Of a stretch of 32,000 bases of DNA, positions 1-32,000 are shown one piece after another. Location of the stretch: NCBI RefSeq assembly GCF_016127575.1, contig NZ_CP066019.1:1260001-1292000 (forward strand). The letters are read 5' to 3'. Positions within the stretch are counted from its first letter, which is position 1. Every line of letters begins with the position of its first letter. Position numbers and translations under genes: made by a program. This stretch comes from Cupriavidus necator (GTDB taxonomy: Bacteria > Pseudomonadota > Gammaproteobacteria > Burkholderiales > Burkholderiaceae). The notes under the pieces were generated by a model that was not told where the DNA came from, made no database searches, and saw nothing but the letters and a program-made list of their open reading frames with translations.

Positions 1-602
1 TGGTGCGTGCCGTCGCCGGTGAAGTGCCGCTGATCAAGCAGTTGCTCGACATCGGCGTGCGCAGCCTGCTCGTGCCGATGGTGGATACCGCGGAACAGGC
101 GCGCATGGTGGTCAGCGCTACGCGCTACCCCCCGCAAGGCATCCGCGGCGTGGGCAGCGCGATTGCGCGCGCCTCGCAGTGGAGCGCCCGCACCGACTAC
201 CTCGATGTGGCCGACGATGAAGTCTGCCTGCTGGTGCAGGCCGAAACCGTCACCGCATTGCAGAACCTGGAAGCAATCTGCGCGGTGGATGGTATCGACG
301 GCGTCTTTATCGGCCCGGCCGACCTGGCTGCGTCGATGGGCCACCGCGGCCGCCCCGGTCACCCGGAGGTGCAGGCCGCCATCGAAGGCGCGATGCGCAC
401 CATCATTGCCAGCGGCAAGGCCGCCGGCACGCTGACGTCGGACCCGGCACTGGCACGCCGCTACCTGGACCTGGGCTGCACCTTCGTGGCCACGGGCGTG
501 GACGTGATGCTGTATGCCAACGCCGCGCGCAAGCTTGCCGCATCGTTCCGCGAGCAGCCCTCTGACGCTCCCGCCGCAGACAAGCCTTCCGCCGCGTACT
601 GA
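1..602 (+). CDS. HpcH/HpaI-family 2-keto-3-deoxy-acid aldolase, C-terminal part (5' end lies outside the window)
   Basis: The frame is open from the window edge to the TGA at 600-602. [30 protein letters not shown] and [12 protein letters not shown] resemble the conserved core of HpcH/HpaI aldolases. Codons are G/C-rich at the third position. Confidence 0.85.
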
Positions 603-627
603 CCCGTATCTCCTTCGCCTTACACCC

Positions 628-2073
628 ATGCCAGCCGAAACCCCGACCCCAGACACCACCTTGCGCGCGATGCAGGCCATCGTTGGTGCAAGCGCCTGCC
701 GCAGCGGCGACGCCGACACGCAGGCCTACGTCACCGACTACCGCGGCATCTACCGCGGCCAGGCCCAGGTAGTGGTGCTGCCGTCATCGACGGAAGAGGT
801 CAGCCAGGTGCTGCAGTGGTGCCATGCCCGGCGTGTGCCGGTGGTGCCGCAGGGCGGCAATACCTCGCTGATGGGCGGCGCCGTGCCGGACGACAGCGGC
901 ACCGCCGTGGTCGTCAACCTCAGCCGCATGAACCGCGTGCTGGACCTCGACACCATCAACGACACCATGACCGTGCAGTCCGGCGTCACGCTGAGCGCGG
1001 CGCGCAGCGCCGCCGAGGCCTGGCAACGCCTGTTCCCGCTGCGCATCGGCTCCGAAGGCTCATGCCAGATCGGCGGCAACCTGTCGACCAATGCCGGCGG
1101 CACCGCGGTGCTGCGCTACGGCAATATGCGCGACCTCGTGCTCGGCATCGAGGTGGTGCTGCCCGATGGCCGCATCTACTCATCGCTGCGCGGCCTGCGC
1201 AAGGACAACACCGGCTACGACCTCAAGCAGCTGTTCGTCGGCGCGGAAGGTACGCTCGGCATCATCACCGGCGCCGTGCTCAAGCTGATGCCGCAGCCGC
1301 GCAGCAGCGCCGTGGCCTTTGTCGCCGTACAGGACCCCGCCGCGGCCGTGGCCTTGCTGGGTGAAGCCAAGCGCCTGTCCGGCCAGGCCGTGACCGCGTT
1401 CGAGCTGATCTCGCGGCCCGCGCTGGAACTGGTGCTTGAATATCTTGGCAACGTGGCTTCGCCGCTGCAGGACAAGCACGAGTGGATGGTGCTGATCGAA
1501 CTCACCTCCGGGACCGATGCGGAAAGCCTCAACGCCACGCTGATGGAAATCCTCGAATCCGGCTTCAGCCAGGGCCTGGTGCAGGACGCCGCAGTGGCCG
1601 CCAGCCTGTCCGACGCCCAGACTTTCTGGCGCATCCGCGAAGAGATCTCCGACGCCCAGACCCGCACCGGCGGCAGCATCAAGTGCGATGTCTCGGTGCC
1701 GCTGTCGCGCATCGCTACGTTTGTGGAGGAAGCCTCGGCCAGGGTGCTGGAGCTGGTGCCGGACGCGCGCATGGTGATCTACGGCCATATGGGCGACGGC
1801 AATGTGCACTTCAACCCGCTGCGACCCAGGGATCAGCCAGGAAAAGAGTTCCTGGCGCAGTGGTATGAGCGGGTCTCGGCACTGGTCGACGGCATGGCCC
1901 ATGCGGAAAACGGCTCGATCTCGGCCGAGCACGGCATCGGCGTGGCCAAGCGCGACGACCTGACGCGCTACAAGTCCCAGGTGGAACTGGAGCTGATGTG
2001 GCAGGTGAAGCAGGCGCTTGATCCGTTGAACCTGCTGAATCCGGGCAAGGTGCTGCCGACGCCGGCCCGATAG
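628..2073 (+). CDS. FAD-binding oxidoreductase, GlcD / D-2-hydroxyacid dehydrogenase family
   Basis: ORF 514-2073. I place the start at the ATG at 628 (MPAETPTPD...) because the 514 start would overlap the aldolase gene by 89 nt. VPQGGNTSLMGGAVP and GSCQIGGNLSTNAGG are FAD_binding_4 motifs. The C-terminal SAEHGIGVAK...DPLNLLNPGKV is typical of FAD-linked oxidases. Confidence 0.9.
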   Translation: MPAETPTPDTTLRAMQAIVGASACRSGDADTQAYVTDYRGIYRGQAQVVVLPSSTEEVSQVLQWCHARRVPVVPQGGNTSLMGGAVPDDSGTAVVVNLSRMNRVLDLDTINDTMTVQSGVTLSAARSAAEAWQRLFPLRIGSEGSCQIGGNLSTNAGGTAVLRYGNMRDLVLGIEVVLPDGRIYSSLRGLRKDNTGYDLKQLFVGAEGTLGIITGAVLKLMPQPRSSAVAFVAVQDPAAAVALLGEAKRLSGQAVTAFELISRPALELVLEYLGNVASPLQDKHEWMVLIELTSGTDAESLNATLMEILESGFSQGLVQDAAVAASLSDAQTFWRIREEISDAQTRTGGSIKCDVSVPLSRIATFVEEASARVLELVPDARMVIYGHMGDGNVHFNPLRPRDQPGKEFLAQWYERVSALVDGMAHAENGSISAEHGIGVAKRDDLTRYKSQVELELMWQVKQALDPLNLLNPGKVLPTPAR

Positions 2074-2229
2074 CTCACCGCTATTCCACACCACGGAACG
2101 CGGGCAGGGCGCGCGTAGCAGGAATCGCCCATCTGGGCTAAGGTGTCAGCTATCCAGAACGCGCGGAGCCGGGGCATTGCCGCACCGGCCAACGCGCACA
2201 GCACGGCCGGCCCACCGGCCCAGATACCG

Positions 2230-3318
2230 ATGAGCGCCCAATCCCCCGACATCGCCCTCGCAGCCGCCCCCATCTCCCTCGAAAAGCCCGAGCTCGACTA
2301 CCCCTGTGGCGACGCGCCCGAACCCGGCCGTGCCCGCGAGGTAGCGCCCGGTGTGCTGTGGCTGCGCATGCCGATGCCACTGGGCCTGAACCACATCAAC
2401 CTGTGGGCCATCCGCGACGGCAGCGGCTGGGCCGCCGTCGACGCCGGGTTGCAGACCCCGGAAACCGCCCAGGCCTGGCGCGCGCTGTTCGCCGCAAGCG
2501 GCCCGCTCGCGGGCGGCCTGACGCGCCTGTTCGTGACCCATATGCACCCCGACCACATCGGCATGGCCGGGTGGCTGACCGGCAAGTTCGACTGCCAGCT
2601 GTGGATGACGCGGCTGGAATACCTGATGTGCCGCGTGCTGGCGGCGGATACGGGGCGAGCGGCGCCCGATGACGCGATCGAGTTCTATCGCAAGGCCGGC
2701 TGGGACGACGAAGCGATCGAGGTGTACCGCACCCGCTTCGGCGGCTTCGGCAAATATGTCCACGCCTTGCCCGAGAGCTTCCACCGCCTGTCCGATGCCG
2801 ACACCGTGCGCATCGGCGCGCACGACTGGCAGGTCATCGTCGGCACCGGCCATTCGCCCGAACATGCCTGCCTGTACTGCCCGGCGCTGAAGCTGCTGGT
2901 GTCAGGCGACCAGGTGCTGCCGCGCATTTCCTCCAACGTATCGGTGTTCCCGACCGAGCCCGATGCCGATCCGATGCAGGACTGGCTGGCCTCGCTGGAC
3001 AAGGTGCGCGCTGCCGTGCCGGACGATGTGATGGTGCTGCCGGCGCATAACGAACCGTTCCGTGGGCTGCATGCGCGGATTGACTATCTGCGGGCGAGCC
3101 AGATGCAGGCGCTGGACCGCTTGCGTGGCGCGTTGGGGACGCCGAAGCGGGCGGTGGATGTGTTTGGTGAGTTGTTCTCGCGCCCCATCACCGGAAGCGG
3201 CGGGCTGTTGGGGATGGCTACCGGCGAGAGCATTGCGCACCTGAACTACCTGCTGGAGCGGGGCGAGGCGGTGCGTGAGACCGGTCCCGATGGCTGCCAC
3301 TGGTACCGCATGAGGTAA
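2230..3318 (+). CDS. MBL-fold metallo-hydrolase
   Basis: THMHPDHIGMAG is the HxHxDH zinc motif. GTGHSPEH supplies the downstream His ligand. The start is uncertain: ATG 2230 is chosen, GTG 2143 is also possible, and neither has a good SD. Confidence 0.8.
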   Translation: MSAQSPDIALAAAPISLEKPELDYPCGDAPEPGRAREVAPGVLWLRMPMPLGLNHINLWAIRDGSGWAAVDAGLQTPETAQAWRALFAASGPLAGGLTRLFVTHMHPDHIGMAGWLTGKFDCQLWMTRLEYLMCRVLAADTGRAAPDDAIEFYRKAGWDDEAIEVYRTRFGGFGKYVHALPESFHRLSDADTVRIGAHDWQVIVGTGHSPEHACLYCPALKLLVSGDQVLPRISSNVSVFPTEPDADPMQDWLASLDKVRAAVPDDVMVLPAHNEPFRGLHARIDYLRASQMQALDRLRGALGTPKRAVDVFGELFSRPITGSGGLLGMATGESIAHLNYLLERGEAVRETGPDGCHWYRMR

Positions 3319-3348
3319 TCCCCAGGCGGCGGGGACTGCCGCGTCGCC

Positions 3349-3400
3349 TTGACTTCCACTCGTACGATATATATCGTAAGATATGTTTTACGACATATCG
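3349..3400 (+). promoter_or_regulatory. Putative padR promoter with overlapping palindromic operator(s)
   Basis: TTGACT at 3349-3354, 17 nt, then TATCGT at 3372-3377. A perfect 16-bp palindrome TACGATATATATCGTA at 3363-3378 overlaps the -10. A second inverted repeat is GATATG (3380-3385) N8 CATATC (3394-3399), and it contains ATGT-N6-ACAT. The GGAGG SD at 3400-3404 precedes the ATG at 3410. Confidence 0.55.
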
Positions 3401-3409
3401 GAGGCAGTC

Positions 3410-4117
3410 ATGCGCCATCATTCCCACCCTTTTGGCTCCTCAGGCCACGGCCGTCACCTGCTGATGCGCCTTTTGCCTCACTTTGAGCGCCACTTCGCCC
3501 ACCACGCCATGGGCCGCCACGGCGGCGGCTTCTGGGGCGGCGGGCATGACGACGGCTTCGGCCCTGCCGGCGCCGATGGTCCCGGCAGCTTCGACGGCGA
3601 AGGCTGGCGCCGGGGCCGCAAGTTCAGCGCCGATGACCTGCAGTTGCTGCTGCTGGCGATGCTCGAAGAGAAGCCGAGCCACGGCTACGAACTGATCAAG
3701 GCGATCGAGACCCGTACCAACGGCTTCTACAAGCCGAGTCCCGGCGTGGTCTATCCGGCCCTGACTTACCTGGAAGAAGTCGGCTACGCCACCGTCGATA
3801 CGGAAGGCAACAAGAAGCGCTACCAGCTGTCCGAGACCGGCAAGGCCCACCTGGCGGCCAACCGCGAGCGGGTCGAGGTGATGATTGCCAAGCTGCGCCA
3901 CGTGGCGCGCAAGGTTGAGTGGATGCGGCGCGCCATGAGCGGTGAGCCGCAGCCCGAGCCGGAGCAGGGCGGCTGGCTGCCCGAGCTGATGCAAGCCCGC
4001 GCCGCGATCAAGCGTGCCATTGCGCTGCGCAGCGATGCGGGCGCCGACGAGCAGCGCCGCATCGCGGAGATCCTGCTGCGCGCGGCGGCCGAGATCGAAG
4101 CGGTGCGCAAGGCCTGA
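3410..4117 (+). CDS. PadR-family transcriptional regulator
   Basis: KPSHGYELIKAIETRTNGFYKPSPGVVYPALTYLEEVGY is the PadR winged-helix signature. The ATG at 3410 has a GGAGG SD 6 nt upstream. Confidence 0.9.
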   Translation: MRHHSHPFGSSGHGRHLLMRLLPHFERHFAHHAMGRHGGGFWGGGHDDGFGPAGADGPGSFDGEGWRRGRKFSADDLQLLLLAMLEEKPSHGYELIKAIETRTNGFYKPSPGVVYPALTYLEEVGYATVDTEGNKKRYQLSETGKAHLAANRERVEVMIAKLRHVARKVEWMRRAMSGEPQPEPEQGGWLPELMQARAAIKRAIALRSDAGADEQRRIAEILLRAAAEIEAVRKA

Positions 4118-4195
4118 CATGTGGCACTGACGCTGGCTGCGGCCATCGGCAACCTGACCCGGCAGGTGCCGGGTTCTATCCCAAGGAATTCCAAT

Positions 4196-5023
4196 ATGAG
4201 TGAGAACAATCAAGCCTCCGCACGCGACCTGACTGTGCAGCGCGTGCGCCATCCGCTCAAGATGCGCCTGCTGCAAGTGGTGCGCACCACGCAAGTGTCA
4301 CCGCAGTTGCTGCGTGTCACGCTTGGCGGCGCTGATCTGCAGGACTTTGTCTCGGCGTCGTTCGACGACCACGTCAAGGTCTTCTTCCCGGTGGACGGCG
4401 CTGACAAGCCGGTGCTGCCGCAGGTCACCCCGGACGGCATCACCTTCCCCGAAGGCCAGCCGCGGCCGCCCGCGCGCGACTACACGCCGCGCCGCTACGA
4501 TGGGGCGAAGCAGGAGCTGGATATCGAGTTCGTGCTGCATGGCGATGGCCCCGCGTCGACCTGGGCCGCGCAGGCGCAGCCGGGCCAGTACCTGGGCGTG
4601 GGCGGGCCGCGCGGCTCGTTCGTGGTGCCCACGGCGTTCGACTGGCACCTGCTGATCGGCGACGATACCGCGCTGCCGGCGATCGCCCGGCGCCTGGAAG
4701 AGCTCGGGGCCGATACGCGCGCCATCGTGGTGGTGGAAGTGGGCAATGCCGCGTCGCAGATTCCTCTGCCGACGCAGGCGCAATGCGATGTGCACTGGCT
4801 GCATCGTGACGATGCGCTGGAAGGCAGCCTGCTGGAAGGGGTGCTACGCAAGCTCACGCTGCCGCGCGGCGAGGGTTATGTGTGGGCCGCTGGTGAAGCC
4901 GCGGCGATGAAAGCGGTGCGCCAGTACCTGGTCAGCGAACGCGGTGTCGACAAGCGCCGTATCCGCGCGTCGGCGTACTGGAAGCGTGGCGCTTCGGCGG
5001 TGCATGAGACGCTGGACGACTGA
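4196..5023 (+). CDS. Siderophore-interacting protein (SIP / ViuB-like FAD-binding ferric-reductase family)
   Basis: RDYTPRRYD and DIEFVLHGDGPASTWA match the FAD_binding_9 domain. The C-terminal YVWAAGEAAAMKAVRQYL matches the SIP domain. ATG 4196 is preceded by AAGGAA. PadR-SIP adjacency is a recurrent pairing. Confidence 0.88.
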   Translation: MSENNQASARDLTVQRVRHPLKMRLLQVVRTTQVSPQLLRVTLGGADLQDFVSASFDDHVKVFFPVDGADKPVLPQVTPDGITFPEGQPRPPARDYTPRRYDGAKQELDIEFVLHGDGPASTWAAQAQPGQYLGVGGPRGSFVVPTAFDWHLLIGDDTALPAIARRLEELGADTRAIVVVEVGNAASQIPLPTQAQCDVHWLHRDDALEGSLLEGVLRKLTLPRGEGYVWAAGEAAAMKAVRQYLVSERGVDKRRIRASAYWKRGASAVHETLDD

Positions 5024-5079
5024 AGCGGGCGGGGTGCCGGTAAGATAGTGCGACCGCCATCCGCCAGGGAGACCCTGCC

Positions 5080-5490
5080 GTGCAGCCTTCGCCCACCTTT
5101 CGCCGCTTCACGATCAGCCGGCGCTTCGCGCTGGCCTGCGCCTGCGCAGCGTTGCTGGCGGCCTGTGCGCCGGACTCCGTGCGCAATATCCAGGCCAAGG
5201 GCTTCAATGCCTATCTCGATTCGCTGCAGACCGCTTGCCCCAACATGGTGGTTGGCTCCAGCAATATCAGCGACTGGCTGCGCACCAGTGGCAGCAGGGG
5301 CGACGACAACTACGTCTACTGGCTGGACCAGACCTCGCGGCTCTACTACCAGCGCATCTCGCCAACGCAGTATCGGGATTCGGTCAGCGCGGCGCTTGGC
5401 GGCAAGTCAGATTCGCGCGCGCTGGACTGCATCGTGCGCAACCTGCCGCCGGACCGGCCGACGCGTCCGCCGGGCGGCAAGCTGCTTTGA
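5080..5490 (+). CDS. Hypothetical lipoprotein
   Basis: The N-terminus RRFALACACAALLAAC has a lipobox (LLAAC) after a positively charged n-region. The GTG start has GGGAG 8 nt upstream. No recognisable domain. Confidence 0.65.
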   Translation: MQPSPTFRRFTISRRFALACACAALLAACAPDSVRNIQAKGFNAYLDSLQTACPNMVVGSSNISDWLRTSGSRGDDNYVYWLDQTSRLYYQRISPTQYRDSVSAALGGKSDSRALDCIVRNLPPDRPTRPPGGKLL

Positions 5491-5551
5491 TCTTTCGCGC
5501 GGCCTCACGTGACCGTTGTGCATTCGCCGCATCCCCGCTAACATGAGTCTC

Positions 5552-5575
5552 CGGCAGCCGAGACAACGGCTGCCG
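5552..5575 (+). terminator. Stem-loop between the lipoprotein and aminotransferase genes (9-bp stem, no U-tract)
   Basis: CGGCAGCCG-agacaa-CGGCTGCCG forms a perfect 9-bp stem. No T-run follows, so the terminator function is uncertain. Confidence 0.35.
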
Positions 5576-5620
5576 ACGTCGCTCGGACGGTTCCGGGCGC
5601 TTACGTAAAGGACTTCCTCC

Positions 5621-6847
5621 ATGACTGCCGCTTCTGGCAAGCGCCGCTTTGCGCGCATCGATCGCCTTCCCCCGTACGTTTTCAATATCACCGCCGAGCT
5701 GAAGATGGCCGCCCGCCGCCGTGGCGAGGACATCATCGACATGAGCATGGGCAACCCCGATGGCGCCACGCCGGCGCATATCGTGGCCAAGCTCACGGAA
5801 GCGGCGCAACGGCCCGATACGCACGGCTATTCGGCCTCCAAGGGCATCCCGCGGCTGCGCCGCGCGATCGCGCACTGGTACCGCGAACGCTATGACGTGG
5901 AGATTGACCCGGATACCGAGGCCATCGTCACCATCGGGTCCAAGGAAGGCCTGGCGCACTTGATGCTGGCCACGCTGGACCGCGGCGACACGGTGCTGGT
6001 GCCCGATCCCAGCTACCCCATCCATATCTACGGCGCGGTCATTGCCGGCGCGGATATCCGCTCGGTGCCGCTGGTGCCGGGCATCGATTTCTTTGCCGAG
6101 CTGGAGCGCGCCATCCGCGGCAGCTATCCCAAGCCGAAGATGATCGTGCTGGGCTTTCCGTCCAACCCCACCGCGCAATGCGTGGAGCTGGACTTCTTCG
6201 AGCGCGTGATTGCGCTGGCACGCAAGCACGACATCTTCGTGGTGCACGACCTGGCCTATGCCGACATCGTGTTCGATGGCTGGAAGGCGCCGTCGATCAT
6301 GCAGGTGCCGGGCGCCAAGGACATCGCGGTGGAGTTCTTCACGCTGTCCAAGAGCTACAACATGGCGGGCTGGCGCGTGGGCTTCATGGTGGGCAACCCG
6401 GACCTGGTGGCGGCGCTGACGCGCATCAAGAGCTATCACGACTACGGCACCTTCACGCCGCTGCAGATCGCGGCCATTGCCGCGCTGGAGGGCGACCAGC
6501 AATGCGTCAGCGAGATCGCCGCGCAGTACCAGTCGCGCCGTGACGTGCTGGCGCGCGGGCTGATCGAAGCAGGCTGGCCGGTGGAGATCCCGAAGGCGTC
6601 GATGTATATCTGGGCGCGGATTCCCGAGCCGTACCGCGCGCTGGGCTCGCTGGAATTCTCCAAGCAGCTGCTGGCCAAGGCCAAGGTATCGGTCTCGCCG
6701 GGCATCGGCTTTGGCGACTATGGCGACGAGTATGTGCGCTTTGCCCTGATCGAGAACGAATCGCGCATCCGGCAGGCGGTGCGGGGCATCAAGGCGATGT
6801 TCCGGGCCGACGGGCTGGTCAAGCCGGCATCAACCGCGCAGGCATGA
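5621..6847 (+). CDS. Pyridoxal-phosphate-dependent aminotransferase, class I/II (AlaC-like glutamate-pyruvate type)
   Basis: [14 protein letters not shown] and MSMGNPDG form the N-terminal signature. [12 protein letters not shown] carries the PLP-binding lysine. NPTA and RFALIEN are also present. Confidence 0.9.
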
Positions 6848-6851
6848 ACCA

Positions 6852-6878
6852 GCGCTGCGCTCAGTAGCGGCGCAGCGC
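6852..6878. terminator. Hairpin at the convergent junction of the aminotransferase and Crp/Fnr genes
   Basis: GCGCTGCGC (6852-6860) N9 GCGCAGCGC (6870-6878). It overlaps the last codons of the minus-strand regulator. There is no clear U-tract. Confidence 0.35.
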
Positions 6879-7529
6879 CTCCAGGTCAAGCACATGCACC
6901 ACGCTGTGCTTGACCGCCAGCAAGCCTTCATCCTCCAGCACCTTGAGCGCCGCATTAGCCCGCTGGCGCGAGATGCCCGCCAGCAGGCCGACTTCTTCCT
7001 GCGTCAGATGCAACGCCGGGCCCGGTCCGGAAGGGCATAGCACGGGATGGAATAGCGTAGCCAGCGCCCGCGCCACGCGTCCTTCGATGCCGTGCAGCCG
7101 CTCATGCTCTACGGTGGCGATAAACAGGCCCAGCCTTTCATTGAGCTGGTCGAGCAGATAGCGGTTGAAGGGAAGGCTGGTCTCCTGCAGCCAGCGGAAC
7201 GTCGCCCCCGGCATGCAGGCGATGCGTGAATCGCGCAGGGCCACTACGTCATAGCGCAGCGCCTCGCGCTTGAGCAGGGAGCCTTCACCGAGCCAGCCAC
7301 CGGCCGGCACGCCGGTCAGCGTCGCGCGCTTGCCCGAGGGCGATGCGCAATGCACCTTGACCAGGCCTTGTGCGATGCCAAGCCAGCAGTCGGCCAGGTC
7401 GCCCTTGCGGATGACATAGGCGCCTTGCGGCACCGCGCGCTCACGCAGTTCGGCGCGCACGCGCTGGCGTTGCTCCGGGGTCAGTGCCGCCGCCCAGGGG
7501 CTGCGCGCCAGCAGCGCGTCGAGGCTCAC
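6861..7529 (-). CDS. Crp/Fnr-family transcriptional regulator (cNMP-binding domain plus C-terminal HTH)
   Basis: RKGDLADCWLGIAQGLVKV...GGWLGEGSLL is a cNMP-binding fold. LTQEEVGLLAGISRQRANAALKVLEDEGLL is a Crp-type HTH. The ORF is open to 7586, but that start overlaps the upstream gene by 43 nt. I prefer the GTG at 7529, which lies 14 nt after the upstream stop. Confidence 0.85.
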   Translation of the reverse strand: MSLDALLARSPWAAALTPEQRQRVRAELRERAVPQGAYVIRKGDLADCWLGIAQGLVKVHCASPSGKRATLTGVPAGGWLGEGSLLKREALRYDVVALRDSRIACMPGATFRWLQETSLPFNRYLLDQLNERLGLFIATVEHERLHGIEGRVARALATLFHPVLCPSGPGPALHLTQEEVGLLAGISRQRANAALKVLEDEGLLAVKHSVVHVLDLEALRRY

Positions 7530-7543
7530 GGTGGTGCATCCGC

Positions 7544-8671
7544 TCAGGCGGGCAGGGGCAGCGGCTGTTCGCCCGGTGCCCACCACGGCCGGAACAGCGC
7601 CTGCACGGCGACGTCATCGACGGCTTCATAGCTGGCGATGCGCCAGTGCGGCGTGTTGTCCTTGTCGACGATCAGCGCGCGCACGCCTTCGATGAAGTCC
7701 CCCTGCGAGAACGTGTTGACCACCACCGCCAGTTCCATGCGGAAGCAGTCGGCCAGGTCCATGCGGCGACCGCGCAGCAGCAGTTCGCGCGTGGCGTAGG
7801 CGGACAGCGGCGAGCGGGTGCGCAGCACGTCGATGGTGCGCGTGGCCCAGGCGGTGTAGGCCGGGTCGTCCTGGCAGGCCAGTCCGGCCAGGATCTCGGG
7901 CAGCGTGGCATGCGCCGGGAAGTGCTGCAGCAGCGCCGGCAGCACCTGCAGCAGCGGCGCGTCGGCGGCGCTGGCCACCGGCTCGCGCACCAGCGCATGG
8001 CGCAGGTCAGCGAGCGCGTCATGGCCCCAGGCGATGCCGGCGAGGGTCTGCTCCAGCCCGGCCAGCGTGGCGCTGTCCACCGCGGCATCGGCCAGCCCGC
8101 ACAGCAGCGCGTCGGCCGCGCCGATGGTGACTCCGGTCAGTCCCAGGTACAGCGCCAGCTGCACCGGCAGCTTCGACAGGAAATGGCTGGCGCCCACGTC
8201 CGGCACCAGGCCGATACCGGTTTCGGGCATGGCCACGCGCGAGCGTTCGGTGACGATGCGCAGGTGCGCGGCCTGCGCCAGGCCCATGCCGCCGCCCATG
8301 ACGATGCCGTCCATCAGCGCCACCAGCGGCTTGGGATAGCGGTGCAGGCGGTAATCCAGCGTGTATTCGTCGATGAAGAAGCGCCGGTGCAGCGGGGTGC
8401 CGTCGCGGTAGCTGTCGGTCAGCGCGCGGATGTCGCCGCCGGCGCAGAAGGCCTTGGGGCCGGCGCCGCGCAGCACCACTGCGCGGACGGCGTCATCCCG
8501 CGCCCAGGCTTCCATCTGCGCACCGAGCGCGACGATCATCGGGTACGACAGGGCATTGAGCTGGCGCGGCCGGTTCAGCGTGGCAATGCCGACACCGTTG
8601 ACGACCTGGAACAGCACCTCCGGCTCGGCGGCATCCAGGTTGGCGGCCTTGGTCTCTTCAGTCAGGCGCAT
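7544..8671 (-). CDS. Enoyl-CoA hydratase/isomerase-family protein, 3-hydroxyisobutyryl-CoA hydrolase type
   Basis: The roughly 375-aa long-form crotonase has LNRPRQLNALS, FCAGGDIR, LMDGIVMGGGMGL and PETGIGLVPDVG. Its position in the valine-degradation cluster fits. Confidence 0.88.
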   Translation of the reverse strand: MRLTEETKAANLDAAEPEVLFQVVNGVGIATLNRPRQLNALSYPMIVALGAQMEAWARDDAVRAVVLRGAGPKAFCAGGDIRALTDSYRDGTPLHRRFFIDEYTLDYRLHRYPKPLVALMDGIVMGGGMGLAQAAHLRIVTERSRVAMPETGIGLVPDVGASHFLSKLPVQLALYLGLTGVTIGAADALLCGLADAAVDSATLAGLEQTLAGIAWGHDALADLRHALVREPVASAADAPLLQVLPALLQHFPAHATLPEILAGLACQDDPAYTAWATRTIDVLRTRSPLSAYATRELLLRGRRMDLADCFRMELAVVVNTFSQGDFIEGVRALIVDKDNTPHWRIASYEAVDDVAVQALFRPWWAPGEQPLPLPA

Positions 8672-8680
8672 GGCGGGCTC

Positions 8681-9451
8681 CTAGGCGTTGCGCCATTGCG
8701 GCGTTCGTTTCTCGAGGAAAGCGTTGACCCCCTCGCGCTGGTCGGCATCGTCGAACAGGTCGACAAAGCGCTCGCGCTCCAGCGCCAGCGCGGCCTGGCG
8801 TGGCACGCCCTGGCGCGCAAGGTGCACCAGCCGCTTGCTGTGCGCGGCGGCCCGGGGACTCACGTTGCAGGCGCGCTCAGCCATCGCCAGCGCGGTGGCG
8901 ATGGCCTGGCCGCGCGGCACGACTTCTTCCACCAGCCCGATGCGCAACGCGGTGGCGGCATCCACGCGCTCGTTGGTCAGGATCATGCGCTTGGCCCAGC
9001 CTTCGCCGACCAGCCACGGCAGCGTCTGCGTGCCGCAGCCGCACGGCAGCAGGCCGACCGCGGCTTCAGGCAGGGCCATCTGCGCGTGTTCCTCGACGAT
9101 GCGGATATCGCAGGCCAGTGCGCATTCCAGCCCGCCGCCCATGGCATAGCCGTTGATCGCGGCGATCACCACGGGCCGCGCGTTCTGCAGGGCCTCGAAG
9201 GCGCTGCCGAACTGCTGCGCCATCACGCGGGCATGGGCGCGGTCGCCCTCGGCGAAGCCGTTCAGGTCGGCGCCGGCGCTGAAGAACTTCTCGCCGGCAC
9301 CGGTGACCACCACGGCGCGCACTTCGGGGTTGGCGTCGATCTTTGCCACCAGCTCGCGCAACTGCTGCAGGCCTTCCGCAGTGAAGGCGTTGGCGGGCGG
9401 GCGGCTCAGCGTCAGCGTGGCGACGTGGCCGTGCAGGGCGAACTCGATCAT
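8681..9451 (-). CDS. Enoyl-CoA hydratase (crotonase family)
   Basis: The true start is the ATG at 9451 (MIEFALHGHVATLTLSRPPANAF). FSAGADL, AINGYAMGGGLECALACDIR and PEAAVGLLP are present. The start overlaps the mmsB stop by 4 bp (ATGA). The 518-aa ORF in the track is a non-coding-looking 5' extension running through mmsB in another frame. Confidence 0.9.
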   Translation of the reverse strand: MIEFALHGHVATLTLSRPPANAFTAEGLQQLRELVAKIDANPEVRAVVVTGAGEKFFSAGADLNGFAEGDRAHARVMAQQFGSAFEALQNARPVVIAAINGYAMGGGLECALACDIRIVEEHAQMALPEAAVGLLPCGCGTQTLPWLVGEGWAKRMILTNERVDAATALRIGLVEEVVPRGQAIATALAMAERACNVSPRAAAHSKRLVHLARQGVPRQAALALERERFVDLFDDADQREGVNAFLEKRTPQWRNA

Positions 9452-10353
9452 TGCTTGCCCTCCTTGTCGGCGGCGGACAGGTACTGGCGGATCACGCCGG
9501 AGAAGTCGAGCTGGCCGTCGCCGGCATGGCTCACGGCCTGGTAGACCTGCTGCGCCAGCGCGCCCAGGAACAGCGGCTGCTTCACGCTGCGCGCGGCGTC
9601 GTTGGCCAGGCCCAGGTCCTTGAGCATCAGGTCGGCGCCAAAGCCGCCGGTGTAGCCGCGCCCGGCCGGTGCGGCCTCGATCACGCCGGGCCAGGGGTTG
9701 CAGGTATCCGAGGCCCAGCAGCGGCCGGTGGAGGTATTGACGATGCCGGCCAGCACATTGGCGTCGATGCCCAGCTTGACGCCCAGCGCCATCGCCTCGG
9801 ATACGCCGATCATGGAGATGCCGAGGATCAGGTTGTTGCAGATCTTGGCGACCTGGCCGGTGCCGGTGCCGCCGCAGTGGACCAGGTTGCGCCCCATGCC
9901 GGCCAGCACCGGGCGCACCTGGGCGAACAGTGCTTCGGTGGCGCCGACCATGAAGGTCAGCGTGCCGGCCTGGGCGCCAACGGTGCCGCCGGAGACCGGT
10001 GCATCGGCCAGCGCATTGCCGTGCGCCTCGGCGGCAGCGGCCAGTTCGCGCACGGTGGCGGGGTCGATGGTGCTGGAATCCACCAGCGGCACGCCCGGGC
10101 GCACGCCGGCCAGCACGCCTTCCGGGCCCAGGTAGGCGCTGCGCACATGGGCAGCGGCGGGCAGCATGGTGATGACAAAGTCTGCTTCGGCCACGGCCTT
10201 TCGGGCGGAATCCGCGGTGGCGGCGCCCTCGGCGCACAGCGACGCCACCGCCGCGGCGTTCAGGTCGAATACGGTCAGCGTATGGCCGGCCTTGAGCAGG
10301 TTGCGCGCCATGGGCGCGCCCATGTTGCCGAGGCCGATGAAGGCGATATGCAT
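9448..10353 (-). CDS. mmsB: 3-hydroxyisobutyrate dehydrogenase
   Basis: MHIAFIGLGNMGAPMARNL is the Rossmann motif. GTGQVAKICNN and the overall beta-hydroxyacid dehydrogenase layout are present. It sits immediately downstream of mmsA. Confidence 0.92.
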   Translation of the reverse strand: MHIAFIGLGNMGAPMARNLLKAGHTLTVFDLNAAAVASLCAEGAATADSARKAVAEADFVITMLPAAAHVRSAYLGPEGVLAGVRPGVPLVDSSTIDPATVRELAAAAEAHGNALADAPVSGGTVGAQAGTLTFMVGATEALFAQVRPVLAGMGRNLVHCGGTGTGQVAKICNNLILGISMIGVSEAMALGVKLGIDANVLAGIVNTSTGRCWASDTCNPWPGVIEAAPAGRGYTGGFGADLMLKDLGLANDAARSVKQPLFLGALAQQVYQAVSHAGDGQLDFSGVIRQYLSAADKEGKQ

Positions 10354-10390
10354 GGGGTCTCCTTCCGTGTCGTTCTTGAATGCCGCCCGA

Positions 10391-11914
10391 TTACTTCAGG
10401 CTGATGGTGGTGTTCACCCCATCGTTGACCGTCGCGTCATCAAACCACCGCGCCGTCACCGTCTTGGTCTGCGTATAGAACTGCACCACCTGCTTGCCGT
10501 ACGGACCCAGGTCGCCCAGCTTGGAGCCACGCGATCCGGTGAAGCTGAAGTAGGGCACCGGCACCGGGATGGGGATGTTGATGCCGACCTGGCCCACGTC
10601 GATCTCGCTCTGGAACTTGCGCGCCGCGGCGCCGCTCTGCGTGAACACGCCGGTGCCGTTGCCGAACGGGTTGCGGTTGACCAGGGCGATGGCCTCGTCC
10701 AGCGTATCGACGCCGATCACCACCAGCACCGGCCCGAAGATCTCCTCGGTGTAGATCGACATGTCGGTCCGGACATCGGTAAAGATGGTCGGGCCGATGA
10801 AGTTGCCCTGCGGAAAGCCCGGCACCTCCACGCCGCGGCCATCCAGCACCAGCGTCGCGCCTTCGCGCTCGCCGGCGGCGATGAGGCCGAGGATCCGTTC
10901 CTTTGCCGCCACCGATACCACGGGGCCGACATCGGTGCCTGCTTCAGCGCCGGCGCCGACTTTCAGGGTCTTGGCGCGTTCGACCAGGTCGGGCACCCAG
11001 TCGCGTGCCGCCCCCACCAGCACCACCACCGAGGTGGCCATGCAACGCTGGCCGGCCGCGCCGAAGCCTGCACCGGCCAGCGCGTTCAGCGTCTGCTCCT
11101 TGTGCGCATCGGGCAGTACCACGGCATGATTCTTCGCGCCCATCATCGACTGCACGCGCTTGCCGTGCGCGCTGGCCAGGTTATAGACATGGGTGCCAAC
11201 GGCGGTCGAGCCCACGAACGACACCGCCTTGATGTCCGGGTGCGTGCACAGCGCATCGACCACGTCCTTGGCGCCGTGCACCACGTTCAGCACGCCCGGC
11301 GGCACGCCGGCTTCCAGCGCCAGCTTGACCAGCTCCACGGTGGACAGCGGGTCCTGCTCCGACGGCTTGAGCACAAAGGTATTGCCGCACACGATCGCCA
11401 TCGGGAACATCCACAGCGGGATCATCGCCGGGAAGTTGAACGGGGTGATACCCGCGCACACGCCAATCGGCTGCTGCAGCGTGTAGGTGTCGACGGTGGC
11501 GGCCACGTTCTCGGCAAAGCCCCCTTGCTGCAGGGTGCCGATCGAACAGGCGTGTTCGACCACCTCCAGCCCGCGGAAGATGTCGCCCTCGGCATCGGCC
11601 AGGGTCTTGCCCTGCTCGGCGGTCAGGATGGCGGCGATACGCTTGCTGTGCTCGCGGATCAGGGCCTGGAAGCGCAGCATGACGCGCAGCCGTGCGCCGA
11701 TGGGCGTGTGGCGCCACGTGGCAAAGGCGCGGTGTGCGGCGCCCACGGCAGCGGCGACCTCGCTTGCAGTGGCCAGCGGCACGCGTGCCAGCACTTCCTG
11801 CGTGGCGGGATTGACCACGTTGCGGAATTCGGTGGCGGATGAATCCACCCATTCGCCGTTGATCAGCAGCGGCACGGTCGGCACGGCATTGTCGGTCTTG
11901 GGCACGGCACTCAT
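10391..11914 (-). CDS. mmsA: CoA-acylating methylmalonate-semialdehyde dehydrogenase
   Basis: The start is the ATG at 11914 (MSAVPKTDN...) with a [34 protein letters not shown] (catalytic Cys) and the C-terminal [20 protein letters not shown] match MmsA. The upstream 82 codons of the track ORF are Arg/Pro-rich and look non-coding. Confidence 0.93.
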
Positions 11915-11958
11915 GGTTGTCTCCGGAAGGTCTGGTTCTGTTGGCAAGGGATGGGGGA

Positions 11959-13092
11959 CTACAGGCTGCGCGCGATCAGCATGCGCTGGATCTCGCTGGT
12001 GCCTTCGTAGATCTGGGTGATGCGGGCGTCGCGGTAGTGGCGCTCGACCGGGTAGTCTTCGAGGTAGCCGTAGCCGCCGTGGATCTGCAACGCCTTGGAG
12101 CACACGCGCTCGGCCAGCTCGGACGCATACAGCTTGGCCTGCGAGGCTTCGGACAGGCACGGCACGCCTTCGCTGCGCATGCGCGCGGCGCGGTGCACCA
12201 GCAGGCGCGCGGCGTTCAGCTCGGTGGCCATGTCGGCCAGCATGTTGGCAATGGGCGGGTGTTCACGCAGTGCGCGGCCGAACTGGATGCGTTCAGATGC
12301 ATAGCGACATGCGGCCTCGAAGGCTGAGCGTGCAATGCCGATTGCCTGCGCGGCGATGCCGATGCGTCCGCCTTCCAGGTTGGACAGCGCAATGCGCAGG
12401 CCCTCGCCGGGCTCGCCCAGCAGTGCGTCATGCGGCACGGTGCAGTCTTCCAGCGTGATCGCGCAGGTGTCCGAGGCGCGGATGCCGAGCTTTTTCTCCG
12501 GGGCGTGGACGATAAAGCCGGGGGTGTTTGTGGGGACAAGGAAGGCCGAGATGCCCTTCTTGCCGCGCTCGGGCTCGGTCGAGGCGAACACCACCGCCAC
12601 ACCGGCGCGCTGGCCGTTGGTGACGAACTGCTTGCTGCCGTTGAGCACCCAGCCGTTGTCGGTGAAGCGCGCGCGCGTGCGCAGGTTGTGCGCCTCGGAG
12701 CCGGCCTGCGGCTCGGTCAGGCAGAACGCGCCGATCAGCTCGCCGCTGGCCAGCCGCGCCAGGTAGCGTTCTTTCTGCGCATCGGTGCCATAGTGCAGGA
12801 CCGGCCCGCAGCCGACCGAGTTGTGCACGCTCATCATCGTGGCGCAGGCGGCGCAGCCGGCGGCAATTTCTTCGATGGCGAGCGCATAGGCGACGTAGTC
12901 GGTATAGGTGCCGCCCCATTCCTCGGGAACGATCATGCCCAGTAGCCCCAGCGCGCCCATCTCGGCGACGACTTCATCGGGCAGGCGGCCGTCGCGGTCC
13001 CATTGCGCGGCGCCCACTGCCAGCCGTTCGCTGGCAAAGGCGCGCGCGCTGTCGCGGATCATGGTTTGCTCTTCGGTGTAGTCGCTGTGCAT
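11959..13092 (-). CDS. Acyl-CoA dehydrogenase (isobutyryl-CoA dehydrogenase type)
   Basis: The start is the ATG at 13092 ([19 protein letters not shown]). [45 protein letters not shown] and the C-terminal ACAD signature are present. Confidence 0.92.
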
Positions 13093-13244
13093 GGCAGATG
13101 AGGGTGGGGGTTTGGAGCCGCGCGGCAAGTCAGGCAGAATGCGCGCTTGGCGTTTGACCTGCGGGCAGTGTAGGAACGCCGGAGGCGGGCTCCTATGCCA
13201 AAATCCGCCAATCTTCGTGAACTCGTTTGCCACCCTCCAGCGCC

Positions 13245-14258
13245 ATGGAAAAAGGCAGTGTCGCCATCTGTTTCGTCCACCACGCCATCGCGGGGCTGCG
13301 CGCGCGCGGCATCGACCCGGATCCGGTGCTGCGCGGCTCTGGCATTGCGCCGGCGCTGCTGGCGGTGCCGCAGTCACGCGTATCGGCCGCCAGCTACAGC
13401 GAGCTGTGGATGGCCGTGGCGGCGGCGCTGGACGATGAATTCTTCGGGCAGGATTCGCGCAGCATGAAGTGCGGCAGTTTTGCCATGCTGTGCCACGCGG
13501 TGGCGGGCAGCCGCACCCTGGGGCAGGGGCTGGAGCGCATCACGCGGTACTTCCGGCTGCTGCTGGACGATATCGGCGTGCGGCTGGAGCGCCACGGCGA
13601 CGAGGCCGCGCTGGTGCTGACCGCGCCCTGCGCACACCTGGGGCGGCAGCCCGGCGTGTTTGCCAAGGAAACCATGCTGATCATGCTGCATGGCCTGATG
13701 AGCTGGCTGCTGCGGCGGCGCGTGCCGGTGCGGCTGGCGGCCTTCGACTACGACGAGCCGCAGTACAGCGCGGAATACCGCGTCATGTATTCGCGCCAGC
13801 TGGCGTTCGGGCAGCCGGCCACGGCGCTGGTCTTCGACGCGGCACTGCTGGAGCAGCCGGTGCGCCAGGACGAGCGCAGCCTGAAGGCCTTCCTGCGCGA
13901 TGCGCCGCACAACGTGGTGGTGAAGTACTCCGACCGCGCCAGCGTGGGCGCGCGCGTGCGCAGGCTGCTGCGTAACCAACGCCCGGATCAATGGCCCACC
14001 TTTGAAGATCTGGCGATCAGCCTGAACCTGTCGGCATCATCGCTGCGGCGCCGGCTGATGGAGGAGGGCGTCAGCTACCAGGACCTGAAGGACGCGCTGC
14101 GGCGCGATCTTGCCATCGAGGCGCTCAGCCATTCGGGCCGCCCGGTCGCGGATATCGCGGCCGAGCTCGGCTTTGCCGAGCCGGGCGCGTTCCACCGGGC
14201 GTTCCGGCGCTGGACCGGATCGCGCCCGGGGGCATACCGCCGCGTGGCGGAAGGTTGA
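13245..14258 (+). CDS. AraC-family transcriptional regulator (divergent from the valine-catabolic operon)
   Basis: The C-terminal HTH_18 region is [25 protein letters not shown]...[22 protein letters not shown]. The N-terminal arabinose-binding-like domain is present. I prefer ATG 13245 over TTG 13227. Confidence 0.88.
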
Positions 14259-14268
14259 TGCGGCGCGT

Positions 14269-15111
14269 CTACAGCTGTGCCGCGTGGTGGCGGATGTGAT
14301 CGGCGATAAAGCTGGTGATGAAGTAGTAGCCGTGGTCGTAGCCGCTGTGCCGGCGCAGCGTCAGCGGCTGGCCGACGGCCTGGCAGGCTGCCGCGAAGGC
14401 TTCCGGATGCAGCTGGCTTTGCAGGAACTGGTCGTCCAGTCCCTGGTCGACCAGGATGCCGGCCGGGAAGGGCGCCCCATTCTGGCGTGCCATCAGTTCA
14501 CTGGCGTCGTACTCAGCCCACGCGGCGCGGTCCGTGCCGAGGTAGCCAGTGAACGCCTTCTCACCCCACGGGCAGCGTGACGGCGCGGCGATCGGCGCAA
14601 ACGCCGACACCGAGCGGAAGCGCTGCGGATGGCGCTGCGCCAGCACCAGCGCGCCGTGCCCGCCCATGGAATGCCCGAAGATGCCGACGCGGCCGGCATC
14701 GCCCGGCAAGGCGGTGGTGACCAGCCCGAACAGTTCGTCGGCCACATAGCTTTCCATGCGCCAGTACTCCTGCCACGGCGCCTCGGTGGCATCGACATAG
14801 AACCCGGCACCCACGCCGAAGTCCCAGGCATCGGCCTCGCCCGGCAGGCCCGCTCCGCGCGGGCTGGTATCGGGCGCCACCAGCATCAGGCCGTGCTCGG
14901 CGGCAAAGCGCTGCGCACCGGCCTTGATCATGAAGGTTTCCTCGGTGCAGGTCAGGCCGGCCAGGTAGAACAGCACCGGCACCTTGCCGCCTGCCTGCGC
15001 CTGCGGCGGCAGGTAGACCGAGAAACGCATCGGCAGCCCGATCGCCGTCGAATCATGGCGATAGAAGCGCTGCACGCCGCCGTGGCAGCCGTGTTGCGAG
15101 ATCAGTTCCAT
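14269..15111 (-). CDS. fghA: S-formylglutathione hydrolase (esterase D family)
   Basis: GGVQRFYRHDS, VLFYLAGLTCTEE, GHSMGGHGAL (nucleophile elbow) and GYDHGYYFI are present. It lies directly downstream of adhC. Confidence 0.93.
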   Translation of the reverse strand: MELISQHGCHGGVQRFYRHDSTAIGLPMRFSVYLPPQAQAGGKVPVLFYLAGLTCTEETFMIKAGAQRFAAEHGLMLVAPDTSPRGAGLPGEADAWDFGVGAGFYVDATEAPWQEYWRMESYVADELFGLVTTALPGDAGRVGIFGHSMGGHGALVLAQRHPQRFRSVSAFAPIAAPSRCPWGEKAFTGYLGTDRAAWAEYDASELMARQNGAPFPAGILVDQGLDDQFLQSQLHPEAFAAACQAVGQPLTLRRHSGYDHGYYFITSFIADHIRHHAAQL

Positions 15112-15124
15112 GTCGGCGCCGTCC

Positions 15125-16231
15125 TCAGTAGAGCACCACGGAGCGGATCGACTCGCCGCGCTTCATCAGGTCGAAGCCCTCGTTGATGCGCTCCAGCGGC
15201 AGCGTGTGCGTGATCAGGTCGTCGATATTGAGCTTGCCTTCCATGTACCAGTCGACGATCCTGGGCACATCGGTGCGCCCGCGCGCGCCGCCAAAGGCCG
15301 AGCCCTTCCACTCGCGCCCGGTCACCAGCTGGAACGGGCGCGTCGAGATCTCCGCGCCGGCCTCGGCCACGCCGATGATGATCGACTTGCCCCAGCCCTT
15401 GTGGCAGCACTCCAGCGCCTGGCGCATGACCTGCGTGTTGCCGATGCATTCGAACGAATAGTCTGCACCGCCGTCGGTCAGCTGGATGATGTGGTCGACC
15501 ACGTTCTCCACGTCCTTCGGGTTGATGAAGTGGGTCATGCCGAACTTGCGCGCCATGGCTTCGCGGCCCGGGTTCAGGTCCACGCCGATGATCTTGTCGG
15601 CGCCCACCATCTTGGCCGCCTGGATCACGTTCAGGCCGATGCCGCCCAGGCCAAACACCACCACGTTGGCGCCGGCTTCCACCTTGGCGGTGAACAGCAC
15701 CGCGCCCACGCCGGTGGTGACGCCGCAGCCGATGTAGCAGACCTTGTCGAACGGCGCATCCGGGCGGATCTTGGCCAGCGCGATCTCCGGCACCACGATG
15801 TGGTTGGCGAAGGTCGAGGTGCCCATGTAGTGGAAGATCGGCTTGCCGTCGATGGAAAAGCGCGAGGTGCCGTCCGGCATCAGGCCCTTGCCCTGCGTGG
15901 CGCGGATCGCCTGGCACAGGTTGGTCTTGCGCGACAGGCAGAACTTGCACTGGCGGCATTCCGGCGTGTACAGCGGGATCACGTGGTCGCCGGGCTTGAG
16001 CGAGGTCACGCCGGGGCCAACGTCGGTGACGATGCCGGCGCCCTCATGGCCCAGGATTGCCGGGAAGATGCCTTCCGGGTCGGCGCCGGACAGGGTGTAG
16101 TAATCGGTATGGCAGATGCCGGTGGCCTTGACTTCCACCAGCACTTCCCCGGCGCGCGGGCCGTCCAGGTCCACGTCTTCAATGGTCAGCGGGGCGCCGG
16201 CTTTCCAGGCGATGGCGGCTTTGGTTTTCAT
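15125..16231 (-). CDS. adhC: S-(hydroxymethyl)glutathione dehydrogenase / class III alcohol dehydrogenase
   Basis: ATGICHTDYYTLSG, GHEGAGIV, CRQCKFCLSRKTNLC and FGLGGIGL are present. There is a GGAGGA SD before the ATG at 16231. Confidence 0.94.
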   Translation of the reverse strand: MKTKAAIAWKAGAPLTIEDVDLDGPRAGEVLVEVKATGICHTDYYTLSGADPEGIFPAILGHEGAGIVTDVGPGVTSLKPGDHVIPLYTPECRQCKFCLSRKTNLCQAIRATQGKGLMPDGTSRFSIDGKPIFHYMGTSTFANHIVVPEIALAKIRPDAPFDKVCYIGCGVTTGVGAVLFTAKVEAGANVVVFGLGGIGLNVIQAAKMVGADKIIGVDLNPGREAMARKFGMTHFINPKDVENVVDHIIQLTDGGADYSFECIGNTQVMRQALECCHKGWGKSIIIGVAEAGAEISTRPFQLVTGREWKGSAFGGARGRTDVPRIVDWYMEGKLNIDDLITHTLPLERINEGFDLMKRGESIRSVVLY

Positions 16232-16400
16232 GGGGGAGTCCTCCGGGATCAGGAATGTGGGGGGTGGCTTGCAGGCTGCGCGGCGCAGGCCGGCGCGGCG
16301 CGGGGCAAGCCAGGTCCGAGGACATGACTATACGATCTTCCTGCGGCTGCAGGCCAGTTTTGGCCGATCAGCGGTCAGCGAAACTGCCCAGGCGGGACTC

Positions 16401-16985
16401 TTACGCCTTCAGCGCTCTCGCTTCCAGGTTCCAGAGCTTGCGGTCGCTGGTGGAGACGGCCACAGCGCCTTGTGCGAGCGCGCTGCGGATATCATCCCGA
16501 TTGCAGACAAAGCCTGATGTCACGATCGGCGGCAGCGCCTTGCGGTCCGCTTCTGGCAGGTGCGACAGCATCGGTGCCGGCATCAGCTGCACCAGGTTCG
16601 GGTCGCTCTGTTCGAGCGCCTTGACGCTGCGCGGCCAGGTGGAGCGGTCGGTCACAAAGACCTTCTGCATCGTCACCATGCCGGCGCGGTTGGCGCGCTG
16701 GATCGTTGCCACGCGCGTGGAGACCAGACTGGTCACCCCGATGTCGGCCAGGTACTCCACCCCGCCCTTGTCCTGCGACAAGCCTTCGCAGCTGTCGATA
16801 TTGACGATGACGTACTTGCCGGCGCTGGCCAGCGTGGCGATGACGGGCTGCAGCTTGCGCAGTTCCACGTTGGCGACAATGCAGACTTCGGCCACGCTTT
16901 CAAAAATGGCGTCGATCTGGTCAACACCGTAGAGTGTGCCGATGACGGGGTGTCGCGTCAGGCGCGCACCGAGGGACCTGTCCAT
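16401..16985 (-). CDS. glpP: GlpP-family glycerol-3-phosphate-responsive antiterminator homolog (G3P_antiterm, PF04309-like)
   Basis: At 194 aa it aligns by eye along its whole length with Bacillus subtilis GlpP. Examples are NIDSCEGLSQDKGGVEYL against HMDLIEGLKHDEYGAEFV, LVSTR against IISTR, MQKVFVTDRS against IQRVFLLDSR, and GAVAVSTSDRKLW against GAVAVTTSNTALW. It starts 5 nt after the upstream stop. Confidence 0.85.
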   Translation of the reverse strand: MDRSLGARLTRHPVIGTLYGVDQIDAIFESVAEVCIVANVELRKLQPVIATLASAGKYVIVNIDSCEGLSQDKGGVEYLADIGVTSLVSTRVATIQRANRAGMVTMQKVFVTDRSTWPRSVKALEQSDPNLVQLMPAPMLSHLPEADRKALPPIVTSGFVCNRDDIRSALAQGAVAVSTSDRKLWNLEARALKA

Positions 16986-16990
16986 GCTGG

Positions 16991-18541
16991 TTACTTCGGT
17001 TCGTTGGTGAGCACGTCACTGAGACCCAGCTTGCCTGGGTTCAGGATATTCTGCGGGTCGAGTGCCTGCTTGACCGCCGCCAGCAGCGGGAACGCCGTGT
17101 CCAGCGACGGGGCCATGTATGGCGCGCGCAACAGTCCGATTCCGTGGTGGTGGCTCAGTGCCGCATTGTATTGGATCAGCACCGCATTGGCAGCATCCCA
17201 TGCCTGGCGATACCACTTCTGGCGGTCTTCCACCGCGACCTCACCGCGCAGCGAGAAGTACAGGCAGGCGCCGTCCACATAGGCGTGCGACTGGTGCGCG
17301 GAGCCGGCGAGGGTGCCCGGCACGGCATTGATGGCCTTGACCACGTCCGCGTAGATGGCAGCCAGGTCGCGCCACGGTCCCGACATTTCGAGCGTGTCGG
17401 CGACAAAGCCGGGGCTGCGCTTGAAGCCCTCGGCGCTCTTGCCGGTCAGGTAGCGCGTGTCGAGCCAGCGCTCGAAAATGGACTCGCTGTCCAGCTTGTC
17501 ACCAAGTTCCTGGCACACGCGCTCGCTGATCGTCATCACCGCATCGACCATCTCGCGCGCCCCCTCGTCGGCAACCAGCAGGACGTTGGTGTCCGGCAGC
17601 CCGAACTGCACGCCACTCTCCAGTTCGTCATAGAGCCGCAGCGCCGCGGGATTGGCCCCGCGCTGCATGATTTCGCGGCAGGCCTCCAGGCCGATGGCAA
17701 AGGTCTTGAAGCCATAGGCGATGGCGCGCCCGTAGTCGGGCAGGCGGTGCAGCTTGAGGCGCACGCGCACGATCACGCCCAGCATGCCCTCGGACCCGAT
17801 GAACAGTTGCTGCAGATCCGGGCCCAATGCCGCGCGCGAGTAGCCGCCCACGGTGACGAGGCTGCCGTCGGCCAGCACCACATCCATGCCGAACACCATG
17901 TCCTCGATCTTGCCGTAGCGCGTGGACAACTGACCGGCGCCGCGGCAGGCTACCCATCCGCCGACCGTGCTGATCGCGTACGACGATGGCCAGTGGCCCA
18001 TCGTCATGCCGAATTCCTTCTGCACGGTCTGTTCGAAAATGTCGCCGAACATGCCGGCTTCCACGTCGACGATCTGGCTGTCCTTGTCGAATCCGACCAA
18101 CTGGTTCAGGCCGCACACGTCCAGCACGATGCCGCCGCGCACGGGCAGGGCGGCGCCCGTCACGTTGCTGCGGCCGGCCGATACGGTGACCGGAATGGCA
18201 CTGGCGCTGGCAATGCGCATGACTGCCTGCACCTGTTCCACGGTGGAAGCGCGCACGATGACCCCGCGCGGCGTGGCGGGCCTGCCGGCGGTCTCCGTGA
18301 TCATCGATCCTGCCCACCAGTCGCGCGTCCACGCCACGACGTCGGCGGTATCGGTCAGGACCTCGTCGGCCACCTTGCGCAAGGCCGCAATATCGGCCGC
18401 GCAGACGGCAATGGTGTCGCGTTGCAGGCCCGGCGCATCCGGGGTGCCCTGGATGTTCGCCGCATAGCCCGGCGGCGTGTGGGCGCCGACGACGTAGTTG
18501 CCGCGGTTGTAGCCGCGCTTGATGGCTTCCTTGCTGATCAT
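16991..18541 (-). CDS. FAD-linked oxidase, alkyl-dihydroxyacetonephosphate-synthase (AGPS)-like subfamily
   Basis: VSAGRSNVTGAALP is FAD_binding_4. HWPSSYAISTVGGWVACRGAGQLSTRYGKIEDMV resembles the AGPS-type segment. The C-terminal SHHHGIGL...LDPQNILNPGKL matches FAD-linked oxidases. It overlaps the upstream glpD-like gene by 4 bp. Confidence 0.85.
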   Translation of the reverse strand: MISKEAIKRGYNRGNYVVGAHTPPGYAANIQGTPDAPGLQRDTIAVCAADIAALRKVADEVLTDTADVVAWTRDWWAGSMITETAGRPATPRGVIVRASTVEQVQAVMRIASASAIPVTVSAGRSNVTGAALPVRGGIVLDVCGLNQLVGFDKDSQIVDVEAGMFGDIFEQTVQKEFGMTMGHWPSSYAISTVGGWVACRGAGQLSTRYGKIEDMVFGMDVVLADGSLVTVGGYSRAALGPDLQQLFIGSEGMLGVIVRVRLKLHRLPDYGRAIAYGFKTFAIGLEACREIMQRGANPAALRLYDELESGVQFGLPDTNVLLVADEGAREMVDAVMTISERVCQELGDKLDSESIFERWLDTRYLTGKSAEGFKRSPGFVADTLEMSGPWRDLAAIYADVVKAINAVPGTLAGSAHQSHAYVDGACLYFSLRGEVAVEDRQKWYRQAWDAANAVLIQYNAALSHHHGIGLLRAPYMAPSLDTAFPLLAAVKQALDPQNILNPGKLGLSDVLTNEPK

Positions 18542-20217
18542 GCTGAGTCTCCCATGAGGACGGATTTTTCGAGGGCGACGGCGGCCAGGTATTCGCTGAC
18601 CTGCCGCGCCACGGCCGCTTCGGACAATCCGAGTTCGGCCTGGAGGATCTGGCCCACCCGCGCTGCGGCGCGGGCGGAGGCATCGCGCGCCATCAGGCGG
18701 GCGCGGATGCGTCGTGACAAGACGTCGTCAACCGTGCCGGCCAGTTCATGGCGCACGGCGTAGACGATTTCGGCTTCCGTATACGGCAGGCCTTCGACGA
18801 TCGGCCTGGCAAGGGTGGCGTCCGCCTGCAGGATGTCACTGACAAAGCGCGCCTCCGTGCCATAGCGCTCGCCCAGGTGCGCGGACATGCCGCCGGATGC
18901 GACGATGGCCTGCGCGTCATAGCCAGCCGCCCCGAGCAGATAGGCCGATCTGGTCAGGCACTTGCTGCGCTTGCCGATGACCTTCTGCGCCGCATCGATG
19001 GTTTGCTCGGCCATGTGCCGCGAGGTCGTGAGCTTGCCGCCGACGATGGTCACCAGGCCGTCGTCCGCGGTATGAATCTCGTGATTGCGCTTGATTTCCA
19101 GGGTCTTGCCGCCGGGCGGCGCCACCAGCGGGCGGCACCCCGCGATGCTGCCGACCACGTCATCCGCCGTCAGGTCGGTCTTTAGTGCCGAGCGCGCGCC
19201 CTCCAGCAGGAAGTCGAGCTCCTGCCGGGTGCACATGACATTGTCGAGGTCGCCCTCATAGTCTTCGTCGGTGGTGCCGAGGTAGGACACATTGCCCCAC
19301 CGCGTGATCGTTGCCCGGCGGCTGCGCCCGGGCACCGGGATCGTCACCGTGCAGTCATTGCGGATCTTCAGCCACGGGATGGCAACGTGGACGCCCTTGG
19401 CAGGGCGAATGTGCAGGGTCCTGGCCTCGCCCTTCCTGCGGCCGGTCCAGTCGCGCAGCCAGACGCCGGTTGCCATGATGACCACGCCTGCGCGCACGCG
19501 GATCTCGCGCTCGCCGGCGTGGACAATGGCGCCATCCACCTTGCCGTGGCCGTCGCGGGTGATCTCGGCGACGGTCGCGTGATTGACCACGGCCGCTCCG
19601 TGGAACGCTGCCGTGCGCGCGATGTTCAGTGTCAGGCGGGCATCATCGACGCGCGCATCGAAGTACAGGTAGCCGCCGGTCAGATGTTCCTCATTGAAGG
19701 TCGGGCAGTGGGACAGCACCTCGGCCTTGGTCAGCTTCTGGTGCAGGATTCCCTCGCGCCAGCCACCAGCGAGGTCGTAGGTCCAGAGCAGGCTCTCGAA
19801 GGCCTTGGCGAGGCGCTTGTCGAACACGCCGTTGCGCTCCATCACCGGGAACAGGAACGGCAGCCGCTGCACCAGGTGGCGCGCGTTGCGGCGCAGGCGC
19901 TGGCGCTCCAGCAGTGAATGGCGTACCAGGCCGAGATTGCCCTGCTCGATATAGCGCAGGCCGCCGTGCACCATCTTGGATGACTTGGAAGAGGTCCCCG
20001 CGGCGAAGTCGCACTTTTCAACCAGCGCCACGCGATAGCCGCGCAAGCTGGCATCCAGCGCGGCGTAGGCGCCCGTCACGCCGCCGCCGACCACCAGGAT
20101 GTCGAACGCATCCGCCTCCAGGCGGTCGAGCAGGTCCCGGCGCACCAGCCGCAACGGCTCGGTGCTGGTCATGGCGGCGCGCTCGCGGTTAGCGCTGCGG
20201 GATGGAAAAATCACCAT
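18538..20217 (-). CDS. FAD-dependent glycerol-3-phosphate dehydrogenase/oxidase-like protein (GlpD/GlpO family)
   Basis: DILVVGGGVTGAYAALDASLRGYRVALVEKCDFAAGTSSKSSKMVHGGLRY is the canonical GlpD N-terminus. A C-terminal alpha-helical domain is present. ATG 20217 has AGGAG 11 nt upstream. ATG 20172 is an alternative start. Confidence 0.88.
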   Translation of the reverse strand: MVIFPSRSANRERAAMTSTEPLRLVRRDLLDRLEADAFDILVVGGGVTGAYAALDASLRGYRVALVEKCDFAAGTSSKSSKMVHGGLRYIEQGNLGLVRHSLLERQRLRRNARHLVQRLPFLFPVMERNGVFDKRLAKAFESLLWTYDLAGGWREGILHQKLTKAEVLSHCPTFNEEHLTGGYLYFDARVDDARLTLNIARTAAFHGAAVVNHATVAEITRDGHGKVDGAIVHAGEREIRVRAGVVIMATGVWLRDWTGRRKGEARTLHIRPAKGVHVAIPWLKIRNDCTVTIPVPGRSRRATITRWGNVSYLGTTDEDYEGDLDNVMCTRQELDFLLEGARSALKTDLTADDVVGSIAGCRPLVAPPGGKTLEIKRNHEIHTADDGLVTIVGGKLTTSRHMAEQTIDAAQKVIGKRSKCLTRSAYLLGAAGYDAQAIVASGGMSAHLGERYGTEARFVSDILQADATLARPIVEGLPYTEAEIVYAVRHELAGTVDDVLSRRIRARLMARDASARAAARVGQILQAELGLSEAAVARQVSEYLAAVALEKSVLMGDSA

Positions 20218-20235
20218 GTCTGTTATTGCTCCTGA

Positions 20236-21759
20236 TTAATGGACCGCAAGCGCGTCCGCATGGTTGAGCTCGGATGCCACCCGCGCATGCCAGAGCGCGC
20301 GCCGCTGGGCGCGCTCATCGGCGCTGATCGCCGGTTCGAATACTGCGTCCGGGGTGGTGGTGGTCCGGGCCTGCTGCATGGAATCCCAAAGCAGGCCGGA
20401 CGAGCCGGCAAGGTAAGCGATGCCGCGCAGGCTGGCGCGGTCGGTCTCCTTCATGCGGTGGATGGAAATTCCGCTGAGATCCGCCTGCATCTGCAGCAGC
20501 GCATCGCTGCCGGACAAGCCGCCGCCAACCACGAGCTCCGACACCGGCACGCCCGCGATCTCCCGGTTGGCCTCGATGCAGGAAGTCACCGAATGCGCAA
20601 TGCCTTCAAGGATGGCAAAGGCCATCTCGGCCTGCGTCGTTGCCATCGAGATGCCGGTCAGTGCGGCGCGCGCCTCGGGCTGCATGCGTGGGACGCGCAG
20701 GCCGGTCAGCGCGGGAATAAAGGTCACGCCTCGTGAAGACGCAACGGTGCTGGCCAGCGCACTGATTTGCCTGGCGTTCTCGAACCAGCCGAGCTTGTCG
20801 CAGACCCAGTTGAGCGCGGAGCCGGTGGTGGCGACAAAGGTTTCGACGGAGAAATGCGACACGCCCAGTTGCCGGCGCGCGGTCATGGTCAGGGTGCTGT
20901 CCGACTTGCCGCTGCGGGCAGGAAGGTTCGGACCGACTACCAGGTCGACGAAGCTGCCGGTGCCATGCAGGCACATCGCCTGGCCGGCATCGAGACATCC
21001 CAGGCCGATTGCGCCGGCGAGCTGGTCCCCGGCACAAGCCAGGATCGGCACGTCAATCCCCAGCACGTCCGGCCGCGTGCGGCCGAAGTTGTCCGCATCC
21101 TGGCGCAGCTCAGGCAGCAGCTCGCGCGGAAAGCCAAGCGCGTCGATCCAGTCGAGCTGGTAGCGATGCCCGGTCAGTACATAGGCGTTGCAGGAAGTGG
21201 CGTTGGTCGGCGTGGTGATGCACGTGCGTGCCGTCGACAGGTGCCAAAGCAGCCAGCTGTCGATGGTGCCGAAGGCGAGCTGGCGCGCACGGAAGGCGTC
21301 AGCCACAGCCGGCGTGTCGCGCAGGTGCCGCGCCGCCCATAGGTAAGGCGAGCGCACACCGGTGGGGCGGCCGACTGCTTCGCGCAGAGTCGCGTCCCAT
21401 GCCGGCGCAAGCTGATCCAGATCGGCTGCGTATCGCGTGTCCTGCCACACCATGGCGGGTACCAGCGCACGTCCGGTCTGCGTGTCCCACAGTACCGCGG
21501 TGGCGCGCTGGGTCGCGATGGCGAGGGCGGTGACGGTCAGGTTTTCGCGGGCAGCCTGTGCCAGGGTGGCGCGGCAAACTGCCAGGGTCTTGTCGAGCAG
21601 GACGTCGGCGTCCTGCTCGACCACGCCAGGGCAGGGCGAACGGACCTCAAGCGTGGTGTACTCGAGGCACATGACATGACCGTCAGCGGCGACCACCGCT
21701 GCCCGGGTGCCTGAGGTGCCCTCATCGATCGCAAGGATGACATTTCTGCGCTGGGTCAT
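20236..21759 (-). CDS. FGGY-family carbohydrate kinase, divergent glycerol-kinase-like
   Basis: LAIDEGTSGTRAAV is the phosphate-1 motif. The protein is collinear with GlpK by eye (TQRATA, VWQDTR, GDQLAG, HGTGSF, VGGGLS). The residues equivalent to E. coli GlpK E84 and Q246 appear replaced (see findings). It overlaps the upstream MFS gene by 4 bp. Confidence 0.88.
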   Translation of the reverse strand: MTQRRNVILAIDEGTSGTRAAVVAADGHVMCLEYTTLEVRSPCPGVVEQDADVLLDKTLAVCRATLAQAARENLTVTALAIATQRATAVLWDTQTGRALVPAMVWQDTRYAADLDQLAPAWDATLREAVGRPTGVRSPYLWAARHLRDTPAVADAFRARQLAFGTIDSWLLWHLSTARTCITTPTNATSCNAYVLTGHRYQLDWIDALGFPRELLPELRQDADNFGRTRPDVLGIDVPILACAGDQLAGAIGLGCLDAGQAMCLHGTGSFVDLVVGPNLPARSGKSDSTLTMTARRQLGVSHFSVETFVATTGSALNWVCDKLGWFENARQISALASTVASSRGVTFIPALTGLRVPRMQPEARAALTGISMATTQAEMAFAILEGIAHSVTSCIEANREIAGVPVSELVVGGGLSGSDALLQMQADLSGISIHRMKETDRASLRGIAYLAGSSGLLWDSMQQARTTTTPDAVFEPAISADERAQRRALWHARVASELNHADALAVH

Positions 21760-23219
21760 GGGCGGGCCTTCTCAATCGCGGGATTCATGAAACCCGGAGC
21801 GTCCGGCACATCGCCCTTGAACTGCGGGGCATCGGCTTCATTGTCGGGGTTGATGGTGGTGCGGGTCGGGTCCCAGCGGATCGCAAAGCAGATGATGCTG
21901 GCCAGCAGCGGGACCACAGAGAGAATCAGGAAGGTGGTTTCCAGCCCATACTGTGCGCGGAACAGCGGGAACACCAGCAGGCCCAGTGCAGCGCCGATGG
22001 CGCCGAGCGCGCCGATGATGCCGTTGGCGCCCGCGCGAAGTTCGCTGCGGAAGGACAGTGACGACAGGCTTTTGCCATTCGCGCCGGGCCCGCCCGAGTG
22101 GAACAGGATGAACAGCGACGGAACCACCACTGCCATCCACATCGGCATCTTGCCGTTGAACAGGCCCAGGATCAGCAGCATGGCGAATACCGCCGCAAAG
22201 CCGAACGCCGAGGCGCGGCGCAGGCCCAGCTTGCGGCCTATCAAGGGCGAGAGGAAGCCGCCAAAGATGCCGCAGACGTTGAAAACCAGCGCGCCGATGG
22301 TCGCGTAGACAAAGTCCTTGCCGAACAGGGCCGCACTGATCAGCGGCAGGTACCAGCCGATCGCGAAGTACTGGATCGACTGCCCGATCTGCACGGTGGC
22401 CGCCAGCACGGTGCGCGGCAGGTAGACGCCGCGGAAGATCAGCAGAACGTTGGCCAGGCCGCGGCGCGCCTGGTTGAGGACGGGGATGCGTTCCGCGGGC
22501 GGGGCGGCAACGAACTCACGTCCGTAGATGCGCGTCATGGCGTGTGCGGCGGCATCGAGCAATTCCTTGCGTGCCAGCCAGATCGGGCTTTCCACCAGGA
22601 ACAGGCCCTGCAGCAGCAGGATGACCACGCCGAAGACCGCGGTGGCTGCCACCGAGTAGCGCCAGATCGTATCGCCAACGTCCCAGGAGTAGAACAGCAG
22701 TGCCAGCAGCAGGTTGGAGCAGACGGCCGTGTACCACATGCCTTGCCACGTGTTCAGCCGACTCTTGAGTTTCACCGGCGTGAACTCCGCCAGCACCGCC
22801 ATGGCGATGGCAAAGTCGATGCCGTAGGCCGCGCCGACAAAGAAGCGACCAGCCAGGATCACCTCGAAGCCGGGGGCAAACACCACCAGCAATGCGCCGG
22901 CCACGGCCAGGACCTTGGCGAGAACCAGCGGGCGGACGCGGCCCCAGCGGTCGGCCATCCAGCCGCCGATAGGGTTGAAGGCAATGGCCACCCAGGAGGC
23001 AAACGAGGTCAACAGGGCGACCTTTGCAGGCGCGAGTTGAAGGTTGCGCGTCATCGGCCCGAGGCCGGCGCTCAGCGCAGAATTGGAAAACGCGTCAAGG
23101 AATAGCCCGCCGAGTGCGAGCCACCAGATGACACCGGCCCTGCCGCGAATGCCCGGGCAGGAATCTATGTAGGCAATGACATCATCGATGCCACGAATCT
23201 TGATGGCAGAGTGTTGCAC
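21756..23219 (-). CDS. MFS transporter, sugar-porter-like
   Basis: It has about 12 predicted hydrophobic spans. GGWMADRWGRVRP is MFS motif A. VESPIWLARK is the sugar-porter-type loop motif. The GTG start at 23219 has an AGGAG SD at 23230-23226. Confidence 0.85.
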   Translation of the reverse strand: MQHSAIKIRGIDDVIAYIDSCPGIRGRAGVIWWLALGGLFLDAFSNSALSAGLGPMTRNLQLAPAKVALLTSFASWVAIAFNPIGGWMADRWGRVRPLVLAKVLAVAGALLVVFAPGFEVILAGRFFVGAAYGIDFAIAMAVLAEFTPVKLKSRLNTWQGMWYTAVCSNLLLALLFYSWDVGDTIWRYSVAATAVFGVVILLLQGLFLVESPIWLARKELLDAAAHAMTRIYGREFVAAPPAERIPVLNQARRGLANVLLIFRGVYLPRTVLAATVQIGQSIQYFAIGWYLPLISAALFGKDFVYATIGALVFNVCGIFGGFLSPLIGRKLGLRRASAFGFAAVFAMLLILGLFNGKMPMWMAVVVPSLFILFHSGGPGANGKSLSSLSFRSELRAGANGIIGALGAIGAALGLLVFPLFRAQYGLETTFLILSVVPLLASIICFAIRWDPTRTTINPDNEADAPQFKGDVPDAPGFMNPAIEKARP

Positions 23220-23227
23220 GGCGGTCT

Positions 23228-23298
23228 CCTCTTATTTGTTCTGTAAGAGGCCGCAGCAACTGCAAGGCGCGAAGAGACCATCTTACAGATGGTCTCTT
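23228..23298 (-). promoter_or_regulatory. Structured 5' leader of the MFS-kinase-glpD-oxidase-glpP operon (two hairpins; the second overlaps the SD)
   Basis: HP1 is a perfect 12-bp stem with a 3-nt loop at 23272-23298 (AAGAGACCATCT/AGATGGTCTCTT). HP2 pairs CCTCTTA (23228-23234) with TAAGAGG (23244-23250) across a 9-nt loop. One HP2 arm overlaps the SD by 3 nt. Confidence 0.5.
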
Positions 23299-23316
23299 AT
23301 CTAGATCTGCGTGACC

Positions 23317-23345
23317 AATGTATGGCTTCGCAGGCACAGCGTCAA
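23317..23345 (-). promoter_or_regulatory. Putative sigma70-type promoter of the five-gene operon
   Basis: On the minus strand, TTGACG (23345-23340), a 17-nt spacer, then TACATT (23322-23317). It sits about 90-100 nt upstream of the GTG start. Confidence 0.5.
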
Positions 23346-23366
23346 CCGGGAAAACCCTTGTCCCGG
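23346..23366 (-). terminator. Weak stem-loop just after the stop of the Npt1/TLC-like transporter gene
   Basis: CCGGGA N9 TCCCGG, followed by only TT on the minus strand. It directly abuts the putative -35 of the next operon. Confidence 0.3.
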
Positions 23367-23369
23367 GCA

Positions 23370-24737
23370 TTAGCGTGCAGCGGTATTTCCCACTGCACGG
23401 CTGAGGCTGGCATCCGGCGGTCGCAACTGCCCCTCATGCCGCCGCCCCAGCCACCAGCCCAGCCCCGCCCACACCAGCGCCAGCACGGCGCCAGCCAGCG
23501 CCACCGTGGCGGGATGGCCCGACAGCGCATCGATCGCCGTCTTGACCCACGCACTGACCGCATCGCCCGCACGGTAGACCGCGGTGTCAATCACGTTCTT
23601 GGCCTTGTACTTGGTCTCGGGATCGACCACGGTGAACAGCATCTCGCGCCCGGGGCGCAGCAGCGCGTATTCGCCCACGCGCCGCAGGATCATCACGCCG
23701 GCCAGCACGCCGAAGGTCGGCAGCATCGCCAGCACGAGAAAGCCGCAGGTCACCGCCAGCGGCACCGCGGTCAGCAGCACGGTGACGCCATAGCGGCGCG
23801 CGATGCGGCCGGTGAAGAAGAGCTGGACCAGGATGGTCAGCGCCTGCACGGTAGCATCCAGCGCGCTGAAGACCTGGGTCTGGCGGGTGCGCTCCGGGAA
23901 GGCCTCGGCCACCAGCCGCGCCTGCTCGAAATACAGGAAGGTGCTGGCCGTGGCCAGCAGGATCACGAACAGGCCGATGCCAAGCAGGTAGCGCGAGCGC
24001 AGCAGCAGCGACAGCCCGGCCAGCAGCCCGCCGCCGATGGGGTTGGCCGGATCCTGCGCCGCGCCGGCCGGGGCTTCGCCCGGCTGCACCACGCCCGCGC
24101 CGGCGCGGCGGCGCCAGCCGAACAGCCAGCCCACGCCCGGCAGCGTTGCGGCCAGCAGCGCTGCCGACAGCAGCATCAGCCCGGTCAGGCCGATCTGCGG
24201 CACCAGCCAGCCGCCCAGCACGGGGCCGGCCAGCCCGCCCGCGCTGGCGCCGGCGGCCAGCAATGCGAACAGCCGGCGCGCCTGCTCGGGGCGGAACACA
24301 TCGGCCATCAGGCTCCATGCCACGGACACCACGAACAGGTTGAACACCGACAGCCACACATAGAACACGCGCGCCAGCCAGACGTTGTCAGGCAGGGCGC
24401 GAGTGGCCAGCGCAAAGCCAAGCAGGTTGGCGATAAAGAAGGCGTACACCCAGGGCACGAAGCGGCGCCGCGGCAGCCACGCGCAGACCGCGCCGTACAG
24501 CGGGATCGCGGCCAGCATCACGACAAAGGTGGCGGTGAACAGCCACTGCAGGTTCTTCACGCCGCCGGCAATGCCCATGGTCTCGCGCACCGGGCGCAGC
24601 ATGAAATAGCTGGCGAACAGGCAGAAGAAAAACAGGAAGCCGGCCACCACGGCGCCGGTCTCGCCGGGGCGGATGCCGAAGCCGCGCCGCAGCCGGGCCA
24701 GGCCGCCGGCAGGCGCCTCGCGCGCGGGATCGTCCAC
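23370..24737 (-). CDS. MFS-superfamily transporter resembling the Npt1/TLC (ATP:ADP antiporter-like) family
   Basis: It is polytopic. The N-terminal FFFCLFASYFMLRPVRETMG and FYVWLSVFNLFVVSVAWSLMADVFRPEQARRLFALLAAGASAGG parallel, by eye, the Tlc segments NYSTLRSIKD and FY..ELW....SLLFW.FAN.I....EAKRFY..FG. It has a GTG start 13 nt after the AKR stop. Confidence 0.7.
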   Translation of the reverse strand: MDDPAREAPAGGLARLRRGFGIRPGETGAVVAGFLFFFCLFASYFMLRPVRETMGIAGGVKNLQWLFTATFVVMLAAIPLYGAVCAWLPRRRFVPWVYAFFIANLLGFALATRALPDNVWLARVFYVWLSVFNLFVVSVAWSLMADVFRPEQARRLFALLAAGASAGGLAGPVLGGWLVPQIGLTGLMLLSAALLAATLPGVGWLFGWRRRAGAGVVQPGEAPAGAAQDPANPIGGGLLAGLSLLLRSRYLLGIGLFVILLATASTFLYFEQARLVAEAFPERTRQTQVFSALDATVQALTILVQLFFTGRIARRYGVTVLLTAVPLAVTCGFLVLAMLPTFGVLAGVMILRRVGEYALLRPGREMLFTVVDPETKYKAKNVIDTAVYRAGDAVSAWVKTAIDALSGHPATVALAGAVLALVWAGLGWWLGRRHEGQLRPPDASLSRAVGNTAAR

Positions 24738-24750
24738 GATAGATTGCCGC

Positions 24751-25668
24751 TCAGCGCAGCAGCGCGGCGATGCGCTCGCGCTGGCCGGGGTCAGGCATGC
24801 GGCCCAGTCCGGCGCCGAGGTTGTCGGCCATGTTGGGCGGCTTGGAGGTGGCCGGGATCGCCGCGGTCACGGCGGGATGGCTGACGATGAACTTCAGGAA
24901 CAGCTGGGCCCACGAGCCGCAGTCGATATCGCCGGCCCACGGCGGCAGCGGTCGGTCCTTGACGGCGCGAAAGAGGCGCCCGTCCTGAAATGGCCGGTTG
25001 ATCAGCACCGCCACGCCGCGTGCTTCGCACAGCGGCAGCAGCGTGCGCTCGGCATTGCGCTCGGCCACTGAATAGTTGATCTGGACAAAGTCCACGCGCT
25101 CGCTGCGCACGATATTCTCCAGTGCCTCGTGCGCATCGTCGCGGTAGTGGGTGACGCCCAGGTAGCGGATGCGGCCCTGTTCCTTCAGCTCGCGCAGCCA
25201 GCGCAGGTTGGCCTGCCAGTCAATCAGGTTGTGTATCTGCAGCAGGTCGACCTTGTCTACATGCAGGTCGGCCAGCGAGCGCGCCCATTGCGCCTGCGCG
25301 GGCGCGCCGGACTTGGCCGAGATCTTGGTGGCCAGGAACACCCGGCTGCGGGCGTTGGCCGCGCGCAGCAGGTCGCCGGTCACGGCCTCTGCGCTGCCGT
25401 AGCTGGGCGCGGTATCGACGACCGAACCTTCGCTCTGCAGCAGCAGGCCCATTACCTCCGCCAGCGGCTTGCGTTCGGCGGCGCCGGTGCCGACGTTGAA
25501 GGTGTCGGCGGTGCCCATGCCGATCACGGGCAGGGCTTCGGTGGTGCCCGGGATATTGCGGCGCAAGGGGGCGGCGACGGTGGCGGCATGAGCCGGCAGC
25601 ACAGGGCCGAGGCCGGTAGCGGCCAGGCCTGCTGCAAGGCTGAGGAAGGAGCGGCGGTCGATCGACAT
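24751..25668 (-). CDS. Aldo/keto reductase with an N-terminal twin-arginine (Tat) signal peptide
   Basis: MSIDRRSFLSLAAGLAATGLGPVLPAHA-AT carries a Tat motif (RRSFL), an h-region and an AxA site. The AKR tetrad candidates are present: DTAPSYG (Asp, Tyr), LATK (Lys) and LQIHN (His). Confidence 0.85.
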   Translation of the reverse strand: MSIDRRSFLSLAAGLAATGLGPVLPAHAATVAAPLRRNIPGTTEALPVIGMGTADTFNVGTGAAERKPLAEVMGLLLQSEGSVVDTAPSYGSAEAVTGDLLRAANARSRVFLATKISAKSGAPAQAQWARSLADLHVDKVDLLQIHNLIDWQANLRWLRELKEQGRIRYLGVTHYRDDAHEALENIVRSERVDFVQINYSVAERNAERTLLPLCEARGVAVLINRPFQDGRLFRAVKDRPLPPWAGDIDCGSWAQLFLKFIVSHPAVTAAIPATSKPPNMADNLGAGLGRMPDPGQRERIAALLR

Positions 25669-25853
25669 GGGATGGTTCCCGGCAAGTCACTTACTGGTTG
25701 ACCTTAGGCGGTGGGCGGAGCCTTGTAAACCGTTGCGTTGATCGGTTGCGCGGCAGACTTCGCCGTTCAGGGCGGGGAATGGCAAGGCGCGGCTGGATGC
25801 GCTGGTGAGCGCGGCCTGGCGGGGCGCGGTGGCTCCGGACACAGGCGAAAATG

Positions 25854-25951
25854 AGCCACTAACGTTAAATTTCTTGTGGAATCAATCAGGCAATTCAGAT
25901 TTTCATGTTTTGTCTCATTTTGAGATTTTTAACATTTATTCCTTAGTGGCT
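25854..25951. repeat. 9-bp inverted repeat (AGCCACTAA / TTAGTGGCT) bracketing an 80-bp AT-rich stretch upstream of the tpsA relic
   Basis: AGCCACTAA at 25854-25862 and TTAGTGGCT at 25943-25951 are exact reverse complements. The enclosed sequence is strikingly AT-rich compared with the rest of the window. Confidence 0.6.
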
Positions 25952-25997
25952 TGGGTAAAGTTGCGCACGTATCAAACCGTGTGCCGTTACCCAGATC

Positions 25998-26516
25998 ATG
26001 AATCGCCGTTGCTACCGCCTTGTCTTCAATCGGTCACGCGCCATGCTGATGGCGGTCGAGGAATCGGCGAGCGGCCTGGGCAAGGGGCGCATCGCCGGGT
26101 CACGCGGCACACAGGCTCCGGCGTTCACCCGCATGGCGCGCTTCGGCCTGCCGGCAACGACCCTGGCCGCCTGGTGCGCAATGGGGCTGCCATGGGCGGC
26201 CAGCGCACAGGTGGTGGCGGACCCGAACGCGGGCGCCAACCGGCCCGCCGTGGTCCAGACCGCGAACGGGCTGCAGCAGGTCAATATCACCCGGCCGTCC
26301 ACCGCCGGCGTGTCCGTCAACGCCTACACCCAGTTCGACGTCCCCAAGGCCGGCATCATCCTGAACAATTCGCCGTCGATCGTGGCTACCCAGCAGGCGG
26401 GGTACGTCAACGGCAACCCGAACCTGCTGCCGGGCGGCTCGGCCCGCATCATCGTCAACCAGGCCACCGGCACACTGCCGAGCCAGTTGCGCGGCTACCT
26501 GGAGGTTGCCGGACAA
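25998..26516 (+). pseudogene. Truncated TpsA/CdiA(BcpA)-family exoprotein: extended signal peptide plus the first part of the TPS (hemagglutination-activity) domain only
   Basis: MNRRCYRLVFNRSRAMLMAVEE is an ESPR-type extended signal peptide. NGLQQVNITRPSTAGVSVNAYTQFDVPKAGIILNNS...GNPNLLPGGSARIIVNQATG..SQLRGYLEVAG are TPS-domain motifs. Homology ends at about 26516. The rest of the 226-aa ORF (to 26678) is out-of-frame tpsB sequence. Confidence 0.85.
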
Positions 26517-27797
26517 GAGCTACGTCACCACCCGCGTGCTGGTACCCGAGCAGGACTTGAGTTCCGGCACGCTGAAGCTGGCACTGCTCCCCGGCGTCAT
26601 AGGCGAACTGCGCTTCGCCGAGCCCGACCTGTGGGGCACCCGGAAATCGGCTTTCCCCGCACCCAGGCGACTTGCTGAACCTGCGCGACCTTGAGCAAGG
26701 CCTGGAGCAAATGAAGCGTGTGCCGAGCCCAGGATGTGGACATGCAGATCGTGCCGACGAAGGCGCCGGGCGTGAGCGACGTGGTGATCGCCGTCAAACG
26801 CGGCAAGCCCTGGACGGTGGTGGCCTCGGTGGACAATTCCGGCACGCGCTCGACCGGCAAGTGGCAGGGCAACCTGAGCGTGAGTCTGGACAATCCGCTC
26901 GGCCTGAACGACCTTTTCAACGTCGGCTACAACCAGGATCTGGGCTTCGCCAACAAGGAACAGGCACGCGTGGCTGGAATGGCTATTACTCGGTGAACAA
27001 CTATTTCCAGCAGATCGCCGGTGTCAATCAGACCTTCATCTCCAGCGGCAAGTCGGAGACAGCGGACCTGAAGCTGCACCGCGTGCTCAACCGCAGCCAG
27101 AACGATGTGTTCGGCATGCAGTTTCGCCTGACCCGGCGCTTTGGCAAGAGCTTCATCGAGGACACCGAGATCGCGCAGCAGCGCCGCAACAATACGGTGC
27201 TCGAGGCGGGCATCACGGATCGCCACTACTTCGGCGCGGCGCAGTTCGACGGCACGCTGGCCTATCGCCAGGGCCTCGGCGGATTCGGCGCGCAGGACGA
27301 TGTGTTGGCCGACAGTGGCGGCCCCACCTGGCGCTATCGGATGCTCGTGGCGGACGCCAACCTGTCGGTACCGTTCAAGCTGGGCGAGCTGCCGCTGCGG
27401 TATGTCACCACTTTCCACGGCCAGTTCACCAACGACCGGCTCTACTACATTGATGCGCTCACCATCGGCAGCCGCTACACGGTGCGTGGCTTCGATGGAG
27501 AGAACCTGCTGGCCAGCGAGCGCGGCTTCTATTGGCGCAATGAGCTACATGCGCCTCTGGGCGGCAGCCGGGCAGGCGCTGTATGCAGGACTCGATTATG
27601 GAAGGGTCTTCGGGCCGATTACCACTGCGCTGGCCGGCACCCAACTGACCGGGGCGGTGATTGGACTACGCGGAGGGCTGGGCTCGCGGCTGGGCTCAGT
27701 CTCGTATGACGTGTTCGTCGGTATGCCGGTCTATAAGCCCGCAGCGTTCCATACGGCCGCGGTGACGGCTGGGTTGCAGGTGGTGTATCGGTATTGA
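26509..27797 (+). pseudogene. ShlB/FhaC/HecB-family TpsB outer-membrane transporter, lacking its N-terminus and broken by about 4 frameshifts
   Basis: Homologous segments lie in different frames. They are DKSYVTTRVLVPEQDLSSGTLKLALLPG (frame 1), GDLLNLRDLEQGLEQMKRVPS (frame 2), QDVDMQIVPTKAPGVSDVVIAV...DNSGTRSTGKWQG...DNPLGLNDLF (frame 3), YSV..NYFQQIAG...DTEIAQQRRNN...IGSRYTVRGFDGENLLASERGFYWRNEL (frame 2) and GQALYAGLDYGRVFG...GAVIGLRG...YDVFVGMPVYKP (frame 3, stop at 27795-27797). Confidence 0.88.
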
Positions 27798-27860
27798 TTC
27801 CCGCAGGACGAGGCGTGACAGTGCAGAATCATCGGCACACCAACAGTTGGAAAGCATCCG
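27798..27860. repeat. Left copy of an imperfect ~60-bp direct repeat flanking vapBC
   Basis: It shares four collinear blocks with 28534-28595. They are CCCGCAGGA (27800-27808), GTGACAGTG (27815-27823), CACACCAAC (27836-27844) and AGCATCCG (27853-27860). Confidence 0.7.
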
Positions 27861-27889
27861 GTTGTAGCGGGGCGTACTTCAGCAGCCTG

Positions 27890-28270
27890 CTAGTGAAGCT
27901 TGGGTCGATGCGCCACACGAAAACGCACTGACAAGTCGTTTAGACGCTGATCCAGTGTCCATAGCCGTGCGCCTGGCGTGATCAAAGTGGAAGCCAGCAA
28001 TGAGACATCCACCAGGCCGCAACCGAGTCCATGCAATTTCTCGTGCTCGATGAACGCCATTACCTCTGCCAGGCTGGCCTGCCTTGCGGGCTGCAACAGC
28101 CCGATGTCACCGAGTGTCCGCGCACGCGGTGCCGGGGGCGTGCCGCAGGCTAGTTCAACCAGGACCATGGGGTGGGTCAATGCTTGATCCGACACGAGCA
28201 AACTGACCAGTGCGTCATTGCGGTTCTTGAAATGATCCACCCACACAGAGGTGTCGACGAGCACGCTCAT
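27890..28270 (-). CDS. vapC: Type II toxin-antitoxin system VapC-family toxin (PIN domain)
   Basis: [14 protein letters not shown] carries the first PIN acidic residue. VLVELACG and GLVDVSLLA supply later acidic positions. It is 126 aa and overlaps the upstream antitoxin gene by 4 bp. Confidence 0.9.
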
Positions 28271-28473
28271 TTCGATTCGGGTTCCATGCGGCTACGTGGC
28301 ACATCTTCCATGTCGGGCGCGGTGCCACCCAGCGCCGCGAGGCGCTTGGCTGCTTGCACCCGCACGAAAGTCTTGATTGCCTCACGAAAAAGATCAGATT
28401 TGTCCATGCCAGGGTCGGCTATCTCTAGTGCTTGTTCATAAAGGGCGTCATCGATAGTGACGGTCGTGCGCAT
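28267..28473 (-). CDS. vapB: Type II antitoxin, VapB family
   Basis: The 68-aa protein [18 protein letters not shown]...[14 protein letters not shown] is typical of VapB antitoxins. There is a GGGAG SD. It is translationally coupled to vapC. Confidence 0.88.
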
Positions 28474-28493
28474 AGCATGCTCCCTGCCTCAGA

Positions 28494-28515
28494 TTTGATG
28501 TTATGGTGCATCAAA
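28494..28515. promoter_or_regulatory. Inverted repeat in the vapBC promoter region (candidate VapB operator)
   Basis: TTTGATG (28494-28500) N8 CATCAAA (28509-28515), lying 21-42 nt upstream of the vapB ATG. Confidence 0.45.
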
Positions 28516-28533
28516 AAAAGCATCTAGGCAAGG

Positions 28534-28595
28534 TTGCCCGCAGGATGGTGTGACGGTGACTGCCCCGTCACACCAACGCGCCGCTACAGCATCCG
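28534..28595. repeat. Right copy of the imperfect ~60-bp direct repeat flanking vapBC; contains a perfect 10-bp hairpin
   Basis: The blocks are CCCGCAGGA (28537-28545), GTGACGGTG (28550-28558), CACACCAAC (28569-28577) and AGCATCCG (28588-28595). The hairpin is GGTGTGACGG (28547-28556) N8 CCGTCACACC (28565-28574). Confidence 0.7.
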
Positions 28596-28751
28596 CTCCC
28601 GTTCGGCTAGCAGTCCATCAAGCTGCGCCTTCACCATGCCAAGCAGGCAAAGCGCGCTGAAGCAGCCCTCCGAGCGTTCGCTTTCGTGATCCAGAAGTAC
28701 GAGAACTCCGTCGATACCAGCGCGGACCTGCTGCAAGCATTCGTTAGTCAT
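28584..28751 (-). CDS. Small hypothetical ORF (55 aa), possibly a gene remnant
   Basis: The ATG at 28751 opens MTNECLQQVRAGIDGVLVLLDHESERSEGCFSALCLLGMVKAQLDGLLAERERML. A 10-bp hairpin follows 10 nt after the stop. The longer 164-aa ORF has an Arg/Trp/Cys-rich, non-coding-looking N-half. No family recognised. Confidence 0.25.
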   Translation of the reverse strand: MTNECLQQVRAGIDGVLVLLDHESERSEGCFSALCLLGMVKAQLDGLLAERERML

Positions 28752-29233
28752 CTTATCGATCGTCGTTATTGATTCCTCACTGGTGAGTGCGCGCCACTCC
28801 TTTCCACGTGAGGGCGGCGGGCCAGTCAACGAGGGTGGAAAGACCGGTCTGACGAGGTGGAACCGGCCAGCCTTGCGGCTGCCTCGCTTGGCCCGCCATG
28901 GAACCATGCGAGCACACAGGCGTTGCATGCTGCAAGCGCAACGCCTGTCCTCGTCAGGCATCCGGGCTTTCCACACCCGATCATCGGTGATCCGATGACG
29001 CCACCAGTATTTGCTGTCGGTGCAGGGGAATCGATGAGAGATGTCGCATTTCCAGGGGCGGGCGAAGTTTGAATCCATGCAGCGGATCCGGAAATCGCCG
29101 ACTCTTGAAAATGCACGTGCGGCTTTCGTAAACCGCGCCCATGCCGTCGAAGGCAGTCACGGCCATGAAGCTGGGATGGCCCGCGCAGGCAAGCCAATCC
29201 CGGTGGATACCGGGGCCTGCCGGGGCCGCCCGG

Positions 29234-29256
29234 CGCGCCCCCGGGGCGGGGGCGCG
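29234..29256 (-). terminator. GC-rich stem-loop downstream of the GntP-family gene
   Basis: CGCGCCCCC-ggggc-GGGGGCGCG forms a 9-bp stem starting 12 nt past the gntP-family stop. There is no U-tract. Confidence 0.35.
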
Positions 29257-29267
29257 GGAGGTAACGC

Positions 29268-30629
29268 TCAGATCAGCGTGGCCAGGCCCAGCGTCAGCAG
29301 CAGTGCCACCACGGAGATGATGGTTTCGCAGACCGACCAGGTCTGGAAGGTCTGGGTCACGGTCATGTTGAAGTATTCCTTGACCAGCCAGAAGCCGCCG
29401 TCGTTCACGTGCGACAGGATCAGCGAGCCGGCGCCGGTGGTCAGCACCAGCAGTTCCGGGCGGGTGCCCGGCACGCTGGCGGCGATCGGTGCGACGATGC
29501 CCGCGGCGGTGGTCATGGCCACCGTGGCCGAGCCCGTGGCGATGCGGATCATCACCGCCACCAGCCAGCCCAGCACCAGCACCGACACGTTGGCGCCGGT
29601 GGCGACGTCGACGATGGCGTTGGAGATGCCGGAGTCGCGCAGGATGCGGCCAAAGCCACCGCCGGCGCCGACCACCAGCGTGATGATGGCGGTGGGCGCC
29701 ACGCACTCGTTGGTGAACTTGAGGATGGTCTCGCGGTTGAAGCCGCGCGCCTTGCCGAAGGTGTAGAAGCTCACCAGCGCGGCGATCAGCAGCGCCATCA
29801 CCGAGTTGCCGATCAGCTTCAGGAAGTCGTTGGCAAAGGTCTTGGGCGTGGTGAACAGGTCGGCCCAGCTGCCGATCAGCATCAGGATCACGGGCAGCAG
29901 GATGGTGAACACCGTGATGCCGAAGCCCGGCAACTCGTGCGATGCCTTGACGCGCTCATCCTCTTCGGTGAACTGGTCCGCCAGCGGGTTGACCTCGGGC
30001 AGCTTGACGTAGCGGTCCATCAGCTTGGCGAACAGCGGGCCGGCGAGGGCTGCCGTGGGAATGCCAACGATCAGCGCGTACATGATGGTCTTGCCGATGT
30101 CGGCGCCATAGGCGGTCACCGCCAGCAGCGCGGCCGGGTGCGGCGGGATCAGGCCGTGCACCACGGACAGGCCGGCCACCATCGGGATGCCGACCAGCAC
30201 CATCGACGTGCCGGTGCGCTTGGCCACGTTGAAGGCGATCGGCACCAGCAGCACGAAGCCCACTTCAAAGAACACCGGCAGGCCGACGATAAAGGCGATG
30301 GTGGCCATCGCCCAATGCACGTTCTTCGCGCCGAAGAAATCGATCAGTGTGTTCGCGATGCGCTCCGCGCCGCCGGATTCGGCCATCATCTTGCCGAGCA
30401 TGGTGCCAAGGCCGACCACCAGCGCGATATGGCCCAGCGTGCCGCCGACACCGGCTTCAAAGGACTTGACGATGTCGCCCATCGGCATGCCCACGGCAAA
30501 GCCGAGCAGCACCGATACGACCACCAGGGTAATGAAGGGGTTGAGCTTGAAGCGCGCGATCAGCACCACCAGTGCGATCACTGCGATCAGCGCATACACC
30601 AAGAGCGTGGTTCCGGTGACGGCACCCAT
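29268..30629 (-). CDS. GntP-family (gluconate:H+ symporter family) permease
   Basis: The 453-aa polytopic protein starts LVVLIARFKLNPFITLVVVSVLLGFAVGMP...GGTLGHIALVVGLGTMLGKMMAESGGAERIA, a typical GntP N-terminus. There is an AAGGAG SD 5 nt before the ATG at 30629. Confidence 0.9.
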   Translation of the reverse strand: MGAVTGTTLLVYALIAVIALVVLIARFKLNPFITLVVVSVLLGFAVGMPMGDIVKSFEAGVGGTLGHIALVVGLGTMLGKMMAESGGAERIANTLIDFFGAKNVHWAMATIAFIVGLPVFFEVGFVLLVPIAFNVAKRTGTSMVLVGIPMVAGLSVVHGLIPPHPAALLAVTAYGADIGKTIMYALIVGIPTAALAGPLFAKLMDRYVKLPEVNPLADQFTEEDERVKASHELPGFGITVFTILLPVILMLIGSWADLFTTPKTFANDFLKLIGNSVMALLIAALVSFYTFGKARGFNRETILKFTNECVAPTAIITLVVGAGGGFGRILRDSGISNAIVDVATGANVSVLVLGWLVAVMIRIATGSATVAMTTAAGIVAPIAASVPGTRPELLVLTTGAGSLILSHVNDGGFWLVKEYFNMTVTQTFQTWSVCETIISVVALLLTLGLATLI

Positions 30630-30646
30630 ATAGTCTCCTTGTGTGG

Positions 30647-30669
30647 AAAAAATGCCGCTTGTGGCGGCA
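30647..30669 (-). terminator. Canonical-looking intrinsic terminator (hairpin plus U6) between ridA and the gntP-family gene
   Basis: The minus strand reads TGCCGC-cacaa-GCGGCA followed by TTTTTT (30652-30647). The U-tract ends only 6 nt before the gntP SD. Confidence 0.5.
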
Positions 30670-30690
30670 GGGGTTAGTTTTTAGTTTTTC

Positions 30691-30716
30691 CCCTCTCCCG
30701 CGGTAGCGGGAGAGGG
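30691..30716. repeat. REP-like GC-rich perfect hairpin (CCCTCTCCCGC-ggta-GCGGGAGAGGG)
   Basis: It has an 11-bp perfect stem and a 4-nt loop. The adjacent T-runs are on the wrong side for a terminator on either strand. Confidence 0.55.
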
Positions 30717-30739
30717 CACGCAATCCGCAGGCAGCAGGC

Positions 30740-31132
30740 TCAGGCCGCCGGCTTCTTGTAGGCGATGCAGTCCACTTCGACCTTGCAGTCCACCACCATG
30801 CTCGACTGCACGCAGGCGCGCGCGGGCGGGTTGGCGCCGAAGTATTCCTTGAAGATCTTGTTGAACGAGGCGAAGTCGCGCGTGTCGTCCAGCCAGACGC
30901 CGCAGCGCACCACGTGCTCCGGGCCGTAGCCGGCCTCGGCCAGGATGGCCAGCACGTTCTTGATGGCCTGGTGGGTCTGGGGCACGATGCCGCCGTCGAT
31001 GACCTCGCCGCTGACCATCGGCACCTGGCCGGAGACGTAGAGCCAGCCGTCGGCCGCGACCGCGCGGGCAAAGGGCATGTGCTGGCCGCCGGTACCGGTG
31101 CCGCCTTCGACGCCGAATCGTTTGATGTCCAT
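30740..31132 (-). CDS. RidA/YjgF/UK114-family reactive-intermediate deaminase
   Basis: The start is the ATG at 31132 (MDIKRFGVEG...) with an AGGAG SD. AVAADGWLYVSGQVP...Q.HQAIKNVLAILAEAG...VVRCGVWL.D..DFASFN..Y.EYF...PPARACV matches RidA. The 86 upstream codons of the track ORF look non-coding. Confidence 0.9.
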   Translation of the reverse strand: MDIKRFGVEGGTGTGGQHMPFARAVAADGWLYVSGQVPMVSGEVIDGGIVPQTHQAIKNVLAILAEAGYGPEHVVRCGVWLDDTRDFASFNKIFKEYFGANPPARACVQSSMVVDCKVEVDCIAYKKPAA

Positions 31133-31184
31133 GGGTACTCCTGGGATGGGTTGGATATGGGAAGGAAGGAGGGCAGCGCGCCGG

Positions 31185-32000
31185 TCAGGCGGCGCCGAAC
31201 TCAGGCCGCGAGCCTCGCGGCAGGAACCGGCCGGCGCGCACGCCGGTGGCCTGGCGCTGCTGCCATGACAGCTCGCCGTTGACCCAGACCGCGGCAATGC
31301 CCTCGGCCGGTTGCATGGGATCGGTAAAGCTGGCCGCATCTCGGATGGTGGTGGCGTCGAACAGCACCAGGTCGGCCCAGTAGCCTTCACGCACGAAGCC
31401 GCGCTCCTGCAGCCCGAAGCGCTCGGCGGACATGCCGGTCATCTTGTTGACGGCCACCGTCAGCGGGAACAGCTCGCGGTCGCGGGCGTAGTGGCCCAGC
31501 ACGCGCGGGAAGGCGCCCCACAGGCGCGGATGCGGCAGCGGGTCGTTGGGCAGCCCGTCCGACCCGACCACCGTGGCCGGATGGCTCAGGATGCGGTCGA
31601 CGTCGGCGTCTTCCATGCAGTGGTAGACCGCGCCCGCGGGCATCAGCCGGCGCGCGGCTTCGTGCAGGTTTACCTGCCATTCGGCGGCGATATCGGCCAG
31701 CAGGCGGCCGCCCATCTCGGGCGCGCCTTCGGACCAGGTCACCATGATGTCGAAGTCGCTGGTGACCTGCTTCAGGTCCAGCGTGGAGGAGCTGGCGGTG
31801 TAGGGGTAGCAGTCGCAGCCCACCGGCTGCCAGCGCTGCGCACCGTCGAGCGCGTCCAGCACCTCGGTGCTGCGGCCCCAGTTGGCCACGCCCGCGCATT
31901 TCAGGTGCGAGATCACCACCGGCACGCGCGCATGGCGGCCGATGCGGAAGGCCTCATCCATGGCGTCGAGGATCTCGGCGAACTCGCTGCGCAGGTGGGT
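31185..32000 (-). CDS. N-acyl-D-amino-acid deacylase (D-aminoacylase) family amidohydrolase, C-terminal part (5' end outside the window)
   Basis: The frame is open to the window edge. VVISHLKCAG, DCYPYTASSSTLD, VVGSDGLP...HPRLWGAFPRVLGHYAR, AVNKMTGMSAERFGL..RGFVREGYWADLVLFD are D-aminoacylase signatures. Confidence 0.88.
   Translation of the reverse strand, partial: THLRSEFAEILDAMDEAFRIGRHARVPVVISHLKCAGVANWGRSTEVLDALDGAQRWQPVGCDCYPYTASSSTLDLKQVTSDFDIMVTWSEGAPEMGGRLLADIAAEWQVNLHEAARRLMPAGAVYHCMEDADVDRILSHPATVVGSDGLPNDPLPHPRLWGAFPRVLGHYARDRELFPLTVAVNKMTGMSAERFGLQERGFVREGYWADLVLFDATTIRDAASFTDPMQPAEGIAAVWVNGELSWQQRQATGVRAGRFLPRGSRPEFGAA

Follow-up and report, generated by a model that had tools for sequence, protein, structure and literature searches.

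A five-gene array on chromosome 2 of Cupriavidus necator H16

The analysed window, a stretch of 32,000 nucleotides, originates from chromosome 2 of Cupriavidus necator H16 and carries five tightly packed minus-strand ORFs, which correspond to H16_B1196 to B1200. In the order of transcription, they encode an MFS transporter of 487 aa with a GTG start (21756..23219; H16_B1200, tag inferred), a GlpK-like FGGY kinase of 507 aa (20236..21759; H16_B1199), a GlpD/GlpO-type FAD dehydrogenase of 559 aa with DAO and DAO_C domains (18538..20217; H16_B1198), an AGPS-like FAD-linked oxidase of 516 aa (16991..18541; H16_B1197, tag inferred) and a GlpP-family (PF04309) protein of 194 aa, a putative RNA-binding regulator (16401..16985; H16_B1196, tag inferred). 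The MFS and kinase genes share a 4-bp ATGA overlap (21756-21759), as do the GlpD-like and AGPS-like genes (18538-18541), in line with the proposed translational coupling of the oxidase to the dehydrogenase; the two remaining junctions are gaps of 18 nt and 5 nt. Coordinates and junctions agree in every detail with the sequence-only reading, a model's earlier annotation of this stretch, and all five of its domain calls were upheld by Pfam. The GC3 of the five ORFs is 0.81–0.87, as expected of real genes in a genome with 67% G+C.

The first protein is indeed a sugar-porter-type MFS, as had been proposed (MFS_1 1.3e-30, Sugar_tr 5.9e-27; sugar-porter/aromatic-acid type), although it scored far under every NCBIfam cut-off. 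The MFS gene comes first in every locus that extends that far. The protein itself gives no pointer to the substrate.

Conservation of the cassette in Burkholderiales

We compared 80 loci from nine genera of Burkholderiales, 4 of which lie on truncated contigs and retain collinear parts only. In all 76 untruncated loci the order MFS, kinase, GlpD-like, AGPS-like and GlpP-like was kept, and so was the spacing, with protein identities of 68–100%. The five genes are thus one conserved operon of C. necator and its relatives, as the sequence-only reading had supposed. Since the flanking genes vary between loci while the five genes stay together, the array behaves as a portable cassette, best explained as a self-contained catabolic operon that members of Burkholderiales share horizontally. 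The suggested co-occurrence in both Burkholderiales and Actinobacteria held for the former only, as the neighborhood comparison detected no five-gene set in Actinobacteria, where just the trio of kinase, GlpD-like and AGPS-like genes was present.

Genes for alcohol- or aldehyde-oxidizing enzymes repeatedly adjoin the enzyme genes in relatives. ABM and Fe-ADH genes, for instance, lie directly 3′ of glpP in 21 of the 80 loci. No dedicated alcohol dehydrogenase belongs to the cassette of C. necator; a class III ADH and an esterase encoded downstream of it are kept in close relatives only.

The AGPS-like flavoprotein and the enzyme trio

The fourth protein is nearer to the ether-lipid enzyme AGPS (2uuu, 149 bits; 4bby, 138 bits) than to any other solved structure, with LctD at 109 bits. 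Residues R302, S418 and Y428 of the window protein are equivalent to R419, T568 and Y578 of AGPS, the Arg and Tyr being catalytic, and its SHHHG aligns with the HHH loop (H615–617); the AGPS mechanism and essential residues have been described (PMC3509576). Homologs carry the name "alkyldihydroxyacetonephosphate synthase" in their source records.

The trio of kinase, GlpD-like and AGPS-like genes recurs, there without GlpP, in Alphaproteobacteria and Actinobacteria. In Paracoccus, Devosia, Rhodopseudomonas, a Comamonadaceae MAG and Acidimicrobiia, the GlpD-like, AGPS-like and FGGY genes stand side by side, overlapping or separated by short gaps, and a Microbacterium plasmid carries the same three genes with one extra gene between them. 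The AGPS-like proteins of these trios show 43–48% identity to the window protein (48% for the acidimicrobial copy) and the GlpD-like proteins 40%, while the kinases of distant trios reach only 23–34% and may have been recruited independently. Alphaproteobacterial versions have Fe-ADH, ALDH, CoA ligase and enoyl-CoA hydratase genes nearby, and in other versions ABC importers of PotD or sugar type accompany a CoA ligase, ALDH and hydratases, which points to a catabolic context. In other trios a TetR regulator takes the place of GlpP, which fits a regulator rather than an enzyme.

With the AGPS catalytic residues intact and the trio recurring in other phyla, the sequences suggest that the substrate is more likely a 1-substituted glycerol, e.g. 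a glyceryl ether, than a plain C3–C6 polyol. The earlier proposal of an RNA-controlled module for a polyol or polyol phosphate other than, or in addition to, glycerol is thus supported as to a non-glycerol substrate and RNA-level control, a plain C3–C6 polyol being the less likely substrate.

EryA and EryB of Brucella follow the logic of a kinase and then an FAD polyol-phosphate dehydrogenase. By analogy, the cassette could serve a C4–C6 polyol, with kinase and GlpD homolog yielding a ketose phosphate and the AGPS-like and GlpP-like proteins acting as isomerase, epimerase or lyase. The sugar-porter-like transporter would suit such a pathway, as would the resemblance of the GlpP fold to the sugar-phosphate epimerases and aldolases NanE, RPE and DERA. 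We nevertheless regard it as unlikely, and the erythritol analogy drawn in the sequence-only reading was not borne out: no EryC, TpiA2 or RpiB-type genes were found in or beside the cassette in any genus, the kinase falls in the GlpK branch and matched no erythritol-kinase model, and the flavoprotein keeps all the catalytic residues of AGPS, a set that works on C1 of a DHAP skeleton. The TetR regulators of other trios likewise speak against an enzymatic GlpP.

Kinase and dehydrogenase: glycerol or another substrate

Five of the six glycerol-contact residues are kept in the kinase: R83, W103, Y135, D245 and F270 of GlpK are present, while E84 is replaced by Ala. The GlpK specificity signature R83-E84-Y135-D245-F270 has been described as identical in all glycerol kinases (PMC3245297). 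The window kinase reads R-A-Y-D-F instead, and QR[A/C/S], in which Ala, Cys or Ser stands for Glu84, was found in 101 of 101 cassette copies. These kinases therefore depart from the published signature, and the alteration suspected in the glycerol pocket is supported. The Glu is also absent at this position from all trio-associated kinases of other phyla.

One alternative is the annotated one, namely a redundant glycerol operon glpK2-glpD2 in which glycerol would be imported, phosphorylated and oxidized to DHAP, the AGPS-like protein would be an accessory without consequence and GlpP would, like its Bacillus counterpart, sense glycerol 3-phosphate. Glycerol kinase and glycerol-3-phosphate dehydrogenase or oxidase are indeed the top HMM and PDB matches of the two enzymes, the glycerol contacts are largely retained as described, the G3P-binding motifs HGGLRY, CRPL and GGKLT are kept in the GlpD-like protein, and B1198/B1199 figure in two papers as a putative second glpK/glpD pair. 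However, both proteins fall far under the equivalog cut-offs (329 bits vs 590 for the GlpK model; 267 bits vs 360 for the GlpD-like protein), and the invariable loss of Glu84 counts against glycerol as well. The nearest structure of the GlpD-like protein is 3da1 (219 bits), which the PDB annotates just as a glycerol-3-phosphate dehydrogenase, ahead of 2qcu (147 bits), annotated as the aerobic glycerol-3-phosphate dehydrogenase. An accessory without consequence is also difficult to reconcile with an AGPS-like gene that overlaps its neighbor by 4 bp and was never lost from the main cassette in the Burkholderiales loci. Moreover, the canonical glpK/glpD pair of H16 lies elsewhere in the genome (H16_A2507/A2508), to which the poor growth of H16 on glycerol has been attributed, and B1199 was not detected in the published proteome of cells on glycerol-containing substrates, this evidence against glycerol induction being a non-detection in one proteomics paper. 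We therefore consider a spare glycerol operon distinctly unlikely. The published H16 data fit a substrate other than glycerol, in keeping with the sequence-only reading, and the cassette is probably no spare glp operon but one that degrades a substituted form of glycerol in place of glycerol itself.

Promoter and leader RNA

Upstream of the MFS gene, a consensus scan identified a promoter-like element, TTGACG-17-TACATT (23345-23317, minus strand); the 7.6 kb scanned contain 3 sites of this kind, where 0.8 were expected. Its −35 hexamer (23340..23345) recurs in all genera as TTGAC(A/G), equally far from the leader each time, and its −10 hexamer (23317..23322) as TAnAnT, 6–7 nt before a conserved G/A-CAGAT, in all loci. 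Transcription would thus start at about 23310. The region that follows (23220..23310, minus strand) is a 5′ leader of ~90 nt conserved in 81 loci (65 distinct sequences), with a predicted fold of −43.1 kcal/mol (z = −5.7) that none of 200 shuffled sequences equaled. Both the promoter-like element and the structured leader had thus been recognized correctly. No Rfam family matched the leader at E ≤ 10, and the literature search likewise gave no match.

The leader contains a 12-bp hairpin, P1 (AAGAGACCAUCU-GUA-AGAUGGUCUCUU; 23272..23298), for which 59 sequences give 95.8% paired cells, compared to 36–54% in slid controls. One G-C pair of P1 is replaced by A-U in 19 sequences, and changes to G-U wobble, a pairing open to RNA only, occur at five positions. 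The apex of P1 (UCUGUAAGA-U-GGU; 23277..23289) is at the same time the 5′ strand of a long-range helix with 23240-23251, which is 99.2% paired, shows compensatory changes in two pairs and was predicted independently by RNAalifold. In a divergent metagenomic clade the two strands vary in a matched manner, GCA with UUGCAG and GUA with UUACAG. The 3′ strand of this helix overlaps GCCUCUUACAGA (23240..23251), an anti-Shine-Dalgarno (CCUCUU) that pairs either with the P1 apex or with the GGAG of the Shine-Dalgarno region (AAGAGGAGACC; 23223..23233), which lies 3 nt before the GTG start and reads GGAG(A/G)C followed by GTG in all loci. In the minimum-energy folds of 61 of the 65 leaders, GGAG was wholly or partly paired with 23240-23251; the alternative helix was computed to be ~10 kcal/mol less stable, with a constraint that chose the wrong partner for some sequences. 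The leader is a conserved RNA for which covariation, through few independent events in related sequences, supports two helices that exclude each other. From these pairings, it looks like a switch that works by Shine-Dalgarno masking. RNA-level control, as claimed from the sequence alone, is supported by the covariation, whereas classical antitermination is unlikely since the leader has no intrinsic terminator or terminator-like site.

The GlpP homolog and its tie to the leader

The assignment of the fifth gene as a GlpP homolog was confirmed (G3P_antiterm 1.4e-49). The protein matched Listeria GlpP (3kts) at 5.7e-18 with ~22% identity, and its AlphaFold2 model (pLDDT 86) had 3kts and 1vkf as the best fold matches, with a TM of ~0.8. 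The leader motif occurs once per locus, always directly upstream of the first gene, and is absent from trios without GlpP. A pattern search of metagenomes yielded 120 matches, 34 of which had the full leader; 33 of these were on contigs that also matched cassette proteins and the 34th was cut off, while the other matches had no cassette and look like chance. In a divergent clade, the leader, MFS, kinase and GlpP are retained and the GlpD-like and AGPS-like genes are absent. Where the MFS gene is deleted, a 44-codon mini-ORF retains the regulated Shine-Dalgarno and start codon and overlaps the ATG of the kinase. The leader thus tracks GlpP and the kinase and is independent of the GlpD-like and AGPS-like genes. 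The operon appears to be induced by way of its conserved, folding leader RNA together with an RNA-binding protein of GlpP type.

Regulation might be arranged otherwise, with an 11-bp inverted repeat in the leader as the DNA operator of an unlinked repressor, or with the leader as a protein-independent riboswitch; in either case the PF04309 protein would be a pathway enzyme. In C. necator the repeat is perfect, and operators are often located where it lies, at about +12 to +38. The GlpP model, moreover, has the phosphate-binding TIM-barrel fold found in many enzymes, so that the protein may have an enzymatic role. Yet the changes within the repeat preserve RNA pairing while breaking DNA symmetry, which argues against an operator: the 5′ arm has C to U, leaving U-G, in 18 sequences, and an A-to-G change in the 3′ arm likewise leaves U-G. 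Besides, the second helix involves a site ~40 nt downstream that covaries with the loop, and the leader is strictly associated with GlpP and the kinase. Both arrangements together have, in our view, little probability.

Proposed pathway and control

The reading that we put forward, tentatively and at slightly less than an even chance as a whole, is a portable operon for a 1-substituted glycerol under a leader/GlpP switch. The sigma-70-type promoter would give an mRNA with the ~90-nt leader, in which P1 would form by default, leaving CCUCUU free to mask the Shine-Dalgarno of the first gene and to keep translation off. With the phosphorylated product of the operon's own kinase as its ligand, the GlpP-family protein would bind the leader and favor the helix between the P1 apex and GCCUCUUACAGA; the anti-Shine-Dalgarno would then be occupied, the ribosome site freed, and the tightly or translationally coupled downstream genes expressed. 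Glycerol 3-phosphate is probably not the inducer.

As for catabolism, the MFS protein would import a small 1-substituted sn-glycerol, most likely the glyceryl ether of a small polar alcohol, and the GlpK-like kinase, its pocket opened by the loss of Glu84, would phosphorylate the free primary hydroxyl. The GlpD-type flavoprotein would oxidize C2, passing electrons to the respiratory chain, to yield a 1-substituted dihydroxyacetone phosphate. The AGPS-type flavoenzyme could then take the C1 proton, make a flavin-N5 adduct and expel the substituent, and water addition would give DHAP for central metabolism and a released alcohol, perhaps handled by the adjacent alcohol dehydrogenase of many relatives or the aldehyde dehydrogenase of some. 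AGPS is a biosynthetic enzyme whose leaving group is a carboxylate and not an alkoxide, and we know of no demonstration of alcohol release from alkyl-DHAP by hydrolysis.

A lipid-remodeling or ether-lipid module, in which an imported monoacyl- or alkyl-glycerol is phosphorylated and oxidized to acyl-DHAP and a true AGPS makes alkyl-DHAP, would suit the intact AGPS residues, the naming of the homologs and the mycobacterial glpD1, which adjoins an AGPS-like gene and a lipid kinase, but is very unlikely, as FGGY kinases are soluble and act on small polyols, neither an acyltransferase nor an acyl/alkyl-DHAP reductase is encoded in the cassette, the importers and CoA ligase, ALDH and hydratase genes of the other versions form a catabolic context and Burkholderiales are not known for AGPS-type ether lipids.

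Comparison with known systems

The proposed portable operon shares with the Bacillus subtilis GlpP system (glpD-glpFK-glpTQ) a regulator of the same family and fold, encoded with a kinase and a GlpD-type dehydrogenase, a structured 5′ leader after the promoter, no linked DNA-binding regulator and, as its likely ligand, the phosphorylated kinase product. It differs in its Gram-negative betaproteobacterial host, in a ligand that is probably not G3P, in the single target leader found per locus and in the leader itself, which has no U-tract terminator and instead an anti-Shine-Dalgarno and two mutually exclusive helices, implying control of translation initiation.

Like AGPS/ADPS of animals, Dictyostelium and myxobacteria, which is its best solved-structure match, the cassette oxidase has the FAD_binding_4 and FAD-oxidase_C architecture, keeps the residues for R419, Y578 and H615–617 (with Ser for T568), and is expected to act on a C1-substituted DHAP by non-redox chemistry through a flavin-N5 adduct (PMC3509576). 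Its identity to AGPS/ADPS is low, however. Its partners are an importer, a soluble kinase and a respiratory dehydrogenase in place of a DHAP acyltransferase and reductase, and in this catabolic context the reaction is proposed to run towards release of the substituent, water being the nucleophile.

With the proteobacterial glpFK-glpD/GlpR regulon, the cassette has in common a GlpK-branch FGGY kinase followed by an FAD G3P-type dehydrogenase yielding a DHAP skeleton; it departs from it in having an MFS transporter for GlpF, a kinase without Glu84, sub-equivalog scores, a GlpD-like protein closer to 3da1 than to 2qcu, an added AGPS-like step and a GlpP-type rather than a DeoR-type GlpR regulator.

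Finally, in the LigD/LigEF beta-etherase pathway of lignin degraders and in 3-keto-glycoside elimination, oxidation beside the ether bond precedes its cleavage. The cassette would follow the same principle, an alcohol beside the ether being turned into a ketone that acidifies the C-H and makes the C-O bond cleavable, but with unrelated protein families, with phosphorylation first and through a flavin iminium adduct instead of glutathione or beta-elimination.

A conserved five-gene cassette

The five minus-strand ORFs, with two 4-bp overlaps, one 18-nt gap and one 5-nt gap, match the description in the sequence-only reading exactly, and their third-position G+C of 0.81-0.87 (5/5 ORFs) indicates that they are real genes in this genome. 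In gene order, their products carry the Pfam domains MFS_1/Sugar_tr (21756-23219), FGGY_N and FGGY_C (20236-21759), DAO and DAO_C (18538-20217), FAD_binding_4 and FAD-oxidase_C (16991-18541) and G3P_antiterm (16401-16985); here we refer to the genes as MFS, kinase, GlpD-like, AGPS-like and GlpP-like, respectively. An identical copy of the 194-aa product of 16401-16985 was found on chromosome 2 of C. necator H16 (AM260480.1, about 1.34-1.36 Mb), and sister strains have one as well. As the published H16 locus tags of the kinase and the dehydrogenase are H16_B1199 and H16_B1198, respectively, the five genes would correspond, by position, to H16_B1200 to B1196. Our literature search found no study of the cassette, the sole mentions being listings as a second putative glpK/glpD pair.

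We aligned the GlpP homologue against one genome per species and retained the best 80 of 222 relatives. The order and spacing of the five genes were common to all 76 untruncated loci, and the four truncated contigs showed collinear parts only. The possibility raised with the earlier reading, that the genes might not be syntenic in related genomes, is thus clearly ruled out. The cassette proteins of these 80 loci were 68-100% identical to those of the window, and the hosts belong to Cupriavidus, Paraburkholderia, Burkholderia, Achromobacter, Variovorax, Herbaspirillum, Undibacterium, Verminephrobacter and Mycetohabitans. It is demonstrated here for the first time that these genes constitute a single portable, conserved cassette; the finding first made from the sequence is real, and its interpretation was largely sound.

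A longer form of the operon was detected in Burkholderia, Paraburkholderia, Mycetohabitans, Herbaspirillum and Undibacterium (L052:10605-12094 and L027:10608-12076, two of the homologous loci, plus 27 further ones). At 29/80 loci, an ABM-domain gene lies within a few tens of bases after the GlpP gene, directly followed in 21 of those 29 by an iron-type alcohol dehydrogenase. The latter resembles ErcA, FucO, SarD and 4-hydroxybutyrate dehydrogenase but falls below all cut-offs. The C. necator cassette is the short form, and the window has no counterpart of the ABM gene or the iron-type alcohol dehydrogenase.

In one C. necator-like strain (L001:5308-8448; GCA_001481455.1, LMVF01000019.1; equivalent to window 18538-21759), a short deletion joins the kinase and GlpD-like genes in frame, giving a protein of 1046 aa with FGGY_N, FGGY_C, DAO and DAO_C domains. 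This natural fusion, found in one strain, backs the functional coupling of consecutive pathway enzymes.

Elsewhere in the window, the region 7544-14258 encodes ECH_2 enoyl-CoA hydratase/isomerase-family, 3-hydroxyisobutyrate-dehydrogenase-type, aldehyde dehydrogenase and acyl-CoA dehydrogenase proteins and a divergent AraC-type regulator, and looks like a branched-chain (valine) catabolism cluster. At 26672-29000, there is a truncated ShlB/FhaC-type two-partner-secretion transporter gene with a mere fragment of the POTRA domain, in a region with a G+C of 0.59-0.62 versus about 0.67. Its called lengths vary among sister strains, which suggests decay or rearrangement.

Kinase and GlpD-like dehydrogenase

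The kinase (20236-21759) has both FGGY domains and the catalytic Asp245. It scored 329 bits against the GlpK equivalog TIGR01311 (EC 2.7.1.30; cut-off 590), and so falls outside that family, and 304 bits against NF000756 (cut-off 498). When aligned to E. coli glycerol kinase, it retains Arg83, Trp103, Tyr135, Asp245 and Phe270, with Glu84 replaced by Ala. The glycerol-kinase specificity signature Arg83-Glu84-Tyr135-Asp245-Phe270 was reported to be identical across all GlpKs (FGGY family study, PMC3245297), and the window kinase, which reads R-A-Y-D-F, departs from it. Position 84 was Ala, Cys or Ser in 101/101 readable cassette kinases. The suspicion that the glycerol pocket is substituted has therefore held, and the universal loss of Glu84 across cassette kinases is a new observation.

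No erythritol-kinase model was among the profile matches of the kinase. Neither the cassette nor its conserved flanks encode EryC, TpiA2, RpiB-type isomerases or an EryD/DeoR-type regulator. The analogy previously drawn with Brucella erythritol catabolism (EryABCD plus TpiA2/RpiB) fails, since the isomerases are absent from both cassette and conserved flanks.

The dehydrogenase (18538-20217) exceeded the cut-offs of DAO (165 bits) and DAO_C (82 bits) and remained below those of the NCBIfam equivalogs (267 bits vs 360 for NF008899, and 243 vs 352). Its HGGLRY, CRPL and GGKLT motifs align with those of GlpO (2rgh/2rgo), in which we take, from the GlpO structures, the His, Arg and Tyr of HGGxRY, the Arg of RPL and the Lys of GGKxT to be the substrate-binding residues. 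Among solved structures, 3da1 (219 bits) was matched better than the aerobic enzyme 2qcu (147 bits). The enzyme probably still handles a glycerol-3-phosphate-like moiety.

The canonical glpK/glpD pair of H16 is located elsewhere (H16_A2507/A2508), and glycerol growth is credited to that pair. H16_B1199 was undetected in published proteomes of cells on glycerol-containing substrates. The cassette is not simply a second glycerol operon, and B1198/B1199 are probably not a spare glycerol pathway.

AGPS-like flavoprotein

The AGPS-like protein (16991-18541) matched, among solved structures, Dictyostelium AGPS (2uuu, 149 bits) and mammalian AGPS (4bby, 138 bits), followed by the LctD lactate dehydrogenase subunit (109 bits) and D-LDH (83 bits); AGPS is thus its closest relative in the VAO/PCMH flavoprotein superfamily. 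In guinea-pig numbering, R302 corresponds to Arg419, Y428 to Tyr578, the SHHHG motif to the His615-617 loop and Ser418 to Thr568. The Dictyostelium equivalents of the catalytic Arg and Tyr are R352 and Y508, while R447 lies outside the aligned blocks. The essential residues of AGPS serve a reaction in which the C1 proton of acyl-DHAP is removed, a flavin-N5 adduct forms, the C1 substituent is expelled and a nucleophile adds (PMC3509576). On these alignments, the product of the fourth gene is genuinely related to AGPS, and the cassette flavoprotein is predicted to hold the complete AGPS catalytic set, which is reported here for the first time.

The AGPS-like family comprises 6,667 proteins at E <= 1e-30. 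To our knowledge, AGPS is known solely from ether-lipid biosynthesis, in which it forms the ether bond, more than 6,000 homologues from bacteria lack an assigned role, and the release of an alkoxide by hydrolysis would be a new activity for an AGPS-type enzyme. AGPS replaces the acyl substituent of acyl-DHAP by a long-chain fatty alcohol and has a hydrophobic C16 tunnel and a gating helix. The gene context of the cassette enzyme speaks for a substituent that is small and polar. A second FAD-linked oxidase in the window (514-2073, plus strand; FAD-oxidase_C 180 bits) is an unrelated paralogue of the AGPS-like gene.

The enzyme trio outside Burkholderiales cassettes

By protein search of plasmids and by homologue search with context look-ups, we found the kinase, GlpD-like and AGPS-like genes adjacent to each other on a Paracoccus jeotgali plasmid, in Devosia limi, Rhodopseudomonas pseudopalustris and a Comamonadaceae MAG, and in Acidimicrobiia; a Microbacterium plasmid carries the trio with one extra gene interposed. 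The AGPS-like proteins of these trios were 43-48% identical to that of the window, and the Paracoccus GlpD-like protein was 40% identical to its window counterpart. Glu84 was absent from all trio-associated kinases outside the cassette. At the loci examined, the outside trios had neither a GlpP gene nor the leader motif. The recurrence of the trio across three phyla is a new observation.

In Paracoccus, Devosia, Rhodopseudomonas and the Comamonadaceae MAG, the trio is accompanied by a PotD-type ABC importer, an acyl-CoA synthetase of the ADP-forming type and a TetR regulator; an aldehyde dehydrogenase, an iron alcohol dehydrogenase and two crotonases are often present as well. The P. jeotgali plasmid pCBA4604-01 (L087) and D. 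limi (L214) have the PotD-type importer, a betaine-aldehyde-dehydrogenase-like ALDH, two crotonases and the ADP-forming CoA ligase, and L087 additionally encodes a GbsB/ErcA-like iron alcohol dehydrogenase and a thioesterase. Speculatively, these alphaproteobacterial accessory genes would be appropriate to a substituent of the quaternary-amine or hydroxy-acid type, for example a betaine-lipid head group; the idea of a betaine lipid (DGTS) comes from the PotD-type transporter, the betaine-aldehyde-dehydrogenase-like ALDH, the GbsB-like alcohol dehydrogenase and the crotonases of Paracoccus and Devosia. Our literature search found no paper on DGTS catabolism.

Proposed pathway

An opened kinase pocket, a C2-oxidising dehydrogenase and an enzyme whose sole known chemistry is C1 substitution on the DHAP skeleton together fit the catabolism of a 1-substituted sn-glycerol, which we consider the most likely pathway. 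The substrate would be taken up and then phosphorylated at its free primary hydroxyl by a kinase whose pocket is opened beside a glycerol hydroxyl. The dehydrogenase would form the C2 ketone, giving a 1-substituted DHAP, and the AGPS-type enzyme would expel the substituent via a flavin adduct and add water, yielding DHAP. An ether appears the most attractive substrate, since esters could do without steps of this kind, and the alcohol and aldehyde dehydrogenases that recur beside the trio fit the release of a small polar alcohol. A thioether, amine or acyl substituent may take the place of the ether in the same scheme.

A zinc-type alcohol dehydrogenase gene and an esterase-family gene (14269-16231, minus strand) share the strand of the cassette and follow it at a distance of 169 nt, with no obvious terminator between the GlpP gene and this pair, which we read as S-(hydroxymethyl)glutathione dehydrogenase and S-formylglutathione hydrolase. 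Formaldehyde detoxification or methyl-ether cleavage through this class III alcohol dehydrogenase and S-formylglutathione-hydrolase-like esterase was rejected as part of the unit, since these two genes, the AraC regulator gene downstream and the aldo-keto reductase and second MFS genes upstream are kept with the cassette in C. necator-like strains alone.

A probable two-state leader RNA

A promoter-like sequence, TTGACG-17-TACATT, is located at 23345-23317 (minus strand). For the 108 nt that extend from this site to the first codons, a folding energy of -43.1 kcal/mol was obtained, versus -25.9 +/- 3.0 for shuffles (z = -5.7). The layout was the same at every locus: a TTGACA-type promoter, G/A-CAGAU, a 12-bp hairpin (P1), a variable hairpin, and then a CCUCUU-bearing segment, a Shine-Dalgarno sequence and GTG. 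In the window, and on the minus strand, P1 is AAGAGACCAUCU-GUA-AGAUGGUCUCUU (12 bp, 23298-23272), the segment after the variable hairpin is GCCUCUUACAGA (23251-23240), and the Shine-Dalgarno sequence that precedes GTG is at 23233-23223.

In an alignment of 59 distinct leaders, P1 was paired in 95.8% of cells, versus 36-54% for slid controls. One G-C to A-U exchange was seen in 19 sequences, and several changes to G-U retain RNA pairing where a DNA palindrome would break. With its apex, UCUGUAAGA, P1 can also form a long-range helix with the complementary UCUUACAGA, some 40 nt further downstream, and this helix was paired in 99.2% of cells (slid controls 38-57%), with compensatory changes at two positions: U-A to C-G in one Herbaspirillum and one Verminephrobacter sequence, and A-U to U-A in one Achromobacter sequence. 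RNAalifold, without any hint, returned the long-range helix as the consensus and extended it by GGU with GCC over the whole of CCUCUU. P1 was present in every single-sequence minimum-energy fold inspected, and in such folds the Shine-Dalgarno GGAG was wholly or partly paired by CCUCUU in 61/65 leaders. The competing helices and the CCUCUU pairing suggest two states that differ in the masking of the ribosome-binding site. Support for the alternative helix was taken from pair counts and RNAalifold; constrained-folding energy picked the wrong partner in some sequences and was set aside.

A perfect inverted repeat serving as a DNA operator was rejected in favour of RNA on account of the wobble-type changes and the second covarying helix. 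An intrinsic terminator or attenuator was also rejected, as no stem with a U-run was found in the window leader and none was visible in other genera. The Rfam 15 covariance models assigned the leader to no family, giving two chance-level matches (E = 4.3 and 5.8).

The GlpP homologue and its association with the leader

The GlpP homologue (16401-16985) scored 168 bits against PF04309 (gathering threshold 27), placing it in that family, and matched Listeria GlpP (3kts) at E = 5.7e-18. The best fold matches of its predicted model (pLDDT 86) were 3kts and 1vkf (TM 0.76-0.82). The next-best folds were phosphate-binding TIM-barrel enzymes, a likeness which would fit a phosphorylated ligand, and the fold search did not separate regulator from enzyme. 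On its model, the protein might thus itself be an enzyme, as those folds allow; against this, TetR regulators stand in the place of GlpP in other trios, which favours a regulatory role. Of the earlier proposal of a Firmicutes-type antiterminator, the GlpP family membership stands, and the conditional terminator that such a protein would act upon was not encountered in the leader.

A regulatory GlpP homologue is also in keeping with the distribution of the leader. Each locus carries a single copy of the leader hairpin motif, in every case immediately upstream of its first gene, with no second copy in the window and none at other sites in 92 loci. Scanning metagenome contigs with the degenerate leader motif gave 120 matches, among which no other target of the motif was found. 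The full leader was present in 34 of them, 33 on contigs that also matched cassette proteins, the 34th being cut off; the remaining matches, without the cassette, look like chance.

We also identified a divergent clade with the leader, MFS, kinase (55% identity) and GlpP (65%) and no GlpD-like or AGPS-like gene, in which the same matched loop and partner variants recur (GCA with UUGCAG, GUA with UUACAG). On three metagenome contigs of this clade (L142, L125 and L156), a deletion has reduced the MFS gene to a mini-ORF of 44 codons, VHTAVPLRGIDDVAALIDS..., immediately downstream of the leader motif. It retains the regulated Shine-Dalgarno sequence, the start codon and the first 19 codons, and its stop codon overlaps the kinase ATG, so that the regulated start site is still coupled to the next gene, as a translational switch would require. 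Judged from covariation, the cassette is headed by a two-state leader RNA that appears to be tied to the GlpP homologue, and this too is new here.

At another locus, L204, two genes at 5525-7418 (minus strand), directly upstream of the divergent leader-MFS-kinase-GlpP unit, scored above curated cut-offs: a PhpC/PsrA-type iron alcohol dehydrogenase (HEP dehydrogenase, TIGR03405; 440 bits vs 423.7) and the phosphonoacetaldehyde hydrolase PhnX (335 bits vs 220). Such a pair constitutes a 2-hydroxyethylphosphonate route (PMC13576164), and these phosphonate genes belong to a transcription unit of their own, upstream of the leader.

Significance and comparison with known systems

Both the substrate and the way in which the switch works are inferred here. 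Taken jointly, the two would make bacterial AGPS homologues catabolic, flavin-dependent, non-redox 'ether hydrolases' and would place a GlpP-governed, previously undescribed riboregulator class in Burkholderiales, a combination that we put forward tentatively and think unlikely to hold in its entirety. As 'ether hydrolases', the enzymes would cut the inert C1-O bond of glyceryl ethers after phosphorylation and C2 oxidation and deliver DHAP, and C1-S or C1-N bonds might be cut likewise; deacylated betaine lipid (glyceryl-trimethylhomoserine), alkylglycerols and other natural glycerol conjugates would be candidate substrates. In this riboregulator class, a TIM-barrel protein of the GlpP family would, on sensing the phosphorylated ether, change the fold of the leader and so unmask the Shine-Dalgarno sequence.

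The presence of the trio in three phyla suggests for AGPS homologues a catabolic role that can be tested, possibly a new cleavage of glyceryl ethers, and the leader is compact (about 90 nt), with two helices directly testable by compensatory mutation. The leader-GlpP pair could serve as an orthogonal inducible switch. C. necator H16 is an industrial chassis in which B1198/B1199 are repeatedly listed as a spare glycerol pathway; that they are probably not one matters for the engineering of glycerol utilisation.

The enzymology of the cassette resembles both glpK/glpD and AGPS. Its kinase fails the GlpK membership tests, and the genes around its AGPS-like enzyme are catabolic, not biosynthetic. 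In B. subtilis, GlpP overrides intrinsic terminators in the glpD, glpFK and glpTQ leaders, and its RNA binding depends on glycerol 3-phosphate. The cassette differs from the Bacillus system in lacking a conditional terminator and in belonging to a different phylum, whereas the two share the protein family, a probable leader-based control and a kinase product as the likely signal. If the proposal is true, the cassette would provide the first example of a GlpP-type system from beyond the Gram-positive bacteria, one that acts on translation rather than termination, and it would carry GlpP-type protein-RNA control from Firmicutes to Proteobacteria via masking of the Shine-Dalgarno sequence.

Follow-up and report, generated by a model that had tools for sequence, protein, structure and literature searches.

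A candidate GlpP-type cis-regulatory RNA in the leader of a five-gene catabolic operon of Cupriavidus necator

Here we describe a short, nearly invariant RNA leader that precedes a five-gene operon in Cupriavidus necator and that we judge likely to be a GlpP-type cis-regulatory RNA of that operon. Going by its sequence, the 5′ untranslated leader of a catabolic, sugar-alcohol-type operon spans 23310-23217 on the minus strand. The last gene of the operon encodes a GlpP-like protein, which probably switches the operon on through the leader. A preliminary description of this DNA had read the leader as a riboregulatory element and the operon-encoded GlpP homolog as its partner. Conservation, covariation, linkage to glpP and likeness to the Bacillus subtilis glpD leader all support that reading. 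The leader is best filed as a terminator-less form of the GlpP-type leader, undescribed in Rfam and in the literature searched.

To our knowledge, RNA binding by the GlpP family is documented in B. subtilis only, and experiments on GlpP-type antitermination have been done only in Bacillus, where the RNA recognition element is poorly defined. Our search for literature on GlpP in Burkholderiales found none. Below, the window refers to the whole 32-kb stretch of DNA that was analysed.

Results

The operon and its promoter

The window belongs to contig 2 of a three-contig genome of 7.4 Mb, and within the window five minus-strand genes are tightly packed behind the leader (Table 1). The operon enzymes and the transporter all fall under the NCBIfam equivalog cut-offs, glycerol ones included. 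The GlpP homolog matches the Listeria GlpP structure 3KTS with E = 6e-18 and is about 25-30% identical to Firmicute GlpP proteins, and the PF04309 gene is last in the operon in every lineage. No conserved regulator gene was found beside the operon, where the neighbours differ in each lineage.

The promoter proposed in the preliminary description, TTGACG and TACATT separated by 17 nt, is present at 23317-23345 and is the sole sigma-70-like match in 23000-23600; the same interval contains no terminator-like site. Both TTGAC and TAnnnT are retained at constant spacing in 34 aligned leaders from four genera, and similar hexamers lie upstream of the Achromobacter, Variovorax and actinomycete leaders. 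The promoter spacer and the upstream flank are freely variable, and the DNA 5′ of the -35 box is unrelated between lineages. Conservation restarts 7 nt past the -10 box, at (G/A)CAG, where CAG is invariant across 66 leaders. From this predicted +1 the leader, about 90 nt long, is near-invariant to the start codon in related genomes. Such conservation of the whole leader, next to a variable flank and spacer, is characteristic of a functional element that is transcribed and travels with its operon.

The extreme 5′ end probably pairs with a segment 3′ of the first hairpin, HP1, to form an outer helix, P0. This helix has 5-7 bp in Burkholderia, Paraburkholderia, Mycetohabitans, Variovorax and part of the genus g124, and is weak in Cupriavidus, with only 4 bp.

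As a whole, the leader folds at -43.1 kcal/mol (z = -5.7), and none of 200 shuffled sequences folded equally well. A permissive Rfam scan of 22900-23700 returned no relevant family, the best match having E > 4, far below gathering scores. The HP1 27-mer has one copy in the 7.4-Mb genome, and searches of that genome with the 27-mer at up to 3 mismatches and with our own covariance model gave no second leader copy or regulon. A leader peptide was considered and rejected: the sole AUG of the leader sits in the 3′ arm of HP1 and has no Shine-Dalgarno (SD) sequence, and the frame is disrupted by the variable linker in other genera.

Table 1 Features of the leader and the operon, all on the minus strand
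Feature	Position	Sequence or product	Remarks
Promoter	23317-23345	-35 TTGACG (23345-23340), 17-nt spacer, -10 TACATT (23322-23317)	
Predicted mRNA 5′ end and conserved single-stranded segment	23299-23310	GCAGAUCUAGAU	Putative transcription start
5′ strand of probable outer helix P0	23310-23307	GCAG	
HP1	23272-23298	AAGAGACCAUCU-GUA-AGAUGGUCUCUU	Perfect 12-bp hairpin
HP1 apex	23281-23289	UCUGUAAGA	Upper 3 pairs and GUA loop; strand of the alternative (pseudoknot) helix
Variable linker	23253-23271	Small hairpin GCAG-UUG-CUGC (23263-23253)	
Partial second copy of block C	23266-23259	CCUUGCAG	Appeared in constrained folds
Block C	23239-23252	GGCCUCUUACAGAA	Nearly invariant; contains GGCCUCU/CCUCUUA, the anti-SD arm of HP2
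Apex complement within block C	23248-23240	UCUUACAGA	Exact complement of the HP1 apex
HP2	23250-23244 with 23234-23228	CCUCUUA with UAAGAGG	Overlaps AGGAG
SD region and start	23217-23234	SD-side arm UAAGAGG (23234-23228), SD AGGAG (23230-23226), GTG start (23219-23217)	
Gene 1	21756-23219	MFS sugar-porter-type transporter	Pfam MFS_1, Sugar_tr
Gene 2	20236-21759	FGGY-family kinase, GlpK-like	Under the equivalog cut-off
Gene 3	18538-20217	GlpD-like FAD dehydrogenase	Pfam DAO, DAO_C; under NCBIfam cut-offs
Gene 4	16991-18541	FAD-linked oxidase (AGPS-like flavoprotein)	E. coli YgcU 30% identical
Gene 5	16401-16985	GlpP-family protein	PF04309, E = 1.4e-49; presumed trans-acting partner of the leader

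HP1 and the long-range helix

HP1 is confirmed at 23298-23272 as first described, and is the single perfect 12-bp short-loop inverted repeat in the window. It begins about 13 nt from the predicted 5′ end, occupying about +13 to +39, and in Cupriavidus it is followed by CGCGCC, with no U-tract. In the first alignment, of 59 leaders, its upper 10 pairs were 100% paired. In the alignment of 66 leaders, G-C occupies pair 3 in 51 cases and A-U in 9. The other variable pairs change solely from C-G or U-A to U·G, a wobble on the sense strand alone. Some of these leaders were gathered with a search pattern in which 17 nt of HP1 were constant, so variation in the hairpin is under-sampled in those rows.

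The apex of HP1 is exactly complementary to a 9-nt segment of block C (23289-23281 and 23248-23240), as the preliminary description had also noted. The apex 9-mer has exactly two occurrences, one per strand, against 0.01 expected. The linker differs in sequence between genera, and its length varies between about 22 nt and roughly 90 nt or more; its small hairpin carries an A-U to G-C exchange, seen by eye in the alignment. Across the aligned leaders the helix of the apex with block C comprises 11 pairs with one bulge, and standard pairs fill 99.4% of its 726 cells. Control helices in which the partner was slid by 1-3 columns were only 39-59% paired. Column shuffles were as good as the observed values in 16 of 500 cases, a moderately strong test in which the sequences are related.

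Five internal pairs of this helix vary, and the terminal pair varies by mismatch only. One pair passes through the full series U-A, U·G and C-G, with Verminephrobacter as the carrier of C-G, and a second passes through A-U, G·U and G-C, with one g124 species as the carrier of G-C. Both covarying pairs use bases of the HP1 loop and so support the long-range helix, not HP1. Double changes are few, with one leader for each Betaproteobacterial series in addition to Amycolatopsis, and change in the core is mostly one-sided wobble. Parsimony over the 10 internal pairs, with a tree built on the first 321 nt of the transporter gene, gave at least 21 changes, each yielding a standard pair and none an A·C; the tree is short and may inflate the count. 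Even half of the 21 changes without any A·C would be unlikely if the strands did not pair. The regular expression used to cut out leaders admitted purines only at two block C positions, and this rejected no Burkholderiales match. Overall, orthologous leaders carry compensatory changes both for HP1 and for the helix of its apex with block C.

Because this covariation is true covariation without A·C, it argues for a conserved folded RNA acting on the sense strand and disfavors a DNA operator, which had been the fallback in the preliminary description. An operator here would consist of the 12-3-12 palindrome just past the promoter and the inverted 9-mer 33 bp away, bound by a dimeric repressor. 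The perfect palindrome at about +13 to +39 suits such a site, and both 9-mers are quasi-palindromic (TCT-nnn-AGA), the usual operator form. However, the asymmetries are G·U-compatible on the sense strand only, with 0 A·C among about 44 non-Watson-Crick cells, and where the 9-mers change they keep their complementarity rather than their identity. The spacing of the 9-mers varies over the same range as the linker, conservation spans the whole transcribed leader and not the palindrome alone, and the genes flanking the operon include no conserved DNA-binding regulator. We consider an operator very improbable.

Sequestration of the SD

The preliminary description also proposed a second hairpin, HP2, whose 3′ arm overlaps the SD. 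HP2 is present here and does overlap the SD, but its register is limited to the four closest Cupriavidus leaders, that is, this genome and its three closest relatives, with a 6-bp form in Achromobacter. In other leaders the SD-side arm reads AAAGGAG, UAAGGAG or GGAGGCC. A broader anti-SD helix, GGCCUCU:GGAGRCC, is 84% paired. Covariation is absent from it, and 44 of 59 leaders carry a C·A at its center. In free folds the GGAG of the SD is paired in almost all leaders, with a median unpaired probability of 0.02; in this genome the value is 0.47. These predictions suggest that some sequestration of the SD by block C is general, though the HP2 register is not.

Distribution of the leader

Among the operon-bearing genomes searched, the leader is near-invariant in Cupriavidus, Burkholderia, Paraburkholderia, Mycetohabitans, Herbaspirillum and Undibacterium, and diverged and recognizable in Achromobacter, Variovorax, Verminephrobacter and a Comamonadaceae-like genus. 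The operons of these last four were found by protein searches, in the Comamonadaceae-like genus in 11 of 77 genomes. The leader is present in 23 of 78 Cupriavidus species genomes, and the identical 23 have a full-length GlpP gene; in one additional Cupriavidus genome, GlpP is represented by just a fragment at the end of a contig. A search based on GlpP, which took no account of the leader, recovered the same operon of five genes from three further genera of the family, with the leader in 11 of 11 genomes. Herbaspirillum and Undibacterium joined the list through a pattern scan of 185,579 species genomes. Some 35 pattern matches in unrelated taxa were set aside, as they lack the downstream block and their number is that expected by chance for a 17-mer. 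Wide searches yielded 5 of 401 genomes in an order-wide draw and 1 of 301 in a family draw, and a weak model match at distant GlpP homologs (22-26% identity), falling within an ORF, was attributed to chance. The leader is present upstream of every operon copy read, being partial or unrecognizable in the three most distant copies, and in the genomes searched it was never found apart from a GlpP gene in the same operon.

Actinomycete and metagenome forms

GlpP proteins of Nocardia and Amycolatopsis are 48% and 43% identical to this homolog, respectively, and Amycolatopsis has the same operon. The Amycolatopsis leader contains an HP1-like stem, ACGAAGA(G)CC / GGUCUUCGU, with the loop ACUGUCAGC. 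The loop segment CUGUCAGC has an exact 8-nt complement, GCUGACAG, about 35 nt downstream, and a hairpin ending at the AUG has a 5′ arm that overlaps this complement. By our own estimate, an exact 8-mer complement within about 50 nt has a chance probability of < 0.001. Compared with Cupriavidus, the helix of the apex with block C shows two further exchanges of A-U for C-G. The Amycolatopsis leader is thus the same design in a different sequence. Nocardia and the metagenome contig L174 have partial loop complements of 6 bp only, and the metagenome contig L173 (GlpP 38% identity) has a different long hairpin; none of the three was counted as support.

In Amycolatopsis, HP1 and the outer helix are followed by U6. 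U-tracts also follow the hairpin in Nocardia (U6), in a metagenome contig (U4) and in a betaproteobacterium-like MAG, where a U7 tract abuts P0 and HP1. Because the actinomycete and MAG homologs keep these U-tracts, the terminator form looks ancestral, and the Cupriavidus leader looks like a derivative that has kept the hairpin and the SD-linked pairing.

Likeness to the Bacillus glpD and E. coli ygc leaders

In B. subtilis, GlpP acts with glycerol-3-phosphate to override termination at a terminator of the glpD, glpFK and glpTQ leaders (PMC9604022, PMC10573289). According to Glatz et al. 1996, as cited in PMC10573289, GlpP and the glpD leader likewise affect mRNA stability. We compared our leader with the sequence of the glpD 5′ UTR (PMC9604022, Table S4), and the global alignment of the two was better than 993 of 1000 shuffles. 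The base of the glpD terminator, AGAGACCA/UGGUCUCU, consists of eight pairs identical to those at the base of HP1, and the apex UGUAAG is also identical. On the 5′ side of the hairpin, GAGAUGAGG in glpD resembles UAGAUAAG in Cupriavidus, and both contain the purine-rich AGAU(R)AG. On the 3′ side, glpD has UUUAC...ACAA...AGGAGG, and a UUAC-containing block and SD are also found in Cupriavidus. In both organisms, kinase and FAD-dehydrogenase genes accompany the gene for the PF04309 protein.

The two leaders also differ. The glpD hairpin, an intrinsic terminator, has 26 bp and a U-tract, whereas that of Cupriavidus has 12 bp and no U-tract, and the apex complement that overlaps the anti-SD has 9-13 bp in Cupriavidus and, by eye, at most about 5 bp in the glpD leader. 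Unlike in B. subtilis, glpP stands at the end of the regulated operon in Cupriavidus and would therefore control its own expression.

A related set of genes occurs in the E. coli ygc cluster, which has an MFS transporter, an FGGY kinase, a YgcU-type flavoprotein and a GlpP-like protein, YgcP, that is 24% identical to our homolog. The E. coli genes are spread over several operons, with extra electron-transfer genes. In the ygcW and yqcE-ygcE leaders, AGAGACC or AGAGAUAA occurs together with a strong hairpin, which is followed by a YUUAC(R)(R)AA block ahead of the SD; unlike in Cupriavidus, the hairpins of these leaders are long and carry U8-9 tracts, as in classic terminators. Our covariance model aligned to the ygcW leader end to end with 9 bits (E about 1), the second-best match in 17 kb and not significant alone. 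The likeness of the ygc leaders is a consistent lead rather than proof of homology.

The same comparisons bear on a protein-independent riboswitch, in which the pseudoknot of HP1 and block C would itself bind a small molecule, for example a phosphorylated intermediate, and so open or close the SD, and the GlpP-like gene would encode an enzyme or an unrelated regulator. Small pseudoknot riboswitch classes include preQ1-II and SAM-II, and the loop-to-downstream helix that overlaps the anti-SD resembles such elements. The RNA is also compact and extremely conserved, including in its unpaired stretches, and the PF04309 fold, a TIM barrel going by structure titles, could be catalytic and the homolog a pathway enzyme. 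Conversely, the hairpin base and apex are common to the glpD leader of B. subtilis, which depends on GlpP, and the leader was never seen without a GlpP gene in its operon. It has no Rfam match, and so small an element offers few junction nucleotides for a ligand pocket. We regard a riboswitch of this kind as quite unlikely.

Discussion

A proposed switch

In the GlpP-dependent reading that we favor, HP1 would be closed in the absence of inducer, block C would occupy the SD, and translation of the transporter would be low. In lineages with a U-tract, transcription would also terminate after HP1. When the kinase forms its phosphorylated product, the GlpP homolog would bind the AGAU(A/G)AG...AGAGACC side of HP1. 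The apex and the 3′ arm of HP1, once freed, would pair with block C, the SD would be released, and the whole operon would be expressed, glpP included. Control in Cupriavidus is probably translational rather than by intrinsic termination, since no U-tract follows the hairpin; mRNA stability or Rho-dependent polarity is possibly a further level of control.

Model energies place the two states close together. HP1 contributes -16.7 kcal/mol, and the pairing of block C with the SD adds about -11.7 kcal/mol. In the alternative state either the upper part of HP1, at a cost of about 7 kcal/mol, or all of it would open, and the duplex of the apex and 3′ arm with block C is worth about -15.7 kcal/mol. 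HP1 with HP2 comes to about -28 kcal/mol, against about -25 kcal/mol for the lower part of HP1 with the alternative helix. The preliminary description had suggested that the alternative pairing frees the SD. Modelling predicts this in most leaders: with the 5′ arm of HP1 blocked in silico, as a protein holding it would do by analogy with Bacillus, 52 of 66 leaders formed the helix of the apex with block C, and the unpaired probability of the SD rose from 0.02 to 0.53. For this genome, however, the fold is ambiguous. With the 5′ arm blocked the alternative helix is not the best, and three folds lie within 2 kcal/mol. Among these near-isoenergetic folds are a decoy, in which the apex pairs with the second block C copy CCUUGCAG, and a fold with the opposite logic, in which the 3′ arm of HP1 pairs with the SD. 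The long-range helix may coexist with the lower part of HP1 as a pseudoknot, as the 9-nt loop of Amycolatopsis suggests, or may replace HP1.

The leader could also be a constitutive RNA element, a 5′ stem-loop or pseudoknot that stabilizes the mRNA or fixes transporter translation at a low level, with induction occurring elsewhere. About 13 nt separate HP1 from the predicted 5′ end, which the outer helix can pair, and the B. subtilis GlpP and glpD leader also affect mRNA stability, according to the citing paper above. Structure and covariation alone are, moreover, no proof of switching. Nevertheless, block C keeps two mutually exclusive partners across genera, including Amycolatopsis with its different sequence. 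No other conserved regulator lies beside the operon, and in actinomycetes and one MAG the hairpin leads into a U-tract like that of a terminator. We consider a constitutive role unlikely.

The switch mediated by GlpP would share with known SD-sequestering translational switches an anti-SD that has two exclusive partners and an SD that is predicted to be paired by default. It would differ from them in its likely effector, a TIM-barrel protein of the GlpP family rather than a metabolite alone. A wider proposal, which we consider possible rather than probable, is that the Betaproteobacterial GlpP has been re-purposed from control of a terminator to control of translation. By binding one side of the hairpin it would release the apex onto the anti-SD, or stabilize a pseudoknot of the loop with the anti-SD, and thereby govern ribosome access without an intrinsic terminator; the leader and operon would have moved together between Actinomycetes and Proteobacteria.

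Implications

The leader offers a short RNA target with the invariant bases AGAU-R-AG, AGAGACC and UGUAAG and a covarying long-range helix. This target occurs in well-studied Gram-negatives, including Cupriavidus necator-like strains, Burkholderia and Variovorax, and in actinomycetes. Both the reading of RNA by the GlpP family and the inducer of a widespread operon are testable now. In Bacillus, the glpD leader is used as an inducible engineering element (PMC9604022), and the leader described here may become a compact, portable inducible element for the engineering of Cupriavidus.

Sequence elements in and around the leader

The segment touching the -35 box on its upstream side, GGGTTTTCCCGG, is kept in most Cupriavidus leaders, and Verminephrobacter has a similar form. 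Despite this conservation, the DNA further upstream is unrelated between lineages. GGGTTTTCCCGG could bind an activator, function like an UP element or form a small insulating hairpin. Within the leader itself, the linker contains CCUUGCAG. This segment is a second, incomplete copy of block C (the downstream segment complementary to the apex of hairpin HP1) and is seen only in the closest Cupriavidus species. In constrained folds this copy is predicted to pair with the HP1 apex over 7 bp, and it may act as a decoy or intermediate partner of the apex.

The divergent E. coli K-12 ygcW and yqcE leaders both contain long hairpins and U8-9 tracts. They have in common with the Cupriavidus leader the short motifs AGAGACC or AGAGAUAA, as well as YUUAC(R)(R)AA ahead of the Shine-Dalgarno sequence.

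Features of the Cupriavidus window and of compared loci
Feature	Coordinates	Strand	Position
GGGTTTTCCCGG	23346-23357	minus	immediately 5' of the -35 box (TTGACG)
CCUUGCAG	23259-23266	minus	leader linker
Operon, promoter and leader as a unit	16401-23345
Zinc-type alcohol dehydrogenase and S-formylglutathione-hydrolase-type esterase	14269-16231	minus	directly 3' of operon
ABM-family (PF03992) monooxygenase-like gene	L171 8643-8945; L172 8591-8875; L174 8614-8928		after glpP in actinomycete-type operons
Distant GlpP homologs (G510, G792)	L151 10409-11005; L152
E. coli K-12 ygcW-yqcE intergenic region	L177 11270-11600		two divergent leaders

Gene content and distribution of the operon

The ABM-family gene of the actinomycete-type operons is absent from the betaproteobacterial operons. 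In the window, glpP is followed after a gap of approximately 170 nt by the alcohol dehydrogenase and esterase genes, which probably form a separate formaldehyde-detoxification pair. Distant GlpP homologs (22-26% identity) also occur in two small-genome members of the same order, in a gene context different from that of the Cupriavidus operon.

The operon is patchily distributed: it was found in 23/78 Cupriavidus genomes, in two other genera of the same family (5/45 and 2/45 genomes) and in 11 of the 77 genomes of a Comamonadaceae-like genus. It is also present in actinomycetes. The genomic contexts in which the operon, promoter and leader lie as one unit are unrelated to each other. Taken with the patchy distribution and the occurrence in actinomycetes, this suggests that the whole unit is a self-contained module that has been repeatedly horizontally transferred.
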